Below are positions 1 through 64,000 of a stretch of 64,000 bases of DNA, piece by piece. Made by a program: the position numbers and the translations under genes. The DNA is taken from positions 12,462 to 76,461 of the forward strand of contig CAZEAE010000003.1 of the NCBI GenBank assembly GCA_964510095.1, given 5' to 3'. The DNA comes from an uncultured Elusimicrobia bacterium. GTDB taxonomy: Bacteria > Elusimicrobiota > Elusimicrobia > UBA1565 > UBA9628. The notes beneath the pieces were generated by a model. That model was not told the DNA's origin. It saw only the letters and a list, made by a program, of their open reading frames with translations, and made no database searches. Each line of letters starts with the position of its first letter. Within the stretch, counting starts at the first letter, position 1.

Positions 1-871
1 GGTCCTGCTCCCGGCGCGGCAATGGACGATCCTATCGGTGTTCTTTCGCCTGGTCCTGCGCGGGCTGGGACTGGCCGGCTTCAAAACCACCTTCGGCAGG
101 TTCCTGGCCGCCTACGAGCCCCATCACCCCAAGTACTTCAGGGCGCTGCACCGCCTTTACCGAGACAGCCTGCGGCCCCGCGACGTCTGGGGCCTGCTCG
201 ACAGCCTGGAAGAGCCCCTCCTAGGCGGAGGCGACGCCGTCCTGCTCGGAGGCAAGCGCTTGAGCCTGGACCTGCTGCAGTCGATCGATGAGTTCTACCG
301 CCTCAAGGAAGCCTTGGGGTTCGAGCGTTCGGATGCGCTCGTTTTCTGCGAACTGGGAGCCGGTTATGGCCGGCTGGCCGATGTCGTCCTCTCGGCCATG
401 CCCAACGCCTCTTATCTGATCTTCGACCTTCCCGAGTCGCTGACTTTGTCCCAATACTATCTGACGACCCTGCATCCGGACTGGAAAGCCGCCCTCTATC
501 CGGAGTCCGAAAAAACGCTGTCTTCCGCCAAGGCCCTCTCGGGAACGCGGCTGGCCTTCGGCTTGCCGCATCAGCTGAGCCGCCTGCCCCCCGGCGCCGT
601 CGACGTCTTCATCAACATATACTCCTTCATGGAGATGTCCAGCGCCCAGATCGCCGTTTATTTCGACCTGATCGACAGGCTGAAGACGGGCGCGCTCTTC
701 CTCAAGCAGCACGAGCGCGAGGTCAACGTGCTGGACAAGTCGCTCAACGCTCGGGGCGCCTACCCGCTGCGGCCGGCCTGGAAGCCTCTCTATGAAGGGA
801 CGTCGACGCTCTACGATGACGTCTTCGAGGCCGTTTATCGTTTGGAGCCGTCGGCCCGCTTGCGGGCGTAG
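1..871 (+). CDS. SAM-dependent methyltransferase-like protein; 5' end probably outside window
   Basis: ORF 38..871 begins at GTG but the frame stays open back to nt 2, so the start is likely upstream; Gly-rich SAM-type motif ELGAGYGRLADVVL and acidic LIFDLPES motif typical of class I MTases. Confidence 0.45.
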   Translation, partial: VLLPARQWTILSVFFRLVLRGLGLAGFKTTFGRFLAAYEPHHPKYFRALHRLYRDSLRPRDVWGLLDSLEEPLLGGGDAVLLGGKRLSLDLLQSIDEFYRLKEALGFERSDALVFCELGAGYGRLADVVLSAMPNASYLIFDLPESLTLSQYYLTTLHPDWKAALYPESEKTLSSAKALSGTRLAFGLPHQLSRLPPGAVDVFINIYSFMEMSSAQIAVYFDLIDRLKTGALFLKQHEREVNVLDKSLNARGAYPLRPAWKPLYEGTSTLYDDVFEAVYRLEPSARLRA

Positions 872-1821
872 AGCTCGACGCAGCCCGCCTTCCCGGCCAG
901 GCCCGTCACCAGGCTGAAGAGCGCCGCCCCGGCGGCCAGCGGCGGGCCGGCCAGCAGCAGGACGGCCAAGTCCCAGCCCTCGGCGAAGGTTGCCTTGGGG
1001 CCGGCGGGCTTGAAGCCCTTCAGCGTCCGGTAGAGATGGTTTTTCTCGCGGGTCAGCCCGTTCAAAGCGCTCTGCAGCGCCCCGAACAGGTTGTACTCCC
1101 AGGAGAAGTGGCTGACCCTCTCGGCGCGCAGGCCGCAAGACTCCAGCAGCCGCTCCATCGTCCTCGGGCTGAAATGCGTGATGTGGCGCGGCAGGTCGAG
1201 ATGGAACCAGTCGCCCTTGGACAGCCGGAACTCCAGGCTGTCGATGTTCGGAAAACCCAGAAAGAGCAGCCCGTCGTCCTTAAGCAGGCGGCACGCCTCC
1301 TTTAGATAAGCGCCCGGCTGCGTGATATGCTCGATGGAATGCCAAAGAGTGATGACGTCGAAGTGCGCTTCCGGCAAGCCGCAGGCGGGCAGGGGCTTGT
1401 TGAAGACCTTCAGGCCCGGGCGCTGGGCCGACAGAGCCGACCCCGCCGTCGAGGTCTCCACGCCCCAAGCCTCCCAGCCACGGCGCTGCATGGCGGCCAG
1501 AAAGCCGCCCTCGCCGCAGCCGACGTCCAGGACCCGGCCGGAGGCCTTGCCCCGCGCGATCTTGCCGGTGCGGTACAGGTCGAAGAGCCCGCTGAGCAAG
1601 CCGACCGGCTGCTCCAGCCTCGGGCTGGGTTTTTTATAATATTCGCGGAAGTAGTAACGGTCCTGCTCGGAAAGATCCGGCCGGGGGCTGACGAAGACCA
1701 GCCCGCAGGCGCGGCAGCGGACCATCTGGAAGACCTCGTCGGTCATCCGGTTGGGCTCGGCGCAAGCGTAGAACGGGTCGGTCTCGGTCCCGCCGCAGAC
1801 GGCGCAAGCCGGACGTTCCAT
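835..1821 (-). CDS. class I SAM-dependent methyltransferase with N-terminal Cys4 zinc ribbon and C-terminal hydrophobic tail
   Basis: Real start taken at MERPACAVCGG (ATG 1821..1819) overlapping the stop of the upstream gene (cTGATGg); CAVCGG...CRACG zinc ribbon; VLDVGCGEGGF SAM motif; the longer 473-aa ORF N-extension is R/G-rich junk. Confidence 0.6.
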   Translation of the reverse strand: MERPACAVCGGTETDPFYACAEPNRMTDEVFQMVRCRACGLVFVSPRPDLSEQDRYYFREYYKKPSPRLEQPVGLLSGLFDLYRTGKIARGKASGRVLDVGCGEGGFLAAMQRRGWEAWGVETSTAGSALSAQRPGLKVFNKPLPACGLPEAHFDVITLWHSIEHITQPGAYLKEACRLLKDDGLLFLGFPNIDSLEFRLSKGDWFHLDLPRHITHFSPRTMERLLESCGLRAERVSHFSWEYNLFGALQSALNGLTREKNHLYRTLKGFKPAGPKATFAEGWDLAVLLLAGPPLAAGAALFSLVTGLAGKAGCVELYARKRADGSKR

Positions 1822-3395
1822 CAGAGCTTTTTGGCGGGCCGCAGCAGGACCGCCGACACGGTCGCCGACCGGAACTCCTCGACGGCCGCAAAGCCGAGGA
1901 CCGGCGCCTTTGCATACAGCGCCTTGCGCCAGGCCTCGTCGTAATCCTCGCTGCCGACGCGCAGGGAGGTGACGACGAGCGCGCCCGGCGCCAAGCGCGC
2001 GAAGGCCTTGCGCGCGTCCTCGAGGGTCGCCGTCAGCGCGACGCAGGAGCGCTCGCCATGCCAGGCCACGGTGGCGGGATCGTCGCTGTAGAGCACCTCG
2101 TCGGGCCGCGTCCGGCTCTTGATGAACTCGCCCAAAAGGACCTGGTCGCCGTAAAGGGCGGCGCGGGCCGGCTTGGTCTTCCAGGCCTGCTTGATCTCCA
2201 GCGCCAACGGGCTCAAGAGGACGAAGGCCAGCAGCGGCCCCGCCACCCAGCCCCAAAAAGGGAAGGCCGCGCGATTACGCTCGACAAAACGCCCCAGGCA
2301 GATCGCGGCCATGAGCAGCATCAACGGAGCCAACGGCTGCAGATAGGCGACGCCGCCGTAGCTGACCGCGATGTTGACGGCCAGGACCGGGATCAGGAGG
2401 AACCAGAGCAGCGCCTGGAAGCGCCCCGCCGCCGACCCCCGCCCCACGTCGCTGAGCAGGCCGAAGAACACCAGCGCGGCCGCGTAGGGACCCTTGGCGT
2501 CCTCGATGAACCTGCTGGCCGCATAGAACGGGCCGGTCAGCATCTTCTGGAACACATCTCGAGGATATTGCAGCAAGGCTTGCGGCGTCGTCAGGCTCAG
2601 GAAGGACGTCACGGCGCGCCCGCCCGGGAAGGAGTGCGACCAGTAGAGAAGATAAAACCCGGGAGAATAGAACCATTTTCCCGCAGCCGCATGGTTATAG
2701 AACGCCAGAACGACGAGCGGCGGCGCCGCGCACAGCAGCAGCGCGCCGGCGCGACGCCAACTGCGGCCGTGCAGCCACCAGGCGCCCAGCGCGAAACCCA
2801 GCCAATACGATTGTCCCGCCAAGCGCGTACAGGAGGCCAAGCCCAACAGCAAGCCGGAACAGGCCAGCCACCGGAGCGCGGAGCGCCGCGGCTTGGCCGA
2901 CTCCCAAAGACAGGCGAAGGAGGAAACGACGAGGGCCGTGAACAAGGGGTCGGCCAGCGATTGAGCCTGCCGGTCGAGCCCGAGGGCGCTGGTCCAATAA
3001 AGGCCGGCGCCCAACAAGCCCGCCCGCTCCCCCTCGAGCTCCCGGCCCAGGCGGTAGACCAAAAGCCCGGTCGCCAGCATCAGCGAGAAGCTGTAGGCCA
3101 GCGGGACCCAATCGACGACGCCGAAGAGGCGATAGCCCAGACCGATGACGATCAAAGACAGCGGCCCGTGGAAGAGGAACGGCGCCGGCATCGTCACGCC
3201 CGGCGGAAAATCCGCCAACTGGGCCGTCAACAGGGTCCGGGTCACCAAGCCGCGGCCTAGGGCGAAGTTCCGCGCCGGCTCGAGATACCAGACGGGGTCT
3301 CCGAAGAAGCCGACGAACCAGACTTCGAGGTAAAGCGCCCAGACGCAGACGGCAAAGAGGACGAGCGCCAGCAGCCGGAGCCTAGGGCCGCTCAT
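1821..3395 (-). CDS. polytopic membrane glycosyltransferase, GT-C fold (ArnT/PMT-like, GT39/GT83-type)
   Basis: 524 aa, >10 predicted TM helices, W/L/F-rich, periplasmic C-terminal domain; stop overlaps start of downstream MTase by 4 nt. Confidence 0.5.
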   Translation of the reverse strand: MSGPRLRLLALVLFAVCVWALYLEVWFVGFFGDPVWYLEPARNFALGRGLVTRTLLTAQLADFPPGVTMPAPFLFHGPLSLIVIGLGYRLFGVVDWVPLAYSFSLMLATGLLVYRLGRELEGERAGLLGAGLYWTSALGLDRQAQSLADPLFTALVVSSFACLWESAKPRRSALRWLACSGLLLGLASCTRLAGQSYWLGFALGAWWLHGRSWRRAGALLLCAAPPLVVLAFYNHAAAGKWFYSPGFYLLYWSHSFPGGRAVTSFLSLTTPQALLQYPRDVFQKMLTGPFYAASRFIEDAKGPYAAALVFFGLLSDVGRGSAAGRFQALLWFLLIPVLAVNIAVSYGGVAYLQPLAPLMLLMAAICLGRFVERNRAAFPFWGWVAGPLLAFVLLSPLALEIKQAWKTKPARAALYGDQVLLGEFIKSRTRPDEVLYSDDPATVAWHGERSCVALTATLEDARKAFARLAPGALVVTSLRVGSEDYDEAWRKALYAKAPVLGFAAVEEFRSATVSAVLLRPAKKL

Positions 3396-3398
3396 GGC

Positions 3399-4403
3399 TC
3401 ACTGGACCGTCTTCATCCGCGACGGCGGCCAGTAGATGAACCAGGCCTTGCCCTTGAGGTAGCGCGCTTCCACCGGGCCCCAATAGCGCGAGTCGCAGGA
3501 GCGGTCGCGGTTGTCGCCCATGGCGAAGTAGGCGTCGGGCGGCACGGTGACGGGGCCGAAGAAGTCTCGCTGGACGTCTTGGAGCTCCCGGTCGAGCGCA
3601 TGGCTCTGCCAGAGCTTCTGATACTGCGCCGGCGGCATCATTTTGGCGGCCACCGACTCGGGCTGGCGCTGGTCGCCGTCCAAGTACTGCGCGTAGGGCT
3701 CCTCGGTCAGCGCCTTGTCGTTGAGCAGGACCCGGCCGGCCACGACCTGGACCTTGTCGCCCGGAAGGCCGATGACGCGTTTGATGAAATCCTTGCCGTA
3801 TTGGATGGAGCCGCAGTGGAGCTCCCGGGCGTCATCGGACGGGAACTGGAACACGATCACGTCGCCGCGCGAGACCTTGCGCATCGGCAGCGCCCTCCTG
3901 CCCGCCAGCGGGACCTTCAAGCCGTAGATGAACTTGTTGACGAAGAGATGGTCGCCCTCGAGCAGCGTGCTGCGCATGGAACCCGAAGGGATCTTGAAGG
4001 CCTGCACCACGAAATACATCAGCACCGCCGCCAGGAGCACGGCGGAGAAGACCGTCTCCGCCCACTCCAAGTCCTCGGAGAGGAAATACAGCCGCTTGGA
4101 GGGTTCGCCGCCTCCGGCGTAGCCCCGCCAGAAGCCCAGGACGCCGGCGATGGCGGCCACCAAGAGGCTGGGGTAGACCTCGGCGACGGAGAAAGCGTGG
4201 GCGGCCACGGAGATGTACTTGCTGCGGCTCTCCATGGACATGACGAGCACCAGCGTCACCGAGAAGCCGGAGATAGCGCAGAACAGGCCATGCCAAAGGC
4301 CCGTCTTGACCGGGGTGTCCAAGGCCCCGCTCTTGGACCACTGGCGGCTGAGCCAGGCGTAGGCTCCCATGACGATGCCGACGAAGAAAAGTCTCTGTTC
4401 CAT
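3399..4403 (-). CDS. lepB: signal peptidase I
   Basis: GDNRDRSCDSRYWGPV signature, catalytic Ser (SGSMRSTL) and Lys (KRVIGLPGDKV) boxes; immediately downstream of lepA. Confidence 0.8.
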   Translation of the reverse strand: MEQRLFFVGIVMGAYAWLSRQWSKSGALDTPVKTGLWHGLFCAISGFSVTLVLVMSMESRSKYISVAAHAFSVAEVYPSLLVAAIAGVLGFWRGYAGGGEPSKRLYFLSEDLEWAETVFSAVLLAAVLMYFVVQAFKIPSGSMRSTLLEGDHLFVNKFIYGLKVPLAGRRALPMRKVSRGDVIVFQFPSDDARELHCGSIQYGKDFIKRVIGLPGDKVQVVAGRVLLNDKALTEEPYAQYLDGDQRQPESVAAKMMPPAQYQKLWQSHALDRELQDVQRDFFGPVTVPPDAYFAMGDNRDRSCDSRYWGPVEARYLKGKAWFIYWPPSRMKTVQ

Positions 4404-4409
4404 TCGGGG

Positions 4410-6221
<1,812 letters not shown>

Positions 6222-6222
6222 G

Positions 6223-7944
6223 CTACAGGCCCTGCTCGGTCATCAGGCGGCGGATATCCTCGGAGTCCGAGCTCGTCAGCGCCTTGGCCACCAGCTTCTC
6301 CGCAACGCCGTGCTTGAGGCCCCGGACCACCTGCTTGATGCGCAGGAACATCCGCGGCGACACGGACAGGCTGTCGACGCCGAGGCCGACCAACAGCGGC
6401 ACGGCATGCGGGTCGGAGGTCATCTCGCCGCAGACGCTGACCCACTTGCCCTGCTTGCGGGCCGCCGAGACGGCATGAGAGAGCAGCCGGAGCACCGCCG
6501 GGTGGAACGGGTCGTAAAGATGGGTCACGTGCTCGTTGATGCGGTCGACCGCCAGCGTATATTGGATCAGGTCGTTGGTGCCGATCGAGATGAAATCGAC
6601 CAGCGGAAGGAAGGATTCAAGCATCAAGGCCGCCGAGGGGATCTCCACCATGATGCCGAGCTCCACCTTCGGGACCTCGACGCCCTCGGCCGCCAGCTCG
6701 GAGACGGCCTGGGCCAGCAGCCTCTTGACCCCGTGGATCTCTCCGATGGAGGAGACCATCGGGATGAGCACCTTCACGCTGCCCTTGAGCGAACTGCGCA
6801 GGATGGCGCGCAGCTGGGTCTTGAAGAGGTCGAGGTGCCGCAGGAAGAGCCGAACCCCGCGCAGCCCCATGAAAGGGTTGGTCTCGCTCTTGATGCCTTC
6901 GATGCCCAGCTGGGAGAGCCGGTCGCCGCCGATGTCGGCGGTTCGGATGACCACCGAGCGCGGCTCCATGGCTTTGACGATCGCGCTGTAAGCCTTGGTC
7001 TGCTCCTCCTCGCTGGGCGGAGCCGTCCGGTTGAGGAAAAGATATTCCGTCCGGAACAAGCCTATGCCGTCGGGCTGCAGGGCCAGGATGGCCTTGATCT
7101 CCTCCGGCGCGTCGAGGTTGGCCTCCAGGCTGAAAGACTTGCCGTCGAGCGTGGACGTCGCCACCCCGCGCAGCTGTTCGAGCGCCTTGTCTTCAGCGAG
7201 AGACTTCTGCTGGACGCGCTGATACTTGGCGACGGCCTCGGGGCCCGGGTTGATGATGACCATGCCCTGGTCGCCGTCCAAGATGACCGAATCCCCCGTC
7301 TTGATGCGCCGGCTGACGTCGGACAGGCCCACGACGGCCGGGATCTCCAGGCTCTGGGCGAGGATCGCCGTGTGGCTGGTCTTGCCGCCGAGGTCGGTGG
7401 CAAAACCCAGCACCCGGGTCTCCTTCAAGCCGAGCGTGTCCGAGGGCAGCAGGTTGCGGGCGATCAGGATGCAGTGGTGATCGATGTCGGCCAGGTTGCG
7501 CTTGGTCTGCTTGAGCAGGTGGGACAACAGCCTCTTGCCCACGTCGAAGAGGTCGTGCCGCCGCTCTCGGAAGAACTCGTCCTCCATCTTCTCGAACTGC
7601 TGGTTGACCGCCTCCAGCGCCTCGGAGAGCGCGAACTCGGCGTTGACCCCCTCGGTCAGGATGCGCTGGGGGACGTCGTGGGTGATCAGGGTGTCGCGCA
7701 GGATCAGGCGATGGGCGTCGATGAGCTTGGCGTGCTGCTTGCCCAGGAGCTTGAGGACCTTGGCCTCGGCGGCGTCGAGGTCCCGGTGCGTGGCCTTCTG
7801 CGCGCTCTTGAAGCGCTTGACCTCGGCGCGCAGGAGGTCGCGCGGGATCTCGACCCGGTTGACGACGATCTCCTCGTCCTCGAGGACGTAGGCCTTGCCG
7901 ATGGAGATCCCGGGGCTGGCGGCGATGCCCTTGATGACGATCAT
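6223..7944 (-). CDS. ptsI: phosphoenolpyruvate-protein phosphotransferase (PTS Enzyme I)
   Basis: GGKTSHTAILAQSLEIPAVVG active-site His region, PEP-utilising TIM barrel C-terminus, 573 aa. Confidence 0.9.
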   Translation of the reverse strand: MIVIKGIAASPGISIGKAYVLEDEEIVVNRVEIPRDLLRAEVKRFKSAQKATHRDLDAAEAKVLKLLGKQHAKLIDAHRLILRDTLITHDVPQRILTEGVNAEFALSEALEAVNQQFEKMEDEFFRERRHDLFDVGKRLLSHLLKQTKRNLADIDHHCILIARNLLPSDTLGLKETRVLGFATDLGGKTSHTAILAQSLEIPAVVGLSDVSRRIKTGDSVILDGDQGMVIINPGPEAVAKYQRVQQKSLAEDKALEQLRGVATSTLDGKSFSLEANLDAPEEIKAILALQPDGIGLFRTEYLFLNRTAPPSEEEQTKAYSAIVKAMEPRSVVIRTADIGGDRLSQLGIEGIKSETNPFMGLRGVRLFLRHLDLFKTQLRAILRSSLKGSVKVLIPMVSSIGEIHGVKRLLAQAVSELAAEGVEVPKVELGIMVEIPSAALMLESFLPLVDFISIGTNDLIQYTLAVDRINEHVTHLYDPFHPAVLRLLSHAVSAARKQGKWVSVCGEMTSDPHAVPLLVGLGVDSLSVSPRMFLRIKQVVRGLKHGVAEKLVAKALTSSDSEDIRRLMTEQGL

Positions 7945-7962
7945 GTGGCCGGGCTCCGCGGC

Positions 7963-8229
7963 TCAGTCCTCATCGAACCTCCGCGCGAAGAGCTTCTCAA
8001 GAGCCTCGATGGCCTGTCTTTCGTCGGGGCCGTTGGCCCGGATCACGAGCTTGGACCCGCACTCGGCGGCCAGGAGCATGAGGCCCATCACGCTCTTGCC
8101 GTTGATCTCGACGCCCTCTTTCTTGACCATGATCGAGGACTTGAAGCCCGCGGTCGCCTGCACGAACATCGCGGCGGGCCGAGCGTGGAGGCCGAGCTTC
8201 GGCGTGACGGTCAGGGTCTTCTCGATCAT
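7963..8229 (-). CDS. ptsH: phosphocarrier protein HPr
   Basis: 88-aa protein from MIEKTL; His15 motif GLHARPA and Ser46 motif GKSVMGLM; the 222-aa ORF in the track is an upstream over-extension. Confidence 0.85.
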   Translation of the reverse strand: MIEKTLTVTPKLGLHARPAAMFVQATAGFKSSIMVKKEGVEINGKSVMGLMLLAAECGSKLVIRANGPDERQAIEALEKLFARRFDED

Positions 8230-9011
8230 AGCCAGCCCGCCGCCGCGGCCAGCACGCCGGCCGCGCAGCTGCCGGCGTAGAGCCGGTACGAGGAGACGGG
8301 GATGGCCTTGAAGCCCGCGAAGCTGGCCAGCGCCAGCACCGCGAACAGCCGTCGCTCCGCGGGCGCGCAGCGCAGCAGCAGGGCCGTGGCGGCCAGCGCC
8401 GCGGCCAGCCCGGTCAGCCTCACGGCGCGGATCGCTTGGCGCAGCGGCAGCTCCTTGAGCGCCCCGGCGATCGCCGCGGCCCGCCGGTAGCCGAACCCCA
8501 AGCCTGCCCAGCGCGCGACGAAGACCGGGATGTTGTAGCAGGCCAGGCCGGCGGCCAGCGGCCACGCCAGCGAGCTCGGCCAACCGCGGGGGCTGACGGC
8601 CAGCAGCAGGGCCGCGGCCAGGGCGGCGCACAGCGGCCGCAGGCCATCCCAGAAGAAGGCGTCGCCGAACGCCGCGAGGGTGCAGGAAAGCGCGGTCTTA
8701 AGGGCCTTGAGCCTGGCGATCTTGACGGAACGCTCGGCCGCCGGCGTCTTGGCGGCGTCCTCTTCCAGGGCGCAGACCATGCCGACGATGACCGGAGACA
8801 TATAAGGCTGCGTGTTGAAATATTCCTGGTGACGCGCCAAGGCCCGCCGCCCCTCCTCGGGCTCTCCGCGATAGCAGCGGCGCAGCCAGGGCTGCACGCA
8901 GCAAGCAAACCCCAGGCTCTGCATCCGCTCGAAGCTCCAGCAGGACTGCAGCAGCAGGGATCGAAACATGACATCCAACCGGATGGCCAGCGGCAGGCCT
9001 TGGCCGCTCAT
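8226..9011 (-). CDS. PTS mannose/fructose/sorbose family EIID component
   Basis: HQEYFNTQPY motif, polytopic; start chosen at MSGQGLPL (ATGA overlap with IIC stop); stop overlaps ptsH start (ATGA). Confidence 0.7.
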   Translation of the reverse strand: MSGQGLPLAIRLDVMFRSLLLQSCWSFERMQSLGFACCVQPWLRRCYRGEPEEGRRALARHQEYFNTQPYMSPVIVGMVCALEEDAAKTPAAERSVKIARLKALKTALSCTLAAFGDAFFWDGLRPLCAALAAALLLAVSPRGWPSSLAWPLAAGLACYNIPVFVARWAGLGFGYRRAAAIAGALKELPLRQAIRAVRLTGLAAALAATALLLRCAPAERRLFAVLALASFAGFKAIPVSSYRLYAGSCAAGVLAAAAGWL

Positions 9012-9616
9012 GGTCTGGGCCTCAGCGAGCGGAGCAGGGTGGCACAGGCCAGCCACGGCGCCATGGAGAGACCGAAGCGCAGGCCCGCCTGGATGAAGCT
9101 TGGCAGCAGCGGCCAAGCCCGGTGGAGCAGCGGGCTCAGCGCATAGGCCGCGCCGAGCAGCACCAGCAGCGTGGCCGCGGCCTGGCCGGCCAGAGACAGC
9201 GCCGAAAGCCCCAGATAGGGAGGCTCTTCCCCGCGCAGCAAGCGCTCATCGGCGACCCGGCAAAGCAGCGACCTCCGCTGGCGCTGGTATTCTTCGAGCT
9301 TCTGGTGGACCCAGCCGACGCCAAGGCCGGCGGGCAGGGCGGCTTCCAGCGGCACCGCCCACGGCCCCAGGGTCATCAACAGCGCCGCGGCGGCGGCGAT
9401 GGTGGCGTTGAGAGGAAGATGGCCGCCCACCGGCAGCTCATCGAAGCTCATGAACTCCAGCGGGATGCCGACCATCAGCCCCACGTCCGGCCGCCCGAAG
9501 GCCGCTCCCAGCAAGGGACCGACGACGATCGGCCTTGAGAGCATGAACTGCCCCGCCGAAGCGGCGTCGAGCTCGACAAGGGAAACGGCGCCTGCGGCCG
9601 CGACCACGCTCATCAT
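9008..9616 (-). CDS. PTS mannose family EIIC component
   Basis: hydrophobic 202-aa permease between IIB and IID with ATGA overlaps at both ends. Confidence 0.6.
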   Translation of the reverse strand: MMSVVAAAGAVSLVELDAASAGQFMLSRPIVVGPLLGAAFGRPDVGLMVGIPLEFMSFDELPVGGHLPLNATIAAAAALLMTLGPWAVPLEAALPAGLGVGWVHQKLEEYQRQRRSLLCRVADERLLRGEEPPYLGLSALSLAGQAAATLLVLLGAAYALSPLLHRAWPLLPSFIQAGLRFGLSMAPWLACATLLRSLRPRP

Positions 9617-10116
9617 GCGGCGCCGCCCGGGCCGCCCATCATCCCGATGATATCGACGCCGGCGTCGGAAGGCAAGGCGCGCCCCTCGAGAGCGACCCCG
9701 CGGCGGCTGATGCGCCGCAGCGCGTCCTTATCGTCCTCGCTGAGGAAGATCGCTTTGCCGAGCTGGACGCGGCCCGCCGAGTAATGCAGACCGCCGACGT
9801 TGACGCGGGAGAAGCACGCGCCGTGCTCCAACAGCGACAAGACTTCTTTAGGCCCGGGCGCCAGCACCAGCGTGCGCCGGGCGTCAGCGGGCGCCGCGCT
9901 CAGCTGCCGGGCGGCTTCGGGCACGGGCAGCACGCGAAGCTCGACGGTGTCGGGAACCGCCATCTGCATGAGCGCGACGGCGGTCTCGTCCTGCGCGGCG
10001 GCGTCGGAGGCGACCAGGACGACCTCGGCACGCACATGCGGGATCCAGGACAAGACGACCTGCCCATGGATCAGGCGGTCGTCGATGCGCACGAGGGTGA
10101 TCTGCACCCCGCTCAC
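9613..10116 (-). CDS. PTS mannose family EIIB component
   Basis: VRIDDRLIHGQVV phospho-His motif; probable GTG start overlapping IIA stop (GTGA). Confidence 0.7.
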   Translation of the reverse strand: MSGVQITLVRIDDRLIHGQVVLSWIPHVRAEVVLVASDAAAQDETAVALMQMAVPDTVELRVLPVPEAARQLSAAPADARRTLVLAPGPKEVLSLLEHGACFSRVNVGGLHYSAGRVQLGKAIFLSEDDKDALRRISRRGVALEGRALPSDAGVDIIGMMGGPGGAA

Positions 10117-10526
10117 CTGACCCGCGTCAGAAACATCTGCCGGATGTCGCGGATCGACCTCTGGCCGTCGGCGATGATCTTCTCGACGAGCCGGTCCAGG
10201 GGCAGGTCTTCTCGGTGGCTGAAGGCGCAAACGAGCATGTACAGGTTGACCCCGCTGATCATCTCCGCCTTCGGCACGTCCTTGAGCAGGGGGAACGACA
10301 GGTTGCCGGGGGTGCCTCCGGGCATGTCGCAGAATAGGACGAGCCCTTCGGGGCTCGCGAGCTCCTCGATCGCCATTCGGATGCGTCCCTTGATCTCCGG
10401 TACGCTCAGGCGCGAAGAGATGGCCACCACGCGCACGCCGCGAGCCTGCCGACCGACTATGGATTCGGCGGCTTCGACGAGGTAGGCCCCGAACTCCCCG
10501 TGGGTGACGACGATGAAATTGATCAA
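10113..10526 (-). CDS. PTS mannose family EIIA component
   Basis: MINFIVVTHGEFG N-terminal His10 motif, 137 aa. Confidence 0.7.
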   Translation of the reverse strand: MINFIVVTHGEFGAYLVEAAESIVGRQARGVRVVAISSRLSVPEIKGRIRMAIEELASPEGLVLFCDMPGGTPGNLSFPLLKDVPKAEMISGVNLYMLVCAFSHREDLPLDRLVEKIIADGQRSIRDIRQMFLTRVR

Positions 10527-11386
10527 TTGGCTATGTCGCGATGGAATTCTTGGATCGGATGTCCGCTGCCGCGCAGCTTATGCGCCAGATGGCGCGTGAT
10601 GAAGACGCTGCGGTGCCGCCCTCCCGTGCAGCCGACGGCGATCGTCAGGTAGGACTTGCCCTCCTTCACGTAGTGAGGCAGGAGGCTCGTGATGAGCTTA
10701 AGGTACTCTTCGATGAATTTCTTCGCCGGCGGCTGGGCCAAGATATAGCGGCCCACGCTGCCGTGCAGCCCGGTGAGCCCGCGCAACTTGGTCACGTAGT
10801 TGGGGTTAGGCAGGAAGCGCACGTCCATGACGATGTCGGCGTCCATCGGCAGACCGTACTTATAGCCGAATGAAAGGATCGAGAGGGTCATCTCGCGGGT
10901 GCGCGTCAACTCGAGCGTCTCGGAGAGCCTCTCCTTGAGCTCTCCTAGGGTCATCGACGTCGTGTCGATGACTTTGTCGGCGATCTCCTTGAGGGGCAAC
11001 AGCCGCTTGCGCTCTTCGCGGATGGCATCGTCTATCTTGCGGTCGCCCAGCGGATGGCGGTGCCTGGTCTCCGAGAAGCGGTGGATGACGGCGGAATCGG
11101 CGGCATCGAGGAACAGGATACGGTAGTCGACCCCGCGCGCCTTGATGCGCTTGAGGATCGCCGGCAAGCCCGCCAGCAGCTTGCCTTCGCGGATATCCAT
11201 GCCTAGGGCGACCCGGTTGAGATGAGGGGACTTCACCAGCATATCGGCGAAGTGGTCCATCAGCGAGATCGGCAGATTGTCGACGCAAAAATAACCGAAG
11301 TCCTCGAAAGCCTTGAGCGCCTGGCTCTTTCCGGCCCCGGAGATCCCCGTGATGACGAAGATCTTGCGCGCGCGGGAGCGGCTCAT
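10523..11386 (-). CDS. rapZ: RNase adapter protein RapZ (YhbJ), P-loop NTPase
   Basis: Start at MSRSRARKIFVITGISGAGKS (Walker A); 288 aa; C-terminal GCTGGRHRSV motif; the ORF-track N-extension is not used. Confidence 0.85.
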   Translation of the reverse strand: MSRSRARKIFVITGISGAGKSQALKAFEDFGYFCVDNLPISLMDHFADMLVKSPHLNRVALGMDIREGKLLAGLPAILKRIKARGVDYRILFLDAADSAVIHRFSETRHRHPLGDRKIDDAIREERKRLLPLKEIADKVIDTTSMTLGELKERLSETLELTRTREMTLSILSFGYKYGLPMDADIVMDVRFLPNPNYVTKLRGLTGLHGSVGRYILAQPPAKKFIEEYLKLITSLLPHYVKEGKSYLTIAVGCTGGRHRSVFITRHLAHKLRGSGHPIQEFHRDIAN

Positions 11387-12315
11387 TTGGCCTTCATCCG
11401 CTCTATGAGCTTCTGGTTGAAAGTCTCCGCGGAAAAATAGCCTTGGCTGCGCAGCCGCTGGTTGAGCGCCGCCACCTCTATGATCACCGCCAAGTTGCGC
11501 CCGGGGCTGACGGGGATGCACAACAGCGGCACGTCGACGCCCAAGATCGTCGTCTTCTTGGTATCCAAGCCCACGCGCTCGTAATGCGTGGACGCCGTCC
11601 AGGGCTCCAGTCGTATGGCCAGCTCGACGCGGGTCCGGTCCAGGATCGAGCCGATCCCGAAAAGAAGCTTGACGTCGATGACGCCGAGGCCGCGCACCTC
11701 CATGTAATGCTTCAAGGGTTCCGGGCAGCTGCCGCGCAGCACACCGCCCCGACGGTGCTGGATCTGGACGGCATCATCGGAGATCAAGATATGGCCCCTC
11801 TTCAAAAGCTCGAGGGCGCACTCGGACTTGCCGATGCCGGGGTCTCCCTGGATCAGCACGCCCAAGCCGTAGATATCTACCAGCACGCCGTGGACGGTCG
11901 TCAGCGCGGCTAGGCGAGTCTCCAGGAATTCGGAGAGCTCTCCGACAAAGGTCGCGGTGTCGAGGCTCGAACGCAGGAGCGGGACGCCGTTCTTGCGGCA
12001 GGCGGAGGCCAGCGAGGCGGGGGTCGTAGGGTTATGCGTCATGATGACGCAAGGGATGTCGCTGGATTCCAGCATCGCGGCCAGAGATTCCTCCAGGTTC
12101 TTTCGGGGCGCCTTCATGCAGTAGGACTGCTCGCCGATGCCGATGATCTGGACGCGTTCCGCGCGGAAGTGTTCGAGAAAGCCGCTCAGCGCCAAGCCGG
12201 GACGGTTGAGCTCGGAGACCTTGATCAGGCGCCCCAAGGACTTCTCGCCGGTGACGAGCTCGAGCTTAAGCCGGTCGCGCTGCTCTTTGAGAAGGTCGCC
12301 GACGGTGAGGTTCAC
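11383..12315 (-). CDS. hprK: HPr kinase/phosphorylase
   Basis: GDPGIGKSECALEL P-loop, 310 aa, overlaps rapZ start by 4 nt. Confidence 0.85.
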   Translation of the reverse strand: MNLTVGDLLKEQRDRLKLELVTGEKSLGRLIKVSELNRPGLALSGFLEHFRAERVQIIGIGEQSYCMKAPRKNLEESLAAMLESSDIPCVIMTHNPTTPASLASACRKNGVPLLRSSLDTATFVGELSEFLETRLAALTTVHGVLVDIYGLGVLIQGDPGIGKSECALELLKRGHILISDDAVQIQHRRGGVLRGSCPEPLKHYMEVRGLGVIDVKLLFGIGSILDRTRVELAIRLEPWTASTHYERVGLDTKKTTILGVDVPLLCIPVSPGRNLAVIIEVAALNQRLRSQGYFSAETFNQKLIERMKAK

Positions 12316-12330
12316 GGCGTCTGCAAGCGC

Positions 12331-12873
12331 TTAGCGCCCTTTGACGGGCTGCAGGATGCCGTAGGAATCATCGCTGCGCCGGAAGATGACGTGGACCTGC
12401 TTTGACTGCCGGTCTTGATAGAGCCGGAAGCTCTGGCCGGCCGTCTCCATCTCGAGGGCGGCCTGCTCGGGGCTCATGGGCACCAAGGGCTGCTTGACGA
12501 TGGAGTATTGGATGGCGGAGGGCATCGGCAGAAGAGCGGCGGCCTCTTCGGCGCTGATGACTTCTTCCTTGCCTTTGTGCGTCTTGTGGCGGCTCTTGAG
12601 GCGTTCCTTGTATCTCTTGAGCTGGCCGTCGATCTTATCGGAGGCGAGGTCGATGGCGGAGTAGAGGTCGGCGGCCGTGGCCAGGGCACGGAAGGTCTGG
12701 CCGGGCGCGTGGATGACCAGTTCGGCGTTATGCGCGCGCTTGTCGATATGGACGAAGGCCTGTCCCCAGATGATGTGGTCGAAGTACTTCTGCGCCTTCT
12801 CCATCTTCTGCCGCACATAATTGCGGATGGGTTCGGTGATCTTCAGGTGCTTCGCCGTCAGTTGGATTTCCAC
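12331..12873 (-). CDS. hpf: ribosome hibernation promoting factor (long form)
   Basis: MEIQLTAKHLKITEPIRNYV N-terminal YfiA/HPF domain plus C-terminal dimerisation extension, 180 aa. Confidence 0.85.
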   Translation of the reverse strand: MEIQLTAKHLKITEPIRNYVRQKMEKAQKYFDHIIWGQAFVHIDKRAHNAELVIHAPGQTFRALATAADLYSAIDLASDKIDGQLKRYKERLKSRHKTHKGKEEVISAEEAAALLPMPSAIQYSIVKQPLVPMSPEQAALEMETAGQSFRLYQDRQSKQVHVIFRRSDDSYGILQPVKGR

Positions 12874-13146
12874 GCCCGCTCCTTTAGAGTCCCGTTAAGA
12901 TGGTCGCCGCTAGAGCGAGATTTAAGCACTTTACGCTATGGCTGTCAACGAAACTAGGTGCAATAACCATTACGATTCGATTGACTCTTAAGGAAAAAAT
13001 AGATATTATGAAGAATAACGCCGTTGCGGCGGCGGCGGCGCTCAAAAGCCGCCCTGTCGACATGCCTCTAATTGTTGGTCTGGAAAAACACATATTTCTC
13101 TTATTATTTTTAAGTAATTTGGGTTATGCACACCTGTGGATAACCT
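12874..13146. promoter_or_regulatory. oriC: oriC segment 1: AT-rich unwinding region and DnaA boxes upstream of dnaA; point where gene orientation switches
   Basis: TGTGGATAA at 13132..13140, one-mismatch boxes TTATGCACA 13121..13129 and TGTGAATAA 13144..13152; AT-rich run 13085..13125; all genes to the left are minus strand and dnaA-dnaN-gyrBA to the right are plus. Confidence 0.6.
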
Positions 13147-14499
13147 GTGAATAACCAAGATCCTCGGGCGTTTTGGCTACGAGCGGTCGATGTCCTCCGG
13201 GGAGAGATAGGAGAGGAGAACGCCGAGCTTTGGCTCAAGCCTGTCGAAGCGCTTCGTTTTGACGAGCAGGTCCTGGTTTTAAAGGTGCCCAACAAGTTCT
13301 TCTCCGATGGCATCAAGGAGCGATACCAAAAGAAGCTGGTCGCGATCTTCAAGGACCTCTCGAGGCTGGACGTCGGCTTGGACTACGAGATCTCGCGGGA
13401 CTTGCGCAGCGTGCTCCCCGCTTCCGACCCCGTCCCGGAGCCCGGGCCTCAGTCTGACTTTCCCCTCAGCGAGCTCAACCCCCGCTACACCTTCGCCTCC
13501 TTCGTCATCGGAGCGTCGAACCGATTCGCCCATGCCACCGCCGAGTCGATCTCGAAGAATCCGGGGAAACAATACAACCCTTATTTCATCTACGGCGGCG
13601 TCGGCTTGGGCAAAACCCATCTTATGCATGCCATCGGCAACGCCATGCGCAAGGAGCATCCCCGCGCGCGCGTTCTCTACACGACGGCGGAGCAATTCGT
13701 CAACGAGTACATCACCTCGGTCCAGAACAACAAGCCTGACGACTTCAGGGCGAAATACCGCAACCTCGACTGCCTGCTGCTCGATGATATCCAGTTCCTC
13801 ATCGGGAAGGACCGCAGCGTCGAAGAGTTCTTTCACACCTTCAACTCGCTGTTCCAGTCTCAAAAACAGCTTATCATCTCGTCGGACCGCTCTCCGCAGG
13901 AGATGGCGCCCTTGGATCAACGCATCACCTCGCGCCTTGCCTGGGGCGTGGTCGCCGACATCACGATCCCGGACCTCGAGACACGCATCGCCATCCTGCG
14001 CAAGAAGGCCGGCGCTGAGAATTTTACCGTGCCCGACGACGTCATCTTGTTCGTGGCTTCGGCCGTGAAGTCCAATATCCGCGCCCTGGAAGGATCCCTT
14101 ATCCGCCTGACGGCCTTCTCGGCCATGTCCGGCAGCAGCTTGACCGTCGACGACGCCAAGGAGATATTGAAGGACTCCCTCAGCACGGACAACACCTCCC
14201 CGGTCCGCATAGAGACGATACTGAGGATCGTCTCCCATAAATATTCCATCGACGTTAAAGACCTCAAGGGACATCAAAGGACCGCCTCCATCGCCCTGCC
14301 CCGCCAGTTGGCCATGTATCTAGCCTGCGTGATGACGGAGCTTTCCTCCACCGACATAGGGCGCGCCTTCGGCGGAAAAGACCATTCCACCGTGCTCCAT
14401 GCCCGGAAAAAGATCCAAAAGCAGGTGGAAGAAGACCCCTTTATCCTGGAAGTGATCAATAAGCTACAATCAGACATCAAGGCTGTGGAAAACCAGTGA
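13147..14499 (+). CDS. dnaA: chromosomal replication initiator DnaA
   Basis: GGVGLGKTHLMHAIGN Walker A, AAA+ sensor motifs, C-terminal DNA-binding domain; GTG start. Confidence 0.95.
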   Translation: MNNQDPRAFWLRAVDVLRGEIGEENAELWLKPVEALRFDEQVLVLKVPNKFFSDGIKERYQKKLVAIFKDLSRLDVGLDYEISRDLRSVLPASDPVPEPGPQSDFPLSELNPRYTFASFVIGASNRFAHATAESISKNPGKQYNPYFIYGGVGLGKTHLMHAIGNAMRKEHPRARVLYTTAEQFVNEYITSVQNNKPDDFRAKYRNLDCLLLDDIQFLIGKDRSVEEFFHTFNSLFQSQKQLIISSDRSPQEMAPLDQRITSRLAWGVVADITIPDLETRIAILRKKAGAENFTVPDDVILFVASAVKSNIRALEGSLIRLTAFSAMSGSSLTVDDAKEILKDSLSTDNTSPVRIETILRIVSHKYSIDVKDLKGHQRTASIALPRQLAMYLACVMTELSSTDIGRAFGGKDHSTVLHARKKIQKQVEEDPFILEVINKLQSDIKAVENQ

Positions 14500-14650
14500 A
14501 AGAAACCGCTGTTAGGACGAATAACCCGCAATGCTGTGGATAATGGGGATAAGTAATCGAAGTTGTCCACAATCCGTTTTTTTGATGGCGGCAGGGAAGA
14601 CTCTCTTATCCACAACTCGGCGATGCTGATTAATAAGAGGATGAATTAGA
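14500..14650. promoter_or_regulatory. oriC: oriC segment 2: DnaA-box cluster between dnaA and dnaN
   Basis: TGTGGATAA 14525..14533, TTGTCCACA 14553..14561 (1 mismatch), perfect TTATCCACA 14606..14614, AT-rich tail. Confidence 0.55.
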
Positions 14651-15765
14651 ATGAAAATAATATGCAGTAAAGAAGACCTGGCTCAAGGAGTCCAAACCAT
14701 ACAGTCCGCGCTGTCTTCCCGGACGACCCTTCCCATACTTCTCAATTTCCTTCTAGAGACGGAAAATTCAAAAGTCAAAGTCATTTCGACCGATCTTGAG
14801 ATGGGCGTGAAGCATTATATCGGAGCGGCGGTGGAAAGCGACGGCGCCATCACTATCCCCGCTAAAAAATTCTCAGACATCCTCCATAGCCTCCCGGACG
14901 GGCAGGATGTGGAGCTTTCCGTCGATTCCGGAGATAAAATACAGCTTAAGTGCGGCCGTTCCCGGTTCGGTATCATAGGTGCGCCTAAATCGGAATATCC
15001 CGTCCTGCCTGATTTCAGCAAGGAGAACGCCTTTCAGGTCCCGGCCGGGGTCATCGGGGATATGGTCAAAAAAACCATCTTCGCCGCTTCTTCAGATGAG
15101 ACAAGACATGTGCTCAACGGCGTCTTCTGGTCCGCCAAGAAGGGAACCTTGGAGATGGTGGCCACCGACGGGCGCCGCCTAGCGGTCGTCGCCAAGAAGA
15201 TCGTCCCGAAGGAGAAGGATTTCTCCGTGATCGTGCCGACCAAGGTACTTTCGGAGCTTTTAAGGCTTTTCAGCTCCATGGATATAAAGAGCGACTCGAC
15301 CGAGCCGATGCTGGTCTCGGTCACCGATAACCAGATAACCTTCCAATTCAAGACGACGACTTTATTATCGCGCTTGGTCGGAGGAGCTTTCCCTAACTAC
15401 GAGCAGGTCATCCCGAGCAAGAAGGATATAGTCATACTCCTCAACACCAAAGACCTCATCGCCGTCACGAAGAGAGCCTCTCTTTGCGCCATCGACCGCG
15501 GCGGCTCGGTCAAGTACGTGCTTAAAAAGGGAACGCTGTTCGTCTCAGCCTCCAGCCAAAACCAGGAATTCAGCGAGGAGCTCCCGATCGAGTTCTCGGG
15601 AGATGAGTTCCAAGTCGCCTTCAATCCTCAATTCGTCATGGACGCCTTGAAGCATGTCGATGCCGAGAAGATGACCCTGGGGCTGACCACGCCGGTCAAT
15701 CCCGCGCTTATCGAGCCGGAGGGCAAGGGTGACTATAAATTCGTCATCATGCCTATGCGGATCTG

Positions 15766-15766
<1 letters not shown>
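14651..15766 (+). CDS. dnaN: DNA polymerase III beta sliding clamp
   Basis: MKIICSKEDL start, 371 aa three-domain clamp, canonical position after dnaA. Confidence 0.95.
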
Positions 15767-18698
<2,932 letters not shown>

Positions 18699-18707
18699 GG
18701 AGATATC

Positions 18708-21221
18708 ATGAGCAAAACCGAACAGCCGGACCTCACCCCCGAGCCCGTCGGCAACGTCACCGCGCGCGACCTCGGCGCCGAGATGAAGGCCTCCTATATC
18801 GATTACTCCATGTCGGTCATCGTCGGGCGCGCCTTGCCCGATATCCGGGACGGGCTCAAGCCCGTGCACCGACGCATCCTTTACGCGATGCACGACGAGG
18901 GCTTGGCCTCGAACAAGAAATACTCCAAGTGCGCCGGCGTCGTCGGCGAGGTCCTCAAGAAATATCACCCGCACGGAGACTCCGCGGTCTACGACGCCAT
19001 GGTCCGCATGGTGCAGAGCTTCTCCCTGCTGCATCCTTTGATCGACGGCCAAGGAAACTTCGGCTCCGTCGACGGCGACCCCGCGGCCGCCTACCGCTAC
19101 ACCGAGTGCCGCTTATCGAAGATCGCGGAAGAGGTGCTCGCGGACATCGACCAGGACACGGTCGATTTCTCCCCCAACTTCGACGGCACGACCACCGAGC
19201 CCGCCGTCATGCCTTCGCGCGTGCCCAACCTGCTGATCAACGGCTCCTCCGGTATCGCCGTCGGCATGGCCACCAACATCCCCCCGCATAACCTCTCCGA
19301 GACCTGCGAGGCCGCCATCGCCGTCATGAAGGACCCCAAGATCGAGACCAAGGAACTGCTCAAGATCATGAAGGGTCCTGATTTCCCCACCGGCGGCATC
19401 GTCAGGGGAAAGACCGGCATCCGGGATTATTTCGAAACCGGCCGCGGCAGCGTGCGCGTCCAGGCCAAGACCGAGATCGAGGACATCAAGGGCAACCGCC
19501 AGGCCATCATCATCACAGAGCTGCCTTACCAGGTCAACAAGGCCACCCTCCTCGAGACCATCGCCGACCTCGTGCGCAACAAGAAGATCCCCGACATCTC
19601 GGACATCCGCGACGAGTCCGACCGCAGCGGCATGCGCGTCGTCATCGAGATCAAGCGCGACGGCAACGCCAACGTGGTCTTGAACCAGCTCTACAAGCAC
19701 ACGCAGATGGAGACCTCCTTCGGCGTCATCCTGCTCTCCTTGGTCGACGGCCGGCCGCGGGTGCTGCCGGTGCGCGACATGCTGGTCCACTACATCGCCC
19801 ATCGCAAGAACATCGTCATCCGCCGCACGAAGTTCCAGCTGCGCAAGGCCTTGGACCGCGCCCACATCCTGGAAGGCTTCCTGATCGCCGTCAAGAACAT
19901 CGACCGGGTCATCAAGATCATCCGGGCCGCCAAGGACACCGACACCGCGCGCGTCGACCTCATCGAAGCCTTCGAGCTTTCGAAGATCCAGGCGCAGGCC
20001 ATCCTCGACATGCGCTTGGCGCAGCTGACCAAGCTGTCCGTCGATGAGCTGCAGAGCGAATACGACGCGCTGATGAAGAAGATCACCGAATACAAGGCGA
20101 TCCTCGCGGACATCAAGAAGGTCATGGCCATCGTCGCCAAGGAGCTGGAGACCGTCAAGGAGGCTTTCGGCAAGTCCCGCCAGACCCAGATCACCAGCGA
20201 AGCCGCCGAGATGACCCTGGAGGACCTCATCGCCAAGGAGAACGTCGTCATCAGCCTCTCCAACGCGGGGTACATCAAGCGCATCCCGGTGGCGACCTAT
20301 GTGGCGCAGGGACGCGGCGGCAAGGGCATCACGGGCGCCGAGGTCAAGGAAGAGGACTTCATCGAGCATTTCTTCATCACCGACACCCATGCCACCCTGC
20401 TCGTCTTCACGACGCGCGGGCGCGCCTTCGCGCTGAAGGCCTACGAGGTCCCCGAAGGCAACCGGACCTCTCGCGGCAAGGCGGTGGTCAACCTGCTGGC
20501 CATCATGGGCGAGGAGAAGATCACCTCCACGATCGCGATCTCCTCGTTCGAGGAGTCCAAAGGCAAGGAGACCTACCTGGTCATGTGCACCAGGTCCGGC
20601 ACGATCAAGAAGACCCCGCTGATGGACTTCGAGAACATCCGGCGCTCGGGCATCATCGCCATCGGCCTCGAGGAAGGCGACATCCTGGTCGAAGTCCAGC
20701 ACACCAAGGGCTCCGATGAGATCATGATCGCCACCAAGGGCGGCATGAGCATCCGTTTCCCGGAAGGCGACGTCCGCGCGATGGGGCGCGGCGCCAAGGG
20801 CGTGCGCGGCATGCGCCTCGATGAAGGGGATCAGGTCATCGGCATGGAGGCCTTCCCCGCCAACAGCAAGAAGAGCCTTCTGACCGTCTGCGAGCACGGC
20901 CACGGCAAACGCACGGAGCTCTCCGAATACCGCGGGCAGCACCGCGGCGGCGGCGGCACCATCACGATCAAGGCCACGGAGCGCAACGGCTCCGTCATCG
21001 GAGTCAAGCTTGTGACCAACGACGACGACCTGATGGTGATGACGCAGAACGGAAAAACGATCCGCATGCGCTGCAAGGACATCAAGACCATCTCCCGCAA
21101 CACCCAAGGGGTGCGGCTGGTCAAGCTCGACGAGACCGACAAGGTGGCTCGCGTGGCGCCCATCGCCGTCGAGCCGCCCGTCAGCCCCGAGCTGCCGCTG
21201 CCGGAAGGCAAGAAAGACTGA
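18708..21221 (+). CDS. gyrA: DNA gyrase subunit A
   Basis: active-site region AAMRYTE-like ([11 protein letters not shown]), beta-pinwheel C-terminal repeats, 837 aa. Confidence 0.95.
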
Positions 21222-21238
21222 AGAACAAGGCCCTCGCC

Positions 21239-21745
21239 TTGTGGCTGGTCCTGGCCGCCCCCGCCGTGGGGACGGCCAGGGCGGAGCTTTCCATCGAGAG
21301 CGTCCAGTGGCAGGCGGCCCATCCCGTCAAGGGTCGTCCTCAGCGTTTTGAGGATATCGGCGAGCTGCCGGCGGCTCCGCCCAAGCTCGGGGCCAAGCTG
21401 CGGGCGATGCTCAGGCTCAAGAACCGCGGCCCCAAGCGCGTGGAGGGCATCCTGCTGCGCTATAGCCTCACCGCGCGGCTGGGGCCGTTGAAGGGAGGAG
21501 AAGAGGGCATCTGGTCGGTGCCGTTCTTGATCGAGGAGCGCCGGGTCCCGAAGGTGGGAGCCAACCAGTTCTTCGAAGTGCCTCTGGAGCCGTCCGCGCT
21601 GCTCGAGCTCTACTTGAGGAAGACCGTGCGCGCCGGCTTCTGGCCCGACGAACTGAAGCTGCAGGTCATGCTGGAGCCGCATAGGGGAGCCGTGGAGACC
21701 ATCTCGCCGATGGAAAGCATCTTGCCCGTTCGGCGCTTGCCATGA
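21239..21745 (+). CDS. hypothetical secreted protein
   Basis: N-terminal signal-like segment, no recognisable motifs; stop overlaps serS start. Confidence 0.3.
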   Translation: MWLVLAAPAVGTARAELSIESVQWQAAHPVKGRPQRFEDIGELPAAPPKLGAKLRAMLRLKNRGPKRVEGILLRYSLTARLGPLKGGEEGIWSVPFLIEERRVPKVGANQFFEVPLEPSALLELYLRKTVRAGFWPDELKLQVMLEPHRGAVETISPMESILPVRRLP

Positions 21746-23040
21746 TCGACCTTGCCCTGATCCGCAGGTCCCCGGAGGCGGTCCGCGCCGGGCTTAGCGC
21801 CCGCAACCCCCGCTACGGGGCCGCGCTCGATGAGCTGCTGAAGCTCGACCTGGACAACCGCGCCGCCATGAAGGAGGTCGAGGACCTGCGCGCCGTGCGC
21901 AACGCGGCGTCGCAGGCCATCGGCAAGGCGAAGGCCGCCAAGGACGAAGCCGGGGCGCAGAAGGTGATGGCCGAGGTGGCGGCGCTCAAGGAGAAGATGG
22001 GCGCGCTGGAAGCCTTGTTATCCCCCCTCAGCGAGAAGACCCGCCAAGCGGCCCTGGGCTTGCCGAACCTTCCGCACGAATCGGTGCCGGTCGGGACCAG
22101 CGAGGCTGATAACAAAGAGGTCCGTCGCGGCCGGGCGCCGGCGGCCTACGACTTCAAGCCTTTGGACCATCAGACGCTGGGCGAGAAGCTGGGCCTGCTC
22201 GACTTCGCCGCCGGGGCTCGGCTGGCCGGCTCGCGCTTCTGTTTATGGAAGGGCGCCGGCGCCAGGCTGATGCGCGCCATCATCTCTTTTCAGCTCGACC
22301 TTCATACCAAGGAGCACGGCTACGAGGAGATTTGGCCCCCTTACCTGGCGCTGCCGGAAGTCCTTGAGGGCACCGGCCAGCTGCCGAAGTTCGAGGCCGA
22401 TCTTTATAAGACCGGGACGAGCGACGGCGAGAAGAACCGCGACCTCTATCTGATCCCCACCGCCGAGGTGCCGCTGACCAACCTGGTCCGCGAGCAGATC
22501 CTGCCGGCCGAGCGGCTGCCCATGAAGATGACGGCGTATTCCCCCTGCTTCCGCCAGGAGGCCGGGTCCTACGGCAAGGACGTCCGCGGGCTCATCCGCA
22601 ACCACCAGTTCGACAAAGTCGAGCTCGTCTGGATCACCAAGCCCGAGGATTCTTTGGCCGCGCTCGAGACCCTGACGGCGCATGCCGAAGAGGTGCTCAA
22701 GCGCCTAGAGATCCCGCACCGCGTCCTCTCGCTTTGCACGGCCGACATCGGCTTCGCCTCGCGCAAGACCTATGATCTGGAAGTGTGGATGCCCTCGGAA
22801 GGACGCTACCGCGAGATCTCCTCTTGCTCCGACTGCGGTGATTTTCAAGCCAGAAGGATGAACGCGCGCCTGCGCCGCGACGCCAAGGCGGCGCCCGAGT
22901 TCGTCCACACCTTGAACGGCAGCGGCGTGGCCGTCGGGCGCCTGTTCGCGGCCATCCTCGAGAACTTCCAGCAGAAAGACGGCGGCGTCAGGATCCCTAC
23001 AGCCCTGGTCCCGTTCTTCGGGGCCGAGCGTTTGGGATGA
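21742..23040 (+). CDS. serS: seryl-tRNA synthetase
   Basis: N-terminal coiled-coil arm, class II motifs, 432 aa. Confidence 0.9.
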   Translation: MIDLALIRRSPEAVRAGLSARNPRYGAALDELLKLDLDNRAAMKEVEDLRAVRNAASQAIGKAKAAKDEAGAQKVMAEVAALKEKMGALEALLSPLSEKTRQAALGLPNLPHESVPVGTSEADNKEVRRGRAPAAYDFKPLDHQTLGEKLGLLDFAAGARLAGSRFCLWKGAGARLMRAIISFQLDLHTKEHGYEEIWPPYLALPEVLEGTGQLPKFEADLYKTGTSDGEKNRDLYLIPTAEVPLTNLVREQILPAERLPMKMTAYSPCFRQEAGSYGKDVRGLIRNHQFDKVELVWITKPEDSLAALETLTAHAEEVLKRLEIPHRVLSLCTADIGFASRKTYDLEVWMPSEGRYREISSCSDCGDFQARRMNARLRRDAKAAPEFVHTLNGSGVAVGRLFAAILENFQQKDGGVRIPTALVPFFGAERLG

Positions 23041-23519
23041 GCGCCCTCGACGAACTCGCCGGGCTCGTCGCCCGGCTGCGCGCGCCCGACGGCTGCCCCT
23101 GGGACCGCGCCCAGACCCACCGCTCCTTGATCCGCTACCTCCGCGAGGAAGCCGTGGAGCTGGAGAAGGCGCTGGTGCGCGGACGCTGGCATGAGATGGA
23201 AGACGAGCTGGGCGACTTGCTGCTGCAGGTCCTGCTTCATGCCCAGATCGCCAAGGAGGGCGGGCGCTTCGACATCCAGGACGTGGCGCGCTCCCAATTC
23301 CTCAAGCTCAAGCGCCGCCACCCGCACGTCTTCGGCAGACGCGCCTTCAAGACGGCCAAGGACGTCAGGAGGCACTGGGATGAGATCAAGGTGACCGAGC
23401 AGGCGCTGCGGCGCAAGGACGTCGAACGCCGGACGAGAGCCAAGGAAGCCCGCAACGGAGCTAAGGCCAAGCGTCGGGGATCGAGAGCTTACGGCGCAAG
23501 CCGTCTTTTACGGTCCTGA
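23037..23519 (+). CDS. mazG: MazG-family nucleoside triphosphate pyrophosphohydrolase (single domain)
   Basis: EEAVELEKAL...ELGDLLLQVLLHAQIAKE metal-binding EExxE/D motifs, 160 aa. Confidence 0.7.
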   Translation: MSALDELAGLVARLRAPDGCPWDRAQTHRSLIRYLREEAVELEKALVRGRWHEMEDELGDLLLQVLLHAQIAKEGGRFDIQDVARSQFLKLKRRHPHVFGRRAFKTAKDVRRHWDEIKVTEQALRRKDVERRTRAKEARNGAKAKRRGSRAYGASRLLRS

Positions 23520-24321
23520 CGCACTGGGCGACCCCCGGCATCCTCGTGCGCGGCGGCTCGAGGGCCGCGCTCAGGCGCTTCCAGCCGGCCTCGCGTTCGC
23601 CCAGGGCGGCATGGTCGTAGTAGAGGGAAATGGCCAGGCCGAGATATTCTCCGGGGTGCTTTTCCTTCTGCAGCAAAGACAGCGACTCCTCGGCCTGCGC
23701 GATCTGCCGCTGGTAGATCTTCGGATGGGAAGACGAGACCTCGACGAAGCGCGACTTCTTCCAGGCGTAGACTTCGGTGCGGTAGGCCGCCTTGGTCATC
23801 GTGTCGAAGTTCTCACAGCCGGTCGAAAGGAAGCGGCCCAGCGGCAGCTCGCGCGCGATGAAGACCCGCTCGCCGGTTGAATCTTCGATGCGGCCTTCCG
23901 GGAATTCCCCCGCTTGGCGGAAGCGCGGTTTGTCGTAGCGCAGGACGTGCAGCGTGCGGGTGCCCAGGCCGGGGACGAGCGTATAGTAGGCAAGGGTCTT
24001 GGCGCCGGGCTCCAGAAGCTCGGGGAAGCCCTCCGGCTTGACCGACGCATGCAGCTCCTGCTTCTCGATGCCCGAAGGATGGGTGTAGACCATCACGGCC
24101 TTGCCGGCCCTCTCGGTGTAGACGTTGAACTTGTCGACATCCAGGTTGCCGTCATGGAAGATCACGGCATGCAGCACGGCCCCGCCGACCTTCTGGCTGA
24201 GGATGCGCGCGGGTTTCAGGCCCAGGCGGGCCATGTCGGAGAATTCCGCGGCGAGGGCGGCCGGGGCGTCCGCGCGCGCCGGGCCTGCCAGCAGGGCCAG
24301 CAGGAGGAGAGCCCTCATCAT
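23461..24321 (-). CDS. hypothetical secreted protein
   Basis: start chosen at MMRALLLLALLAGPARA (signal peptide) directly after asd stop; long ORF N-extension rejected. Confidence 0.4.
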   Translation of the reverse strand: MMRALLLLALLAGPARADAPAALAAEFSDMARLGLKPARILSQKVGGAVLHAVIFHDGNLDVDKFNVYTERAGKAVMVYTHPSGIEKQELHASVKPEGFPELLEPGAKTLAYYTLVPGLGTRTLHVLRYDKPRFRQAGEFPEGRIEDSTGERVFIARELPLGRFLSTGCENFDTMTKAAYRTEVYAWKKSRFVEVSSSHPKIYQRQIAQAEESLSLLQKEKHPGEYLGLAISLYYDHAALGEREAGWKRLSAALEPPRTRMPGVAQCVRTVKDGLRRKLSIPDAWP

Positions 24322-25361
24322 AGCTTCAACCAGCGCCGCCGCCGCAGCTCTTCGGCTATCTGCACGGAGTTGAGGGCCGCGCCCTTGAGCAGGTTGTCCG
24401 AGACGACCCATAAGGCCAGCTCGGAGCCGTCGACGCCGCGCCGCAGGCGCCCGGCATAGACGGGCCAGCGCCCGGCGGCGGTCTGCGGCGTGGGGTAGTC
24501 CCCCTCCCTCATCAGAACGAGGCCCGGGGCGCGTGCCAAGAGCCTTCTTGCTTGGGCCGGGGAGGCGGGCCTCTTGAGCGTGAGCCAGGCGGCCAGGGAG
24601 TGTCCCCGCACGACCGGGACCCGGACTGCGGTCACGCTGACCTCGAGCGACGGCGCCGCCCAAAGCTTGCGCAGCTCGGCGGCGACCTTGACCTCTTCGC
24701 CGGAGCGCCCCTGCGCGTCGAAGCCGCCGACTTGGGGGAAGACGTTGAGCGCGGCGGAGCGCGGCAAGGCGGCCGCGGCCGGGGCTTTCGGGCAGGGCGC
24801 GCGGCCGCCCCCGCGCAGCCCCGACGCGAGCCGCCGGTTCTGGGCGAAGAATTCGTTCAAGGCTTCTTTGCCGGCGCCCGAGACCGCCTGGTAGGAGGCG
24901 ATGCGGGCCTGGCGGACGCCGAGGGCGCGGTGCAGCGGGTGGCCGGCGACGGCGATGCCGGTGACCGTGCAGTTGGGCCCGGCGATCAGGCGGCTCTTGA
25001 AGCGGAGCGCTTCGGGATTCACTTCCGGGATGACCAGAGGCACCTTCGTGTCGAGGCGGAACTCGGAGCTGTCGTCGATGACCCAGACGCCGCGGGCCGC
25101 CAGCGAGGGGCCGTAGCGGCGGGCCACGTCCTCGGAGCTGACGAGGAACACCAGCTGGCAGGAGGCCAGGGCGGCGGCGTCGACGCCGGGAGCGGCGAGG
25201 GTCTTGCCGCGGAAGCGCACGTCCTGACGTTTACGTCCGGAGGAGAAGGGCAGGAGCGCCGACACCGGGAAGCGCCGGGCCTCCAGGAGGTCCAGGACCT
25301 CCCGGCCGACCATGCCGGTGGCGCCGACGACGGCGACCCGCAGGCCGCGCTTAGGGGCCAT
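24318..25361 (-). CDS. asd: aspartate-semialdehyde dehydrogenase
   Basis: VAVVGATGMVGREVL NAD(P) motif, active-site Cys in IAGPNCTVTG, 347 aa. Confidence 0.8.
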   Translation of the reverse strand: MAPKRGLRVAVVGATGMVGREVLDLLEARRFPVSALLPFSSGRKRQDVRFRGKTLAAPGVDAAALASCQLVFLVSSEDVARRYGPSLAARGVWVIDDSSEFRLDTKVPLVIPEVNPEALRFKSRLIAGPNCTVTGIAVAGHPLHRALGVRQARIASYQAVSGAGKEALNEFFAQNRRLASGLRGGGRAPCPKAPAAAALPRSAALNVFPQVGGFDAQGRSGEEVKVAAELRKLWAAPSLEVSVTAVRVPVVRGHSLAAWLTLKRPASPAQARRLLARAPGLVLMREGDYPTPQTAAGRWPVYAGRLRRGVDGSELALWVVSDNLLKGAALNSVQIAEELRRRRWLKL

Positions 25362-26334
25362 AAGGAACGACGGAAGGCTCGCTTTGTCCGGTCACGCCGG
25401 ACACGTTGCGCGCCGCGCCGCGCAGGTAGAGCCCGGCGCCGACCTTATCGGCGGGCAGGCTGAACAGGAAGGGCTGGCGGCGCTGCAGGCGCGTGATGCG
25501 CTCCCAATCCAGCTGGTCGCGGGAGCTTTCGACCCAGGCTTCGTCGATGTTCTCTCCCGACACCGAGAAGGACGCCACGTAGCGCTTGCCCGCCCTTTGG
25601 GCGCTGAACTCCGTGACCGCGATCTCCTCGGAGCCGGAGGGCACGAGCTTGATGGCAAGGGCCGGGTAGATGCTGTTGATCGGGGTTTCCAGGGCCGTGG
25701 CGGCGTTGCGCGGCGGCACGCCCGAGATCGAGTGGTTGTTCCAGGCGCGGGTCTCGCGCGGAGAAGAATCCTCGACGGGGGCGGCGGCCAGGATGGGCGC
25801 GCTCGAGGCTCGGACGAAGTGCTGCGTCGGCGACCAGACGATGAGGTAGTTGGGCTGCGAGAAGCTGACCATGGCGCGAGGCACCTCGGCCCAGAACCAG
25901 TCCGACCCGCCGACGCCTTCGAGGTAGGCATGAGCGTCGGGCTCCAAGGGCAGGTCGGAGGTCTCGGCAAGGAAGAAGCTCTGCTCAGCGGTGAAAGACG
26001 GCGTCTGCGACACGCCCATGTAGACCTTGCCTGCGATGAGCTCGCGCAGCCAGGGCTTGTCGACGTTGGGGCGGGTCTTGGCGCGGCCTATCTTCGCGCC
26101 GATGAAAGCCCTGGAGAAATCCCCCAGCGGCGCCGGCGGGAGCTTGATGATCCAGGCGTTGTTGAAGCCGATGAACCAGTTGGCATCAGAACCGCTATCG
26201 GCGAAGCGGCCGAAGTCGTTGATGCTGGCCGCCAGCGAAAGATAGGTCGGCAGGATCGTGCTTGTTGAGAACACGGGGGCTTCAAAGCCCCAACTGGTCC
26301 CCGCCAGGAAGATTGCTAAATACGAAAAAATCAT
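25351..26334 (-). CDS. hypothetical secreted protein
   Basis: N-terminal hydrophobic segment MIFSYLAIFLAGTSWG, no recognisable catalytic motifs. Confidence 0.35.
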   Translation of the reverse strand: MIFSYLAIFLAGTSWGFEAPVFSTSTILPTYLSLAASINDFGRFADSGSDANWFIGFNNAWIIKLPPAPLGDFSRAFIGAKIGRAKTRPNVDKPWLRELIAGKVYMGVSQTPSFTAEQSFFLAETSDLPLEPDAHAYLEGVGGSDWFWAEVPRAMVSFSQPNYLIVWSPTQHFVRASSAPILAAAPVEDSSPRETRAWNNHSISGVPPRNAATALETPINSIYPALAIKLVPSGSEEIAVTEFSAQRAGKRYVASFSVSGENIDEAWVESSRDQLDWERITRLQRRQPFLFSLPADKVGAGLYLRGAARNVSGVTGQSEPSVVPYGP

Positions 26335-27215
26335 TATTTTTTAAACATATTTACGATTTTATCAAAGTCCGTCAACGAGTAAAAATGGATCGTGATCTTG
26401 CCCTTGGTTGGATCCTTTTTCGTCCGGATGTCTACCTTGGTGCCCAAGACCTGCTGCAAGGCGCCCTCCAGGGCCTTGATATCGGCTGATTTCGGGGTTT
26501 GGGGTTTTATGGAAGGCAAGGGGGTTTCCAATCCTTCGCCAGCCTCGACCTTGCGGGCCAGGTCTTCGGTTTCACGCACCGAGAGGCGGCGTTCCTGGAC
26601 TATATCAAAAAGTCCTTTTCTTTCCAGCGGATTTTTAACAACAAGCAAGGCTCGGCCATGGCCTTCGCTGATCTGGCCGAACTCTAGGGCCTTCTGGATC
26701 TCGTCGGAAAGTTCGAGCAAGCGTAGTGTGTTGGAGATCACGGCCTTGGACTTTCCTACGATCTGGCCGAGTTCGGTCTGATTGATCGAGAACTCTTTCA
26801 TCAATCGAAGGAAGCCTAGCGCTTCTTCGATGGCATTAAGATCCTCTCGCTGGATGTTCTCGATAAGAGCCAAAGCCAAGCGCTCTTTGTCTGATTTCGG
26901 GTGTCGAACGATCACCTCGACTTCATCGAGGCCGGCGAGTTCGCAGGCGCGCAGACGGCGTTCTCCCGCGATGAGTTCATAGGAGTTGTCGCTCTTGTCG
27001 AAGGATACGAGGATGGGTTGGGCTAGTCCATGCTCCTTGATGGAGGCGGATAATTCGCTCAAGCGTTCCGGGTCGAAATGGCGTCGCGGCTGGAGGCGGT
27101 TCGGCCGGATCTTAGAGATAGAAATCAGTGACGTTTGTTCTTTTGGGGTGATCACCGAGGGCTTTGGGGCGACAGGAATGAGAGCATCAAGACCGCGGCC
27201 TAGGGCGTTTCTCAT
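26334..27215 (-). CDS. parB: chromosome partitioning protein ParB
   Basis: GERRLRA ParB box (LIAGERRLRACELAGL), HTH, 293 aa; overlaps parA stop. Confidence 0.9.
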   Translation of the reverse strand: MRNALGRGLDALIPVAPKPSVITPKEQTSLISISKIRPNRLQPRRHFDPERLSELSASIKEHGLAQPILVSFDKSDNSYELIAGERRLRACELAGLDEVEVIVRHPKSDKERLALALIENIQREDLNAIEEALGFLRLMKEFSINQTELGQIVGKSKAVISNTLRLLELSDEIQKALEFGQISEGHGRALLVVKNPLERKGLFDIVQERRLSVRETEDLARKVEAGEGLETPLPSIKPQTPKSADIKALEGALQQVLGTKVDIRTKKDPTKGKITIHFYSLTDFDKIVNMFKK

Positions 27216-28024
27216 GAGGGATTCTCCAGTGTGATGGTTTCCGTAGGTGCGGGCAGGTCGACGCCGCGGCGGGCAAGAAGCTCGCGAGCGAAGGCTGCAT
27301 AGGCTTCAGCTCCCTTGGATTTTGGGTCGTACTGAAATATGCTTTGACCGAACCCCGGCGCTTCGGCAATGCGGATGTTTCTGGGGATGATCGTGGAAAA
27401 CATTCGGGGTCCGAAAAACTTGCCGACCTCGTCTTTGACCTGATTAGAGAGCGTCATCCGGGCATCGAACATGGTAAGTACCCCCCCCTCTATCACTAGG
27501 TTAGGGTTGAGGGCTTGCTGAATCCGTTGGACCGCGTCTATGAACTGGGCCAATCCCTCCATGGCATAATATTCGCCCTGGATCGGTACGATGGTCTTGG
27601 ATGCGGCATTGAGAGCGTTGATCGTCAATAGGCCAAGAGAAGGCGGGCAGTCGATGATAATGTAGTCGAAGCGGTCCTTGATGCCGCTTAAGGCTCCCTT
27701 GAGCCTGCTTTCTCGGGCAAGCGCGGATACGAGTTCGACTTCTGCGCCGATCAGGTCTTGATTTGAGCCGGCAACGGACAAAAAAGAGAGCGCTGTCTCT
27801 TTGATGGTTTTTTCCAGAGGCATCAATTCAACGAGCACGTTGTAGATGTTCGGGGTAAAAGAACGCTTGTCAAAACCGAGGCCGGAGGTGGCGTTTCCTT
27901 GGGGATCCATGTCTATTAGCAATGTTCTTTTCCCGTGGCTGGCTAGGGCTGCGGCCAAATTGACGGCCGTTGTCGTTTTTCCCACCCCCCCTTTTTGATT
28001 CGCTATCGCAATTATTTCAGACAT
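27212..28024 (-). CDS. parA: chromosome partitioning ATPase ParA/Soj
   Basis: deviant Walker A NQKGGVGKTTTAVNLA, 270 aa. Confidence 0.9.
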   Translation of the reverse strand: MSEIIAIANQKGGVGKTTTAVNLAAALASHGKRTLLIDMDPQGNATSGLGFDKRSFTPNIYNVLVELMPLEKTIKETALSFLSVAGSNQDLIGAEVELVSALARESRLKGALSGIKDRFDYIIIDCPPSLGLLTINALNAASKTIVPIQGEYYAMEGLAQFIDAVQRIQQALNPNLVIEGGVLTMFDARMTLSNQVKDEVGKFFGPRMFSTIIPRNIRIAEAPGFGQSIFQYDPKSKGAEAYAAFARELLARRGVDLPAPTETITLENPS

Positions 28025-28274
28025 TGGTGTTTTTAAAAGTTTTCACGTGGAAACTCTGTTTTTTTCCTGGAAAGTGATAAAACTATAACAGATAACCCAG
28101 ATTCTGTCAATAAAAAAAGTCGTTGCGGCTGTTCAATATGTGTTATATATTGATATATATTATCTTTTATGTGTTTTAGTTGCTATGTATTATCATATAG
28201 TGACTTCTATTATCTTGCAAAGGTCGTCTATTTCAAATACAATGGCAGGCCGCAAAAAAAGGGGGGGGCTGGCT

Positions 28275-29633
28275 ATGGAAAAGAACCGCAAGCTCGACGG
28301 CTTGCTTCGCTCGATCCGTGCGGGGCAGACGCAGACCGTTCTTTTGGCTTTTCCCGACATGCAGGGCCGCTGGATGGGAAAGCGCGCCACAGGCCGGCAT
28401 TTCGCCGAGACCGTTTCGCGGCACGGCACGCATGCCTGCGCCTATCTGCTGACCGTAGACATGGAGATGGATCCGGTGCCCGGCTATGAGCTGACGAGCT
28501 GGGCCAAGGGCTACCAGGATTTCCTGCTGGCGCCGGACCTCTCGACGATCCGGCCGCTGCCTTGGCAGCCGGGCACGACCTTGATCGTCTGCGACCTCAA
28601 AAGCGCCGATGGCACAAAACCCGTGGCGGTCGCGCCGCGCCAGATCTTGAGAGACCAGGTCTCACGGGCCGCCGCCGAAGGCTTCAGCTTGAAGATGGCT
28701 TCCGAGCTGGAGTTCTATCTCTTCAAAGAGACCTACGACAGCGCGCAGAAGAAGCGCTGGCATGACCTGGAGCATTTCGGCTCCTATATCGAGGACTACC
28801 ACATCCTGCAGGGCACCAAGGAAGAGTTCGTCGTCGGCGACATCCGTAATCTCATGGAGAAGGCCGGCATCCCCGTGGAGACCTCCAAGGGGGAATGGGG
28901 ACCGGGTCAGCACGAGATCAACCTGGGCTATGCGGGACCCGTCGAGACGGCCGACTGGCATACGATCTATAAACACGGAGCCAAGGAGATCGCCATGCAG
29001 AAGGGCGTCAGCATGACCTTCATGGCGAAATTCGATTCCAAGCTGGCGGGGTCTTCCTGCCATATCCACACGAGCTTGTGGGACAAGGCCGGCAAGAAGC
29101 CGCTCTTCTGGGAGGGGGGGAAAGCCAGCAAGCTCTTCCGTCATTTCCTGGGCGGGCAGATGGCCTTGGCGCGCGAGCTGTCCTATTTCTACGCCCCGAC
29201 GGTCAACTCCTACAAGCGTTATCAGTCGTCCACCTTCGCGCCGACGCGCATCGCTTGGGCGGCCGACAACCGGACTTGCGGCTTCCGCACCGTCGGAGAG
29301 GGGGGGGCTTACCGCATCGAGAACCGCATCCCCGGCGCCGACGTGAACCCTTATCTGGCTTTCGCGGCCACCATCGCCGCCGGTCTCTACGGCATCAAGA
29401 ACAAGATCGAGCCGCCGCCGGAGCTCAAGGGCAACGCCTACGAGAGCAAGGTCGCGCCCGTGCCCAAGACCCTGCACGAAGCCATCGCGCTGCTCGAGAA
29501 GTCCAAGGCCGCCCAGCAGGCCTTCGGTGAAACGGTGTTCAAGCACTACCTGCACACGGCGCGCGCCGAACAAGCGGCGTACGACCGGGCGGTGACTTGC
29601 TGGGAGCGCGAGAGGAATTTCGAGCGGATCTGA
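28275..29633 (+). CDS. glutamine synthetase family protein (GlnA-like; possibly gamma-glutamyl-polyamine synthetase type)
   Basis: GEWGPGQHEINLGY and KFDSKLAGSSCHIHTSLW GS catalytic signatures; start moved to ATG 28275 preceded by G8 Shine-Dalgarno-like tract; ORF-track N-extension lies in AT-rich intergenic DNA. Confidence 0.75.
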   Translation: MEKNRKLDGLLRSIRAGQTQTVLLAFPDMQGRWMGKRATGRHFAETVSRHGTHACAYLLTVDMEMDPVPGYELTSWAKGYQDFLLAPDLSTIRPLPWQPGTTLIVCDLKSADGTKPVAVAPRQILRDQVSRAAAEGFSLKMASELEFYLFKETYDSAQKKRWHDLEHFGSYIEDYHILQGTKEEFVVGDIRNLMEKAGIPVETSKGEWGPGQHEINLGYAGPVETADWHTIYKHGAKEIAMQKGVSMTFMAKFDSKLAGSSCHIHTSLWDKAGKKPLFWEGGKASKLFRHFLGGQMALARELSYFYAPTVNSYKRYQSSTFAPTRIAWAADNRTCGFRTVGEGGAYRIENRIPGADVNPYLAFAATIAAGLYGIKNKIEPPPELKGNAYESKVAPVPKTLHEAIALLEKSKAAQQAFGETVFKHYLHTARAEQAAYDRAVTCWERERNFERI

Positions 29634-29636
29634 GGG

Positions 29637-30098
29637 CTAGGCTTCGACGCGCTGGATCGCCTCGAAGATCTCGAGGGGCTCCGGCAGGTCGCGGAAATAC
29701 TCCAGGGTGATCGCGACGAAGCAGAGCTTGGCGCCTTGGCTCTGGGCATGGATCTCGCGGGACAGATAGATCCGCCCGAAAGGCGCGGCCTCCAGCAGCA
29801 GCTCCGCCGCCCTGGTGTCCGTGACGTGCAGGCCCATGCGGAGGAAGACGCGGTCGGGATCCTTCCGGGCGCCATTGTCCTTGGCGCAGCGCGCCTGCAG
29901 CGCCAGCGCGCAGGCCAAGGCGCTGGGGGCCAGGGGGAACTCGCAGACGGAGATCTCGCCGCAGGAGCGCACGAGCGCGCCGCCGTGCTTTCGCAGCAGG
30001 CCCTCGAGCACGAGGCTGGAGGCGTCGACGAAATCGACCTCGGGCGGGGGCTTCGTCCGTCCCGGGGTTCGGCTCGTCACCAAGAGGAATGCGGGCAT
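29637..30098 (-). CDS. degenerate class III nucleotidyl-cyclase homology domain (CHD) protein, 153 aa
   Basis: Start MPAFLLV (ATG 30098..30096) overlaps kinase stop (ATGA); VDFVDASS and SCGEISVCEF align to CHD metal-binding blocks; RMGLHVTDT; segment corresponding to the GxxVNxAxR block absent. Confidence 0.45.
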   Translation of the reverse strand: MPAFLLVTSRTPGRTKPPPEVDFVDASSLVLEGLLRKHGGALVRSCGEISVCEFPLAPSALACALALQARCAKDNGARKDPDRVFLRMGLHVTDTRAAELLLEAAPFGRIYLSREIHAQSQGAKLCFVAITLEYFRDLPEPLEIFEAIQRVEA

Positions 30099-31372
30099 CA
30101 GGCGGCTCCGATCGCTTTGGCGAATTCCGCGACCGATTGGAACCGATCTTCCGCCTTGAAGCTCATGCAGCGCTCCACCGCGCGGGAGAGCTCCGGAGGC
30201 ACCGAGGGCTCCAGGTCCGCCAGGGGTTTGAAGTCCTGTTTTTCCTTCTGTATGTAGAAGTTCGGCCCCGTGAAGGGCTGCTCGCCGCCCAGCAGCTCGT
30301 AGACGGTGGCGCCTAGGGCGAAGATGTCGGCGCGCAGGTCCGAGCGACCTCGCTCCTGCTCCGGCGCCATGTAGGCCAGCGTGCCGGAGGTGTCCAGCTT
30401 GGTCTTGGAAAGCCTTTCCGCCGTATCCTTGATCTGCCGGGCGACCCCGAAATCCATGACCTTCGCGTAACCGTGCTTGGTCAGCATGATGTTGGAGGGC
30501 TTGATGTCGCGGTGCACGACCTTGCAGGAGTGCGCGTAGGCCAGCGCTTCGCAGATGCATTTGAGCACCGGCTTGGCCTTTTCGGCGGGCATGACCCGTT
30601 TGGTATCCAGATATTCCTGCAGCGTTTTGCCGTCGACGTACTCGAAGATCAGATAGAGCTCAGCGCCCTCGTCTAGGATCGCGTAGATGTCGGCGATGAA
30701 GGGGTGGTGCAAAGACGCCGACAACTTGGCCTCCTTGAGGAACAGGGTCTTGTCGCGCCCGGCCAGCTTCAGCGCGGGCAGCATGCGTTTTATGGCCACG
30801 GGCCGGTCGAGCGAGTGGTCCCGGCCCTCGTAGACGATGCCCATGCCGCCGCTGCCGAGCTCGCGCTTCAGTTCATACTTGCCCGCCAGCCAGCCGGCCG
30901 GCTTGACCGGCGCCGCCGGTCCAGCGGGGACGGGCTTCTCCGGCGTCTTGGGAGCGACCAGCTCGAAGGTCCCGCCCTGCGCCGAGCAGCAGCGGGCGGT
31001 CTCGGCGAGCCATTCGTCGCGTTCGGCCAGCCTTTCCGGGGCGGCCGCCGTCCAGCTGTCGTCCCGAAAAAACAAGAGCAAGGTCTCAGGCGCCTTGTCC
31101 GGCAGGGCGACGGTCAGCAAGAGGCAGGGCTCTTGGTCCGGCGGCCCGGCTTTCAGGCGTACGATGGACGAAAGAGCGGCCTCATAAAGGACGGGCCCCG
31201 GCTCCTTCTCGCGCATGGCGGCCAGGTCGTAGTAGGCCGCGCAGAGCACCAGCCGCCGGTCGGTCAGGTATGAGTGGCAGAGCCGGCCGCTCAGGCCGCT
31301 TGCCGGCCTGAGGAAATGGCCGTTGGCGGCTTCTTTGACCAGGCTCTCGCCGTCGGCTAAGGGGATCACCAT
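30098..31372 (-). CDS. Hanks-type Ser/Thr protein kinase with N-terminal bacterial PH/GRAM-like domain
   Basis: VAIKRM Lys, VHRDIKPSNIML catalytic loop, MDFG, YMAPEQ; N-terminal 170 aa with LTDRRLVL bPH-like pattern; 7-nt overlap with upstream HD-GYP gene. Confidence 0.85.
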   Translation of the reverse strand: MVIPLADGESLVKEAANGHFLRPASGLSGRLCHSYLTDRRLVLCAAYYDLAAMREKEPGPVLYEAALSSIVRLKAGPPDQEPCLLLTVALPDKAPETLLLFFRDDSWTAAAPERLAERDEWLAETARCCSAQGGTFELVAPKTPEKPVPAGPAAPVKPAGWLAGKYELKRELGSGGMGIVYEGRDHSLDRPVAIKRMLPALKLAGRDKTLFLKEAKLSASLHHPFIADIYAILDEGAELYLIFEYVDGKTLQEYLDTKRVMPAEKAKPVLKCICEALAYAHSCKVVHRDIKPSNIMLTKHGYAKVMDFGVARQIKDTAERLSKTKLDTSGTLAYMAPEQERGRSDLRADIFALGATVYELLGGEQPFTGPNFYIQKEKQDFKPLADLEPSVPPELSRAVERCMSFKAEDRFQSVAEFAKAIGAA

Positions 31373-32448
31373 GCCGTCGAGCGGGAGGCGAGGAGGTCCA
31401 CGAAGGCTTTCACTACTTTAGGGTCGAAGCTCTTGCCGGCCCCGTCCTGGGCTTCCTGAAGGGCCTTCTGATGGAGGTCGCGGCCGCGCAAGCCGACCAT
31501 GCGCAGGTCCTCGACGGCCTCGACCAAGCTCAGGATGCGAGCGCCCAACGGGATGGCGTCACCCGCGAGCTTGTCTGGAAAGCCCGCGCCGTCGAACCTT
31601 TCATGATGATGCAGGATCAGAGGGACGGCCCCCTCCATCATCGTGATGCCCTCGAGCATCTTGGCGGACAAGGTCGGATGCAGCTCTTCGGAGGCCTTCA
31701 TGACGCCCATGTCGGCGAGGAACTCCGCGCTATTCATGGCGATGTAGCCGATGTCATGGAGCATGCCCGCGTAATAGAGCATGCGGTAGTCGTGGTCTTC
31801 GACGCCCAGCGATCGGCCGATAGCGCGGGCCAGCTTGGCCGAGCGCATGCAGTGGCCTTCCATGTTGGGGCGGGTCGTCTCCACCGCCAGGCAGAGCAGG
31901 TCCAGGCCATGGGTCAGGAAGTTGTTCTGCTCGGCGTTGGTCTTGGTGTGCGAGATGCTGGCGGCGGCAAAAGAAGCCATGTGGGTGAGCAGGTCGACGT
32001 GCTCCTGGGTGTAGCTGCCGGAGCGGCGGTTGAGCACCTCGACGACGCCGATGAGCTCGTCGCGGAAGACCATCGGCACGCAGAGGGCGGAGCGGGTCAC
32101 GAAGCCCGTCTTGCGGTCGAAATCGGCGGCGAAATGCGGGTCCTTCCGGGTGTCTTCGACCACCTCGGGCTTGCCGCTCTGGGCCACCCAGCCGGCGATG
32201 CCCTGCCCGAGGGGAAGGCGCATGGTCTTGAGGCTTTGCCCTTTCTCGCCGGAGGCGACCTTGAAGAAGAGGTGCTGCTTGTCGTCGGTGACCAGCATGA
32301 TGGCGCTGGCCTCGCTGTCGAGCAGCTGTTCGGCGGCGGTGCCGATCTTCTGCAGGAGGAAGTCCAGGTCGACGGCGGAGTTCAGGCTGCCGGCGATGGA
32401 GAAAAGACCAAGCGCTTTCTTGACGTCGGCTTCCCCGTTGACGCTCAC
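31366..32448 (-). CDS. GAF domain - HD-GYP phosphodiesterase (GFP variant of GYP motif)
   Basis: N-terminal GAF, HD motif MLHDIGY, HHERFDGAGFP downstream motif; start abuts pilB-like stop with zero spacer. Confidence 0.8.
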   Translation of the reverse strand: MSVNGEADVKKALGLFSIAGSLNSAVDLDFLLQKIGTAAEQLLDSEASAIMLVTDDKQHLFFKVASGEKGQSLKTMRLPLGQGIAGWVAQSGKPEVVEDTRKDPHFAADFDRKTGFVTRSALCVPMVFRDELIGVVEVLNRRSGSYTQEHVDLLTHMASFAAASISHTKTNAEQNNFLTHGLDLLCLAVETTRPNMEGHCMRSAKLARAIGRSLGVEDHDYRMLYYAGMLHDIGYIAMNSAEFLADMGVMKASEELHPTLSAKMLEGITMMEGAVPLILHHHERFDGAGFPDKLAGDAIPLGARILSLVEAVEDLRMVGLRGRDLHQKALQEAQDGAGKSFDPKVVKAFVDLLASRSTAW

Positions 32449-34234
<1,786 letters not shown>

Positions 34235-34245
<11 letters not shown>

Positions 34246-34798
34246 GGGGGGAAACCTTGTAGACCTTGGTCATCTTGGCCACCCCTTTGAGCTGCAGGGG
34301 GTCGACCTCGGCGCAGGCGACCTCGGCCTTGCTCATGGAGAGGTAGACGGCCTCGGTGAAGAACACCTCGCCGGGCGCGGCCAGATTGCCGAGCTGGGCC
34401 GTGATGCTGACCGGTTCGCCGAAGATGTCTCCGTCGGTCAGATGGATCTCGCCCATGTTGACGGCGATGCGGATCTCGATGCGCTCCGCCTCGGGCCGGT
34501 AGGAGTTATAGCGCGCCAGGGCGTCTTGGGCCGCGGCCGCGCCCAGCACGGCGTTGGTGGGGCTGTCGAAGACGAGCAGGTAGGCTTCCCCGATCGTGTT
34601 GATGAGCTTTCCGCCGCGGCTCTGCAGCACCGGCAGGACGATCTGTTTCTGCTTTTCGAGCAGGGAAAGCAGGGCGGCCCGGCTGATCTGATTGGTCTTC
34701 TTCGTGAAGTCCTTGATATCCGTGCGCATGATCGTCAGGACTCGGGTATCGCTGCTGTTCATCAGGAGCAGGATAGCCCCGCTTGAGTCGCCTGTCAA
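34235..34798 (-). CDS. class III nucleotidyl-cyclase homology domain protein, 187 aa, non-canonical active site
   Basis: TDIKDFT, GGKLINTIGEAYLLVF, RIEIRIAVNMGEIHLTDGDIFGEPVSITAQL, LKGVAKMTKVYKV align to CHD blocks; second metal Asp appears as Glu; Asn/Arg of the VNxAxR block appear as Ser/Gln; overlaps ATPase start. Confidence 0.55.
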
Positions 34799-35358
34799 GC
34801 GTTAGGCTGGGTCGGCAGGGGGCAGGCCGGGGCGTAGCAGCGGGAGATCGCCAGGCTGGCCAGCGTCCAGCCGGCCACGGCATCGACGACATACAGGAAG
34901 GCGAAGCCGAACGGGAACTTCCACCAGACGAAGTTAGACATCTGGCCCAGCACTCCGACGCAGATGCCGAAGAAAGCGCCGTACAAGGCGGCGTCCTTGA
35001 GGGTCAGGCCGGGGATCTTGCCCAGGATCCAGGTCCAAAAGAAGGCGCCCACCGTCTGGATGAGCAGGCCTAAGGCCATCGTCTTGCCCATGGAGCCCCA
35101 GCCGGCCTTGTGATAGGACAGGAATAGGAACGGGTCGGTCGGCGCGGTCTTGCCTGAGGGGTCGTTGGCCAACAGGTAGACGCCGCCTTGCAGGGCGGAG
35201 GCTTCGAGGCTGTGCACGAGGGGCGCGGCGTCCGGGAGTTGGGCAACGCTCCTATTATGGAAAGGCAGCGCCATCCAAGACAGGGCCTGCCAGACGAAGA
35301 CGATCAACCCGCCGACGACGGCGCCTTTCCATGGCGAAAGGCAGCGGTGTTCGATCAT
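34795..35358 (-). CDS. small integral membrane protein (4 predicted TM), unknown function
   Basis: start at MIEHRC overlapping arginase-family stop; stop overlaps CHD gene start. Confidence 0.4.
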   Translation of the reverse strand: MIEHRCLSPWKGAVVGGLIVFVWQALSWMALPFHNRSVAQLPDAAPLVHSLEASALQGGVYLLANDPSGKTAPTDPFLFLSYHKAGWGSMGKTMALGLLIQTVGAFFWTWILGKIPGLTLKDAALYGAFFGICVGVLGQMSNFVWWKFPFGFAFLYVVDAVAGWTLASLAISRCYAPACPLPTQPNA

Positions 35359-36410
35359 GCGGCGTCCCGCGTCTTGGCCAGGCCTTGGCTGGCCAAGGCC
35401 CAACCGGTCATCTTGTAGAGGAGCCGCGCGCCGACATTGGCGTCCCACTCGTTCTTGCCGGCGGGGTCAGGAGCCACTTCGTTGAGGTCGAACCCGACGA
35501 TCCGCCGCCCAGAGCGCGCGACGGCTCCCAGGACGTGGTTGGCTTCGGAGAACTCCAGGCCGCCGGGCACCGGCGTGCCGGTGTGGGGGCAGAAGCGCGG
35601 GTCCAGGCCGTCGATGTCGAAGGTGACCCAGACGTCCTTGGGCAGGGCTTCCGCTATCTCTTGGGCTACCGCGTCGAACGGCTCGCCGGCGAAGCGCCGC
35701 CGGGCCAGGTCGCCGTCATAGAACACGGCGACCCGTTCTTCCTGGGCCGCGCAGAAAGCGGCTTCCTGTTCGGAAAAATCCCTGATGCCCACCTGCACGA
35801 GCTTGGCCACCGCCGGGAGGTCGTTTAAGACGTTGTAAAAGATGGAGGCATGCGACCAGGTGAAGCCTTCGTAGGCCGCTCGCGTGTCGTGATGGGCGTC
35901 GAAATGAAGGATCCCCATGCCGGGATGTCGTTTGGCCGCGGCTTTGATGGCGCCGTAGGGGGTGGAATGGTCGCCGCCGATGATGGCCGGTATCTTCCCG
36001 CTCTCATAGAGCCGCTCGGTCTCTTTCTCGACGTAGGCGTTGAGCCGGTCGCCGAGGCGGTTGACGAGGTCCAGCGCCTTGCGGGGGGATGGCTTTCCGG
36101 CCAGCAGCGCCTTGATCACGAGCTGGGCGGCCTTCTTGGCCTCTTTGTTCCAGGCCCGCACGGCGGGCGATTCGGGCAGCAGGAAGAGCCCCGGTTCGTA
36201 GGGCTTGAGCACGTCGAAATCATAGAGGTCGAGCTGGGCGCTGGCTTCCAGGATGGCGGAGGGGCCCATCGAGGTGCCGCCGCCGTAGGACGTCGTCGCC
36301 TCCCAGGGCACGGGCAGGTAGACGAGGGAGGCATCCTTCTCGGTGAAGGGAAGGCCGAAGATGCCGTCGGCGGCGGAGCCGGGCGCGGCGGGGTCGAAGC
36401 TCTTGGTCAC
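35355..36410 (-). CDS. ureohydrolase, arginase/agmatinase/formiminoglutamase family
   Basis: GGDHS and DAHHD Mn-binding motifs, VTFDIDGLDP, 351 aa. Confidence 0.75.
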   Translation of the reverse strand: MTKSFDPAAPGSAADGIFGLPFTEKDASLVYLPVPWEATTSYGGGTSMGPSAILEASAQLDLYDFDVLKPYEPGLFLLPESPAVRAWNKEAKKAAQLVIKALLAGKPSPRKALDLVNRLGDRLNAYVEKETERLYESGKIPAIIGGDHSTPYGAIKAAAKRHPGMGILHFDAHHDTRAAYEGFTWSHASIFYNVLNDLPAVAKLVQVGIRDFSEQEAAFCAAQEERVAVFYDGDLARRRFAGEPFDAVAQEIAEALPKDVWVTFDIDGLDPRFCPHTGTPVPGGLEFSEANHVLGAVARSGRRIVGFDLNEVAPDPAGKNEWDANVGARLLYKMTGWALASQGLAKTRDAA

Positions 36411-36431
36411 GCCGCTATTATAGAAAATCGC

Positions 36432-36803
36432 CTAGAGGGCGATGCGGATGTCGATGGCGTCATAGTCGACGCAGGGCGCGATGGCGCGGCGGGGGGACTT
36501 TTTGGCCTTGGGCAGCTTGACCAGGCCGTGCTTGTGGAGGATCTCGATGTCGCGCAGCACGCTGGGAAAGCCTCGGCCGAGAAGCTTGGCCAGGGCGTAG
36601 ACGCTCTGGGGCTTCTTCTCCTTGACGCAGCGCAGGATCTCGAGGCGCTTGGGCGTCAGGAAGTTGCGCATCACTTCGATGCTCGTGAAGGAGACGCCGT
36701 CGTGCCGCTTGAAGGGCAGGCGCTTTCGGGCGGCTTCGTAAGCCTCCTCGAATTCATCCATGGACTCTTCAAGACTCTTGATGCTGAATGAAACCACTTT
36801 CAT
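36432..36803 (-). CDS. winged-helix DNA-binding protein (antitoxin-like regulator)
   Basis: start at MKVVSF (ATGA overlap with upstream small gene); LTPKRLEILRCVKEKKPQSVYALAKLLGRGFPSVLRDIEILHKHGLV wHTH. Confidence 0.5.
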   Translation of the reverse strand: MKVVSFSIKSLEESMDEFEEAYEAARKRLPFKRHDGVSFTSIEVMRNFLTPKRLEILRCVKEKKPQSVYALAKLLGRGFPSVLRDIEILHKHGLVKLPKAKKSPRRAIAPCVDYDAIDIRIAL

Positions 36804-37102
36804 GTCAGGCCCTCTCGGTGAGCGCGCCACTGGGCGATATCCCTCAGGAAATCCAGCTTCAAGCTCGGGACACCGGGGAAAAGACCGGGGGACTCGAGGC
36901 CGTCGATGTGTTTGTGCGGTCCCTTCGGGTGGTGGTTGTCGTAGAGGATGGCCGGCTGGATCCATCCTGCTGGGATGAAGGCGAGCCGGTATTTGATCCC
37001 GTCTGGATATTTTTCGTTTGAAGGAACCCTCCAGATCACGATTTCGACGAGTCCTCCCTCCGGGAGGGACTTCTTCTCCCGAAAGACTAAGACGGCCTTC
37101 AC
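36800..37102 (-). CDS. small conserved-looking protein, 100 aa (toxin-like partner of the wHTH protein)
   Basis: VEIVIWRVPSNEKYPDGIKYRLAFIPAGW...HHPKGPHKHI; 4-nt overlap with downstream wHTH gene. Confidence 0.4.
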   Translation of the reverse strand: MKAVLVFREKKSLPEGGLVEIVIWRVPSNEKYPDGIKYRLAFIPAGWIQPAILYDNHHPKGPHKHIDGLESPGLFPGVPSLKLDFLRDIAQWRAHREGLT

Positions 37103-37233
37103 GGGAGACCCCTATATGGTACATTTAATAGCATATATTAGCAAGGGGCAAAGCCCCTCTACTTATATACGACCGAGGGTGGGATTTAGTTCCCTTTAGC
37201 GGAGCTTCACGTCGGGGGGGCTGGCAGACTGTC

Positions 37234-40200
37234 CTAAGCTTTCGGCAGCTCGTTCTTGATCAGGTCGAGGATGGCTTGCGGCGTGGCCACCTCGCCGTGG
37301 AGGGGGAACCCTTCCAGGCCGTGGGAGAGCGCCCTTTCCGCCGCCGCCAGGGAGGCTTGGTTCTTGAAGTACACGGTGATCTTCCAGGCGCCGCCCGTCT
37401 CTCGGGCCACGGCCTCGAGGGCTCCGGGCATCTTGCTCAGCATCTTCTTGCGGTTGCGCTCGATGGCGGTCGTCGCGTCGAGGAACCCGTTGAAGCGGCG
37501 GTCCAAGCGCTTCATCTCTTGGTAGCCGCGCACCGCTTGGTAGGCGTTGTAAGCTAAGAGGCCCAGGCCCAGCATCACCAGAACGGCGACGACGGCCCCG
37601 CTTAACGGCGCGGCCGCCAGGGACAGCCCGGCCAGGGCCATGCCGGCCATGCCGGTGGGCGCCTTGGTCTGGCCTTGCGCCGCCCAGAAGGCAACCTCGG
37701 TCTGGAACTCCGCCCCGAGCTCGGCAAGAGGCTTTTCTTCCAGGCCGTTCTCGCCCAGCAGTGCGCCCATGATGGCTTCCCCTTGGGGCGAGAGCCAGAA
37801 AACGGCGTCTTCGCCGAGCATGACGTAGCCTTCGGCGGCTTCCTTGGTGCCGTAGGAGATCAGCTTGTGGCCCGGCTTGTTGAGGACCTTGAGCGAGGAC
37901 CCGTCGGGCAGAGCGAAGACTTCAGTGAACTTGGCCGCCAGCTCGGGCTTCATCTCAAGGCTCAGGCCTTCCTCCGCCATGGCCTTCAGCGCGCGATCCC
38001 AGGAGTCCTGGGGTACCCGCGCGTCCTTGGGCAGAGCGACCTTGGCCGCCTTGGGCGCGGCGTCGATCAGCGAAGACATCGTCTCGTCCAAGGCCTTGGC
38101 GTAGCCGGAGAAGCCGTGGCGCAGGTCCTGGGCGGTGATCTCGTAGCGCACGTCCGGAGTGATCCCTAGATTCTCGATGGGCCAGCCGCCGGGGCGCTCG
38201 GCGAAGGTCCAGGTGTAGCTGAGCCCTGAGACGCCCTGTTGGTTGGGGAACTCCACTGATTTCACTGCGCCGCCGGCGCCGGAGGTGCGCATGCCGAAGA
38301 TGGTGGCGCGCTTGTTGTCCTGCAGGATGGCGGGGAAGAAGTCCGCGCAGGAAAAATCGAGCTCGTTGACGAGCACGACCAAGGGCTTGGTGTAGCGCAC
38401 CGCCGTGCTGGGGGAGATCTTGTCCAGGCCGAAGAGGGCGGTGGCGTTGGTCAGGCGGCGGCCGGCCTTGAGCTCGTCGAGGATGAACTGGGCGTAGCGG
38501 CCGACGCCGGCCATGGTCTCGGCCTCGTCTCCTTCGAGTCCGGCCATCTCCTCGCGGAGCGCGCTTTCCTCGGCCTCGTGGGTCTTGGCGGGGTCGAGCT
38601 GAGAGAGGACGTCGGCGGCCCAGACGGCGTCGTTCTCGTCGATGATCATGCGGTGCTTGGGCACGTCCAAGGGCTTGTCGGTGAGCATCGACAGGAGGGC
38701 GTACATGTAGAAGAGGCTGCCCCCGGGGTTGTTGACTTGGTCGAAGACGAGGCCGTCGGTTTTCTTTTGAAACATCGCGATGACCTTGGCGAACATCGCG
38801 GCGCCCTGCTCGTCTCCCATGTAGTCGGAGACGCGGATATAGCCGATCCTCTGGCCCTTGGCGTTCTTGTAGATGGCGGCCTTGAAGGGGAGCTGGGCGG
38901 CCAGCTCGGGCGGCGTCTCCCAGAGCACTTCGCCTAAAGCGGGCACGAAGCTGTTCTTGCCGCCGATGGAAAACCCGTTGTCGGCCTTGTCGGTGGCGCC
39001 CTTCTGGGGGCTGAGCATGTTGGGGAAAATGCGCCGGAGGGCCTTGCGGAAGGCTTCCTTGGCGACGGAATCGCCGGTGGGGAACTGCCAGAAATCGACG
39101 TTCTGCGCGCCGAGGCCGCCGTCGCGCACGGGGGTGTCTTGGGGTATGAGTTCTTCTTTATAGTCCCAGGTGAGCTTGGCGTCGTGGACGGCGCCGTCCT
39201 CGGTCTTGATCTTGAGCGCGATGTCTCCGGAGGGCACCGCGCCGCCGCTCTTGCGGGAACGCCCGGTCAGGCGCATCTCGGCCAAGCGGGCGTCGGTTTC
39301 CGCGACGTTGGGGATAGGCGAGAGGGCGGCGACGGCCTGGGCGGGGGTCTGGCCGCCGTACTCGACGATCTCATCGCCGGCCTGATAAGGGAAAGCGGCT
39401 TCGGGGAGTTTTTTGCGGTCGATGGCGGCGATGTAATAGCGGCCGTCGGCGGAGCGGATGGTCAGCGGCAGGGTGGCCTTCTCGGTCGTGGCGAACTGGA
39501 CGCCGGCGTGGTAGTCGCGCGTGGCGCCGACGAAGTCTGCGAGTATGCTCTGGAACTCGGCCTGCTTGATGTCGGGCTTGGCCAGGACCTTGGCGCGGGC
39601 CTTGTCGTATTCGGCCTTGAGGTTGACGCCCAGCTGCTTCTGCTTCCATTCGATGGGGGCGTAGTGCTGGAGGTAGATCGAAGCGACTTGGTCGAGGGTG
39701 CGCAGCATGAGGGTCTGCGCGGGGGTGGAGGGCTTGAGGTTGCTGTTGCTCGAAGCAGAGGTGTTTCCGGGGGTGCTGGGGGAAGAAGGGGGGAGCTCGG
39801 AAGCCTTGTCGCCCATGAGGAGCTTCTGGAGGTTGCCGCCGAGGCCGCTGGCGCTTTCGGAGCCGGCGTTCTTGATAGGACCGATGGCGTCGATGGCCTT
39901 CATGACCTCGCCGGTGATGCCTTGGGCCATGCCGCTGATGACGGAGAAGGGGTTGGCGGGCAAGGACGGGGTCAGGAGCACGGGAGCGGCGACGGCGCCC
40001 GAGGGTAGGACGATCGGGGCGAGGGAAGGCGTGAGGTTGAGCGAGGGCGTGAGCGCGGAGGGGGAGAGCGAGGGGGTGACGGAGAGGCCGCCGAGGGTGG
40101 CGGCCGGCTGAAGGAGGGGCGCGGGGCCGGAGAAGACGATGCGAGTCGGCGCGGTGCGCACGACGATGGGGGAGATCACGCTTCCGGCGGCCAGCGCGGG

Positions 40201-40272
40201 CGCTTGCAGCGCGACGAGCAGGGACAGGGAGGCGGCGATGGATTTTGCGGGGGTCGAGGGTTTCGGGTTCAT
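37234..40272 (-). CDS. large secreted S41-family (tail-specific/C-terminal processing) peptidase-like protein, 1012 aa
   Basis: signal peptide; S/T/P-rich linker; FDQVNNPGGSLFYMYALLSM and LVVLVNELDFSCADFF S41 blocks; hydrophobic segment near C-terminus followed by about 130-aa tail. Confidence 0.65.
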   Translation of the reverse strand: MNPKPSTPAKSIAASLSLLVALQAPALAAGSVISPIVVRTAPTRIVFSGPAPLLQPAATLGGLSVTPSLSPSALTPSLNLTPSLAPIVLPSGAVAAPVLLTPSLPANPFSVISGMAQGITGEVMKAIDAIGPIKNAGSESASGLGGNLQKLLMGDKASELPPSSPSTPGNTSASSNSNLKPSTPAQTLMLRTLDQVASIYLQHYAPIEWKQKQLGVNLKAEYDKARAKVLAKPDIKQAEFQSILADFVGATRDYHAGVQFATTEKATLPLTIRSADGRYYIAAIDRKKLPEAAFPYQAGDEIVEYGGQTPAQAVAALSPIPNVAETDARLAEMRLTGRSRKSGGAVPSGDIALKIKTEDGAVHDAKLTWDYKEELIPQDTPVRDGGLGAQNVDFWQFPTGDSVAKEAFRKALRRIFPNMLSPQKGATDKADNGFSIGGKNSFVPALGEVLWETPPELAAQLPFKAAIYKNAKGQRIGYIRVSDYMGDEQGAAMFAKVIAMFQKKTDGLVFDQVNNPGGSLFYMYALLSMLTDKPLDVPKHRMIIDENDAVWAADVLSQLDPAKTHEAEESALREEMAGLEGDEAETMAGVGRYAQFILDELKAGRRLTNATALFGLDKISPSTAVRYTKPLVVLVNELDFSCADFFPAILQDNKRATIFGMRTSGAGGAVKSVEFPNQQGVSGLSYTWTFAERPGGWPIENLGITPDVRYEITAQDLRHGFSGYAKALDETMSSLIDAAPKAAKVALPKDARVPQDSWDRALKAMAEEGLSLEMKPELAAKFTEVFALPDGSSLKVLNKPGHKLISYGTKEAAEGYVMLGEDAVFWLSPQGEAIMGALLGENGLEEKPLAELGAEFQTEVAFWAAQGQTKAPTGMAGMALAGLSLAAAPLSGAVVAVLVMLGLGLLAYNAYQAVRGYQEMKRLDRRFNGFLDATTAIERNRKKMLSKMPGALEAVARETGGAWKITVYFKNQASLAAAERALSHGLEGFPLHGEVATPQAILDLIKNELPKA

Positions 40273-40444
40273 GGAGCATTCTATAAGGAAACGGCGGGAA
40301 TATTATGGGTCTTATGGACCGTCGGGACCTGGAAATGGGCCTAGGGCCCAAGGGGCTGGAAGTCCTATGGGCCTTTAGTCCCCATTCTGGACGTCTTGTT
40401 GCGTGGGGCGAGACGAGCCCGAGCCGCGTCCCTTGGAGGGGAAA

Positions 40445-40714
40445 ATGGACTGGAAGATCATGATGACCGCGTTCGGGACCTTGTTCCTCGCCGAGATGGG
40501 GGACAAGACCCAGCTTGCCGTCATCACGCTCTGCGCCTCGTCCAAGAGCCCGGCTTCCGTGTTCGCCGGCGCCGCGATGGCCCTGGTCCTGGTGACGGCG
40601 CTGGGGGTCTTGTTCGGCAGAGGGGTCGTCGCCCTGATCCCGGAGGCGGTCTTGAACCGGATCGCAGCCACGGCCTTCATCGCCATCGGCGCGATGATGT
40701 GGATCCGCCCCTAG
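40445..40714 (+). CDS. UPF0016/GDT1-family single-repeat membrane protein
   Basis: EMGDKTQ signature (E-x-G-D-K-T), 3 TM, 89 aa from MDWKIMM. Confidence 0.6.
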   Translation: MDWKIMMTAFGTLFLAEMGDKTQLAVITLCASSKSPASVFAGAAMALVLVTALGVLFGRGVVALIPEAVLNRIAATAFIAIGAMMWIRP

Positions 40715-41565
40715 AAGAAGCCTTCCAGGAAATTCTCGACGAGGATCGGCAGGTCTTCCGCGTACCCGCCCTCCAGGACGGCGAAGCGCCTGAGCTTGGT
40801 CTGCGCGATCAGGCTCCCGATGCGCGTATAGCTCTGCTTGGTCAGCTTCAGCTGCGCGATCGGGTCTTCTTTATACGTGTCGAACCCCGCCGACACCGCC
40901 AGGACGTCCGGCTTGAAGTCCAGCATCAGCCTTAGCACCTCTTCAAGCTTTTTGAGATAAGGCCCTTCGTCGGTGCCCGGGGCCAGCGGATAGTTCCGGC
41001 AGTTGCCCACCGAGTCCAGGCCCGTGCCCGGATAGAGAGGGACTTGGTGCAGCGAGGCGAAGAAGTAGCCTTCCCGTCCCAGGGTCAGCTCCTGCGTCCC
41101 GTCGCCGTGGTGCACGTCGATGTCCAGGATGGCGATCCGGGCCGCCTGCTTCTCGACCTTCAGCTTTTCGCAAGCCAGCGCCGCGTTGTTGAAGTAGCAG
41201 AAGCCCGAGACGCGGTCCTTGCCCGCGTGGTGTCCCGGAGGGCGCATCAAGGAGAGCGCGGGCTCGCCGGCTGCGGCCGTCTTCGCCGCCGAGAGCGCGC
41301 CCGCCAGGCTGATCAGGGCGACCGGCACGATCCCCGGGTGCAAAGGCGTGTCCGGGTCCGAGTACGAGCCTTTCTGGAGCTTATGGAAGTGCTTCACCCC
41401 GTGAAGCAAGGCCACGTCGGAGCCCGTCGCTTCTTCCAGGGGCTTCTCGACCTTGTGGCCCGCCGAGATCAGCCGCGCATGGCTCCTGATGACGCGAAAC
41501 GGCGCCTCGGGATGTCCCGGGGCGCCGTAGGTCGCCGTGGCCAGGTCGCTGAAGACGCGGCCCAA
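40711..41565 (-). CDS. histone deacetylase-family amidohydrolase (acetoin utilisation AcuC / acetylpolyamine amidohydrolase type)
   Basis: DIDVHHGDGTQE zinc-binding signature, GFCYFNN, 284 aa. Confidence 0.85.
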   Translation of the reverse strand: MGRVFSDLATATYGAPGHPEAPFRVIRSHARLISAGHKVEKPLEEATGSDVALLHGVKHFHKLQKGSYSDPDTPLHPGIVPVALISLAGALSAAKTAAAGEPALSLMRPPGHHAGKDRVSGFCYFNNAALACEKLKVEKQAARIAILDIDVHHGDGTQELTLGREGYFFASLHQVPLYPGTGLDSVGNCRNYPLAPGTDEGPYLKKLEEVLRLMLDFKPDVLAVSAGFDTYKEDPIAQLKLTKQSYTRIGSLIAQTKLRRFAVLEGGYAEDLPILVENFLEGFF

Positions 41566-41567
41566 CT

Positions 41568-42632
41568 TTAGCGGGTCGCGACTGGTATCTTCGACTCTTC
41601 GTCGTTGAGCAGCGCGTTGAACTTGCGCGCCGTGCGCTTCTTCCAGCTGCCTTTATGGTAGCCGTAGGAGGCCAGGAGCGGCAGGGCCAGCGTCGCCTCC
41701 GAGAAGACCATCTGCTCGTAGACCGTGTCCACCTTGCCCCAGGAGCAGGCTTCGCGCAAGGTCGAGCCCGATAGCGCGCCGTCGCGCTCGTCGGCCACCG
41801 TGATCTGGATCGCGTACTTGTGCATCCGGGTATCGAGGCCGATCATCTCGGCTCCCACGGTGACGTCTTGCGCGAAGTTCTTGGGGACGCCGCCGCCGAT
41901 CATCAGCAGCCCGGTCTCCTTGCAATCGAGCTTCACGCGCACCAGCTCGCGGAAGTCCTTGGCCGAGTCCAGCGAGACGTGCGAGTCCGGGTTATGCCAC
42001 TGGTGGTGCAGCAGGCCGAAGCCGGCCGAGCAGTCGGAGAACGCCGGCACGAAGATCGGAACGCCCTTCTTGTAGGCCGCCAGGACCACCGAGTCCTTCA
42101 CCTTGCAGTTCTTGCCGGTCGCCAGGTACTTGCCCATCTCCTCGATGAACTCCCGGGAGGAGTAAGCGCGCGGCTTGAGCGTGCCTGCGATCTCGGAGGT
42201 GATGTTGTCCGTCTCCCCGAGGGAGTCCTCGTCGATGAAGGTGTCATAGATCCGGTCCACGCGCGCCGCGCGCAGCTCGTGGTCGTCGACCCACTTCGTT
42301 CCTTTATAATGCTTGTGCCCGACGGCCTCGAAGAAATCCTGGTCGACGATGTTGGCGCCGGTGGAGACGATCGCGTCGACCATGTTGTTCTGGACCATGT
42401 CGAAGACGATCTTCTTGAGGCCGGCCGAGAACAAGGAGCCCGCCAGGCACAGGATCACGCTGCAGTCGCGGTCGCCCAGCATGCGGTCGTAGATCTCGCT
42501 GGCGCGCGCCAGGTCCCGGGCCGAGAAGGCCATCTTGGACATGGCTTCGATCATGGAGACGGAATTGTGCTTCATGATGTCGAAATGCTCGATCGGGTCT
42601 TTCAAAAGCTCTGACTTCTTCATACTCGACAT
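41568..42632 (-). CDS. deoxyhypusine synthase-like protein (bacterial homospermidine synthase type)
   Basis: start at MSSMKK preceded by GGAGAAACA; DHS-family blocks (STGANIVDQDF, GGGVPKNF); 354 aa. Confidence 0.75.
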   Translation of the reverse strand: MSSMKKSELLKDPIEHFDIMKHNSVSMIEAMSKMAFSARDLARASEIYDRMLGDRDCSVILCLAGSLFSAGLKKIVFDMVQNNMVDAIVSTGANIVDQDFFEAVGHKHYKGTKWVDDHELRAARVDRIYDTFIDEDSLGETDNITSEIAGTLKPRAYSSREFIEEMGKYLATGKNCKVKDSVVLAAYKKGVPIFVPAFSDCSAGFGLLHHQWHNPDSHVSLDSAKDFRELVRVKLDCKETGLLMIGGGVPKNFAQDVTVGAEMIGLDTRMHKYAIQITVADERDGALSGSTLREACSWGKVDTVYEQMVFSEATLALPLLASYGYHKGSWKKRTARKFNALLNDEESKIPVATR

Positions 42633-42713
42633 TGTTTCTCCTGGACGCAGCGGCGCAAGCACCGACGGCATCTGCGAATATTTTATAACATTAACGGACG
42701 AATTGACAATTTT

Positions 42714-43895
42714 ATGAGAGAGCGACACCGTCTTAGAAAGCGCGCATGGATGGTTTTTTTATCGATGCTGCTCTGCTTCGCGCTGGCCGCGCCCGTCTTC
42801 GCGCGCCGCAAGCCGCGCAACCCCAACTTCGGCAAGAAGCGCCGCTACTCCGCCGCGGCCGCTCCGGCCGTCTCCTCCGGCACCGCCGTCTCATCAAGCA
42901 CGGCGCCGGCTGCGCCCGCCCTCCCCATCGAGCGCATGCCCGCGGGCCGCTGGGACCCCGCCGTCAAAGCGGCCCTCGAGGAGTTCATCGCTTCCAAAGG
43001 GAAGGCCGCGGCCGGCTACGACGCCCTGCAGCCGCCCGTGGCCGTGCTCGGTCTTGACGACGAGGCCCTCCAGAACGACGCCGGCGTCGCCGTCTTCCAG
43101 AAGCTCGTCGAGAAAGCCGATTTCAAATTCGACGACGCCTTCTGGCGGGTCTTCCCCCTCGAGTACGGCCGCCAGCGCCTCCGCGTCGCCTACGAGCAGT
43201 TCTCGGAGACCCCGGTGGCGACCTGGGAGAGCCAGCCGGGCTATCTGCGCTACCGCAAGGGCTTCTTCGTCGCCTATAGGGACATGTGCGCCAAGCTCGG
43301 ACGCGTCGAATGCCGCAGCTGGCTGGCGCGGCTCTGGCGGGGGTTTACGCCCGAGGACGGCGCCGCCTACGCCGCCGCCGCCGTCGCCGAGGAGCTCAAG
43401 CGGCCGCTCGGAGTCCAGCTCTTCCGCGAGTCCGCTGATGACGCCGAGCCCGTGCGCATCAGGCGCGGCCTGGCGCCCATACCGGAGATCGTGGGCCTTT
43501 GCGCGCTCCTTTTGCGTTCGGGCTTCGACGTCTGGATCCTGGCCGCCGATCTTCAGGCCGTGGCGGAGGCCGGGGCCAAACCCTTCGGCGTCGACCCGAC
43601 GCGCGTCGCCGGCCTGCACCTGAGCCTGGCCAAAGAGCGCTTCAGCGACGTCGTCGTCAGCCCCGTGGCCGTGCGCGGCGGCAAGGTCGAGCTCACGGCC
43701 TCTTTGATCGGGCGCAACCCGGTGTTTGCGGCCGGCTCCAGCCGAGAAGATATCGAGCTGCTTTCATATGGCACCGGCCTGCGCCTCCTGTTCCACCGCG
43801 GCGACCCGGACCTCGACCGGCTTGCCGTCGACCGGGGCTGGCTGCGGCAGAGCGCTTTCGCCAAACCCGCGCCGGAGGGCAAGCTTGGCCCCTGA
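42714..43895 (+). CDS. hypothetical secreted protein
   Basis: basic n-region plus hydrophobic h-region signal peptide; no clear catalytic motif. Confidence 0.35.
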   Translation: MRERHRLRKRAWMVFLSMLLCFALAAPVFARRKPRNPNFGKKRRYSAAAAPAVSSGTAVSSSTAPAAPALPIERMPAGRWDPAVKAALEEFIASKGKAAAGYDALQPPVAVLGLDDEALQNDAGVAVFQKLVEKADFKFDDAFWRVFPLEYGRQRLRVAYEQFSETPVATWESQPGYLRYRKGFFVAYRDMCAKLGRVECRSWLARLWRGFTPEDGAAYAAAAVAEELKRPLGVQLFRESADDAEPVRIRRGLAPIPEIVGLCALLLRSGFDVWILAADLQAVAEAGAKPFGVDPTRVAGLHLSLAKERFSDVVVSPVAVRGGKVELTASLIGRNPVFAAGSSREDIELLSYGTGLRLLFHRGDPDLDRLAVDRGWLRQSAFAKPAPEGKLGP

Positions 43896-44892
43896 GTCCT
43901 GCGCCGCTTGCCGGGCCCCCGTGGAAGGCCCGGCTATCGAGACCTGCCGCGAGCCCGTCTTCGGCGCGGACTTTCTCCTATTCCGCTGCCAGCGCTGTTC
44001 GGTCGTCTTCGCCAAGGGCCCCGAGGGGTTCCCCCTGGTGGAGTGGTATCAGAAGTCCAGCTATCTTTATGGAGAGGTCGAGTATTCCGTGCGACAGCCG
44101 GCCGAGCGCGACCAGCGCTTCCGCTGGCTCTTGAGCCAGGGGTTTTCCGGGGACCTCCTGGACGTCGGCTGCGGCGACGGGCGCTTTCTGGACCTGGCCG
44201 GAGCCTCCGGCTGGAAGGGGACCCTGAGCGGGCTCGATTTTTCTCCCGAGATGGTGCGCCGCTCCGCCGGCGGCCACCCGATCGAGCTGGCCTCGCTCGA
44301 GGACTACGCCCGCTCGCATGCCGGGGCTTTCGACGTCGTCGTCCTCTTCGACGTCATCGAGCATTTTCCCGTGCCGGCCGACGCCATCCTCCACCTCAAG
44401 CGCCTGGTCAAGCCCGGCGGCATCCTGGCCCTGACGACGCCCAACGCCGCGCGCATCCGGCTCTTCGGCCGGCGCGAGGATTTCGACTTCCCGCCGAACC
44501 ACTTCACGCGATGGACGCCCGGCGCTCTCGTCGCCCTGGCCGAGAGCGGGGGCTTCGAACCGCTTGAGACCTTGACGACGCCGCTGAGGCCCCGGACCTT
44601 CTCCGAGCAATGGTTCTACCGCCTCTTCTCGGCGGCCATGCCTTGGGCCAAACGCCTGCTTTTCGGCCGCGCGGCCGACGGCCGCACGGTCAGCGCCATG
44701 TACGAAGAGGGCGTCAAGGGGCCCGCCGTCCTGGCCGACCGGGGCGCGCGCCGCAGCGTCGAGGTCGTTTTGAAGGCCCTCTTCAACGCGCTCTGCTGGC
44801 CGGTCTTGATCGCGGTCTGCCTGGCTTATGACGCCGTCAGCCCGCGCCGCGGCGACATGTTGTTCTTGTCGGCCCGCCGCCGGCCGAACTAG
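43885..44892 (+). CDS. class I SAM-dependent methyltransferase with N-terminal zinc ribbon and C-terminal hydrophobic tail (paralogue of 835..1821)
   Basis: probable TTG start at 43885 six nt after GGAGGG; SCAAC...CQRC zinc ribbon; LLDVGCGDGRF SAM motif; same architecture as the first MTase. Confidence 0.55.
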   Translation: MAPESCAACRAPVEGPAIETCREPVFGADFLLFRCQRCSVVFAKGPEGFPLVEWYQKSSYLYGEVEYSVRQPAERDQRFRWLLSQGFSGDLLDVGCGDGRFLDLAGASGWKGTLSGLDFSPEMVRRSAGGHPIELASLEDYARSHAGAFDVVVLFDVIEHFPVPADAILHLKRLVKPGGILALTTPNAARIRLFGRREDFDFPPNHFTRWTPGALVALAESGGFEPLETLTTPLRPRTFSEQWFYRLFSAAMPWAKRLLFGRAADGRTVSAMYEEGVKGPAVLADRGARRSVEVVLKALFNALCWPVLIAVCLAYDAVSPRRGDMLFLSARRRPN

Positions 44893-44919
44893 CGCGGCGA
44901 GCTTTTTCTTTGGTATAAC

Positions 44920-45249
44920 ATGAGCCGCGCCGAGAAGGAGCCACAAATGCCCGAGAAAGACAAGACCGAAGAAGTGGGAGACTTGTTCGTCACCGAGACG
45001 GCCGTCACCATCAAGCTCTTGCCCTCCAACAAGGAGGCGTCAAGGAACATCCGGTGGTTCACCAAGGGGACCGTCACCAACGTCAAGTCCGCGGCCAAGG
45101 ACATCGCCTTCCTCATCGGCAAGGTCCAGGGGCGCTCGAAGGTCGTGCGCGGTCTGACCGTCATGACCGACCAGGGCGCCGGCGTCGACCTGGAGAAGAC
45201 CGGCCTGCCGCAGGCCATCGCCAAGGCCGGCTTCGAAGTCCTGCGCTGA
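44920..45249 (+). CDS. hypothetical small protein
   Basis: 109-aa ORF, Lys/Thr-rich, no motifs. Confidence 0.3.
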   Translation: MSRAEKEPQMPEKDKTEEVGDLFVTETAVTIKLLPSNKEASRNIRWFTKGTVTNVKSAAKDIAFLIGKVQGRSKVVRGLTVMTDQGAGVDLEKTGLPQAIAKAGFEVLR

Positions 45250-45250
45250 T

Positions 45251-46018
45251 ATGCGCCTGAAGGGCAAGGCCTGCCTGATCACCGGGGCGGGCAGCGGCAT
45301 GGGCCGCGCCGCCGCGCTGCGCTTCGCCGCCGAAGGGGCCAGCGTGGCCGCCTGGGACCTCAAGAAGGAGACCGTGGAAGAGACGGTCTCTTCCATCGTC
45401 AAGAAGGGCGGCAAGGCGGTCGCCATCGCCGGCGACGTCTCCAAGGAAGCCGACTGCAAGCGCGCCGTCTGCGAGGCCGTCGATGCGCTGGGCGGACTTC
45501 ATGTCCTCTACAACAACGCCGGGATCTTCCCCAGCGACGACGGCTCGGTCATCGATACCGAGGAAAAGGTCTGGGACCGGGTCTTGGCCGTCAACGTCAA
45601 GGGCGTGGCCTTCGTCTGCAAGTACGGCATCCCCGAGCTGATCAAGGCCGGCGGGGGCTCGGTCATCAACGTGGCCTCCTTCGTGGCGCTCGTCGGCTGC
45701 TCGGTGCCGCAGGACGCCTACACGGCTTCCAAGGGCGCGGTGCTTTCCTTGACCAAGAGCCTGGCCGTCCAATACGGCCCCAAGGGCGTGCGTTCCAACG
45801 CCATCTGCCCCGGGCCCATCGAGACCCCGCTGTTGATGGATTGGCTTTTGAAGGAACCGGCGGAGAAAGCCAAGCGGCTCAACCGCATCCCGATGGGCCG
45901 CTTCGGCAAGCCTGAAGACATCGTCAACCTCGCTTTGTATCTCGCTTCCGATGAGTCCTCCTGGACCAACGGAGCCGCCCTCGTCGCCGACGGCGGCATC
46001 ACCTCGAATTACTTCTAA
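45251..46018 (+). CDS. SDR-family oxidoreductase
   Basis: TGAGSGMGRA cofactor motif, YTASKGAV catalytic YxxxK, 255 aa. Confidence 0.85.
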   Translation: MRLKGKACLITGAGSGMGRAAALRFAAEGASVAAWDLKKETVEETVSSIVKKGGKAVAIAGDVSKEADCKRAVCEAVDALGGLHVLYNNAGIFPSDDGSVIDTEEKVWDRVLAVNVKGVAFVCKYGIPELIKAGGGSVINVASFVALVGCSVPQDAYTASKGAVLSLTKSLAVQYGPKGVRSNAICPGPIETPLLMDWLLKEPAEKAKRLNRIPMGRFGKPEDIVNLALYLASDESSWTNGAALVADGGITSNYF

Positions 46019-46027
46019 GGAGCTCCT

Positions 46028-47494
46028 ATGCCCGCCAAGACCCTCGAAGCCCCGCTCGACGCCCGCCTTTGGATCGGCGGCAAGAAGCATAAGAGCAGCA
46101 CCGGCAAGACCTTTCCCGTGAAGAACCCGGCCAATGGGGACATCATCGCCCAGGTGGCAGAAGGCGGCGCCGAGGACGTGGACCTGGCCTGCCAAGCCGC
46201 CGCCAAGGCCGCCCAGGGCCCGTGGGGCAGGATCTCCGCGCGCCAACGGGCGCGCATCCTCTTCGACTGCGCGCGCAAGCTGCGCGACGCCCAGGAGGAG
46301 CTGGCCCAGCTCGAGACCCGCAACACGGGCAAGACCCTGGCCGACTCTCGCGACGAGGCCCAAGGCGTGGCCGACACCTTCGAGTACTATGCCGGCGCCG
46401 TGTCGAAGTTCTTCGGCGAGACCATCCCGGTGGGCGCGGCGGGCCTGGATTTCACGCTCAAGCAGCCGGTGGGCGTCTGCGCTTTGATCGTGCCGTGGAA
46501 TTATCCGATGATGATCACCGCCTGGAAGCTGGCCCCGGCTCTGGCCTGCGGCAACACGGTCGTCATCAAGCCGGCCAGCTGGACGCCGCTCTCCGCCCTG
46601 CGCTTGGCCGAGCTCTGCGCCGAGGCCGGTGTGCCGGAGGGGGTCATCAACGTGATCACCGGTCCGGGCGGGGTCGTCGGCGAGGCCTTGGCCGGACATC
46701 CTCTGGTGCGCAAGATCTCCTTCACCGGCGAGACCTCGACCGGCGCGCGGATCACCAAGGCCGCGGCCGATTCGATCAAGCGCGTCTCCCTCGAGCTGGG
46801 CGGAAAATCGGCCAACGTCGTCTTCGACGACGCCGATCTCGACCTTTGCGTGGAGAAGTCGATCTGGTCGGTCTTCTCGAACACCGGGCAGGACTGCTGC
46901 GCGCGCTCGCGCGCGATCGTGCACCATAAGATCTACGACAGGTTCGTCGAGCGCGTCGTGGCGCGGACCAAGAAGATCGTGGTCGGCGACCCCCTGAAGA
47001 AGGGCACGGAGATGGGCCCGATGATCTCGCTCAAGCAGCGCGACGGCGTGGCCGGCTACGTCGAGCTCGGCAAGAAGGAAGGCGCGCAGGTGGCTTACTG
47101 GGGCGGCGTGCCCAAGGACGGGGAGCTGGCCAAGGGCGCCTACATCACGCCGGCGGTGCTGGCGGGCGCGAAGCCCGCGATGCGCGTCGTGCAGGAAGAG
47201 ATCTTCGGGCCGGTCCTTTGCGTGCTGCCCTTCAAGACGGAAGAAGAAGCGGTCACGCTGGCCAACGACTCCCCTTACGGGCTGTCGGGAAGCCTGTGGA
47301 CGCGCGACATCGGCCGCGCGCTGCGCGTGGCGAAGGCGATCCAGACGGGGAACCTGAGCATCAACTCGAGCTCGAGCGTGCACATCGAGGCTCCCTTCGG
47401 GGGCTTCAAGACCTCGGGCCTGGGCCGCGAGCTCGGCATGAAGGCGATGGACCTCTACAGCGAGGTCAAGAACGTCTTCATCTCCGAGCTGTAG
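46028..47494 (+). CDS. NAD(P)-dependent aldehyde dehydrogenase
   Basis: ELGGKSANVV and catalytic Cys in FSNTGQDCCA, 488 aa. Confidence 0.9.
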   Translation: MPAKTLEAPLDARLWIGGKKHKSSTGKTFPVKNPANGDIIAQVAEGGAEDVDLACQAAAKAAQGPWGRISARQRARILFDCARKLRDAQEELAQLETRNTGKTLADSRDEAQGVADTFEYYAGAVSKFFGETIPVGAAGLDFTLKQPVGVCALIVPWNYPMMITAWKLAPALACGNTVVIKPASWTPLSALRLAELCAEAGVPEGVINVITGPGGVVGEALAGHPLVRKISFTGETSTGARITKAAADSIKRVSLELGGKSANVVFDDADLDLCVEKSIWSVFSNTGQDCCARSRAIVHHKIYDRFVERVVARTKKIVVGDPLKKGTEMGPMISLKQRDGVAGYVELGKKEGAQVAYWGGVPKDGELAKGAYITPAVLAGAKPAMRVVQEEIFGPVLCVLPFKTEEEAVTLANDSPYGLSGSLWTRDIGRALRVAKAIQTGNLSINSSSSVHIEAPFGGFKTSGLGRELGMKAMDLYSEVKNVFISEL

Positions 47495-47495
47495 T

Positions 47496-48554
47496 TCAGA
47501 GCGCCCGCCGGACGTTGACCGCCGCCATTTCGCACTGGTCGGCGTTGGGGAAGTCCTTGGCTTGGCGGAAGAGATAAGCCGCCTTATCGAAGCGCTCCGC
47601 GGCTTCCGCGTAGCGGAGGGTTTTCTCCGAGATCTGGGCTAAGCCCTGCCAGGCCAGCGCCTGACCTTCGGCGCTGCCATGACGCTCGAAGATGTCGAGG
47701 GTGATCTTTTGGATCTTCTCCGCCTCGCCGTACTGCTGGCGGAGGACGGCCGTCTTGGCGACGGACTGACCGACCCGGGCGTAATCGAGCTCCAGGCGCC
47801 AGGCGTCGCCGGGGGCCTTGGGCGCGGCGGCGACGATCGCCGCGTAATAGAGCCGCGCCGCCGCTTCTTGTTCCGATTCAGCTTCCTGCGGACGTCCCAG
47901 CGCCTCGGCGGCCAGGGCACGCTGTTCCCGCTTGCGGGCCTCGCGTTCGAGGTCCCGGTCGATGCGCAGCGCCCCAGCCGGCGCCGGGGGCGCTTCAGCG
48001 CGCTCTTCCCGGTCCGCCGCCGCAGCCGGCACAGGCCGGGCCTGGGCGGGCAGTTCCTGAGGGCGTAGGGGGGGCGCTTCGGCGCTCGGGCGCGCGGAGG
48101 TCAGACGGTGGGCCAGCCAGCCCGCCGCCGTCAGGCAGACGACCAGCATCACGGCGCGGCTTGCCGAAACCGGGGCCGCCGGCGGCGCGGCGACCGGGGA
48201 AGACGCCGCCGAGAGAGAGGCCTTTCGCTCGAGGAAGCCTCTCAGGCCATGGAGGTCGGAGCGCTCGAACCATGTTCCCTGGCAGGCCAGGCAGACATCG
48301 AGCTCGAGCTTCGCCTCGGCCAGGCGCGCGCGGGACATGCTCTTGAGGCACCGAGGGCAGCGGATCTCGGTCGGGACGAGCGCCTGGCCGGCGCGCCCCA
48401 GCTCGTCCTTGAGCGCCGTGGAGCTGGGAACGAGGCGGTAGAGTTCCCCGGCGTCGAGCCAGGCGCCGCCGCAGGCTGCGCAGAGGTCGACGACCAGGCC
48501 GTCGGACGGCTCCTTCTGCTCGAGAGGCGCACCGGGGCAAGCGGGGCAGTCCAT
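47496..48554 (-). CDS. membrane protein with two N-terminal zf-TFIIB-type zinc ribbons and a C-terminal helical (TPR-like) domain
   Basis: CPACPGAPL...VDLCAACGGAWLDAGEL and CPRCLKSM...LDVCLACQGTWFERSDL; single TM; Ala/Pro-rich linker. Confidence 0.5.
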   Translation of the reverse strand: MDCPACPGAPLEQKEPSDGLVVDLCAACGGAWLDAGELYRLVPSSTALKDELGRAGQALVPTEIRCPRCLKSMSRARLAEAKLELDVCLACQGTWFERSDLHGLRGFLERKASLSAASSPVAAPPAAPVSASRAVMLVVCLTAAGWLAHRLTSARPSAEAPPLRPQELPAQARPVPAAAADREERAEAPPAPAGALRIDRDLEREARKREQRALAAEALGRPQEAESEQEAAARLYYAAIVAAAPKAPGDAWRLELDYARVGQSVAKTAVLRQQYGEAEKIQKITLDIFERHGSAEGQALAWQGLAQISEKTLRYAEAAERFDKAAYLFRQAKDFPNADQCEMAAVNVRRAL

Positions 48555-48585
48555 GGCGTAAGGTTAGCAGGCCGCCGCGGCCGCG

Positions 48586-49185
48586 TCAAGGACGCGGCAA
48601 GACGCGTCGGACCGGCCGGCCGCTCTGGGCGCTGAGCTGGAGCGCGCTCAGGTCGCCGCGCTTGACCTGCCAGAGCGCTCCGTCCTGGCCGGTGACCACG
48701 AGCTGGAACTCCGCGTCCGGGGTGTCCGGGCGCAGGTAGCCCGTCGAGACGGCGACCGCGTAGGCTTTGCCGGTGTCGATCAAGCGCATGGCGGGCAGGC
48801 AGGGCTCCGTGGGCGGTGTTTCTAATTGCTGCCAATCCGGCTTCTCGTACTCGAACTCTCCGCGGGGGTCGGGCGGAGCCCAAGGGTAGCGATTCTGGGC
48901 ATACTCGGCTTTCAGCGTCTGCTCCGGCCACGAGGGAGAACGGAAATAGAAGTGGAAGACGTCCATGAAGTGCGGCTGCTTCGGGTCTTCGTAGTTGTGC
49001 ACCGTATGGTTGGCGAAGACCTGGACGCCGGTCAGGCAGCTGCCCTTGCCCCAGCGCAGTACGGCCTGGGTGCTGAGCTGCGCCCTGAGCTTCTCGCTGC
49101 CCCGGGCCGGCGCGGTTCTTTTCGGCCAGGGCTCGGCGAATGCGCCTAGCGCGGCCGACAGAACCATCGCCGCAAGCATCGTCAT
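48586..49185 (-). CDS. hypothetical secreted protein
   Basis: start at MTMLAAMVLSAALGAFA overlapping tatD stop; Trp/Pro-rich, no motifs. Confidence 0.35.
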   Translation of the reverse strand: MTMLAAMVLSAALGAFAEPWPKRTAPARGSEKLRAQLSTQAVLRWGKGSCLTGVQVFANHTVHNYEDPKQPHFMDVFHFYFRSPSWPEQTLKAEYAQNRYPWAPPDPRGEFEYEKPDWQQLETPPTEPCLPAMRLIDTGKAYAVAVSTGYLRPDTPDAEFQLVVTGQDGALWQVKRGDLSALQLSAQSGRPVRRVLPRP

Positions 49186-49970
49186 GGCAGCCGGTAGAGG
49201 GCGCGCGCGTTCTCGGTCGTGCGCCGCGCGACCTCGTCGATCCCGACGCCGAAGACCTGGGCCAGGCGCTGGGCGATCTCGAGCACGGCGGAGGGCTCGT
49301 TGCGTTTGCCGCGCGAGCTCTGGGGCGGCAGATAAGGGCAATCGGTCTCCAGCACCGTCACGCCCAAGCCCGCGCCGAGGAAGGCCTGGCGCAGCGGCTC
49401 GTTCTTCGGATACGTCACCGGCCCGTCGGCGCCGAGGGCGAAGCCGAGCGCCGCGCAGGCGAGCGCCTCTTCAGGCGTGCCCGAGAAGCAGTGCACCACG
49501 CCCCAGAAGCGGTGGTCCTCGGGCGGCGCGGGGTAGACCTTCCTGAGCAGCGGCACTAGGTCCTCATAGGCCCCCCGGCAATGGACGACGACGGGCTTGT
49601 CCCAGCCGCGGCAGGCCGAAAGGAGACGCTCGAAGGCGGCCAGCTGGACCGCCTTGGGCGCCTGCGCCTTGACGTAGTCGAGGCCGATCTCGCCTACGGC
49701 CACGACCTCGGGCAGCTTCACCTTGGCCTCCAAGGCGACCAGCAGTTCCTCTGAAAAACGGTCGGCGTAGTAAGGGTGCAGGCCCAAGGAGCAGCGGACC
49801 TGCTGCGGGCGGGCCCGGCTCAAGGCGAGGGCGGCTTCCCAATCGTCGGGAGAGTCTGCGATCTCGACGACGGTGCCCACTCCTTTAAGAGCGGCGCGCT
49901 CCAGCACTTCGGCGCGGTCGCCGGCGAACTGCGCGTCGCCCAGGTGGACGTGGGTGTCGAAGAGCTTCAT
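49182..49970 (-). CDS. tatD: TatD-family metal-dependent hydrolase/DNase
   Basis: start at MKLFDTHVHLGD (classic TatD N-terminus), 262 aa. Confidence 0.85.
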   Translation of the reverse strand: MKLFDTHVHLGDAQFAGDRAEVLERAALKGVGTVVEIADSPDDWEAALALSRARPQQVRCSLGLHPYYADRFSEELLVALEAKVKLPEVVAVGEIGLDYVKAQAPKAVQLAAFERLLSACRGWDKPVVVHCRGAYEDLVPLLRKVYPAPPEDHRFWGVVHCFSGTPEEALACAALGFALGADGPVTYPKNEPLRQAFLGAGLGVTVLETDCPYLPPQSSRGKRNEPSAVLEIAQRLAQVFGVGIDEVARRTTENARALYRLP

Positions 49971-51592
49971 CAGCGCGGGGCGCCCAGGCGGGCGTAGTGC
50001 GCCAGCACCAGCGGGTCCTTCTCGGAGGCGAGGTAGTCGGCGCGGGCCTTGGCGGCTTTGGGGTCGTCTTTGTAGTAATGGTCCAGGACCATGACCTTGG
50101 CCAGGAAGCGCACGGCCGGATGCGGGTCGCGCAAGGCTTTGACGACGAAGGGGAAGGTCTCCGCCGGCTCGATGTCGGCGAAAAGGTTCAAGGCGCGCGC
50201 GCGGACCAGCGGCTTCTCCGAGCTGAGCCACTCTTCGCGCCGCACGGCGATGGCGTCAGGGGCCTGCTTGGCGATCTGGTAAAGGGCGTAGTCGGCGTTG
50301 CGCCGGACGATGTCGGCATCATCGTCGAGCAGGTCGGCCAAGGTGTCCACCCAGCGCGCGTCTTTGGCTTGAGCCGCCCGCGCGCAGGCTTCCGCGCGCA
50401 GGGAGGCGTCCTCCGCGGTCAGGAAGCGGCCGAGGTTGTCGATCCCGGCGTAGCGCAGCAGCGTCTCGCGGCGGCTGTCCAGGGTCTCGCGGATCCGCTT
50501 CTCCGCCGGCGCGCCGTCGTCGTAGCGGGGGTTCTGGCGGTAGAGGGCAAGGTAGTAAGGCAGCGCGCCTTCACGGTCGGCGCGCTGTTTGTAATAGAGC
50601 TGGGCCAGCTTGGAGGCGCTGTACAGGTCGTCCGGGTTGGCTTCCCATGCCGCGGTGAACAGGGATATCGCTTTCTCGGGCTGGCGGTCGAAGAGCGCCA
50701 AGGCGCCTTCGACCGCGTCGGCTCCGCCGTGGCGGGCGCGCTTGGAGCGCAGCTCCATGACCATGGCTCGCACGCCGTCGACGTCGCCGCGGCCCCAGAC
50801 CGCCATCGCCAAGGTCGAAAAATAAGACGGCTCGTCGAGGGAGCGGCCGGCCAGCGCCTGGAGCGTCTCGCGCGCCAGGCGGGAGGTCTCGCCGCCCTCC
50901 CCGGTCTCCTTGCGCGAGGCCAGCCGGCCCAGCTCTTCAAGCGCCTTGCGGCCTTGGAAGGACCGGGGGTTCTCGGCGGCGAGCTTGCCGTCGTAAGCGA
51001 CGGCGGCCGCGGCGTCGCCGGCGGCCCAGGCTAGCTCGACGCGGTAGGACAACAGGCCGGGATCGGAGGGGTGGGCGGCAAGCCCGGCCTCGACCAGGCG
51101 GAGGGCTTCCTTCGGGTCGCGCCTGGCGGATGCGATATGGGCGAGATAATCCGTGGTCGCGGCATGGTCCGGCTCTTGCGACAAGCGCGCCTTGAGGCGA
51201 GCCTCGTTGGCCGGAGACGGATCGAATTCCTCTGAGCCCAGGAAGTGCTCGCCGCGATAGAGCACGGTGAGCGCATGCGCCCGCTCGAAGGCGGCCTCCC
51301 CGAAGAAGGAGCGCGCGGCGAAGAGCACGTAGAAAGAATCGATGGGGCGCCCGGCGTCGTAGAGTGCTTCGGCCAGGCGCATGTGGGCTCCGGGCTCGAG
51401 CAGCTTTTCGCGGAAGGCCTTGCGGGCCGCGGTCAGGTCCGCGCCGGCTTGCAAGCCACGCTCCTTGCCGGATATGGCCTGAGGCGCGGCCGAAAGCCAG
51501 TCGCGGATCCAGGAAGCGTAAAAGAGGAAGGTCCCGGCGATGAGGATCAGCGCCAAGATGATGGTCAGGTTGGCGTGCTTAGGCTCCTTCAT
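49970..51592 (-). CDS. membrane-anchored TPR/HEAT-repeat protein
   Basis: N-terminal TM, multiple TPR-like helical repeats, C-terminal HEAT/PBS-lyase-like repeats (DPHPAVRFLAKV). Confidence 0.5.
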   Translation of the reverse strand: MKEPKHANLTIILALILIAGTFLFYASWIRDWLSAAPQAISGKERGLQAGADLTAARKAFREKLLEPGAHMRLAEALYDAGRPIDSFYVLFAARSFFGEAAFERAHALTVLYRGEHFLGSEEFDPSPANEARLKARLSQEPDHAATTDYLAHIASARRDPKEALRLVEAGLAAHPSDPGLLSYRVELAWAAGDAAAAVAYDGKLAAENPRSFQGRKALEELGRLASRKETGEGGETSRLARETLQALAGRSLDEPSYFSTLAMAVWGRGDVDGVRAMVMELRSKRARHGGADAVEGALALFDRQPEKAISLFTAAWEANPDDLYSASKLAQLYYKQRADREGALPYYLALYRQNPRYDDGAPAEKRIRETLDSRRETLLRYAGIDNLGRFLTAEDASLRAEACARAAQAKDARWVDTLADLLDDDADIVRRNADYALYQIAKQAPDAIAVRREEWLSSEKPLVRARALNLFADIEPAETFPFVVKALRDPHPAVRFLAKVMVLDHYYKDDPKAAKARADYLASEKDPLVLAHYARLGAPR

Positions 51593-51595
51593 GTC

Positions 51596-51641
51596 TTAGT
51601 ATATAAAAGAGCCCTGCCCTCCGCGCGCGCGGAGGGCAGGG
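51596..51641 (-). terminator. intrinsic terminator candidate: perfect 14-bp GC-rich inverted repeat followed (minus strand) by CTCTTTTAT
   Basis: ccctgccctccgcg-cg-cgcggagggcaggg at 51612..51641, T-tract on minus strand 51606..51609; lies just downstream of the 94-aa basic-protein gene. Confidence 0.5.
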
Positions 51642-51668
51642 TGGTCCGTGCCGGGCTTTTAAAGAAAG

Positions 51669-51953
51669 CTACTTCGAGGCGTACTTCCAGGTCTTGTCGT
51701 CCTGCGACTTGGCAACGATTTTTTCTTCGACGGCGACCCACCGGTCGTCTCCGTCCGGGGCGGCGGTCATGCGCAGCCAGGACTGCTCGCTTTTATGCGA
51801 CTGGGCGGCCTGGTTCTCTAGGACGACGACTTCATCGGGGGAAATGTGGTTGGTCGCGAGCTTCTTCGCCGCGATCTTCTTCTTGGCCGTCCGACGGACC
51901 GCGGGGGCCGCGGCCTTCTTGCGTACGACGCGTTTTTTCAGCTGAGTCGCCAT
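51669..51953 (-). CDS. Lys/Ala-rich histone H1-like basic protein with small C-terminal domain
   Basis: N-terminal KKRVVRKKAAAPAVRRTAKKKIAAKK low-complexity basic tail; C-terminal 50 aa Trp-containing domain. Confidence 0.4.
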   Translation of the reverse strand: MATQLKKRVVRKKAAAPAVRRTAKKKIAAKKLATNHISPDEVVVLENQAAQSHKSEQSWLRMTAAPDGDDRWVAVEEKIVAKSQDDKTWKYASK

Positions 51954-52033
51954 TAAATGAACCTCCCTGTTGGGTAGTGCGTGCAGGGTCTAAGTGTAGC
52001 CCCGGTTCCCCGTATTTGCAAGGGGGCGGCGAG

Positions 52034-52789
52034 TTAATTCTCGGAGTGCGGCTCGCGCAGGCTGGTGAGGATATCGCGGTAGATCTCGTCTTCTTGGCCG
52101 GCGGTGAAGTGGTACAGGTGCGTTCCTCCCAGCAGATACGCGTAGACGCCGGGGTCGGGCAGCTCGACGGTCACTTGGATGCCGCGCAAGGACGAGACCT
52201 GGAGGTTCTTCAGCAGGAACTTGTCCCCGCGCTGGGTCAGGCGCGAGGTGACGGTGCGGCCCAGCATCTCGGCGCCGTTGAGGTTTCCGGCCAAGGAGTT
52301 GCGTTCGACCTCCAAGCGCACGATGCCCAGCTGGCCGAAGAGGCCTTCATTGAGGAAGTTCGTCGGGTCCGTGCCGGTCTTGCAGAAGTGGACGATCTCG
52401 ATGGTCTTTGAGCGGTCTTTGAAGCCCGCGACGGCGGAGTAGTCCTTGGGCAGATGGACGACGTACCCCGTCGCGCCGACGAAGGCGGAATCGCTGCCGG
52501 AAGGAGTTGCCGCGGCCGGGGCTGTCTCGGGTCTTTCTCCGAGGGCGACGAAGGCGGCCACGCCTGCGATGAGCGCGATGCCGGCGACCAGGAAGACCGC
52601 TGCGGCCTTTCCTTTGGGCTTGGCGCGCGCGGCGGCGGCTCCCGGCGCCGGGCCGCGCAAGGCGGCTTTGAGGGCTTCGTCGAAATCGGCCTCGGAGATG
52701 CCTTCCGAGGACAGCTGGCTGCGCAGCTGCTCGATGGGGTGGTTCTTCAGGTTGGCCTGAAGATAGGCGACGACGTCGGGTTCGACCAT
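52034..52789 (-). CDS. hypothetical membrane-anchored protein
   Basis: single central TM after Ala-rich basic segment; no motifs. Confidence 0.35.
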   Translation of the reverse strand: MVEPDVVAYLQANLKNHPIEQLRSQLSSEGISEADFDEALKAALRGPAPGAAAARAKPKGKAAAVFLVAGIALIAGVAAFVALGERPETAPAAATPSGSDSAFVGATGYVVHLPKDYSAVAGFKDRSKTIEIVHFCKTGTDPTNFLNEGLFGQLGIVRLEVERNSLAGNLNGAEMLGRTVTSRLTQRGDKFLLKNLQVSSLRGIQVTVELPDPGVYAYLLGGTHLYHFTAGQEDEIYRDILTSLREPHSEN

Positions 52790-52854
52790 GGTATGCGGGC
52801 CTTATTACTATACCCCTAAATGCCGCTCTTGGCCAGGGGCGGAGTGGAAAAATC

Positions 52855-52928
52855 TGCGCCCGGCTGGACTTGAACCAGCGACCCTTCGGTTATGAGCCGA
52901 GTGCTCTGACCAACTGAGCTACGGGCGC
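52855..52928 (-). tRNA. tRNA-Met (anticodon CAU; elongator-type or tRNA-Ile2 lysidine substrate), no encoded CCA
   Basis: reverse complement folds as cloverleaf: acceptor GCGCCCG/CGGGCGC, D-arm GCTC-AGTTGGTCA-GAGC, anticodon loop CTCATAA, T-arm GCTGG-TTCAAGT-CCAGC; anticodon-stem pair 29-41 is C-G so not the initiator. Confidence 0.85.
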
Positions 52929-52930
52929 GT
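52889..52930. repeat. 42-bp direct repeat copy 1 (tRNA-Met positions 1-39 plus 2 flanking nt)
   Basis: gttatgagccgagtgctctgaccaactgagctacgggcgcgt identical to 55948..55989. Confidence 0.85.
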
Positions 52931-53678
52931 CCTTGTATTTTACAGAGTTTTTCCCCGTCGCGGGGCGGCTTGTGGGCGCCGTCTGTGGCCAAACTGTGGC
53001 CAAGAAGGTCATGCGTGTCATCTGGGGGCCGCGACCGACTGAGGAACAAGGACATTTACTTTCGGGGCTGTCATTGGGTCCATTAGGTATCTCCCGCCGA
53101 CGGGGATGAATTCCCTCACGACGAGTCTTCGGGCGGCCTCCTCGCTGATGCGACCGCGACTTGAGGGAAGAAAGGACGATTAGAAACCCGGTCTTTCGTG
53201 CAATTTGGGCGCCTGGCCATTACCAACAACCAGCTTCATGAGTGTAAGACACATGGCACCGCGCACCCCGTCCGCTACCCGCTCCTGGTCATGGGGGCAT
53301 TCGAACACGGTGCGGAGAATAGGATGTAACCCAGCGTGAATCACCAGTGGTATTGCGCCGCAATGACGTGGACACTCTGTTACTCCGTCGCCGTGTATGC
53401 ACATGGCTACGCCCAAATAGCTTGACCAGGGTTTGAGCTACCAGAAGACCAGCATCTTGCTTGGCCTGGTTAAACGAACGTCCTGCCCTCAGGCGTTGCA
53501 GGCGAGCCTCACGGATAGTCCTTAGAACGAACAGAGTCACATCCTCGCCCGCAGGCCGTCTTGCAAAGTATGCGTTGATTGCTCTGCGGATCACGGGTAT
53601 AAGTGGCGCGAGATACCGTGTTCGACGTCGCGCCTTGTCTGTATCGGATGGAAACTCATCCTGTCGCACCCATACCAT
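52931..53678 (-). pseudogene. tyrosine recombinase (phage-type integrase) remnant with frameshifts
   Basis: three minus-strand frame fragments in collinear order: DVTLFVLRTIREARLQRL...QAKQDAGL (53289..53678), TECPRHCGAIPLVIHAGLHPIL (53180..53416, resembles HxLRHTfA block), DLLGHSLATDG (52816..53055, resembles LLGHssi.tT block) running into the tRNA; catalytic Tyr not found. Confidence 0.35.
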
Positions 53679-53727
53679 GATACCCCCTAGACTTCTTTCG
53701 CCAAGGTCCCCCTACATGCCACGGCTC

Positions 53728-55722
53728 TCACCGAAGTCGCGTTCCCTGTATCTTGCCGCCTGCTGGTAAAAGCTGCGGCGTCTGATCCCGGTTGTGCAGC
53801 CGTGCCGCGTCCTGGACTTTTGGGGTCAGGTAGTCGTAGAGGGATTGCACCGTCACATGGCCGGAATCGTTCTTCGCCTCGCCACCCAGCCCCTTAAGCA
53901 GGTAATAGGTGAACGCCCCATGCCCCTGATTTTCAATCGTGCCGGAGATTTCGTTCTTGTCGGATGCCGTAAGCGCGATCACGTTGCCCGGCAGGACCCC
54001 TAGGTCAATCTGGCTGACAAGGGGCCGTGTTCCATTGGCCAGAACAGAGCGTCCGCCAGCCCCGGAGAAGCAGGAATCGAGGGCCACAATCACATGGCGG
54101 GCCTTGAGACTGCCGAGTTTTGCGTATAGTTGCTTGATGGGGTAAGCGGTACTATCGAGGTCTTCGGCGTCACCATCCACAGGAACAAGGTAGGCCTGGT
54201 TGGTCCGAGGATCGGGCGCCCCATGTCCCGAGTAGTAGAAGAAAACAGTCGACTTGTTGCTGACGCGCTTCGGCAACCAGGTGTTGAGGGCCTGGTCGAT
54301 CTTGGCTCTGGTGGCTTGTTGGCCGCCTAGAAAATAGATGTTTCGCGGTGGGTAGCCGAGTGCTGTCAGATGCGCGCGGACGGCGGCGGCATCTCGCTCG
54401 GCAAAATCTGCGGCGGGGAGGCCCACATATTTTTCGATGCCGATGATGACCGCGAAAGCATTGGGATTCTCCTTTGCTGAATATTCAGGCTTATCGACGT
54501 CGGAAACAATGGGTTTGATTGCATCTTTAGTGGCGGGGTTTTCATACTTCATCGACGCCTCAGGCGAAGCGGGCACTTGTAGGTCTGTCGCCATTTTACC
54601 CACGTCCACCTGCGCCAGCGTGTTGGACGTTTCACCCGAGACGGCGATTGCTGCCATTGATTTGCCAGCCACGATCAGCTCTGCTGATACAACCGAAAGT
54701 GATCCGTTTGTCGCGAGGAACTGGATAATTGGCTGCGCTTTGGTGAGCTTCCGGTCAAAAGCGTTTGCTTCCGAGCTTGGGATGGCGTCCTTCAATTTGA
54801 GCTTGATCGCAAATCCGCCAGACTTTTCTCCTGTGGGGAGGATGTCGACAAAAAAACTCTGGGAATCCGAATCGTAATCGGTCTTGCCCACTTTTGGGTT
54901 CTCAAATACCGAGGTGAAGGCCGCTTCCATGATTTCAGAGTTGGGCGCTGAGTTCAACCTGTCATTGTAGCTTCGCACTGCATCTTTATAAGTTTTCTCT
55001 GCCTGGTTCACACGCGCGGCAAAGTCAGATTTTCCCTCATACTTTCCTTGATTCAACACTGGTGATACTGGCTTTGGGCCAGCATAATCCAGGATGATCT
55101 CGGGTACTCGGTAGGCCACGAGATCAAGGCCAGACTTGTGCAGCGTCCATGCGATACCGTCACGTGAACCGACGCAGGTGTAATCTCCAACGCTATTATC
55201 AAACTCCTTTTCAAACTGGCCTATCGTGTTGCTCCAGTTACGGGGCGTGTCGAACGATTTCCCATCTGAAGAAGGCACAGCATACAGCCAGCCATAGTCT
55301 CCAATCACGATTTTATACTGGCCATCGGGAGTGAGCAGGGCATCCATGTTTGGATAGACGTTTGGTTCGGTAAATGTGTATGGCATGAAAATGGCCGACT
55401 CGCTGTCTCGTCCATGTCGTCTGTTTTTCTTCAAGAGTTTCTTAACGAGCGGTGATTCTTGGTGACGACCCCAGGTGAACTGAGAGGATGTGGTAGGTTC
55501 CTGCTTCGCGCCCGCCGATTTCTCGGCAACTGGAGAGCACCAGACATCGTTGGATAGGCAGAGAATCGCCGTCACCGGCGCGACCAGCAACGCCAGCAGA
55601 CCGGCCAGCAGGGGCTTTTTCACAAGGCCAGTATAAGCCCGCTGTCGAGGGCCGTCAAGAGCGCATCTGCGTCTGCCTGACTCTCTGGGTTGGCCGGGGC
55701 TCTGCCTCCGCGCATTCATCAC
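53728..55722 (-). CDS. secreted caspase-family (peptidase C14, orthocaspase-like) protein with ~400-aa unknown N-terminal region
   Basis: C-terminal FAVIIGIEKY...VFFYYSGHG (catalytic His)...HVIVALDSCFSG (catalytic Cys); N-terminal signal-like KKPLLAGLLALLVAPVTA; alternative GTG start at 55623; lower GC than flanks. Confidence 0.75.
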   Translation of the reverse strand: MMNARRQSPGQPRESGRRRCALDGPRQRAYTGLVKKPLLAGLLALLVAPVTAILCLSNDVWCSPVAEKSAGAKQEPTTSSQFTWGRHQESPLVKKLLKKNRRHGRDSESAIFMPYTFTEPNVYPNMDALLTPDGQYKIVIGDYGWLYAVPSSDGKSFDTPRNWSNTIGQFEKEFDNSVGDYTCVGSRDGIAWTLHKSGLDLVAYRVPEIILDYAGPKPVSPVLNQGKYEGKSDFAARVNQAEKTYKDAVRSYNDRLNSAPNSEIMEAAFTSVFENPKVGKTDYDSDSQSFFVDILPTGEKSGGFAIKLKLKDAIPSSEANAFDRKLTKAQPIIQFLATNGSLSVVSAELIVAGKSMAAIAVSGETSNTLAQVDVGKMATDLQVPASPEASMKYENPATKDAIKPIVSDVDKPEYSAKENPNAFAVIIGIEKYVGLPAADFAERDAAAVRAHLTALGYPPRNIYFLGGQQATRAKIDQALNTWLPKRVSNKSTVFFYYSGHGAPDPRTNQAYLVPVDGDAEDLDSTAYPIKQLYAKLGSLKARHVIVALDSCFSGAGGRSVLANGTRPLVSQIDLGVLPGNVIALTASDKNEISGTIENQGHGAFTYYLLKGLGGEAKNDSGHVTVQSLYDYLTPKVQDAARLHNRDQTPQLLPAGGKIQGTRLR

Positions 55723-55947
55723 CGCGCAGAGATCCTGGCGCCGCTGTCAGGCCAGGGGTCGCCGACTTCCCAGTGGCTGCGGGCTGCACACGCATCCATG
55801 TGGCCAAGTTGTGGCCAAGACCTTCAGGAAACCGTGCGAAAAGACGCGAAAGGTCGCGTAATGGCGGGAAGGCGGATTAAACGCTTGCTCATCGACAAGC
55901 AGCATTTCTCGACGGGCCGGAACTACACGCAAGAAGCGTGATAAGAC

Positions 55948-55989
55948 GTTATGAGCCGAGTGCTCTGACCAACTGAGCTACGGGCGCGT
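55948..55989. repeat. 42-bp direct repeat copy 2 (truncated tRNA-Met 5' half, attR-like)
   Basis: identical 42-mer; lacks the tRNA 3' half, so not a functional gene. Confidence 0.85.
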
Positions 55990-56057
55990 GGTAGGATTTT
56001 ACAACACTTTCTCGGGTCGCCGGGTCCTTCAGCGGTGGTGTCCCTCCTGCTCGAAGA

Positions 56058-56525
56058 CTAGCGCCCCGCCTCGAGCTCCTGGACGTCGAGAAGGTCCTTC
56101 GGACGGGCGACGGCGCGTTTATTGCGGATCAGATCCTCTCGAGAGATGAAGTTGACCGTTTCCGCGCCGAAGGAACCGGTCTGGCGGCGGGACCAGGCCT
56201 GCTCGAAGTCGACGCCGGGAAGCTTGGACAGGATGTCCACCTTGACCGGCGCGTCACCCAGCGAGATCCCGTTATCGCGGGTAAAAACCTCGGGCCGCAG
56301 CTCGGGACAAGCCCCGCCCGCGTCCTCCAAGGCCGCCACGGCCCGTTTGGCATTGTCTTCGCTGGGTCGGATGTAAAGATCGAGGTCTTCGGTCATGCGC
56401 ACATGGCCGTAGTACACGACGGCCCAGCCGCCGATGACCATGAAGTCGACGCGGTGCCGGTTGAAGGCGGCTACGATCCTGTCGAAGGCATCCGGCTCGG
56501 AGGCCTCTTGAGGGCTTGGGCTCAT
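56058..56525 (-). CDS. minimal nucleotidyltransferase-fold protein
   Basis: FMVIGGWAVVYYGHVRMTEDLDLYI matches the GG...[DE]xD NTase signature; 155 aa. Confidence 0.5.
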   Translation of the reverse strand: MSPSPQEASEPDAFDRIVAAFNRHRVDFMVIGGWAVVYYGHVRMTEDLDLYIRPSEDNAKRAVAALEDAGGACPELRPEVFTRDNGISLGDAPVKVDILSKLPGVDFEQAWSRRQTGSFGAETVNFISREDLIRNKRAVARPKDLLDVQELEAGR

Positions 56526-56737
56526 CAGGTTCGATAGGGCCCGATGACGCGCGCGGCCTTGCTCAAGGGAGGGAGGTCCTGACGGTGGAATAGACGCCAG
56601 AATTTGCGGCGCAGCTTTTTCGCGCCCTCGATGCGTTCTTCAGGCGGTCGTGAGAGCCAATAGGCGCGATTCTCCGCGCTGGAATCAGGCCAGGTCCCCT
56701 TGGGGATGATCGTGACCGCTAGTTTCTGGCGTTCCAT
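56525..56737 (-). CDS. hypothetical small protein upstream of the NTase gene
   Basis: 70-aa ORF whose stop abuts the NTase start; basic, no motifs; overlaps the end of the YfhO-like gene by 19 nt, so the call is weak. Confidence 0.2.
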   Translation of the reverse strand: MERQKLAVTIIPKGTWPDSSAENRAYWLSRPPEERIEGAKKLRRKFWRLFHRQDLPPLSKAARVIGPYRT

Positions 56738-58842
56738 GGTCTTGGCTTAAGTATAACAGATTCATGGATTTTTGCGAGAGCCGCAACTAAGAGGAAGACC
56801 AGGCTGGCCGCCGTCACCGCCAGGCCGAGCCGCCAGCCGACCGGTTCAAAATGCAGGCTCAGGCGGTGCTCCCCCGGCGGCACCCAGGCGCCGAGCAGGG
56901 CGACGTCGGTCTTGTAAAGCGGCAGAGCGGCTCCGCCCAAGGTCGCGCGCCAACCCGGATGCCAGACCTCGCTGATCGCCAGGTAGCGCTTGAGCGGGGT
57001 GGAGACCAAAAGCTCCAAGCTCCCGGGCTTGGCCGCGAGGACTTCGACGCGCGAGGGCTTCCCGGCGCCGGGTGTGCTTTCTTGCGGCAAGGATTCAATG
57101 ACCGCTTCCTTGCGCGCGTCGGTTTTTTGCAGCAGTGCGACGGCTTGATCCTGGTCTGCGGCGAAGCGGACGCCGTCGACGAAGAAGGCCCGCCCCAAGG
57201 CGCCCCGGTTCTCTCGTATGTGGGTGTCGCCGCGACGCAGCCCGCGATAGAGCTCGAAGATCGGCTGGTCCTTGAGGTCGGCTCCGGAGGCGGCGGGGTC
57301 CTTCGGCAACTGCAGCGGGCGCTTCTCGGAGATTAGGAAGCGCACGCCGAGCGCGTCGAGCAGGTCGGGGCGCGCCAGGTCGGTCAGGTCGGTCCAGACC
57401 CGGGCGCCCTCCGGGCGCAGCTTGTTCCAGCGCAGGAGGTCGAAGTAGGCCTGGTAATGGTTATAGTTGTAGGAGCCGTAGCCCGTGATCAGCGGCAGGC
57501 CCAGGGATGCCGACCAGCCGTAGTTGATGACGCCGCGCTCGATGGGAGCGATGCGATAGACGCCTTTCTGTTCGGCGAAGAAATCCCGGTAGGAGGGCGC
57601 TGGAAGCAGTCGTTCGATGGGCGCCGTCTTCAAGTAGCGTCTTGCGTAGTAAGCGCCTTCGATCGAGATCAGCGACACGAGGGTGAGCGCCAAGGCCCTG
57701 CGCGCGGCCGCGCTCTTGAGCCGGGCCAGGATCTCGTCGAGGCCCAGGCCGGCCAGCGCGATGCCGAACCAAGAGCCGAGGAACAACAGCCGCCCCGGCA
57801 GCCGGAAGAGGCTAAACCCCGGCAAGGTCTCGAAGAGCAGCCTTTGCAGCGGGCTGCGCAAGGACAGGGCCGCGCAGACGAGCAGCGCCGCCGTCAGTGC
57901 CCGGACCATCGGACGCCGCCGGCCTAGGATCGCGGCCGCCAGCGCCAAGGCCAGGGGAATGATCCCGAAATAGGCGACGTCCTCCCAGAGCTCGAGCCCC
58001 GGATAGGTGCCGTCTAGCGGATTGCCGAGCAGTTCGGGCCGCAGGAAGGTCAGCAGGTGCCTTGGCGTCAGGGCGTGGCCGCCCAAGAAGAAGTCGTAGG
58101 AGGCCTGCCCGCGCGAGATGAGCGGCGCTTCGCCGGCCAGCGGGATGAGCAGGCAGGCCGAAAGCCCCGCGGCCAAGACCATGCCGGCCAGCAGGACGGT
58201 CAGGACCGCGCGCGACCGGAGGCGCGCCGCGACGAGGCAGGTCAGCGCCAGGACGGAATAAAAAAGCAGCTGCAGGTGACCCGAATGCAGGCAGAGCGCT
58301 CCGGCCAGCCCCAGCCAGAGCGCTTCTGAAATCCGAGGCCGCTCGACGGCGCGCAGCACCGCCGCGTAGAGCAGCGGCAGGACGATGACGCCCGGGAAGC
58401 TCGGCAGCCAGCCGGCGGCTCCGATGATGATGAGCTTGAACTGGAACATGGCGGCTGCGCCCATGAAGAGCCGGGCCCAGAGCCCGGCTTGAAGCGCGCA
58501 GCCCGCCGCGTAGCCGATGACGCCGGCTGCTAAGAAATACAGCCAGAGGGAAGGCCCCAGGGCTTTCAGCGGAGGCAGCAGCCAGAACAGCGCGTTCAAG
58601 GGAGACGTGTAAGCGTTCTGCGGGTCGATGAGCGCGGCGTTGCCGGAGAACTGATCGGAGCGCCAGAGGGGCAGGCCCTGTCCCGAGTGGAGCGAATCGT
58701 AGAGTACGGTCTTGGAGGCCAGGCCGAACGAGAGAAAGTCGGAGAAAGGCGTATACGGCGCTTGGCCCGGACGCAATAAGAAGCCGTAGCCGGCCAGCGA
58801 CAAGAGCAGCAGCGCGCTCAGCGCGGCGGCATGGGACTTCAT
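56719..58842 (-). CDS. YfhO-family polytopic membrane protein (putative lipid-linked glycosyltransferase)
   Basis: 707 aa, >12 TM N-terminal region plus large C-terminal soluble domain, architecture of YfhO-like proteins. Confidence 0.5.
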   Translation of the reverse strand: MKSHAAALSALLLLSLAGYGFLLRPGQAPYTPFSDFLSFGLASKTVLYDSLHSGQGLPLWRSDQFSGNAALIDPQNAYTSPLNALFWLLPPLKALGPSLWLYFLAAGVIGYAAGCALQAGLWARLFMGAAAMFQFKLIIIGAAGWLPSFPGVIVLPLLYAAVLRAVERPRISEALWLGLAGALCLHSGHLQLLFYSVLALTCLVAARLRSRAVLTVLLAGMVLAAGLSACLLIPLAGEAPLISRGQASYDFFLGGHALTPRHLLTFLRPELLGNPLDGTYPGLELWEDVAYFGIIPLALALAAAILGRRRPMVRALTAALLVCAALSLRSPLQRLLFETLPGFSLFRLPGRLLFLGSWFGIALAGLGLDEILARLKSAAARRALALTLVSLISIEGAYYARRYLKTAPIERLLPAPSYRDFFAEQKGVYRIAPIERGVINYGWSASLGLPLITGYGSYNYNHYQAYFDLLRWNKLRPEGARVWTDLTDLARPDLLDALGVRFLISEKRPLQLPKDPAASGADLKDQPIFELYRGLRRGDTHIRENRGALGRAFFVDGVRFAADQDQAVALLQKTDARKEAVIESLPQESTPGAGKPSRVEVLAAKPGSLELLVSTPLKRYLAISEVWHPGWRATLGGAALPLYKTDVALLGAWVPPGEHRLSLHFEPVGWRLGLAVTAASLVFLLVAALAKIHESVILKPRPWNARN

Positions 58843-58906
58843 TTCGGCAGTCTAGCACTTTGTCCATCCCATTGACGGCGCGGACCTTTGGAGCTACGCT
58901 AGCGGG

Positions 58907-59527
58907 GTGAAGGTCTTCAAGACCCTCGGTTTTTGCGCGCTGGCCGCGTCGCTGGCTTTCTCGGCGTATGAGCTCAAGCAGGTCTCGAAGCTGGCCGCCG
59001 AGTTCAAGAGCGGCAAGCTGGCGCCCGAGCAGCTTTTCCAGAAGCTGGCGGCTGAAGACAAGACCGGCGCCATGGCCAAGCTATTGGAAGGCCAGCAAGC
59101 GGCGCTGGCGCGCATGGACCAGGCATCTTTAGGGCCAGAGGGCGCGCCTCCCGTTTCATCGGCCTCGCCAGCGCCGCCGCCCGGACAGTCCTTCGAGGAT
59201 CCGCCCGGGCCTAGCCACCGGGACTTCGGCGGCTCGTCGAGGGGCGGTAGGACCCTGTCCTCCGGCAAGGGGCTCATGGTCGACAGCTCCGGGCGCCGCT
59301 TCGAGGCCTCGCCGGAAGGCCGCAAGGCGCCCGCCGTCGCGGTCCTGCCGCCGAAGCCCTTGGCGCTGCCGAGCATGTCTTTGGCGTTGCCGGAGCTGCC
59401 TAAGGCGTTGACCGGCGCGCCCGGCGACCTCGAGTCGCGCAAGCGGCGCGCCTATGCGCTGCTGTTGGGAACCGTCGCTTTGGCCGCGGCCGGCTTGATC
59501 GTCGCGCGGCGGGCGATGAAGGGCTAG
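58907..59527 (+). CDS. hypothetical secreted protein with C-terminal membrane anchor
   Basis: signal peptide MKVFKTLGFCALAASLAFSA, Pro/Ser-rich middle, C-terminal hydrophobic helix; the antisense ORF 58894..59442 is low-complexity. Confidence 0.4.
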   Translation: MKVFKTLGFCALAASLAFSAYELKQVSKLAAEFKSGKLAPEQLFQKLAAEDKTGAMAKLLEGQQAALARMDQASLGPEGAPPVSSASPAPPPGQSFEDPPGPSHRDFGGSSRGGRTLSSGKGLMVDSSGRRFEASPEGRKAPAVAVLPPKPLALPSMSLALPELPKALTGAPGDLESRKRRAYALLLGTVALAAAGLIVARRAMKG

Positions 59528-60219
59528 AACTGGTAGGTGAAGCGGGCGGCCGGCAGCAGGAAGCGCAATCCCGCGGCTCCCGACAGGACATAGTGGTAGC
59601 GCAGGTCCCCGCCCAGCTCGAAGTTGGGCCCCGCCAAGGCGATGAACCCGCCTCCTATGCTGAAGCCTAGGGCGTTGTCGCTGTTGCTGGCGATGGCGAA
59701 AGGCGTCGTCGCGGCGTTGGCGCCGGCGCTGGTGCGGCCGGAGAGGGTCGCGACGCCGGCCTTGTTGGTCACGTTATAGAAGCCGCCCCCGAGCAGGGCG
59801 TAAGGCCTGAAGTCGCCCTTGATGTCCTCGTCGAGGAAGCTGATCTTGAGCATCGGGGTGACCCAGATGACCTTCACGGCGGCCCCGGACTTGAAAGCGA
59901 GGGATTCCTTTTTGCCGTCTTGCGGCGTGTCGATGTCGCCCAGCTGCTCTTCGGATAAGACGCCCTTGAGGACATGTTTGAATGATTGTCCCAGCTCGAT
60001 GCCGGCAAGCCAATGGCTGTCCAAGCGCTTGAAGTAGAACAACGCCATCGACAGCGAGTCGGTGAGGCGGTCGGCTTCGTTGCCGACGATCATCGCCTGA
60101 CCCAGGTTCAGCCCGATCTCGCGGTCGCGCTCTTTGGAATCGGGGACCGCCTCTTGGGCCAGGCTGTGCCTGACAAGGAGGGTCATGAGCGCCAAGGCGG
60201 CGAAGAAGGGTCGCTTCAA
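59524..60219 (-). CDS. outer-membrane beta-barrel protein (OmpA/OmpW-like small porin family)
   Basis: signal peptide, alternating amphipathic beta-strand pattern, C-terminal ...RFTYQF aromatic terminus. Confidence 0.55.
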   Translation of the reverse strand: MKRPFFAALALMTLLVRHSLAQEAVPDSKERDREIGLNLGQAMIVGNEADRLTDSLSMALFYFKRLDSHWLAGIELGQSFKHVLKGVLSEEQLGDIDTPQDGKKESLAFKSGAAVKVIWVTPMLKISFLDEDIKGDFRPYALLGGGFYNVTNKAGVATLSGRTSAGANAATTPFAIASNSDNALGFSIGGGFIALAGPNFELGGDLRYHYVLSGAAGLRFLLPAARFTYQF

Positions 60220-60264
60220 GCCCTAGAGTATAGTCTGAGGGCTGTTACAGGACTGAGTACCGGC

Positions 60265-60978
60265 TCACCCCGCCAGCTGGCGCAAGGCCAGCATGGCGAG
60301 GATGCCGGCGCCGAAGGAGACGAAGGCGCCCCGGTCATGCGTCTTGTGCAGCCGCGGCAGGATCTCGGCGGTGCCGATGTAGATGAAGGAGCCGGCGGCG
60401 AACCCGAGCAGCAGCGCCGAATAGGCCGAGTCCAGGCCGGCGGCGTTCCAGCGGCTGACCAGGCTTCCCAGCGGCGTGGCGCCGGCCACCAAGCAGAGTC
60501 CGACGGCGGTCTGCCGCGCCGAGTAGCCCGACTGGCGGAACAGCGAGGTCAAGGTGAAGCCGTCGGCCAGCTTGTGCAGCGTCAGCGCGGTCCCCACCGC
60601 CAGGCCCGCCGCCGTCCCGGCCGAGACCGAGACGGCTAGGTTCAGGCCGTCCATGAAGGAGTGGACGAACAACCCGATCAGAGCGGCCCAGCCCAGGACA
60701 TGGGTCGTGCACTCCTCCATGTACTCGGGGCAGGCGTCGACCATCGCGAAGCTCTGGGCCGCGTAGAACAGGAAAAAGGCCGACATCGCCCCCCAACCCG
60801 CGTACGATGGGTGGTGGACCCAGGCTTCAGGCAGCAGGTCGGTGAAGGTCACGGCCAGGAGCAGGCCCGAGCGGAAGGCGAAGAGCCGCCAGAGCCCGGC
60901 GCGCGAGAGCCGCGAGACCGGGAAGAGCCCGCCCAGCAGCGTGGCCGCCAGGCCCAGGCAGACGAAGGCTGTGAGCAT
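60265..60978 (-). CDS. zupT: ZIP-family divalent metal transporter (ZupT-like)
   Basis: start at MLTAFVCLGL; HSFMDGLNLA and HKLADGF helix motifs; 237 aa, 8 TM. Confidence 0.7.
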   Translation of the reverse strand: MLTAFVCLGLAATLLGGLFPVSRLSRAGLWRLFAFRSGLLLAVTFTDLLPEAWVHHPSYAGWGAMSAFFLFYAAQSFAMVDACPEYMEECTTHVLGWAALIGLFVHSFMDGLNLAVSVSAGTAAGLAVGTALTLHKLADGFTLTSLFRQSGYSARQTAVGLCLVAGATPLGSLVSRWNAAGLDSAYSALLLGFAAGSFIYIGTAEILPRLHKTHDRGAFVSFGAGILAMLALRQLAG

Positions 60979-60996
60979 TGACCAGAATATATTATT

Positions 60997-61605
60997 ATGG
61001 GAGCCGTGCTCAACGAGAGCCTGCTGCCGGCGCTGCGCGGCCTCGATACGGCGCTCTTCCATAAGATCAATCAGGTCTGGACGCATCCCCTGTTGGACTG
61101 GGCGATGCCGCTGCTCACCGACCTCTTCCATTATAAGGCCGTGACTTATGGCGCGCTGCCGGCCGTCTTGGTCTGGTGGGTCTACAAGAAGCGTGCCCCG
61201 GCCGTGCGCACGCTCATCGGGCTGGCGTTAGCCGTCGGCTTGGCCGACATGGGCGGTCACCGCTTGATCAAGCCGTATTTCAAGCGCCTGCGGCCGGAGC
61301 GCGCCGGCGTCGAGCTCGTCTTGCGCACGCGCTCCCATGGCGGCTACAGCTTCCCCTCCAATCATGCGCTGAACTGTTTCGCCGGCGCGCGCTTCCTCGC
61401 CATGGTCCACCCCGGCCTGAGCCTCCCGTTGTACGGCGGGGCCGCCGTCGTGGCCTACAGCCGCGTCTACACGGGCGTGCACTTCCCCTTCGACGTGACG
61501 GCGGGCGGCCTGCTGGGCGTCTTGGCCGGCTGGCTGGTCGGCTGGCTCTTCATCGGCCTGGGCTTTTCGGGCCCAGGTCGGAAACGATCCAAAAAAAGAG
61601 CATGA
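60997..61605 (+). CDS. PAP2-family phosphatase (undecaprenyl-diphosphate/phosphatidate phosphatase type)
   Basis: KPYFKRLRP, FPSNH, SRVYTGVHFPFD tripartite PAP2 signature. Confidence 0.8.
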   Translation: MGAVLNESLLPALRGLDTALFHKINQVWTHPLLDWAMPLLTDLFHYKAVTYGALPAVLVWWVYKKRAPAVRTLIGLALAVGLADMGGHRLIKPYFKRLRPERAGVELVLRTRSHGGYSFPSNHALNCFAGARFLAMVHPGLSLPLYGGAAVVAYSRVYTGVHFPFDVTAGGLLGVLAGWLVGWLFIGLGFSGPGRKRSKKRA

Positions 61606-62275
61606 CGCCGAGCGACCGCGCGGCGTCGAGCAGCCCGATCTTCTTGCCCTGGCTGTAGGCCCGGCCGCGGTAACGGATAGGCACTTCCACGATACGGCAG
61701 CCTTGCCGCGCCAGTTTGGCCGTCAGTTCCGGCTCCAGGCAGAAGCCGTTGCAGCGCAGCGGCAGGTCCTTCAGGAAGCCCGCGCGCGCGGCTTTGTAGC
61801 AGGTCCACATGTCGGTCAGGCGCAAACCGGTGAAGACGTTGGACAGCGCGGTCAGCCGGCGGTTGGCGATGGTATGCCAGAAGAGCAGGACTCGCGGCTT
61901 ATCGGAGGGGGCGAAGCGCGAGCCGAAGACGGCGTCGGCCTTGCCGTCTAGAAAGGGCTGCAGCAGGGCGGGGTAGTCGGCGGGGTCGTATTCCAGGTCG
62001 CCGTCTTGGATGAGGACGACCTCGCCCGTGGCGGCGGAGAGCGCGGTGCGCACCGCGGCGCCCTTGCCTTGGTTGCGATGGTGGCGCAGCAGCCGGAAGC
62101 CCCCTTCGGGGGCCAGCGCGTCGAGCAGCTTTGCCGTCCCGTCGGTGGAGCCGTCATCTACGACGATGATCTCGATTTCGACCCCCGGCGGCAAGGGCGC
62201 GGCGCGGACGCGGCTGAGGCATTCGGCGATCAGGCCGCATTCGTTGTAGACCGGGACGAGGATGCTGAGCTTCAC
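61550..62275 (-). CDS. GT2-family polyprenyl-phosphate glycosyltransferase (DPM1/ArnC-like)
   Basis: [28 protein letters not shown] (DxD) motifs, 241 aa. Confidence 0.85.
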
Positions 62276-62302
62276 CCCAGCCAGGATAACAAAAGCGGGA
62301 GC

Positions 62303-63538
62303 CTAGCGCCTGGACGGCCGCGAGGCCCAGGGGGCCGTACGCAGCCAATCGGCGGGCGTCGCCGGCAGCAAGACATTGAGCTCGCGGGCGGGCAGCAGGG
62401 TGTTCCAAGCCAAGGCGGCTTCCCCGGCTTTTCGCTGGCCGCCGTCCAAGCCTTTGGCGATGAGCTGCCAGGCCGATCCTATGCTGCCCATCGACTGGCC
62501 TTGGAGGGGCTTGAACAGGACGCCGAAATCCAGGCCGAAGCCGTCGCCGCCGTCCTCATGGGTGTCGTAGAGGTCCCATAGGCCGGCCGCCACCCGCCAT
62601 TCGTTGCTTTGGCCGCGGCAGACGTCCTCGGGGACGTTCTCCAGGCGTATCGGCGCGCGGCGCGGCACCAGGTACTCGAACTTGGCGTCGGCGTCGCCGC
62701 GGGGCAGGCGCACGGCCGCGGCGAAGAAGGTGGCCCAGCCTTCGGACCAAGCCAAAGCGGGGGAGTAGCAGCCGTCGATCTTGTGCTGCCCCCCGGCGGA
62801 TTCGGCGCGCATCGAGCCGTGCATGACGGCATGGCCGAGCTCGTGCAGGACCACGTCCCAGGCCATGGCGTTGGTCAGCTCTAAGCTCCAGCTCCAGGGG
62901 CTGAAATAGTCGGAAGAGCCCGGCCAGTTGACGGTGAGAGGCTTCTGCCACCAGTCCACGTCGGCGTTGGTCTTCAGGAAGTCGAGGGCTTGAAGGTAGG
63001 TCAGATGCAGTACGCCCAATTTCCCATTCTCGGAGCCCGGCTCCGGAGACAGCGTGCCCAGGTCCAGGCCGGCCGGCGCGGGGAGCGTGAACGCCGGGCT
63101 TTCCCACTCATAGGCGGAATCGCTCGGGTTTCGAAAGACCCAAAAGCGGTTGTCGAGGCTGAAGCGCAGCCGGTAGCTCCCCGAAAGGCCGGCGGGCGCC
63201 GCGATGCTCAAAGCGCCCGCGGCGTCGGCTTCGGTCCAGGCGGCGGGGGCTCCGGAGCCCGACAGGCGGACCTTGGCCAGGCGGGCGGGATGGCGTGAAC
63301 CGTCTCGGTCCAAAAGCGCCAGCACGGCGTTGATGCGCCCGGCTTGGGGCGCGGCGGCGGCCTTGGCCGCTGGCGTCACGACGAACACCCGGGAGAGCGC
63401 TTCCTGGCGGCCCTCGAGGTCCAGGCGCCGTATCGAGGCCGGGGAGAACCCCCGGCCCGAGAGGTCGGAGTCATCCAGGCGCGCTTGGGCGCCGGCCGGA
63501 ACCGAGGTCAACAGGAGCAGAAGAGCCAGGCGCTTCAT
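62303..63538 (-). CDS. secreted putative zinc metallopeptidase (HExxH)
   Basis: signal peptide; VVLHELGHAVMHG zincin motif; otherwise novel. Confidence 0.45.
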   Translation of the reverse strand: MKRLALLLLLTSVPAGAQARLDDSDLSGRGFSPASIRRLDLEGRQEALSRVFVVTPAAKAAAAPQAGRINAVLALLDRDGSRHPARLAKVRLSGSGAPAAWTEADAAGALSIAAPAGLSGSYRLRFSLDNRFWVFRNPSDSAYEWESPAFTLPAPAGLDLGTLSPEPGSENGKLGVLHLTYLQALDFLKTNADVDWWQKPLTVNWPGSSDYFSPWSWSLELTNAMAWDVVLHELGHAVMHGSMRAESAGGQHKIDGCYSPALAWSEGWATFFAAAVRLPRGDADAKFEYLVPRRAPIRLENVPEDVCRGQSNEWRVAAGLWDLYDTHEDGGDGFGLDFGVLFKPLQGQSMGSIGSAWQLIAKGLDGGQRKAGEAALAWNTLLPARELNVLLPATPADWLRTAPWASRPSRR

Positions 63539-64000
63539 GAGCGCGGCCTCTTGGACGTCAGCCCCAGGCTCTTAAGGAAGGCCTCTTCGTTGGGTTCGCG
63601 GCCGAGGAAGGTCTTGAGCGACTCCATCTCGTCTCGGCTGCTGCCCGGCTCCAGGATGTTCTCGCGGTAGCGGCGGCCGGCGACGGGGTTGAGGATGCCT
63701 TCTTCCGCGAACCGGCTGAACATGTCCTCGGCGTAGACCTTCGACCACATGTAGCCGTAGTAGCCGGCGTCATAGCCCATCAGGTGGCCGAAGCTGGCCT
63801 CCGGGTGGGTGCCGGGAGTCATCGGGATCATGCTGATGCGCCCCGCCAGTTTCTGGTACTGGGCGGTGGTGTCGGCCACCGGCAGGGGGCCGTGGTAGCT
63901 CATGTCGATGGAGGCGAAGAAGAGCTGGCGCAGGTTGACCAAGCCGGAGTTGACGTTCTTGGCGGCGATCATCTTGCCGAGCAGCTCGGGCGGCAGCTTC
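63535..64000 (-). CDS. M3-family oligopeptidase (PrlC/Dcp-like), C-terminal part only; gene continues beyond window end
   Basis: C-terminal M3 blocks FGHLMGYDAGYYGYMWSKVYAEDMF...FLGREPNEEAFLKSLGL; stop at 63535. Confidence 0.7.
   Translation of the reverse strand, partial: KLPPELLGKMIAAKNVNSGLVNLRQLFFASIDMSYHGPLPVADTTAQYQKLAGRISMIPMTPGTHPEASFGHLMGYDAGYYGYMWSKVYAEDMFSRFAEEGILNPVAGRRYRENILEPGSSRDEMESLKTFLGREPNEEAFLKSLGLTSKRPRS

Follow-up and report, generated by a model that had tools for sequence, protein, structure and literature searches.

A PilB-class motor ATPase and a GAF/HD-GYP-like partner, elaborated by a kinase in a paralogous Elusimicrobiota clade

The window analyzed here, a stretch of 64,000 nucleotides from a groundwater Elusimicrobiota MAG, carries seven co-directional and tightly packed open reading frames on its minus strand between positions 36410 and 29637, where gene calls bear out the seven genes listed in an earlier note made from the sequence alone. 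Transcription runs from an arginase-family gene (36410) through genes for a four-segment membrane protein (4-TM), a cyclase-homology domain (CHD1), a PilB/GspE-class ATPase, a GAF/HD-GYP-like protein and a Hanks-type kinase to a second cyclase-homology domain (CHD2, ending at 29637), and Pfam and profile matches uphold the families proposed for all seven products, a 'bPH domain' on the kinase apart. The junctions had been described as 4-nt or 0-nt overlaps; the tight chaining stands, but the actual values vary more widely. The 4-TM ATG overlaps the arginase-family stop by 4 nt (ATGA); CHD1 overlaps the 4-TM gene by 4 nt if it starts at TTG 34798, or, with the ATG 34762 of the public gene call as its start, follows it at a distance of 33 nt; CHD1 and the ATPase gene overlap by 11 nt; the GTG of the GAF/HD-GYP-like gene directly follows the ATPase stop (0 nt); and the last two junctions overlap by 7 nt and 1 nt. 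The translational chaining of the ATPase gene to an HD-GYP-family gene, a Hanks kinase gene and two cyclase-homology genes is thus supported.

A hairpin 3' of the upstream HTH gene, followed by a TATAAT (36422-36417) six nucleotides before the arginase-family GTG, forms a sequence pattern (36417 to 36443, minus strand) that likely marks the operon start, possibly a leaderless one. A match to the promoter consensus, TTGACA-17-TATCCT, immediately ahead of the CHD1 ATG 34762 (34770 to 34798, minus strand), could be an internal start that splits the arginase-family and 4-TM genes from the signalling genes; since one such site was found against 0.7 expected by chance, the match is weak. We note that a TumE/HTH pair lies directly upstream of the operon.

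The ATPase (positions 32449 to 34245, minus strand; 598 aa) belongs to the hexameric PilB/GspE class and has an N-terminal MshEN fold (Pfam T2SSE, 7e-114; MshEN, 1e-15). Its top PDB matches are full-length PilB structures (3jc8 and 5tsg, ~1e-114), and among NCBIfam models it comes nearest to the PilB equivalog TIGR02538; it misses both the PilB and the GspE equivalog cutoffs, scoring 527 against a cutoff of 676 for TIGR02538. Walker A (GPTGSGKST), Walker B (VIMVGEIRD), the His box (TGHLVFSTIHTN) and a CPDC...CEAC tetracysteine can all be read, and by these boxes we take it to be a catalytically intact motor. Within the phylum Elusimicrobiota, orthologues share 56-84% identity. The earlier note had called this a 'c-di-GMP-type MshE' with two c-di-GMP-binding repeats; on proper alignment the 24+5+24 hydrophobic spacing is retained and the binding motif is missing, an outcome that the note had itself named as a refutation. 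In motif I, Arg1 is replaced by Thr, Gly3 by Lys/Gln/Ala/Ser, Gly10 by Gln/Lys and Gln24 by Ala, and the corresponding positions of motif II hold Ser, Gln, Lys/Asn/Gly and Gly/Glu/Asp; even the relaxed form of the motif defined by Wang et al. 2016 (PMC5013675) is matched by 0/120 orthologues and is absent in every clade. On alignment, the N-domain thus lacks the residues that recognise c-di-GMP. Conservation is very strong at its positions outside the canonical motif. The N-domain as such is about equally conserved in 18 Elusimicrobiales loci without an adjoining GAF-HD gene, so that the conserved surface need not be a docking site for the GAF-HD protein.

The conserved partner of the ATPase is a 360-aa protein (31366 to 32448, minus strand) with Pfam GAF and HD_5/HD domains that matches the PmGH structure 4mcw over its full length (4e-32). 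Its GAF domain, which belongs to the cNMP-binding type, is best matched by CyaB2, the cGMP-specific phosphodiesterase GAF entry 5w10 and PDE2 GAFs. The HD-GYP signature reads HHHERFDGAGFP, so that GFP stands in place of GYP, as had been claimed, and it does so in 25 of 62 orthologues as well. Tallies over these 62, using the determinants of Galperin & Chou, show that E185 (third metal) is missing in the family and that the window D305 position is Glu; KPG is replaced in all members (D/E-x-G in the family, DMG in the window protein), RxY[K/R] is gone in all members (reading G-L-[RK]), and HDxGK reads HDxGY. The earlier assignment to the HD-GYP c-di-GMP phosphodiesterases therefore holds for the family, but the KPG and RxY[K/R] contacts to c-di-GMP are missing, and the domain, judged by these sites, is without c-di-GMP recognition residues. 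The window protein retains H189, HD, H250, HH, E278 and DG with an HHExxDG core; with a full set of six His/Asp ligands at the binuclear site, it may work as an enzyme here. One clade (26/62 species) carries H189Y, D222K, H250L and H277K together and has thus lost four metal ligands, yet identity across the HD region stays at 76% and the gene still adjoins that of the ATPase; such retention of the gene after ligand loss indicates that catalysis is not the conserved role of the family.

Downstream lies the kinase gene (30098 to 31372, minus strand; 424 aa; Pfam Pkinase, 1.6e-50), whose product has intact GSGGMG, VAIK, HRDIKPSN, DFG and APE motifs, as read from the sequence, and an N-terminal domain of ~135 aa. 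This domain is conserved across five loci of the window-type clade, here T3, to which the gene is specific, and belongs to a very rare family (3 representatives among 1.84 billion clusters); it has no Pfam match at E<=1 and no PDB sequence match, and its AF2 model has a pLDDT of 42, so that the proposed bPH domain is not borne out. The kinase gene follows the GAF-HD gene in loci L006, L007/L011, L012, L091 and L092 and precedes the ATPase gene in L008. CHD2 (29637 to 30098, minus strand; 153 aa), a divergent domain, is likewise T3-specific, and its L007 and L012 versions continue into a fused multi-TM region at the C-terminus. CHD2 has no Pfam match itself; the profile of its family detects class III cyclases of known structure (3mr7, 8e-15; Ma1120, 3e-14) and CHD1 (97.5% by hhalign), and the top Foldseek matches of its model (pLDDT 60) are all cyclases. 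Other residues stand in for the substrate Lys, the Asn and the Arg, and of the two metal Asp one (the first) is lost and the other is Glu; from these substitutions we read CHD2 as catalytically dead.

CHD1 (34235 to 34798, minus strand) is a stand-alone class III cyclase-homology domain of 187 aa from the TTG start or 175 aa from the ATG (Pfam Guanylate_cyc, 5.6e-13; 3mr7, 2.6e-17; Ma1120, 5e-14). Aligned with 3mr7 and Ma1120 it retains the first metal Asp, while the second is Glu and the substrate Lys, Asn and Arg are Asn, Pro and Gln; it is predicted to be catalytically dead. The claim of two nucleotidyl-cyclase-homology proteins is accordingly sound as to homology, but in both the catalytic Lys, Asn and Arg are missing and one or both metal Asp are replaced. 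The first gene of the chain (35355 to 36410, minus strand) encodes an agmatinase-like, arginase-family ureohydrolase of 351 aa (Pfam Arginase, 4.1e-54), which scores 161.8 bits against the NCBIfam agmatinase model TIGR01230, just below the cutoff of 174.3, and displays the Mn-site motifs GGDHS, DAHHD and DIDGLDP. The 4-TM protein (34795 to 35358, minus strand; 187 aa) shows four hydrophobic segments and has a weak DUF1761 match (E=0.019) as its sole Pfam match. Among the 89 other ATPase loci there is neither an arginase-family homologue beside the ATPase gene nor a 4-TM gene, and CHD1 gave zero tblastn matches in other ATPase loci. These three genes adjoin the ATPase gene in this genome only, as operon neighbours and not parts of the system.

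The neighbourhood was tabulated for 80 species loci plus other contigs, with 90 flanking regions inspected, and only the ATPase and GAF/HD-GYP-like genes stay together (56/74 testable species loci). In most species (48/80) the pair sits inside a methylmalonyl-CoA mutase operon, translationally coupled between the mutase subunit genes in the order MCM-alpha, ATPase, GAF-HD, B12 subunit; a further 10 loci have the pair but no MCM, 18 are Elusimicrobiales loci with the ATPase alone, and two are of the window type. A pilin or PilD homologue lies within 10 kb in 21/80 loci, and the ancestral ATPase copy stands in conserved synteny with pilin and prepilin peptidase genes (T2: S8-DUF192-ATPase-x-SmpB-pilin-PilD). 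In the tree, the T3 clade is monophyletic and lies inside the T1 radiation; its ATPases differ from those of T1 by three specific substitutions, all conservative, and two MAGs hold both copy types (L011 with L017, L012 with L025). The window locus is thus a lineage-specific paralogous copy of an Elusimicrobiota-wide pair, which in this small clade has gained a Hanks kinase with a rare sensor-like N-domain and a dead CHD2. What is conserved amounts to two genes, or to four within the clade, and the seven-gene integrated locus of the earlier note is not a conserved unit. Its statement that the locus type is not a described one is supported, in that our literature search found no publication describing this ATPase/HD-GYP/kinase/CHD arrangement; the motor-regulator pair is undescribed.

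The ATPase gene has no pilus or secretion gene within ~30 kb: no pilin, secretin, platform or PilT-family gene was called from 6 kb in the window to ~10 kb past its right edge, which confirms the absence claimed for 15 kb on either side. Platform (PilC/GspF), PilM-Q and PilT genes are absent from all 90 flanking regions and within ~38 kb on the contig, and no secretin gene occurs in any flank examined. The synteny with pilin and PilD suggests that the motor probably works for a type IV filament machine whose genes lie elsewhere.

The explanation that we favour, and to which we would give about an even chance, joins an intact motor of the PilB class to a GAF-gated partner that is mainly non-catalytic; the motor, here also controlled by a kinase, would serve such a machine. 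The GAF/HD-GYP-like protein would be chiefly a regulator of the motor gated by the GAF ligand, a role suggested by gene adjacency and persistence after catalytic death, and might act, like FimX and inactive RpfG-type HD-GYPs, through protein contacts; the kinase would add phospho-control to the window copy, and the dead CHD proteins may be nucleotide-sensing or scaffold subunits. With only three conservative clade-specific changes from the ancestral copy, the motor most likely still drives a filament platform. This motor-partner model does not account for the constant place within the mutase operon. That the pair has left filament biology for another role, for example in a methylmalonyl-CoA/propionate operon, with the window copy a kinase-controlled version, would agree with the coupling between mutase subunit genes, the lack of platform, PilT and secretin genes in any flank and the missed equivalog cutoffs. 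We nevertheless consider it improbable, as the likeness to PilB runs the full length and takes in every ATPase box as well as the Zn tetracysteine, pilin/PilD synteny is conserved in 21 loci, embedding in an operon may mean co-expression alone, and we know of no non-filament role for the PilB/GspE ATPase class.

It is unlikely that the locus is a functioning cyclic-nucleotide module whose recognition is non-canonical: where the metal ligands are kept, as in the window, the HD-GYP-like enzyme would hydrolyse a cyclic (di)nucleotide, be it c-di-GMP bound in some other manner, cGAMP, c-di-AMP or another, which the ATPase N-domain would sense through its conserved basic N-terminus (G5, R8, R/H9, K10) and Q42/W64. 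The ligands retained in the window protein, the cNMP-binding type of the GAF, the strong conservation of non-motif N-domain residues, the RxxK changes known to shift HD-GYP specificity (Galperin & Chou) and the cAMP-gated GAF-HD-GYP of Thermosynechococcus all speak for it, but 26/62 orthologues have lost four ligands while keeping gene and position, KPG and RxY[K/R] are gone throughout, and the operon is without a synthase because both CHDs are dead. The original proposal, that all seven genes form one novel signalling or effector system of c-di-GMP-sensing MshE motor, phosphodiesterase, two cyclases, kinase and amidinohydrolase, has in its favour the close chaining of all seven along one strand (no gap larger than 33 nt), the domain families as first stated and the absence of pilus genes nearby. 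It is contradicted by the conservation data, and we think it very improbable given that the first three genes accompany the ATPase in 0/89 other loci, both the MshEN and HD-GYP c-di-GMP motifs are missing and neither CHD has its catalytic residues; the promoter-like site ahead of CHD1 adds a weak objection. Conservation of a two-gene core alone, with both members lacking c-di-GMP recognition residues, points instead to an elaborated motor-regulator pair. Scarcely any credence attaches to an anti-phage defence island, in which a PD-T4-6-like Ser/Thr kinase and accessory proteins would adjoin a TumE toxin-antitoxin pair: the kinase matches PADLOC PD-T4-6 models (2e-76) and the TumE/HTH pair is directly upstream, but that match spans residues 160-421 alone, which form the generic kinase domain, the remaining operon proteins fit no defence models save for weak HD matches to Cas3, and the ATPase/GAF-HD pair is vertically conserved phylum-wide.

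The homology of CHD1 and of the CHD2 family to the class III cyclases Ma1120, Rv1900c and 3MR7 spans the entire domain; the two differ from these cyclases in the replaced substrate Lys and transition-state Asn and Arg, in having Glu for the second metal Asp, in the loss of the first from CHD2, and in being stand-alone single domains of 153-187 aa. With the type IVa pilus extension ATPase PilB (Myxococcus xanthus 3JC8, Geobacter metallireducens 5TSG, Thermus PilF 6F8L) the ATPase shares the layout over its full length, with an N-terminal MshEN/GSPII fold, N2 and a C-terminal ATPase domain, and likewise the Walker A/B, Asp and His boxes and the tetracysteine Zn site. Unlike PilB, it falls under the equivalog cutoff, is not beside pilC, pilT or pilMNOPQ, has an N-domain without c-di-GMP residues and, outside Elusimicrobiales, is always paired with a GAF/HD-GYP-like gene. 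The N-domain is homologous to that of Vibrio cholerae MshE (5HTL; E=7e-7) and preserves its spacing, but fails the search motif of Wang et al.; in this it resembles Xanthomonas XpsE, which has a degenerate MshEN domain (mentioned in PMC12943098). The partner has the same two-domain architecture, aligned end to end, as the PmGH family (Persephonella marina 4MCW/4MDZ; Tlr0485, the cAMP-activated GAF-HD-GYP phosphodiesterase of Thermosynechococcus), and the window copy keeps the binuclear-site ligands and HHExxDG core, but it is without E185 and RxY[K/R] and has Glu at D305, DMG for KPG, Tyr for the Lys of HDxGK and GFP for GYP. Catalytically inactive HD-GYP/EAL proteins that regulate by contact (RpfG-type, HnoD and ECA3548, and also FimX-PilZ-PilB in Xanthomonas and FimX-PilB in Pseudomonas) share with the pair described here a degenerate c-di-GMP-family domain kept under selection and tied to a pilus ATPase or other partner; they usually still bind c-di-GMP or sit in c-di-GMP networks, whereas the Elusimicrobiota pair lacks the recognition residues and appears, from gene order, to be linked by conserved operon adjacency.

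The ORF listing and the public gene calls show the same seven genes, all on the minus strand, which encode an arginase-family protein (36410-35355), a 187-aa protein with four hydrophobic segments (35358-34795), a cyclase-homology-domain protein, CHD1 (from 34798 with a TTG start, or 34762 with ATG, to 34235), an MshEN+T2SSE ATPase (34245-32449), a GAF+HD protein, here GAF-HD (32448-31366), a protein kinase (31372-30098), and a second cyclase-homology protein, CHD2, of 153 aa (30098-29637); five of the seven have direct Pfam support. The ATPase sequence has an exact match in a Hainich groundwater metagenome (ERZ1292634), on a contig of 205 kb, and its NCBI name is GspE/PulE family, from an Elusimicrobiota MAG. 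The genes are tightly packed, as the earlier note had described, although not in a uniform chain of 4-nt or 0-nt overlaps: the junctions are, in order, 4 nt, then either 4 nt (TTG) or a 33-nt gap (ATG, the public call), then 11, 0, 7 and 1 nt. The 11-nt overlap at the ATPase start (34235-34245) is constant across loci, with a mutase alpha gene upstream elsewhere and CHD1 here, because the codons for the conserved ATPase N-terminus MAVK, commonly ATG GCG GTT AAA, hold a TAA in the +2 frame, at which every upstream ORF in this frame comes to its end. The operon start may be marked by a TATAAT that lies six nt 5' of the arginase-family GTG and follows a hairpin behind the upstream toxin-antitoxin pair, and a TTGACA-17-TATCCT match lies just 5' of the CHD1 ATG; the two are pattern matches only. 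An Rfam scan of the window found no riboswitch or other RNA, with tRNA-Met the sole RNA. The toxin-antitoxin-like pair, which immediately precedes the arginase-family gene, consists of a TumE-family toxin gene (37105-36803, minus strand) overlapping an HVO_A0114/MarR-like HTH gene (36803-36432, minus strand).

ATPase loci with 10-kb flanks were taken from 80 GTDB species genomes, together with further contigs carrying close homologues (numbered with the prefix L), and all of them were searched with the window proteins and with neighbour genes seen in other loci. Four locus types are present. In type T1 (48 of the 80 species loci) the order is MCM-alpha, ATPase, GAF-HD, B12 subunit, MeaB, epimerase, carboxyltransferase and malate dehydrogenase, such that the ATPase/GAF-HD pair separates the two methylmalonyl-CoA mutase subunit genes, MCM-alpha and the B12-binding subunit, and stop and start codons overlap (for example L002, L004, L014-L018 and L020). 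Type T1b (10/80) has the pair with the mutase genes absent, and type T2 (18/80, in Elusimicrobiales, including an E. minutum MAG) has the ATPase without GAF-HD, in the order S8 peptidase, DUF192, ATPase, one gene, SmpB, pilin and prepilin peptidase. The window belongs to type T3, in which ATPase, GAF-HD, kinase and CHD2 genes stand in this order; two of the 80 species loci are of this type, one of them on the contig that appears as both L007 and L011, and the window and the separately fetched contigs L006 and L008 are additional to these two. The kinase and CHD2 genes of L008 are upstream of the ATPase gene, and a scan with the kinase N-domain yielded solely two short metagenome contigs, where GAF-HD is again followed by this kinase. 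Two further close relatives have yet other neighbour genes.

Thus the pair, and not the set of seven, is what neighbourhood comparison across the 80 species loci and additional contigs recovers: GAF-HD directly follows the ATPase in 56 of the 74 loci with enough downstream sequence, and the arginase-family, four-segment and CHD1 genes have no homologue beside the ATPase at any other locus examined. Two MAGs, one of them GCA_003151975.1, carry T3 and T1 copies on different contigs (L011 with L017, and L012 with L025), and a neighbor-joining tree places the T3 sequences in a single clade inside T1; the window copy is therefore a paralogue, the duplicate of a gene pair that occurs phylum-wide. 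The seven genes do not make up a unit, and the novel hard-wired c-di-GMP system of seven genes that the earlier note had proposed is not supported, since its window-only genes are absent beside the ATPase at other loci and the c-di-GMP determinants are missing in both partners of the pair.

The motifs of the motor are intact. Along its whole length the ATPase can be aligned with complete PilB proteins from Myxococcus and Geobacter and with PilF from Thermus (about 1e-114), and its translation retains the Walker A (GPTGSGKST), Asp (ENPVEY), Walker B (VIMVGEIRD) and His (TGHLVFSTIHTN) boxes and the tetracysteine Zn site (CPDC...CEAC). PF00437 matches at 7e-114 and PF05157 (MshEN) at 9.8e-16 over residues 65-150, and homology to MshEN/GSPII domains covers the first 150 residues (PDB 5htl, 6.7e-7). 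The best NCBIfam model, the type IVa PilB equivalog TIGR02538, scores 526.8 bits, below its cutoff of 675.65, and the second, GspE TIGR02533, scores 481, below its cutoff of 630. A search for T3-specific changes in the motor found only three conservative clade-specific positions relative to T1 and no sign of neofunctionalisation, so the motor seems to have been duplicated without visible change of job. That it lacks nearby pilus or secretion partners, as first noticed from the sequence, is borne out: no pilin, secretin, GspF/PilC, PilM-Q or PilT is found among the Pfam-labelled gene calls, which span from window 6 kb to about 73.5 kb, roughly 10 kb beyond the right edge. Across 90 flanks, a tblastn search that used the ATPase as query gave no second PilB/PilT-like gene, and no pilC, pilT, pilMNOPQ or other filament gene is present in these flanks apart from pilin and prepilin peptidase (PilD), which lie near the ancestral ATPase copy in 21 of the 80 loci.

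The earlier note labelled the ATPase a c-di-GMP-type MshE protein, and this label does not survive proper alignment, where the N-domain lacks the motif, an outcome that the note itself had named as refuting. The MshEN motif comprises two tandem 24-residue segments of the form RLGxx(L/V/I)(L/V/I)xxG(L/V/I)(L/V/I)xxxxLxxxLxxQ with a 5-residue spacer, for which a relaxed search pattern has also been published (PMC5013675). Aligned to PilB, the sequence of the window N-domain is TVKEILLESQALTEEQVAAADAEA, followed by AAGNK and SLQQAIIDAKLLAKEPLLKALAEG; the register of hydrophobic positions and the spacing are retained, and each motif has other residues in place of its Arg, its two Gly and its Gln. 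Even the relaxed pattern is matched by none of 120 ATPase orthologues. The replacing residues are themselves conserved and common to all four locus types, and conserved N-domain positions outside the motif include G5, R8, Q42 and W64. By these patterns of conservation the N-domain is under selection, predicted to be for something other than canonical c-di-GMP binding.

The partner protein tells a similar story. Residues 18-350 of GAF-HD align to residues 17-352 of PmGH, a structurally characterised GAF-HD-GYP phosphodiesterase (E=4e-32), with Pfam matches to GAF, HD_5 and HD, and we took residue roles from Galperin and Chou. The window protein keeps the PmGH residues H189, H221/D222, H250, H276/H277, E278 and the DG; E185, of the third metal, is absent (Asn), and D305 is Glu. 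The HHExh(D/N)GxGYP signature is not matched, the window protein having HHHERFDGAGFP, which confirms the GFP noticed earlier in place of GYP; the Tyr concerned, Tyr285, is Phe here and in 25 of 62 orthologues. The Lys of HDxGK is Tyr, a change universal among the 62 orthologues. Of the c-di-GMP contact motifs, KPG (K235/G237, the Gua2 contact) is DMG in the window protein and D/E-M/L-G in 62/62 orthologues, and RxY[K/R] (R314/K317), which is reported as largely responsible for c-di-GMP specificity (Galperin and Chou), is absent, with G-L-[RK] at its place within an invariant LRMVGL in all 62. The absence of both motifs throughout the orthologues argues against this HD-GYP partner being the c-di-GMP phosphodiesterase that it was taken for.

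In 26 of the 62 orthologues the change goes further, and four metal ligands are replaced together (H189Y; D222K, which turns HD into HK; H250L; H277K). These orthologues form one monophyletic T1 sub-clade of 26 species (L004, L014, L018, L020, L029, L031, L034, L036, L037, L041, L043, L045-L052, L054-L056, L070, L083, L088 and L090), in which mean identity is 76% for the HD region and 85% for the GAF region, and the gene still follows the ATPase. Loss of the metal site with this much conservation indicates that the conserved function of GAF-HD is not catalysis, and the protein of this sub-clade is, by its residues, a conserved pseudo-enzyme. Inactive HD-GYP proteins that work via protein contacts are documented, and the GAF domain is most similar to cNMP-binding GAF domains. 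Conservation despite metal-site loss hence points to a regulatory role exerted through protein contacts, with the GAF domain as the input; FimX-type regulation of PilB offers a further analogy for contact-based control of a motor. The GAF-HD of the window lineage, in which the ligands are retained, may have residual or altered enzymatic activity.

The kinase added in T3 has all of the Hanks catalytic motifs in translation (GSGGMG, VAIKRM, HRDIKPSN, DFG and MAPE; PF00069 1.6e-50). Its N-domain (residues 1-135; 30968-31372, minus strand) is conserved among T3 loci, with RLCHxYLT and ERDEW motifs, and has no Pfam match at E<=1 and no PDB match with a 5-sequence profile. A library of 1.84 billion protein clusters has just three representatives of it, so that the domain is all but restricted to this small clade. 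A word-indexed homologue search gave one match for this domain and four for CHD2, and the AF2 models are correspondingly shallow (pLDDT 42 and 60); the single-sequence model of the kinase N-domain, with beta strands and a C-terminal helix, is compatible with a bPH fold and too poor to use. A reading of the locus as a defence system was dropped, since PADLOC matches were limited to the generic kinase domain.

Both CHD proteins are homologues of nucleotidyl cyclases, as the earlier note had supposed, and the homology does not extend to the catalytic set, scored as two metal Asp, the substrate Lys (plus Asp/Thr), and the transition-state Asn and Arg. CHD1 matches PF00211 (5.6e-13) and PDB entries (3e-17), and has D, E, N, P and Q at the catalytic positions when compared with Ma1120. 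CHD2 has no Pfam match; a profile of eight family members finds class III cyclase structures at 8e-15 (3mr7) and 3e-14 and CHD1 at 97.5% (hhalign), and the top Foldseek matches of its model are cyclases. The CHD2 family has T/S, E and R, and then no Asn or Arg. With the substrate Lys and transition-state Asn/Arg missing in both, and the first metal Asp missing in CHD2, the cyclase domains are dead, and a conventional cyclase can be formed neither by one of the proteins on its own nor by the two together; a heterodimer in which CHD1 supplies the metals and CHD2 the Lys, Asn and Arg was considered and dropped, as CHD2 is without those residues too. In L007 (14196-15323) and L012 (14200-15321) the CHD2 protein continues at its C-terminus into a multi-pass membrane region of about 200 aa, a fusion which suggests that the family works at the membrane.

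Several neighbouring features deserve mention. The arginase-family protein (PF00491, 4e-54) has all Mn-site motifs and falls just below the agmatinase cutoff (TIGR01230, 161.8 vs 174.3). Polyamine-type genes lie at 28275-29633 (plus strand), 35355-36410 (minus) and 40711-42632 (minus), with glutamine-synthetase-like, agmatinase-like, histone-deacetylase-family and deoxyhypusine-synthase-like members; the glutamine-synthetase-like gene, below the cutoffs for both GS and gamma-glutamylputrescine synthetase, is convergent with CHD2, with 3 nt between the two stop codons. The segments at 13147-21221 and 26334-28024, with dnaA, dnaN, the DciA gene, gyrB and gyrA, then parB/parA, constitute a chromosomal origin region, with lower G+C (0.54-0.58) at 12-16 kb. 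A single minus-strand run at about 6200-12300 encodes a complete mannose-family PTS (EIIA-D), HPr, enzyme I, HPr kinase, RapZ and a ribosome hibernation factor. A caspase-like Peptidase_C14 gene at 52855-55722, in a low-G+C stretch (0.55) beside tRNA-Met, may be part of an island; Peptidase_C14 genes are near the ATPase in L006 and L007 as well.

What is left standing is a phylum-wide pair of a motor and a pseudo-phosphodiesterase, plus a kinase-equipped duplicate. We infer that the GAF-HD partner would control the motor by contact, responding to a GAF ligand, and that the kinase would add phospho-control to the T3 copy. The motor itself would serve a type IV filament platform encoded elsewhere, given its PilB-like full-length similarity and the synteny of the ancestral copy with pilin and prepilin peptidase in 21 of the 80 loci. 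Control by partner contact accounts neither for the position of the pair inside a mutase operon nor for an N-domain that is just as conserved in the 18 loci without an adjacent GAF-HD gene. A fuller reading, which we put forward tentatively and consider rather unlikely as a whole, is that of an undescribed Elusimicrobiota module in which a c-di-GMP-blind PilB-class motor is controlled by a GAF-gated, HD-GYP-derived pseudo-enzyme or altered-specificity enzyme, directly or via a different nucleotide, and which in most species resides in the methylmalonyl-CoA mutase operon; the window copy would have been recruited, with a near-unique-sensor kinase and pseudo-cyclases, into a separate circuit, maybe with no pilus.

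A search of the accessible literature returned nothing linking Elusimicrobia with this ATPase, c-di-GMP signalling or this pairing; searches on Elusimicrobia type IV pili/PilB and on the E. minutum genome likewise turned up nothing on the ATPase or the pair, and the supplements of the TFF-superfamily paper have no Elusimicrobia rows. All component families are already known, and what is new is their variant combination rather than the category. Should the pair work in the proposed way, c-di-GMP sensing in the control of a type IV filament or secretion motor has been replaced by a phosphodiesterase-derived protein partner, which would make the control of pili, competence or secretion accessible to tests in a phylum that is largely uncultivated. 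Retention of a protein with a dead active site in about 40% of the sampled lineages is a natural experiment on how messenger enzymes become adaptors, and placement in a B12-dependent mutase operon in most species hints that filament activity is coupled to propionate/succinate metabolism. For annotation, the pair is a warning that an 'MshEN' or 'HD-GYP' domain match does not imply c-di-GMP signalling.

Several components resemble a known system and depart from it. Like type IVa PilB, the window ATPase has the full-length alignment, ATPase boxes and tetracysteine, whereas it scores below the equivalog cutoff and has no pilC/pilT/pilMNOPQ nearby; it shares the MshEN/T2SSE_N fold and T2SSE ATPase with the MshE/MshEN c-di-GMP receptor, without the R, G, G and Q of the motif. 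GAF-HD has the two-domain architecture of PmGH and keeps all six His/Asp ligands at H189, H221/D222, H250 and H276/H277, and lacks E185, D305, the GYP Tyr, the HDxGK Lys, KPG and RxY[K/R]. CHD1 and CHD2 possess a domain homologous to that of the class III nucleotidyl cyclases, without the catalytic Lys, Asn and Arg.

Follow-up and report, generated by a model that had tools for sequence, protein, structure and literature searches.

Degenerate class III cyclase-homology proteins as candidate regulators in a signalling module conserved among Elusimicrobiota

What lies around the two small cyclase-homology domain (CHD) proteins of this locus? The DNA analysed here, a stretch of 64,000 nucleotides (the window), comes from a groundwater Elusimicrobiota genome and carries a five-gene signalling operon on the minus strand. 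Read 5' to 3', the operon encodes CHD-1 (34235..34762), a stand-alone class III cyclase-homology domain of 175 aa recognised by Pfam, PDB match, AF2 and Foldseek; a PilB/GspE-type secretion ATPase of 598 aa with an N-terminal MshEN/GSPII domain (32449..34245; Pfam T2SSE 7e-114, MshEN 1e-15); a GAF and HD-GYP phosphodiesterase-type protein of 360 aa (31366..32448; Pfam GAF 4e-19, HD_5 4e-24); a Ser/Thr protein kinase of 424 aa (30098..31372; Pfam Pkinase 1.6e-50 at residues 166-411); and CHD-2 (29637..30098), a degenerate CHD of 153 aa without a β4-β5 hairpin, identified by hhalign, AF2 and Foldseek. The junctions are, in order, an 11-nt overlap between the end of CHD-1 and the ATPase start, a direct abutment, a 7-nt overlap, and a 1-nt overlap between the kinase stop codon and the CHD-2 ATG. 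The ORF translations place both CHD genes on the minus strand at the coordinates of the initial annotation, and its description of them as bookending the operon is correct: they are the first and the last of five tightly coupled genes.

The initial annotation had given CHD-1 a length of 187 aa by counting from a TTG at 34798. The ORF does extend that far, but the start is most likely the ATG at 34762, because the public gene call and the starts of homologues agree on it; the TTG falls within the stop codon of the upstream gene and within a -35-like hexamer. CHD-1 residue numbers below refer to the 175-aa form (add 12 for the 187-aa numbering). That hexamer belongs to a promoter-like site on the minus strand (34770..34798; TTGACA, 17 nt, TATCCT) within the 32-nt gap that precedes the CHD-1 ATG. 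The site is a suggestive candidate for the operon promoter, its position being the one thing that speaks for it: by itself it carries no significance, because a scan of 8.5 kb found one such site where 0.7 were expected by chance. In the terminator and promoter scans, shuffled controls did at least as well.

Across this gap lies a gene for a membrane protein, also of 187 aa (34795..35358, minus strand), with only a weak DUF1761 match in the gene calls and Pfam search; its start overlaps the preceding arginase-family gene by 4 nt, and its membership of the module is uncertain. We considered whether it might be the split-off C-terminal membrane domain of the long CHD-2-type proteins described below and rejected the idea, as BLASTP and HMM comparisons found no similarity. 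In L006, a 187-aa gene without a Pfam match lies two genes upstream of the CHD-1 homologue; its likeness to the window protein is one of length.

How much of a class III cyclase is left in CHD-1? The protein passes the Pfam Guanylate_cyc model PF00211 (E 5.6e-13) with 49.3 bits where the cut-off is 21.9, over positions 6-178 of the 183 in the profile, and among solved cyclases it matches 3mr7 with an E of 2.6e-17 (PDB phmmer). Its AF2 model (pLDDT 93.8) is a complete CHD including the β4-β5 hairpin, and a Foldseek search of the PDB puts Ma1120, 3mr7, Rv1900c and CyaC on top (best E 9e-15, top matches about 1e-14, TM 0.8-0.9). A curated alignment assigns the seven key positions to D15, N55 (Lys site), E59 (second Asp site), D112, S119 (Asn site), Q123 (Arg site) and K159, that is, D-N-E-D-S-Q-K against the canonical D-K-D-D-N-R-K of the nearest relatives. 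The alignment is validated by its recovery of the published Ala-for-Asn replacement of Ma1120. It also bears out three assignments of the initial annotation: TDIKDFT as the first metal site, TIGEAY as the second with Asp changed to Glu, and GEPVSITAQL as the Asn/Arg block with Asn changed to Ser and Arg to Gln. CHD-1 therefore lacks an intact metal-Asp pair (D15 and E59), substrate-specifying pair (N55 and D112) and transition-state Asn/Arg pair on helix α4 (S119 and Q123), while the DIKDFT P-loop, Asp15/Glu59, the purine-contacting Asp112 and the γ-phosphate Lys159 are retained. The change of Asn to Ser is indecisive on its own, because the active cyclase Ma1120 has Ala at this position, and reinstating the Asn there is harmful (PMC4215837). 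The Arg site of Ma1120 is conserved, even though its Asn is dispensable.

CHD-2 is more distant. It has no match in Pfam or NCBIfam and weak phmmer matches (E about 1e-3) to Ma1120 and 3mr7 in the PDB. Profile-profile comparison with the CHD-1 family by hhalign gives 99.6% (E 5.5e-24), and the AF2 model (pLDDT 90.4), used as a Foldseek query, has class III cyclases as all of its top matches (E 1.5e-9, TM about 0.8). By profile comparison and predicted structure, CHD-2 is a genuine CHD. The initial annotation had aligned both proteins to class III CHD blocks, which holds for CHD-1 already at the level of Pfam and for CHD-2 only by way of profile-profile comparison and structure. The CHD-2 model has neither helix α1 nor the distal β4-β5 hairpin. 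The segment VDFVDAS, proposed earlier as the first metal site, lies in a low-confidence loop (residues 11-25); strand β1 is instead formed by residues 3-10 (AFLLVTSR), with Thr8 at the Asp position. The reading of SCGEIS as the second metal hairpin with Asp changed to Glu agrees with the PDB match, hhalign and the alignment. A segment of roughly 18 aa carrying the Asn/Arg block had been described as missing, but the helix is present (residues 95-104), and R/A and L occupy its two key positions. According to hhalign, AF2 and the curated alignment, the deletion instead removes about 12-15 aa from the β4-β5 hairpin, and with them the purine-specifying Asp. The seven positions of CHD-2 accordingly read T-R-E-(deleted)-R-L-R. 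Its metal pair is T8 and E48, its substrate-specifying pair R44 and the deletion, and its Asn and Arg sites R96/A97 and L100/L101, with R136 at the γ-phosphate Lys site.

Are the two proteins related, and could they complement each other? They had been called paralogues, which is true at the superfamily level only: BLASTP finds no alignment between them, and their CHD families are distinct. In the curated alignment both lack the Asn, the Arg and the second Asp. The Lys, Asn and Arg needed for a C2-like role are found in neither protein, and CHD-2, in contrast to CHD-1 with its D112, has no purine-specifying Asp either. A complete canonical site would therefore form in no homo- or heterodimer of the two, and their residue sets do not complement each other as those of a C1/C2 heterodimer do. 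A search of the window for a third, complementing CHD with HMMs of both families matched the two known ORFs only. Since the transition-state Asn/Arg pair is absent, both proteins are candidate pseudo-cyclases; this central idea of the initial annotation, framed for free-standing single-domain CHDs, stands, while its anatomy of CHD-2 does not.

How widespread is the CHD-2 type of protein? A CHD-2-type gene lies directly downstream of an orthologous kinase gene in all seven lineages seen (the window, L001, L002, L023, L024, L025-27 and L028), translationally coupled or separated by at most 3 nt, and the ATPase and HD-GYP genes are usually present beside the pair as well. In L025 and L028 the ATPase is 75% identical to that of the window, the HD-GYP protein 64-67%, the kinase 54-56% and CHD-2 28-31%; overall, CHD-2 is 28-34% identical where the ATPase is at 75%. 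The family is non-canonical at essentially every key position and has conserved residues of its own (e.g., HGG, ACALA-Q and GR, and in most members a basic residue at the former Asn site). Some long CHD-2-type proteins carry a C-terminal membrane domain. CHD-2 is independent of CHD-1, because L024, L025 and L028 have the kinase and a CHD-2-type protein without any CHD-1-type gene. In L023 the gene upstream of the kinase encodes a fully canonical CHD, so a real cyclase can occupy a similar place. A genome contig search with the CHD-2 clade found only distant ordinary CHD proteins, such as a 641-aa Armatimonadota protein (L012) in an unrelated context, and a further search with the family profile added one protein. 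CHD-2 represents an old, Pfam-invisible family of degenerate CHDs, encoded as the constant downstream partner of this kinase. We found no account of the operon or of the CHD-2 family in the literature.

CHD-1 has a different history. Its canonical relatives (P0004-P0027), from Elusimicrobiota, Corallococcus and metagenome contigs, are 36-59% identical to it over the whole domain and have the motifs SPTNAV (SPTNAVL in the family), NxGEV and AVYLSM in common with it. Unlike CHD-1, all of them read D-K-D-D-N-R-K, and they often carry a C-terminal hydrophobic tail or extension that CHD-1 has lost. The three that were examined for context (P0004, P0006 and P0008) lie in unrelated genomic surroundings and do not adjoin the ATPase. 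Two relatives are degenerate, P0002 (D-N-E-G-S-Q-K) and P0003 (D-N-E-D-N-Q-K), and their genes are followed by an ATPase 83-87% identical to that of the window. The family consensus at the second metal hairpin is IGDAF, so the Glu of CHD-1 is a recent change from Asp and not a GGDEF signature. A search of metagenome contigs with the degenerate CHD-1 clade returned only relatives at 31-32% identity. CHD-1 is a lineage-specific addition to the module, recruited recently from a canonical cyclase family. The picture of two paralogues at either end of the operon is thus misleading: one is an old kinase-linked protein and the other a recent recruit.

Both genes are under purifying selection. Their dN/dS values (0.25-0.52 for CHD-1 and 0.45-0.47 for CHD-2) are higher than those of neighbouring genes (0.14-0.28), a difference compatible with relaxed constraint.

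What do the neighbouring enzymes look like? The window ATPase matches the NCBIfam PilB model (6.6e-158), under its equivalog cut-off. Like the MshE/PilB-type ATPases controlled by c-di-GMP through MshEN, it combines MshEN and T2SSE domains, and it adjoins an HD-GYP phosphodiesterase. Unlike those receptors, it lacks the binding motif and has no pilus or secretion genes within 20 kb. Its Pfam MshEN match spans residues 65-150 only, and the tandem 24-residue motif RLGxx(L/V/I)(L/V/I)xxG(L/V/I)(L/V/I)xxxxLxxxLxxQ, scanned in strict and relaxed forms, is absent from the window ATPase and from its L025 and L028 orthologues; the c-di-GMP-binding motif of the window ATPase is degenerate. The GAF–HD-GYP protein has the HD motif and the signature HHHERFDGAGFP, with GYP changed to GFP. 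In the translation, every kinase motif is intact (GSGGMG, VAIK, HRD, DFG and APE), and full-length kinase orthologues are 54-60% identical. The conserved N-terminal domain of the kinase, about 130 aa, has no Pfam match and no meaningful PDB sequence match. PADLOC recognises the kinase by its generic models for defence-system kinases.

How are these observations best explained? We favour, at a probability of about 0.6, the reading that CHD-1 and CHD-2 have true class III cyclase folds, are no longer canonical cyclases, and act, as regulatory subunits without catalytic function, in a signalling module conserved among Elusimicrobiota; they are probably regulators because most catalytic residues are missing. 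CHD-2 is the ancient component, without the metal Asp pair, the substrate Lys/Asp, the Asn/Arg pair or the β4-β5 hairpin, and may form a complex with the kinase as its docking or regulatory partner or as its substrate. CHD-1 was recruited in one sub-lineage from an ordinary cyclase family and then lost catalytic residues stepwise: the substrate Lys, the strict Asp of the second metal site, which is Glu now, and the Arg, with the Asn following later. It may still bind a nucleotide-metal complex with poor or no turnover, and could serve the translationally coupled PilB-like ATPase as a nucleotide-sensing subunit or as a scaffold.

Could CHD-1 instead still be an enzyme? As a homodimeric cyclase of low activity or altered specificity it would bind metals with Asp15/Glu59, rely on other residues for the roles of Lys, Asn and Arg, and pass its product to the GAF domain or have it cleared by the HD-GYP domain. 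Glu is able to coordinate metal ions. Weak or altered activity is possible because four of the seven key residues are kept, Glu can bind metal and Ma1120 is active without the Asn. The retained D15, E59, D112, K159 and P-loop, the confident and complete model with its hairpin, and purifying selection all fit this alternative, as do a GAF–HD-GYP protein in the same operon, suited to a local nucleotide-cyclase source, the canonical CHD upstream of the kinase in L023, and Ma1120 itself, active with Ala at the Asn position and impaired by the restored Asn (PMC4215837). We nonetheless consider it unlikely. In the sub-clade that joined the operon, and only there, four of six canonical catalytic residues were replaced jointly, and all other family members keep them; the changes of Arg to Gln and Lys to Asn take away both substrate-contacting positive charges; and P0002 has also lost the purine-specifying Asp, which looks like ongoing decay of the site. 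An asymmetric heterodimer with one catalytic and one regulatory site, comparable to mammalian adenylyl or soluble guanylyl cyclase, would suit two different CHDs made from one translationally coupled operon, the C1-like metal dyad D15/E59 of CHD-1 and the loss of the β4-β5 hairpin in CHD-2. It is rendered improbable by the Lys, Asp, Asn and Arg that a C2-like role needs, for which CHD-2 offers Arg44, a deletion, R96/A97 and L100/L101 and of which CHD-1 lacks three, and by the CHD-2-type proteins that accompany the kinase in L024, L025 and L028 where no CHD-1-type gene exists.

That one or both genes are functionless remnants turning into pseudogenes is very improbable. They do evolve faster than their neighbours (28-34% identity for CHD-2 against 75% for the ATPase) with higher dN/dS, and catalytic residues and the C-terminal tail have been lost progressively; but the ORFs are intact, gene order and translational coupling persist between lineages even where identity falls to about 30%, dN/dS values lie clearly under 1, AF2 predicts compact folds with confidence, and the family-specific residues of CHD-2, including the basic residue that most members have at the former Asn site, are conserved. 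We give still less credence to another branch or chemistry, be it a GGDEF-type diguanylate cyclase or a Pycsar-type cCMP/cUMP cyclase of phage defence. The G-E of the β2-β3 hairpin is superficially GG(D/E)EF-like, neighbours are of c-di-GMP-related types (HD-GYP and MshEN), and the kinase resembles those generic defence kinases. Yet both models have the CHD fold and not that of GGDEF, all 50 Foldseek matches listed for the two are class III adenylyl/guanylyl cyclases, and Pfam at E <= 1 returns no family for either protein other than Guanylate_cyc for CHD-1; the IGDAF consensus makes the Glu recent. The Pycsar PycC or defence-cyclase reading was rejected because neither CHD matches PADLOC and the adjoining genes are signalling genes.

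How does the favoured regulatory reading compare with known systems? Kinases, receiver domains and GGDEF/EAL domains provide familiar cases in which degenerate enzyme domains took on regulatory roles. Among the cyclases, degenerate CHD subunits or sites regulate in adenylyl cyclase C1/C2 and soluble guanylyl cyclase α/β, where two CHDs complement each other into one complete site; the CHDs of the window, unlike these, give no complete joint site. In receptor guanylyl cyclases a dead kinase-homology domain is functionally associated with an active cyclase. Judged from its motifs, our operon would be the mirror image, with an intact kinase and a dead cyclase domain. For the class III cyclase fold, to our knowledge, only a few bacterial cases of regulatory degeneration have been described, all very recently. 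Both CHDs match best, in sequence and in structure, the minimal adenylyl cyclases Ma1120, Rv1900c (LipJ) CHD and 3mr7, compact CHDs of about 160-170 aa that keep both metal Asp residues, the Lys/Asp pair and the Arg, whereas CHD-1 has N, E, S and Q at four positions and CHD-2 has none of the canonical residues and no hairpin. A parallel for CHD-2 is AdvA, a transmembrane division protein of Acinetobacter baumannii, whose CHD-like domain has an extra C-terminal helix and an altered topology and lacks catalytic residues and the dimerisation arm; cyclase activity could not be detected for AdvA, and its role is structural or regulatory (AdvA/PA4961 domains, bioRxiv 2026; PMC13060281). CHD-2 shares the missing catalytic residues and the missing arm (its β4-β5 hairpin), and is likened to AdvA on these two features; unlike AdvA, it is free-standing or, in some relatives, fused to a different membrane domain, and it is paired with a kinase. 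The AdvA type fits CHD-2 only, because CHD-1 keeps the hairpin.

A broader proposal, possible if on the doubtful side, is that the locus represents an undescribed Elusimicrobiota-wide module in which an active kinase, its N-terminal domain a novel one, has as its obligatory partner a Pfam-invisible, hairpin-less and sometimes membrane-anchored pseudo-cyclase. The pair would control an orphan PilB-type ATPase that has lost the MshEN c-di-GMP motif and a GAF-HD-GYP phosphodiesterase, and CHD-1 would be a second cyclase turning into a pseudoenzyme after joining the module. On the reading favoured here, CHD-1 would offer a stepwise, datable case of catalytic-residue loss following operon recruitment, and CHD-2 would represent a previously unrecognised degenerate cyclase-fold family, missed by profile databases and always linked to one kinase. 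If true, 'adenylate cyclase' annotations in metagenome-assembled genomes should be treated with caution and not be counted as cAMP sources. Control of the PilB-like ATPase and the HD-GYP protein by the kinase–pseudo-cyclase pair would, if it holds, mean that pilus- or secretion-type ATPases of this little-studied phylum receive a new kind of regulatory input.

Are the two small proteins at the ends of the operon genuine cyclase-homology domains (CHDs)? CHD-1 clearly is: it matches Pfam Guanylate_cyc over almost the full profile length (E 5.6e-13), phmmer pairs it with the solved class III cyclases 3mr7, Ma1120, and Rv1900c (E 1e-17 to 1e-11), and the best Foldseek matches of its AF2 model (pLDDT 93.8) are all class III cyclases (E about 1e-14, TM 0.8–0.9). 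CHD-2 has no match in Pfam or NCBIfam. Despite this, it is shown to be a CHD by weak matches to the same solved cyclases (E about 1e-3), by profile–profile comparison with the CHD-1 family (99.6% probability, E 5.5e-24, full length), and by its AF2 model (pLDDT 90.4), whose listed structure-search matches are likewise class III cyclases only (E 1.5e-9, TM about 0.8). The GGDEF fold, named in the initial annotation as an alternative, is thus excluded for both proteins by profile and fold evidence. Their description as paralogues holds at the superfamily level only; BLASTP gives no alignment between them. A defence-system search matched neither.

The two CHDs do bookend the operon, being the first and last of five closely packed minus-strand ORFs (34798 to 29637) that match the public gene calls on the identical contig (L010), which belongs to an Elusimicrobiota MAG of Hainich groundwater. 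CHD-1 (34762..34235, 175 aa) is followed by a PilB/GspE-type ATPase with an MshEN domain (34245..32449, 598 aa), a GAF–HD-GYP protein (32448..31366, 360 aa), a Ser/Thr kinase (31372..30098, 424 aa) whose N-terminal ~130 aa have no family assignment, and CHD-2 (30098..29637, 153 aa). Successive genes overlap by 11 nt, abut directly, overlap by 7 nt, and overlap by 1 nt, as in a translationally coupled operon. The CHD-1 ORF reaches a TTG at 34798 (187 aa), but we prefer the ATG at 34762 as its probable start, because homologues start there and the TTG overlaps the upstream gene's stop codon. The 32-nt gap 5' of CHD-1 holds the sole σ70-like match in 8.5 kb (TTGACA, 17 nt, TATCCT), which is not above chance, a single match being no more than shuffled sequence yields. 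At the other end, a glutamine-synthetase gene converges on CHD-2, with stop codons 3 nt apart.

Which catalytic residues remain? We read them off an alignment that, besides both proteins and their families, includes two canonical relatives and two solved cyclases, in the order metal Asp 1, substrate Lys, metal Asp 2, the purine-specifying Asp, the transition-state Asn, Arg, and the γ-phosphate Lys. In the active cyclase Ma1120, Ala replaces the transition-state Asn while Lys, Asp, and Arg are kept (PMC4215837); the alignment reproduces this exchange, which supports its register. 3mr7 and all canonical relatives read D-K-D-D-N-R-K, CHD-1 reads D-N-E-D-S-Q-K, and CHD-2 reads T-R-E-(gap)-R-L-R; other CHD-2-type proteins are non-canonical at nearly every position. 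The alignment bears out the earlier reading of the CHD-1 blocks (TDIKDFT, TIGEAY, and GEPVSITAQL) and of the G-E hairpin of CHD-2 (SCGEIS). VDFVDAS, however, is not the CHD-2 metal site: VDFVD sits in a low-confidence loop (residues 11–25), β1 of the model is formed by residues 3–10 (AFLLVTSR), and Thr8 occupies the Asp position in three independent alignments. Nor is the Asn/Arg segment of CHD-2 missing, as had been claimed; the helix is present (residues 95–104) with other residues at both positions. It is the β4-β5 hairpin, known in class III cyclases as the "dimerisation arm", that has been cut short: ~12–15 of its residues are deleted, the purine-specifying Asp among them.

The CHD-1 family, with named members from Elusimicrobiota and Corallococcus, is marked by an SPTNAVL motif and a fully canonical active site. 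All three canonical relatives examined (P0004, P0006, and P0008) lie in unrelated genomic contexts. Two further relatives, P0002 (86%; D-N-E-G-S-Q-K) and P0003 (65%; D-N-E-D-N-Q-K), share N/E/Q changes with CHD-1, and each is followed by an ATPase 83–87% identical to the window's. K→N, D→E, and R→Q are common to the three degenerate proteins; N→S is found in CHD-1 and P0002 only and the purine-site D→G in P0002 only, while P0003 still keeps the C-terminal hydrophobic tail. Active-site residues were thus lost stepwise, following recruitment to the operon.

How is the operon conserved? Wherever the context of a CHD-2-type gene is readable, the gene lies directly 3' of an orthologue of the window's kinase. 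Kinase orthologues are 80–81% identical over the stretch read in two close lineages and 54–60% identical over the full length, N-terminal domain included, in more distant ones. L002 and L001 carry the kinase and a CHD-2-type gene, as does L024, where the ATPase is not adjacent; Elusimicrobia GCA_003450735.1 (L025-27) has the order kinase, CHD-2 type, ATPase, GAF-HD-GYP, and Elusimicrobia GCA_016194705.1 (L028) has ATPase, GAF-HD-GYP, kinase, CHD-2 type. Identities of L025 and L028 to the window are 75% for the ATPase, 64–67% for HD-GYP, 54–56% for the kinase, and 28–31% for CHD-2. What is conserved is therefore the kinase with a degenerate CHD, in most cases joined by the ATPase and HD-GYP genes, and CHD-1 is an add-on of one sub-lineage. 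At L023, from one metagenome lineage, a canonical 215-aa CHD (10-657; VMDICGST, KGTGDGF, GGAVNLAFRVE), whose helix α4 is followed by a 20-aa insertion, directly precedes the kinase and CHD-2-type genes; this shows that a canonical cyclase can take an upstream position comparable to that of CHD-1, and the L023 kinase would sit between one live and one dead cyclase. At L025, the permuted module is followed by a gene (11455-12189) for a 244-aa ion-channel protein (Ion_trans/Ion_trans_2), which may serve the module as an output or input there.

Searched exhaustively against 1.84 billion representatives, a CHD-2 clade profile matched 3,898 proteins at E ≤ 1e-3; when the 10 best were run against Pfam, one (P0043) proved to be an ordinary CHD protein, further evidence that CHD-2 is a CHD. 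The nearest relatives, P0030-P0041, are 27–74% identical, with no Pfam match among those scanned. Many CHD-2-type proteins (P0034, P0035, P0037-P0039, and P0041; loci L024:3392-4462 and L028:8001-9122) extend at the C-terminus into a multi-pass membrane domain of ~200 aa, in which FWLGQ and other motifs are conserved and which likewise lacks a Pfam match among those scanned; the window's CHD-2 has no such domain.

All catalytic motifs are present in the translated kinase, which would make the kinase the live member of the kinase–CHD-2 pair and leave the cyclase domain as the dead one. Its N-terminal domain (30983-31372, minus strand, residues 1 to ~130) has no Pfam or PDB sequence match, is conserved in the aligned full-length orthologues of L023 and L024 (54–60% over the whole protein), and by eye resembles bacterial PH/GRAM-like domains (LxDGE…GRLxxxYLTxxRLVxC). 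The ATPase has a Walker A motif (GPTGSGKST) and two CxxC pairs. Its first ~60 residues (34066-34245, minus strand) keep the hydrophobic pattern of the MshEN four-helix bundle with the motif Arg/Gly/Gln gone, and neither the strict nor the relaxed c-di-GMP motif matches there or in the orthologues of L025 and L028. MAVKGLQRHK(T/S)VKEIL is identical among ATPase orthologues of 75% overall identity, and the N-terminus suggests a ligand or partner other than c-di-GMP. Within 20 kb of the operon there are no genes for a pilus or for secretion. The HD-GYP signature (31597-31611, minus strand) reads GFP (HHHERFDGAGFP) in the window and L028, and GYP in L025.

Nei-Gojobori dN/dS values, from two relatives per gene, are 0.25–0.52 for CHD-1, 0.45–0.47 for CHD-2, and 0.14–0.28 for the ATPase, HD-GYP, and kinase genes. 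Both CHDs are under purifying selection, weaker than that on their neighbours, which together with conserved gene order and confident, compact models argues against decaying pseudogenes.

What might the two domains do? Lys, Asn, and Arg are missing from both proteins, and from CHD-2 the purine-specifying Asp as well, so that, alone or together, they would not form a complete canonical active site. A C1/C2-type heterodimer is accordingly very improbable, since this is the set that a C2-like partner would have to donate. CHD-2 probably retains no plausible nucleotide-cyclase chemistry; since its gene strictly neighbours that of the kinase, it would most likely be a docking or regulatory partner, or a substrate, of that enzyme. 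CHD-1 retains the P-loop, D15/E59, D112, and K159, and could still bind a nucleotide–metal complex. That it keeps residual or altered enzymatic activity is the main rival reading, an unlikely one in our estimate; the best-supported role of CHD-1 would be that of a subunit serving the coupled ATPase as sensor or scaffold. The pseudo-cyclase interpretation first put forward is thus supported in silico, at the level of a proposal. A bacterial precedent for a non-catalytic CHD is AdvA, whose CHD-like domain lacks catalytic residues and dimerisation arm, has no cyclase activity, and plays a structural role (preprint; PMC13060281).

The surroundings hold several further features. Polyamine-type genes lie nearby (35355-36410 and 40711-42632, both minus strand; arginase/agmatinase family, deoxyhypusine-synthase-like, and histone-deacetylase-family), and P0004 (locus L003) adjoins spermine-synthase and amine-oxidase genes, which may be coincidence. 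Just 5' of the arginase-family gene, the L010 gene calls include a small overlapping pair with Pfam TumE and HVO_A0114 (HTH) matches (36432-37102, minus strand) that looks like a toxin–antitoxin type. In a very large PDZ and S41 peptidase (37234-40272, minus strand, 1012 aa), the N-terminal region is long, of low complexity, and rich in Pro/Ser, and the C-terminal region matches no family. G+C falls to 0.54–0.58, against ~0.65 for the window, at 12001-16000, 26001-28000 (spanning parA/parB), and 54001-56000.

Literature searches found no description of the CHD-2 family or of the kinase–CHD module, and both appear to be undescribed, although non-catalytic CHDs as such are already known. What this analysis adds is a putative kinase–pseudo-cyclase module and the stepwise degeneration of CHD-1.

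Follow-up and report, generated by a model that had tools for sequence, protein, structure and literature searches.

A duplicated 5' half of a tRNA gene, which the original prediction for the locus described here regarded as unusual, is indeed the minority arrangement among islands in tRNA genes, with a 5' fragment found in 159 of the 3,919 tDNA islands of the Islander database (PMC4383910); it has, however, already been documented, including among archaeal pTN3-like elements, which also integrate at the 5' half of a tRNA gene, a mode seldom seen in bacteria (PMC8371274). [quoted passage not shown] Another related class, the CIMEs, is defined by the retention of attL and attR together with the loss of the integration genes (PMC5704250, PMC6323972).

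The locus described here lies in a 64-kb window, i.e., the whole stretch of DNA that was analyzed, from a groundwater Elusimicrobia genome (Hainich aquifer); all coordinates are window positions. The region from 52855 to 55989 is likely to represent a small integrative element that entered a single tRNA(CAU) gene site-specifically, in the rare orientation that displaces the 5' fragment of the gene, and that does not carry a recombinase of its own (Table 1).

Results

Table 1. Features of the element, its ends and its junctions (window positions)
Feature	Position	Strand	Description
tRNA, anticodon CAU	52855-52928	-	Functional; ARAGORN; Rfam RF00005, 71 bits
Direct repeat copy 1	52889-52930	.	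tRNA nt 1-40 plus 2 upstream nt; core identity block, tRNA-proximal junction
Element-borne tRNA upstream region	52931-52965	-	Predicted extended -10 TGTAAAAT at 52944->52937, 8 nt from tRNA +1
Tandem TGTGGCCAA pair, left end	52984-53005	+	11-bp phased; candidate arm-type recombinase-binding sites
ORF129	53289-53678	-	129 aa, intact; stand-alone form of an unannotated domain, taken originally for the remnant of an integrase
Caspase-family (Peptidase C14) gene	53728-55623	-	PF00656, E = 6e-16; PADLOC 'caspase', 4e-20
Tandem TGTGGCCAA pair, right end	55799-55820	+	Same strand and same 11-bp phase as left pair; candidate arm-type sites
Direct repeat copy 2	55948-55989	.	Ancestral 5' part of the tRNA gene, displaced; exact repeat
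Ancestral tRNA promoter region, now orphaned	55990-56024	-	Predicted extended -10 TGTAAAAT at 56003->55996, 8 nt from old +1
Occupied left junction			tRNA 3' half - repeat - CCTTGTATTTTACAG
Occupied right junction			GTGATAAGAC - repeat - GGTAGGATTTTACAAC
Empty junction			tRNA 3' half - repeat - GGTAGGATTTTACAAC
Circular attP junction, predicted			GTGATAAGAC - repeat - CCTTGTATTTTACAG

The 42-bp direct repeat is exact and occurs only twice in the 64 kb, and none of 100 shuffled sequences contained any match. The two copies start 3,059 bp apart and enclose 3,017 bp of unique DNA. While the repeat had been described as a copy of tRNA positions 1-39, it covers nt 1-40 of the tRNA and two upstream nucleotides. 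Its boundary is the 3' edge of the anticodon loop, one base beyond the loop, which is consistent with the proposed crossover at the anticodon loop.

An empty site was found in a strain that is 99.4% identical and was recovered from Hainich well H41, another well of the same aquifer. In a contig from this strain (L005), window positions 52719-52930 are fused to positions 55990-56782, with 999 of 1005 nt matching (6 mismatches) and no gaps; the tRNA is joined straight to the outer flank of repeat copy 2, which runs on unbroken in this contig, as predicted for an empty site. Private SNPs on both sides of the junction and diverging sequence past window position 56782 show that L005 comes from a different strain. 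The element-free state of this strain rests on one 1.3-kb contig with approximately 1x coverage, in which a de Bruijn path could in principle skip across the 42-bp repeat. Considering that the data are short-read metagenome assemblies and that two Logan contigs end at the tRNA, a mis-join across the short repeat could have created either the 3-kb insert or else the empty site. Such an assembly artefact is nevertheless highly unlikely, as the occupied form was found in several independent contigs and samples, with both junctions inside long unbroken contigs of 0.2-1 Mb, and the SNPs flanking the L005 junction on both sides are strain-specific. Logan contig L016 stops after exactly 30 nt of the repeat, which is the position predicted for k = 31. 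Logan contig L002 ends at tRNA nt 44, a position for which the repeat gives no explanation.

Three more distant Elusimicrobia (L003, L004 and L006) carry a single tRNA each. The 3' side of this tRNA is syntenic with the window, including a homologue of the 251-aa gene, and synteny extends over ~5 kb in L004. Upstream of the tRNA, the flank in these relatives (AAGTGTTGTAGAAT; + strand CGTAGGATTTTACAACA) matches that of the partial copy rather than that of the full tRNA. Because the flank of a single tRNA in the relatives matches that of the partial copy, the partial copy represents the ancestral 5' half and promoter. The ancestral promoter region is kept in L003, L004 and L006 as AAGTGTTGTA[A/G]AAT and is identical in L005. 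In the intact gene, nt 41-74 are ancestral, and nt 1-40 are either derived from the element or shared.

These comparisons also bear on whether the locus could be a decayed tandem duplication, in which the upstream one of two tRNA(CAU) genes was reduced to its 5' half and the space between the two filled with unrelated DNA. The element-side and native upstream regions match at 22 of 35 positions, so that a weak, duplication-like similarity extends ~35 nt upstream of both copies. A tandem duplication is still extremely improbable, since the 99.4%-identical strain has one tRNA fused to the outer flank, the three relatives have a single tRNA, the end of the repeat coincides exactly with the anticodon loop, and there are phased repeats inside both ends. 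Overall, the sequence comparisons support genuine integration at the tRNA gene, and the original proposal that the element supplied the 5' half and promoter of the tRNA is supported by the empty site in L005 and by the flanks in L003, L004 and L006.

The minus-strand tRNA gene was found by both ARAGORN and Rfam, and no further RNA family was detected in the Rfam scan. ARAGORN labels this tRNA as Met, as did the original prediction. In E. coli, the most similar gene (84% identity) has the anticodon CAT and is annotated by PGAP as 'tRNA-Ile', which suggests that the tRNA is more probably tRNA-Ile2 than tRNA-Met. The spacing between TGTAAAAT and +1 is 8 nt in the element-side region, in the native promoter and in the relatives, suggesting that the region brought by the element may act as a promoter for the restored tRNA gene.

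Both ends of the element also carry a short phased repeat. Four exact copies of TGTGGCCAA were found in the 64 kb, all just inside the ends of the element, where 0.26 copies were expected and none of 100 shuffles reached four. By analogy, the TGTGGCCAA pairs look like arm-type binding sites of a tyrosine integrase, and a tyrosine recombinase may have been the agent of integration.

The enclosed 3,017 bp have a G+C content of 0.559 as compared to 0.647 in the remainder of the window (z = -2.3 relative to other 3-kb windows), and GC3 is 0.62 in the caspase-family gene and 0.81-0.89 in the neighboring genes. While this agrees with the lower G+C content noted originally, the drop is not unique to the element; dnaA/dnaN and parB/parA in the same window dip as deep (G+C 0.53-0.58), with a GC3 of 0.62-0.63 for parAB. 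Because these core genes are equally low, composition alone provides little proof of foreign origin.

The original prediction placed a frameshifted tyrosine-integrase remnant next to the tRNA. This stretch encodes an intact protein, ORF129, that belongs to a different family. A total of 90 matches to ORF129 were found at E <= 1e-3, and the best real match (P0122) aligns end to end with 62% identity (E = 7e-38). ORF129 holds all invariant residues of the family and folds with an AF2 pLDDT of 96.6. By comparison, the top integrase-like score at ~53180-53700 was PHROG 216 'integrase' with E = 0.14, and searches of this stretch against Pfam, PHROGs, PDB and phages (tblastn) found no significant match to a recombinase. 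Reconstruction of an integrase from R-I and box II motifs picked out by eye was also attempted, yielding two frameshift-corrected proteins, for which searches of Pfam, PHROGs, PDB, the 5.8-billion-protein index and phages (tblastn) were all negative; because the stretch encodes ORF129, the apparent motifs represent pareidolia. A once-autonomous island with a tyrosine integrase that survives as a frameshifted pseudogene at ~53180-53700 would fit the usual position of an integrase, beside the att core and reading toward the tRNA, and would give meaning to the weak PHROG 216 match. It is, however, highly improbable, as ORF129 is a full-length member of another family with its invariant residues kept and a confidently predicted fold, the scanned members of this family have no PF00589 match and neither the other frames nor small ORFs have a recombinase match.

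An integrase was not found by other routes either. PF00589 did not match any ORF or reconstruction, and neither an SSV-type split integrase nor an ORF spanning the reconstructed circular junction was detected. A phmmer search with two L012 integrases against the six-frame translation of the window, which is a weak test, found no integrase elsewhere in the window, and an integrase acting on these sites was not found within the window and its immediate surroundings. The element itself contains no integrase, relaxase or T4SS gene; its only ORFs with homologues are the caspase-family gene and ORF129. Because there is no tyrosine-recombinase signal in any frame, the element appears to be integrase-less and CIME-like, and its original description as 'degraded' is tenable only in the sense of 'without integrase'.

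Elsewhere, on mobile elements, the domain represented by ORF129 occurs as a fusion with a PIN-like domain, and family members are located beside integrases and transposases and on a viral contig. A tblastn search with 35 long-form relatives found no PIN-domain remnants downstream of ORF129, and a profile of the family alignment retrieved only 3 proteins from the 5.8-billion-protein index. The locus draws attention to a protein family that is carried by mobile elements, lacks annotation and is predicted to fold with high confidence. Taking into consideration that ORF129 adjoins the att core, has no known function and has relatives in such mobile surroundings, one could propose that the element is autonomous and that ORF129, or else the unique N-terminal half of the caspase-family protein, is an unrecognized recombinase; we consider this very unlikely.

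The 'caspase-like' gene of the original prediction does encode a Peptidase_C14 domain, with a PF00656 score of 59 bits (Pfam cut-off 21.4) and the His and Cys motifs, YSGHG and DSCFSG, in the translation. The protein is 631 aa long when translated from the GTG at 55623; the gene call in the public record (L001) starts at 55386 and gives 552 aa. The N-terminal half of the protein is nearly unique. This caspase-family cargo protein is of a type typical of Elusimicrobia, and two homologues (P0015 and P0009) are encoded in ordinary chromosomal surroundings, with no tRNA or integrase beside them. The empty site indicates that this caspase-family gene has been gained or lost at the strain level inside one aquifer.

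Discussion

We propose that the attachment site of the element included an extended -10 promoter of its own as well as tRNA nt -2 to 40. Recombination at the anticodon-loop region of the single tRNA(CAU) gene would have pushed away the ancestral 5' fragment, and the working tRNA gene after integration would consist of the promoter and 5' half from the element joined to the ancestral 3' half; 3 kb upstream, the promoter and 5' half of the ancestral gene would have been left behind. The tyrosine integrase may have been supplied by a helper element elsewhere or may have been lost without trace. Scans of viral, genome and metagenome sequences turned up neither an intact nor an incomplete relative of the element. 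The tRNA 5' half and the TGTGGCCAA arm motif were absent from IMG/VR; among genomes and metagenomes, the former was seen in only five public stretches, all chromosomal.

A more specific form of this scenario is a minimal hitchhiker that has never needed an integrase of its own and is mobilized by a helper integrase recognizing the TGTGGCCAA arms, with ORF129, which is winged-helix-like, acting as an att-binding or directionality factor. While this version is unlikely, it would imply that the element controls the expression of a probably single and essential tRNA-Ile2 gene and that ORF129 represents a new family of proteins that bind DNA as accessory factors of integrative elements.

To our knowledge, almost no mobile elements have been described in the phylum Elusimicrobia. 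The element does not change the current view of tRNA-targeted integration, and several of its features can be matched to known systems. The predicted attP resembles that of lambda-type heterobivalent integrases, with a core in the identity block and phased short direct repeats within ~55-130 bp on each side. The resemblance of the two TGTGGCCAA copies per arm to lambda is structural only, as the element has no integrase or excisionase gene and no known binding protein. The 5'-half identity block is common to this element and the pTN3-like elements. The latter, however, are archaeal and encode an integrase, the promoter of which drives the tRNA, whereas the present element lies in a bacterium, lacks an integrase and has a predicted tRNA-type extended -10 that copies the native geometry.

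Judged from its sequence, the element appears to be the equivalent of a CIME, with predicted attL and attR sites kept and integration genes absent. Both exact 42-bp junctions and both TGTGGCCAA pairs are intact, there is no recombinase, and no integration or transfer genes are present. CIMEs were defined from decayed ICEs and IMEs in Firmicutes, are mostly located at 3' gene ends and often occur in tandem with an ICE. By comparison, no ICE partner, oriT or tandem array was seen at this element, and a past integrase is hypothetical.

In layout, the element matches the 5'-fragment islands of Islander (Williams 2002 classification, anticodon-centered site), which have the same full tDNA with an upstream end fragment in the same orientation and, as here, an identity block bounded by the anticodon loop and by the gene end that the element restores. 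The tRNA gene is intact and its cognate fragment (nt 1-40) lies on the same strand; in tRNA orientation, the 5' fragment (55989->55948) is upstream of the gene (52928->52855), and the length of 3,059 bp falls within the 2-200 kb range used by Islander. With no PF00589 match, the element would not pass the tyrosine integrase filter, and island finders that depend on an integrase would overlook it. It also differs from the Islander islands in its very small size (3 kb) and in its host, an Elusimicrobia bacterium from a groundwater metagenome. The layout, in which the 5' half and promoter of the tRNA gene are replaced by foreign copies, is of a rare, previously documented kind, and the locus provides a clean example, with an empty site, of an integrative element that swaps the promoter and 5' half of a bacterial tRNA gene in this rare orientation.

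The tRNA gene and its partial copy

ARAGORN identified a single tRNA gene in the 64 kb, with a CAT anticodon, and this call was backed by Rfam (71 bits). The two bases upstream of this gene and its nt 1-40 form one copy of an exact 42-bp direct repeat, which ends one base past the anticodon loop; no further copies were found in the 64 kb with up to 3 mismatches allowed, and 0 of 100 shuffled controls yielded a match. The original prediction had thus recognized the 42-bp identity, but its extent, given as tRNA positions 1-39, needed to be revised. Along the direction of the tRNA, the partial 5' copy is followed by 3,017 bp and then by the complete gene (see table).

The gene had also been labeled tRNA-Met(CAU). 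While the minus strand and the CAU anticodon stand, the Met label came from this anticodon alone, and comparison with E. coli suggests that the gene probably encodes tRNA-Ile2 (lysidine). Specifically, the nearest E. coli gene, at 84% identity, is annotated by PGAP as tRNA-Ile and also has a CAT anticodon; the T arms of the two are identical, and the acceptor stem has C4/C5. The tRNA-Ile2 gene is usually essential and present in one copy, which would explain the need for the element to bring a working promoter.

Features of the tRNA locus and of the low-G+C core genes (window coordinates)
Feature	Position	Strand	Remarks
tRNA gene	52855-52928	-	anticodon CAT
Direct repeat, 42 bp	52889-52930 and 55948-55989		exact identity
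D-loop segment TTGGTCAGA	52905-52913 and 55964-55972		inside core identity block
Element-side extended -10, TGTAAAAT	52944->52937	-	exactly 8 nt from tRNA +1
ORF129	53289-53678	-	129 aa
Caspase-family gene	53728-55623	-	C14 domain with His and Cys motifs; Pfam, PADLOC matches
Orphaned native promoter, extended -10	56003->55996	-	geometry as in element-side copy and relatives
Nucleotidyltransferase gene	56058-56737	-	overlaps 70-aa ORF
dnaA, dnaN, gyrB (replication-origin genes) and parB, parA, glnA	13147-18698 and 26334-29633

Evidence for insertion

The window originates from a Hainich aquifer metagenome (well H51), and a scan of public genomes and metagenomes with the first 40 nt of the tRNA returned four stretches. 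L005 (1,292 bp), assembled from another well of this aquifer (H41), carries the empty site that had been proposed as a check in close relatives: window 52719-52930 is joined straight to 55990-56782, with 6 mismatches over 1005 nt and no gaps, in this one contig of approximately 1x coverage. Divergence past window 56782 and SNPs to either side of the junction indicate that L005 represents a different strain. This divergence (L005 1006-1292) begins inside the 3' end of a YfhO-like gene; the new sequence carries two direct TAAGATGTNACCGAAC repeats followed by the start of an ORF (MSPLARREYVRHMQGRY...), and resembles an insertion-sequence terminus.

Three more distant Elusimicrobia (L003, L004 and L006) each carry one tRNA, with a homologue of a 251-aa gene on its 3' side; synteny extends for approximately 5 kb in L004. 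Since their 5' flank (AAGTGTTGTAGAAT in L003 and L004, CGTAGGATTTTACAACA on the plus strand in L006) agrees with the flank of the partial copy (AAGTGTTGTAAAAT) and not with that of the full gene (AAACTCTGTAAAAT), the partial copy and its flank represent the ancestral 5' half and promoter, and the current 5' half arrived with the insert. Decay of a tandem tRNA could also leave a partial copy, but this origin is excluded by the empty site and by the single tRNA in the three relatives. An assembly error in the occupied form was likewise rejected, as several long contigs from several samples carry the insert; the end of a Logan k = 31 contig lies exactly 30 nt inside the repeat, in line with a true repeat. 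True integration, with the element supplying the 5' half and promoter, is therefore confirmed, and the original observation largely so.

Another Logan k = 31 contig, L002, begins (1-31, window 52885-52855) at tRNA nt 44, which is 4 nt beyond the repeat, where a 42-bp repeat would predict a start 30 nt inside; this suggests that the sample contains a further sequence variant there. The nucleotidyltransferase gene adjoining the attachment site forms a toxin-antitoxin-like pair with its overlapping ORF and has weak AbiEii, DUF6036 and aminoglycoside-NTase matches; its G+C is slightly below that of the neighborhood, and L003 and L004 carry a different gene on that side. On the 5' side of the equivalent tRNA in L006 (180-1215; JGI metagenome contig Ga0182024_10732593), an ORF whose N-terminus is ribbon-helix-helix-like and which also has a proline-rich repeat is accompanied by several GTTAACA repeats; this region may be another mobile element on the same side of the tRNA.

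The lower G+C previously noted by eye was borne out by computation: the enclosed DNA has a G+C of 55.9%, compared to 64.7% for the remaining window (z = -2.3 relative to other 3-kb windows), and the GC3 of the caspase gene is 0.62, compared to 0.81-0.89 for flanking genes. Because dnaA, dnaN, parB and parA are as low in G+C (0.53-0.58; GC3 of parAB, 0.62-0.63), composition supports insertion but does not decide it. Such low values are odd for core genes of a 65% G+C genome.

Element ends and proposed mechanism

The element-side and native tRNA upstream regions agree at 22 of 35 positions. The short repeat TGTGGCCAA occurs within the element as two tandem pairs, approximately 55 nt from its left end and 128 nt from its right end, with copies 11 bp apart within pairs and all in the same orientation; beyond these four, no exact copy exists in the 64 kb (0.26 expected). 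If the element ends were joined, the core identity block would lie between phased direct repeats, an arrangement that resembles the classic attP of heterobivalent tyrosine integrases, with TGTGGCCAA as candidate arm sites. The reverse complement of this motif, TTGGCCACA, resembles the D-loop segment at 7 of 9 positions, which may be a coincidence.

Most likely, the element arrived with tRNA nt -2 to 40 in its attP, and this site underwent integrase-mediated recombination with the chromosomal tRNA gene; strands would have been exchanged within the anticodon loop, at one edge of the identity block. Insertion in this orientation would restore the tRNA 5' half and force tRNA transcription from the element promoter. 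The integrase would have been either supplied in trans or deleted later.

Gene content of the element

The original prediction of a frameshifted tyrosine-integrase remnant was refuted. In Pfam, PDB, phage tblastn and word-indexed protein searches, neither the two frameshift-corrected reconstructions nor any small ORF matched a tyrosine recombinase, the best integrase-like match of the stretch being PHROG 216 (E = 0.14). The stretch instead corresponds to ORF129, a member of another family, with 90 homologues in an exhaustive HMMER search; its best real match is P0122 (62% identity, E = 7e-38). P0121 (3,950 aa) ranked first, but its 43 matched stretches suggest repetitive sequence, and it was disregarded. 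About one third of homologues are stand-alone proteins of 124-149 aa, and many others are approximately 400-450 aa long, with the domain N-terminal to a PIN-like domain. ORF129 covers the entire domain, retains all invariant residues and, with the family alignment, has a confidently predicted fold (pLDDT 96.6, pTM 0.90); the family was not recognized in Pfam, NCBIfam, PHROGs or PADLOC.

Long-form relatives occur in mobile contexts, including flanked by two integrase genes in an ICE-like region (L012), next to restriction-endonuclease-like DUF4365 proteins (L013 and the IMG/VR contig L017) and next to a PemK toxin (L014); no tRNA genes were found in L012, L013, L014 or 9.3 kb of L017. In the AT-rich L012, the two integrase genes are near-identical (8267-8566 and 15481-15780), and their 3'-end sequence is present three times (9502-9591, 12124-12164 and 16716-16805); these copies bracket a 2.6-kb cassette with the long-form relative, a structure resembling tandem accretion. 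Since there was no trace of a PIN part near ORF129, no split integrase across the circular junction and no integrase elsewhere in the window (by phmmer with the two L012 integrases, a weak test), the element encodes no recognizable recombinase.

The caspase-like gene was found as predicted. Its C14 domain (window 53728-54500) shares 60-83% identity with its counterpart in hundreds of Elusimicrobia proteins, which have differing N-terminal modules (ankyrin, SEL1/TPR, beta-helix, PDZ and WD40) and form a large family of domain-shuffled paralogues; in the window protein, the N-terminal half is almost unique. As the domain is common to these proteins and two homologues have ordinary chromosomal contexts, the donor was probably another Elusimicrobia lineage.

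Comparison with known systems

Duplication of a tRNA 5' half had been considered unusual; it is indeed rare, with 159 islands carrying a 5' fragment and 3,760 carrying a 3' fragment in Islander (PMC4383910), but is already documented. The element would work like both an Islander island and a CIME, although it lacks the integrase that Islander requires. CIMEs keep their att sites and have lost integration genes (PMC5704250, PMC6323972), which resembles the predicted att sites without integration genes seen here; in its strict sense, the term CIME covers ICE-derived elements. Targeting of the 5' half is seldom encountered among bacteria according to a review (PMC8371274), and the element adds a further example to this documented minority of 5'-fragment displacement layouts. 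Archaeal pTN3-like elements likewise target the tRNA 5' half, and the tRNA is then transcribed from a promoter of the element (PMC8371274).

Follow-up and report, generated by a model that had tools for sequence, protein, structure and literature searches.

Orthocaspases and bacterial metacaspases (MEROPS C14), such as MaOC1 from Microcystis and GSU0716 from Geobacter (PDB 3BIJ), possess a Peptidase_C14 domain with a His-Cys dyad, one Asp at position -2 from the catalytic Cys and another on helix alpha1, and those that have been characterised are cytoplasmic cyanobacterial enzymes. Signal peptides or transmembrane helices at the N-terminus, and fusions to WD40, TPR or Sel1 domains, are common in prokaryotic caspase homologues (PMC3501461). 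In the metacaspase TbMCA2 and the paracaspase MALT1, the acidic S1 residues Asp95/Asp211 and Asp365/Asp462, respectively, set basic P1 specificity (PMC4357240). EACC1-associated caspases (NF047832) belong to NTP-dependent conflict systems, and Zhang et al. 2012 described Sec-exported toxins that combine a signal peptide, Ank, Sel1, TPR or beta-propeller repeats and caspase domains, and in which the C-terminal caspase domain may act as the toxin (PMC3482391).

The locus described here lies in a 64-kb stretch of DNA from an uncultured Elusimicrobia bacterium, referred to as the window, and encodes a caspase-family protein that shares with orthocaspases the Peptidase_C14 domain, its dyad and both of the Asp residues. 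Unlike in orthocaspases, the caspase domain is C-terminal, follows a conserved SDVDxP junction and is accompanied by a further module, N2, and the protein is predicted to be exported rather than cytoplasmic. It possesses acidic S1 residues equivalent to those of MALT1, TbMCA2 and the metacaspase Yca1, but exhibits only 13-23% identity with these eukaryotic, cytosolic proteins. The EACC1-associated caspases provide the best-scoring NCBIfam model for the domain; however, the score falls below the cutoff, an EACC1 adaptor domain and an NTPase partner are absent, and the product is predicted to leave the cytoplasm. Sec-exported proteins of the polymorphic-toxin type resemble it in their signal peptide, repeat or adaptor region, C-terminal caspase, mobility and modular recombination, whereas here the variable part is N-terminal, the caspase is constant, and RHS, filamentous and trafficking domains are lacking.

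The DNA around the gene resembles tRNA-integrated islands and, in particular, their integrase-less, cis-mobilisable remnants (CIME-like elements), with which it shares tRNA-fragment direct repeats, internal arm-like repeats, a single cargo gene and a composition that is foreign to the host. Integrative elements usually duplicate the 3' part of a tRNA gene, whereas the repeat in the window consists of the tRNA 5' half and a promoter-like box, and, unlike intact tRNA-integrated islands, this island has neither integrase nor excisionase. We read the protein, with a probability of about 0.6, as an exported, target-directed clan-CD C14 endopeptidase that acts outside the cytoplasm and is carried as the cargo of a mobile element.

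Table 1. Features of the caspase gene and of the island that carries it. ORF aa, residue numbers counted from the start of the 664-aa ORF.
Feature	Position	Strand	Details and basis
Intact tRNA-Met(CAT)	52855..52928	-	ARAGORN; Rfam tRNA, 71 bits
attR-like repeat	52889..52965	-	Repeat family D1
Island DNA downstream of the caspase gene, without credible gene	52931..53727		About 800 bp; ORF129 and ORF78 only
Tandem TGTGGCCAA motif, island right end	52984..53005	+	D2; candidate recombinase arm-type site
Caspase-family CDS	53728..55623	-	631 aa and stop; GTG start at 55623
Conserved SDVDKP junction and Peptidase_C14 domain (caspase/metacaspase-like)	53731..54507	-	Pfam, Foldseek, conservation
Inter-domain linker, ORF aa 366-405	54508..54627	-	Predicted disordered; pLDDT 30-48
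N2 caspase-associated module (unnamed), ORF aa 196-365	54628..55137	-	Recurrence and predicted fold
N1 orphan segment, ORF aa 130-195	55138..55335	-	pLDDT 43-59
Charged low-complexity linker, ORF aa 64-129	55336..55533	-	Predicted disordered
Predicted Sec signal peptide, (fM)KKPLLAGLLALLVAPVTAILCLSNDVWC	55534..55623	-	Hydrophobicity and homology
Putative sigma-70-like promoter, TTGACG-17-TATACT	55630..55658	-	Ends 6 nt before the GTG
Tandem TGTGGCCAA motif, island left end	55799..55820	+	D2; candidate recombinase arm-type site
attL-like repeat	55948..56024	-	Truncated tRNA-Met 5' half and tRNA-promoter-like upstream sequence

Caspase domain and active site

The C-terminal 250 residues are a bona fide Peptidase_C14 domain, as the sequence-only reading had proposed from its motifs. 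Pfam PF00656 aligns to ORF aa 423-651 (E=6e-16; 59.2 bits against a gathering threshold of 21.4), and the catalytic dyad comprises His500 in YYSGHG (codon 54223-54225) and Cys551 in ALDSCFSG (codon 54070-54072). Across 163 aligned domains, His500, Cys551 and Asp549, which precedes the catalytic Cys by two residues, are each 99% conserved and Asp444 is 96% conserved. At the DNA level, the domain is 78% identical to its homologues from position 54472 downward. The AF2 model exceeds a pLDDT of 90 throughout the domain, and Foldseek places it close to MALT1, GSU0716 and metacaspases (E values from 5e-10 to 1e-8) and, with caspases included, finds matches up to an E value of 1e-6. The best of these are MALT1 and the metacaspases TbMCA2 and Yca1 (E 5e-10; target-based TM of up to 0.76). 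By phmmer, the sequence resembles those of solved structures only marginally (E~5e-4), among them 7QP0 and 3BIJ, whose alignment was used in placing the S1 residues.

Asp444, at the start of helix alpha1, and Asp549 align with Asp95/Asp211 of TbMCA2 and Asp365/Asp462 of MALT1 (PMC4357240), and acidic residues thereby occupy the alpha1 and L4 positions of the S1 pocket that are held by Arg and Gln in caspases. On the basis of these two aligned residues, the enzyme is predicted to cleave after Arg or Lys at P1.

Gene start, promoter and export signal

The sequence-only reading placed the gene at 53728..55722, which is an ORF of 664 aa on the minus strand. This frame exists, but its 5' end is 99 nt too long, and translation starts instead at the GTG at 55623, given that both the promoter and the start alignment are conserved and that an NCBI model of 631 aa is available. 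The GTG aligns with the ATG or GTG starts of five homologues (P0003, P0006, P0007, P0009 and P0011), of which P0006 likewise uses GTG. The 631-aa product is equal to GenBank entry MEK7858459.1, a 'caspase family protein' from an Elusimicrobiota MAG, and this model falls in the same protein cluster as the window caspase. The 631-codon frame is intact in a gene of about 55% GC.

The 99 nt upstream of the GTG, which the longer ORF counts as coding, contain a promoter-like site that agrees with the sigma-70 consensus at 10 of 12 positions in a promoter scan. The spacing of the -35 box, the -10 box and the start is common to the window and the loci L005, L060 and L062, and L059 retains only the spacing between the -10 box and the start. 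Given that the -10 box lies 6 nt before the GTG, the caspase mRNA is probably leaderless or has a very short leader.

Initiation at this GTG exposes a Sec signal peptide, the hydrophobic segment of which corresponds to aa 34-63 of the 664-aa ORF and reaches a Kyte-Doolittle maximum of 2.66 over 12 aa. It is homologous to the signal peptides of P0003, P0006, P0009 and P0011 and to the lipoprotein signal of P0007, and cleavage is likely to occur at VWC|SP. A Cys at the -1 position of such a site is unusual. The hydrophobicity and the homology suggest that the protein is exported via Sec, in agreement with the sequence-only reading. That reading also regarded a secreted stand-alone version as atypical, which does not hold, given that 112 of 119 homologues possess a hydrophobic N-terminal signal, 62 with a lipobox, and that fusions and signals are common among prokaryotic relatives.

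The N-terminal region

The 400 residues in front of the caspase domain had been described as one large domain of unknown fold. No Pfam or NCBIfam family was found across them, N2 included; however, they separate into four parts: the signal peptide, a disordered linker, an orphan stretch of about 65 aa (N1) and a module of about 170 aa (N2). The first linker has an AF2 pLDDT of 26-48, and no homologues of it were recovered in an HMMER search with the N-terminal region. N1 is reached only by the alignments of P0134 and P0169, where it is paired with WD40 blades at low identity, and may have been left over from a terminal beta-propeller blade ('TPDGQY...'). N1 and the first 160 or so residues are modelled at low confidence and could be the non-functional debris of a domain swap.

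N2 is a recurrent module that is located upstream of caspase domains and, in relatives, between these and WD40 or Ank domains. A word-indexed search with aa 113-420 returned nothing, whereas an exhaustive HMMER search recovered the N2 family in 53 representative clusters at E<1e-3, 31 of them at E<1e-10, with a match that spans ORF aa 196-415 and a local HMM that defines about 210 positions. The predicted fold comprises three helices followed by a beta3-alpha-beta3 unit (AF2 pLDDT 89; pTM 0.74) and has no match in the PDB or BFVD. WD40 matches dominated when the PDB was searched with a profile of alignment A1, and LemA was considered for the helices but returned only weak matches below cutoff (E 0.009-0.16) that were judged not meaningful. 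The module has neither a Pfam family nor a solved structural relative and merits a family definition and a structure. Comparison with the N2 consensus indicates that the linker between N2 and the caspase domain is shorter than in most N2 homologues, which possess 25-30 or so additional residues that are probably helical or coiled-coil.

The tRNA-Met island

Apart from the caspase gene, no credible gene lies within the 3.06-kb island, which is bounded by direct repeats (repeat spacing 3059). The repeats share 42 identical nucleotides (52889-52930 and 55948-55989) that represent the 5' half of tRNA-Met, and the TGTAAAAT box upstream of the intact tRNA-Met sits within island DNA. The TGTGGCCAA motif is present in four copies, distributed over the two island ends, and nowhere else in the window. 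The GC3 of the caspase gene is 0.617, against 0.81-0.88 in flanking genes. Low GC3 is also exhibited by parA and parB (0.62-0.63) and dnaN (0.70) in the same window, and dnaA is likewise low in GC; low GC was accordingly rejected as sole proof of foreign origin. It is the combination of tRNA-half repeats and foreign codon composition that supports horizontal acquisition on a tRNA-linked element, as had been claimed, together with the arm-like repeats and a homologue on a tRNA-Ala element. From the repeats and the composition alone, we infer that an element integrated here.

Downstream of the caspase gene, neither ORF129 nor ORF78 has a homologue among 5.8 billion proteins, and the GC3 of ORF129 (0.49) is lower than its GC1, so the caspase stands as the sole intact cargo. 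A decayed integrase in this segment was considered and rejected, as neither ORF has a Pfam match even at E<=10, and tblastx found no match between the island and the integrase of L005. The island also contains no NTPase, cyclase, SAVED, TPR or integrase gene, which bears out the earlier claim that no partner is encoded. Beside the island, no EACC1 domain, NTPase or sensor was found in orf70, NTase155, the YfhO-like gene, orf251, orf94 or HEAT540.

In a search for an empty site, orf251 had no match in GTDB genomes and no genome with an empty site was found. Two Elusimicrobia possess relatives of the YfhO-like gene (56-58% identity), in regions that are not syntenic and contain no tRNA, and one metagenome contig that carries orf251 (57%) and HEAT540 has a different gene directly upstream and no tRNA. 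A viral origin was rejected, as there is no relative in IMG/VR, viral contigs do not contain the arm-repeat motif, and no fold match was found in BFVD.

Homologues and their neighbourhoods

A close homologue is P0003, which has the same promoter and signal peptide as the window gene and a caspase domain of 81% identity, and which lies at the far end of an intact 9.2-kb tRNA-Ala element with an integrase, an HTH_17 gene and 100-nt att repeats. Although their hosts are high in GC, the mobile copies P0003 and P0009 have a GC3 of close to 0.6; P0008, P0024, P0028 and P0048, which are chromosomal homologues, match the composition of their neighbours. In the sub-lineage formed by the window protein, P0003, P0006, P0007, P0009 and P0011, the promoter, signal peptide and caspase domain are constant and the middle varies, consisting of Sel1, an unknown domain or N1/N2, and several members are carried by different mobile elements. 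Front domains among the homologues as a whole include Ank, Sel1, TPR, PDZ and WD40.

More distant homologues (53-67% identity, one at 80%) are encoded on chromosomes among housekeeping genes and have the composition of native genes. The sequence-only reading had stated that such a distribution, joined to an N-terminal domain of a known cell-wall-binding or sorting type, would speak against it; the distribution is found in these distant homologues, but the N-terminal region belongs to no known type of sorting or wall-binding domain. A defence-island context, for which a check of synteny had been suggested, is not seen, the neighbourhoods of homologues being housekeeping or unrelated genes. The gene stands alone: across seven loci the downstream genes all differ, and no conserved partner or immunity gene is present among them.

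Discussion

In the reading that we prefer, Sec would export an orthocaspase/metacaspase-like cysteine endopeptidase from the cytoplasm of a diderm Elusimicrobiota cell, at least as far as the periplasm, where the constant C-terminal domain would cut after Arg or Lys by means of His500 and Cys551. The N-terminal part, with its flexible linker, orphan segment and alpha/beta N2 module, would serve in recognition or regulation, N2 being the module that in relatives joins WD40 or ankyrin domains to a caspase of the same type. Transcription would be driven by a strong promoter that belongs to the gene itself and whose -10 box precedes the start codon by 6 nt, and the caspase would be the only surviving cargo of an integrase-less remnant that recombined into the 5' half of tRNA-Met. 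The sub-lineage would have kept its ends and swapped its middle on different mobile carriers, within a wider family that appears to consist of native exported lipoproteins in housekeeping neighbourhoods.

Much of the same evidence could describe a secreted antagonistic effector of the 'Tox-caspase' type, directed against bacteria, predators or a host, with the swappable N-terminal module picking the target. The gene lies on mobile DNA, a variable middle between constant ends suggests diversifying target recognition, and Sec-exported caspase toxins of similar architecture are on record (PMC3482391). We nevertheless consider a toxin unlikely, as the window has no cognate immunity gene downstream and none is conserved across the seven loci, no trafficking domain or nearby secretion-system gene is present, native lipoproteins encoded in housekeeping operons account for many members of the family, and a constant C-terminal domain is the reverse of polymorphic-toxin logic. 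Export weighs against the possibility, toward which the sequence-only reading leaned, of an anti-phage or abortive-infection effector that is activated by infection and kills the cell or cleaves phage proteins, given that it would separate the enzyme from infection signals in the cytoplasm. The PADLOC generic caspase model does match (E=4e-20), but over profile positions 1-192 of 453, which is the caspase part only, and no other PADLOC model matches, so that a multi-gene defence system with a cytoplasmic sensor is not found. Similarly, the top NCBIfam match, 'caspase, EACC1-associated type', scores 95.6 bits against a cutoff of 140 and its EACC1 domain is absent. The weak AbiEii/DUF6036-like nucleotidyltransferase gene that adjoins the mobile island lies beyond the repeats and has host composition (GC3 0.81). 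With NTPase, cyclase, SAVED and TPR sensors absent from the island, no conserved neighbour, and homologues outside defence islands, a defence role appears highly improbable.

A third possibility is that the gene is a functionless, decaying chimera, in which a WD40-N2-caspase remnant was fused to a signal peptide on a dead element and is expressed little or not at all. The integrase has been lost and 800 bp of the island are junk, N1 is a low-confidence orphan and perhaps the relic of a propeller, the helical segment of most N2 homologues is missing from the linker, and the start codon is GTG. Decay is decidedly unlikely, however, in view of the intact frame of 631 codons at about 55% GC, the retention of all catalytic and S1 residues, a promoter and start architecture that is shared with intact relatives, including the GTG of P0006, and the confident predicted folding of both N2 and the caspase domain.

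The preferred reading of an exported, target-directed endopeptidase can be extended further, to a form that we regard as quite unlikely. The sub-lineage would then constitute a mobile and diversifying 'addressable exported protease' system, in which the middle modules aim an Arg/Lys-specific caspase at different extracytoplasmic targets, as part of conflicts with competitors, predators or phages at the cell envelope; N2 would have a fold not described before and would gate the caspase or bring about its oligomerisation, and the duplication of a tRNA 5' half would be the signature of an unusual class of integrase that provides a tRNA promoter of its own.

The constant promoter, signal peptide and protease around a swapped middle, on different integrative elements, make this exported enzyme a tractable subject for the study of domain shuffling, although neither this lead nor N2 alters a major open question as it stands. 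The survey suggests that most caspase-fold proteases of Elusimicrobiota belong to the envelope or the extracellular space and are not cytoplasmic effectors of death or defence, and cautions that mobile 'caspase' genes are not all abortive-infection genes. Among Elusimicrobiota, exported relatives of caspases whose front domains can be swapped are common, and the window gene is a fairly ordinary member of this group.

Gene model, start codon and promoter

The caspase-like gene described by the sequence-only reading is real, given the ORF call, a Peptidase_C14 match and both catalytic motifs, but its 5' end had been placed too far upstream of the actual start, a GTG at 55623. Residue numbers here follow the longer, 664-aa ORF. 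Homologue N-termini open with 'MRKLLLVGLSAFLV.PL..LL.LSNAWGD', and translation from this GTG gives 'VKKPLLAGLLALLVAPVTAILCLSNDVWC'; the homologue P0006 also starts with GTG. In a DNA alignment of the upstream regions of six loci, the window and the homologue loci L005, L060 and L062 have both promoter boxes in common, -35 (TTGACGGCC) and -10 (TATACTG), with the start codon (ATG or GTG) 4-8 nt beyond the -10 box; L059 and L007 retain the -10 box and its distance to the start codon but not the -35 box. The window site scores 10/12 in a consensus scan. Because only 6 nt separate its -10 box from the GTG, the query mRNA may be leaderless or nearly so, and leaderless translation is suggested for the exported caspases of these loci. 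Public gene models conflict. The NCBI model for this 205-kb contig, from a Hainich groundwater metagenome, begins at the GTG and is already listed in GenBank as 'caspase family protein [Elusimicrobiota bacterium]'. Another database model, P0001, starts only at Met113 and so lacks the signal peptide; localisation predictions made from it would be wrong.

Coordinates of features in the window and in homologue loci
Feature	Locus	Position	Remark
Caspase-like ORF	window	53728-55722 (-)	664 aa
CDS from GTG	window	53728-55623 (-)	631 aa, MEK7858459.1
P0001 model	window	53728-55386	552 aa
Motif YYSGHG, His500	window	54223-54225	His codon
Motif ALDSCFSG, Cys551	window	54070-54072	Cys codon
Promoter-like site	window	55658-55630	TTGACG-17-TATACT
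Conserved promoter and start	window	55623-55658	TTGACGGCC-17-TATACTG
Conserved promoter and start	L005	7964-8003	TTGACGGCC-17-TATACTG
Conserved promoter and start	L060	852-888	TTGACGGCC-17-TATACTG
Conserved promoter and start	L062	93-129	TTGACGGCC-17-TATACTG
-10 box and start spacing only	L059	1039-1053	
Shared DNA block 1	window	55658-55550	promoter and signal peptide
Shared DNA block 2	window	54472-53728	caspase domain
tRNA-Met(CAT)	window	52855-52928 (-)	ARAGORN
Identical direct repeat	window	52889-52930; 55948-55989	42 nt
Extended repeats	window	52889-52965; 55948-56024	tRNA-Met 5' half, promoter-like TGTAAAAT box
Tandem TGTGGCCAA	window	52984-53005; 55799-55820	candidate arm sites
Nucleotidyltransferase-like ORF and overlapping 70-aa ORF	window	56058-56737 (-)	155 aa and 70 aa
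Rfam 'Plastid-ycf2 5'UTR' match	window	52854-52928 (+)	sub-threshold
dnaA, dnaN, gyrB, parB/parA	window	13147-18698; 26334-28024	low GC
Second caspase C-terminal fragment	L059	6-278	truncated by contig end
DUF4384 lipoprotein gene	L053	8359-9306	
193-aa lipoprotein, LpoB-like and LPP20-like genes	L055	7683-9979	

A tRNA-Met island with one cargo gene

No credible gene besides that of the caspase lies between two identical copies of the first 40 nt (plus 2 nt) of the window's sole tRNA, in line with the sole intact cargo of a tRNA-linked element that the sequence-only reading had proposed; the 800 bp downstream of the caspase gene hold ORFs without homologues or Pfam matches and with a non-coding-like codon composition. 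Upstream of both copies the similarity is weaker and includes the shared TGTAAAAT box. Tandem TGTGGCCAA occurs just inside each island end and nowhere else in the window, and these repeats look like recombinase arm sites. The island is best read as an integrase-less, CIME-like remnant. Elements that target tRNA genes usually duplicate the 3' part of the tRNA, whereas this island duplicates the 5' half, an unusual polarity; the intact tRNA-Met is now preceded by island DNA with a tRNA-promoter-like box and so would be driven by island DNA mimicking a tRNA promoter.

GC content is 54-58% in the 53-56 kb stretch versus about 64-70% in adjoining stretches, and GC3 is 0.617 in the caspase gene, 0.81-0.88 in the genes flanking the island and about 0.85 in most genes. 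Composition alone is not decisive for a foreign origin, because parA and parB (0.62-0.63) and dnaN (0.70) also have low GC3; the origin region with dnaA, dnaN and gyrB and the parB/parA genes are low in GC. Together, the tRNA-half repeats, the GC3 difference from the flanking genes and a relative on a tRNA-Ala element support horizontal acquisition, as first proposed.

Beside the island's left repeat lie two ORFs of host-like composition that overlap by one base, a 70-aa ORF and, directly downstream, a nucleotidyltransferase-like ORF with sub-threshold DUF6036, AbiEii and aminoglycoside-NTase matches (PADLOC AbiEii, 6.5e-5); the pair resembles a toxin-antitoxin module. An Rfam match antisense to the tRNA (39 bits, gathering score 66) is in all likelihood an artefact, caused by tRNA-like sequence.

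Mobile and native relatives

P0003, whose caspase domain is 81% identical, has the promoter and signal peptide of the query and a Sel1 middle. Its gene occupies the distal end of a low-GC element of 9.2 kb that sits in tRNA-Ala and has 100-nt att repeats, an HTH_17 gene and, unlike the window island, an integrase (a Phage_integrase gene adjoining the tRNA); this lends independent support to the island's mobile origin. P0006 and P0009 neighbour either RadC, sigma-factor and DUF6573 genes or HTH_17 and DUF4011-helicase genes. P0006 is immediately preceded, on the same strand, by a diverged caspase fragment with 36% identity, so some elements may carry caspase genes in tandem. GC3 is about 0.6 in the window copy, P0003 and P0009, with hosts at 0.85-0.94. 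More distant homologues occupy housekeeping rather than defence neighbourhoods, with GC3 of 0.79-0.89 like their neighbours: P0008 (amtB-glnB-caspase-DUF2914-gltB), P0024 (MscS-caspase-DUF4384-UDG), P0028 (adjoining LpoB, LPP20 and AsmA genes) and P0048 (overlapping folK).

The query shares two DNA blocks with its mobile relatives, at 70-75% identity over the promoter and signal peptide and 78% over the caspase domain; between them no DNA is shared, and this middle has the lowest GC. Constant ends with nothing common between them point to recombinational swapping of a putative recognition module, and this modular, mobile design is a modest lead.

A recurrent module in the N-terminal region

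The N-terminal 400 aa, previously taken as one region of unknown fold, match no Pfam or NCBIfam family, LemA matches being sub-threshold noise, but they are not a single domain: they split into a signal peptide, stretches predicted to be disordered, an orphan segment (N1) and a recurrent module (N2). In close homologues (61-83% identical) the match is confined to the final ~40% of the query, and the part upstream of the caspase holds ankyrin, Sel1, TPR, PDZ, WD40 or no known domain. HMMER, run exhaustively with aa 34-420, recovered 53 representative clusters (31 of them below E=1e-10), of which nearly all align solely to aa ~196-415. In these proteins the ~210-aa N2 module is preceded by ankyrin repeats or a WD40 propeller and followed by a C-terminal caspase domain 26-67% (mostly 44-67%) identical to the query's. 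In one representative a thioredoxin-like segment (WCPPC motif) follows N2 in place of the caspase domain, so N2 is not strictly caspase-bound.

In AlphaFold2 models built with the N2-search alignment, aa 34-195 are disordered or uncertain (pLDDT <60), N2 (89-97) and the caspase domain (>90) are confident, and aa 366-405 form a disordered linker (30-48). Modelled alone, N2 (pLDDT 89, pTM 0.74) comprises three helices followed by beta3-alpha-beta3. N1 (aa 130-195) is possibly a propeller relic, since two matches pair it, at low similarity, with terminal WD40 blades ('TPDGQY' versus 'SPDGQY'). The unnamed N2 module is likewise a modest lead.

Catalytic domain, export and proposed role

Assignment to peptidase C14 with a His/Cys dyad stands: Peptidase_C14 matches aa 423-651 (E=6e-16, 59 bits, cutoff 21) and, in an alignment of 163 domains, conservation is 99% at His500, at Cys551 and at Asp549 (two residues before the Cys), 96% at Asp444 (at the start of helix alpha1) and 77-87% in the SDVDxP junction directly before the domain. 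In sequence the domain is only marginally similar to proteins of solved structure. Structure comparison places it near MALT1, Geobacter GSU0716, metacaspases and caspases (E 5e-10 and weaker). Asp444 and Asp549 align with Asp95/Asp211 of TbMCA2 and Asp365/Asp462 of MALT1, which make an acidic S1 pocket; the counterparts in caspases are Arg and Gln (PMC4357240). From these positions we predict Arg/Lys specificity at P1.

Export had been claimed correctly and is predicted from the signal peptide at the true start. It is not atypical of a stand-alone caspase, because 112/119 caspase-domain homologues are strongly hydrophobic near the N-terminus and prokaryotic caspase homologues often carry N-terminal TM helices, 'likely signal peptides', with WD40, TPR and Sel1 as their commonest partner domains (Asplund-Samuelsson et al., PMC3501461). 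The remaining seven of the 119 look like truncated gene models, and predicted export is the norm for the family. A lipobox-like L-x-[GAS]-C is present in 62 of the 119; the P0007 signal peptide is of the query type but ends in LTGC.

The reading preferred here, with a probability of about 0.6, is a Sec-exported clan-CD endopeptidase that would cut after Arg or Lys, with N-terminal modules that would select or regulate its extracytoplasmic targets, encoded by a gene that would ride, with its own promoter, as cargo on a decayed tRNA island. An exported antagonistic effector of the 'Tox-caspase' kind is unlikely: the architecture is compatible with PMC3482391, yet the variability pattern is inverted and none of the seven loci compared has a conserved downstream gene, and therefore no conserved immunity or partner gene, in line with the earlier statement that no cognate partner is encoded. 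Somewhat less likely still is a non-functional chimera, to which the decay of N1 and of the element would testify, although the reading frame is unbroken and the catalytic residues and promoter are preserved. The defence or abortive-infection role raised initially is very improbable, since the PADLOC match is to a generic caspase model alone, the score against the EACC1-type family falls short of its cutoff, and the protein is predicted to be exported and has no sensor.

Envelope-type genes lie downstream of two chromosomal caspase homologues, in L053 and L055, a hint that the native members of the family act in the envelope.
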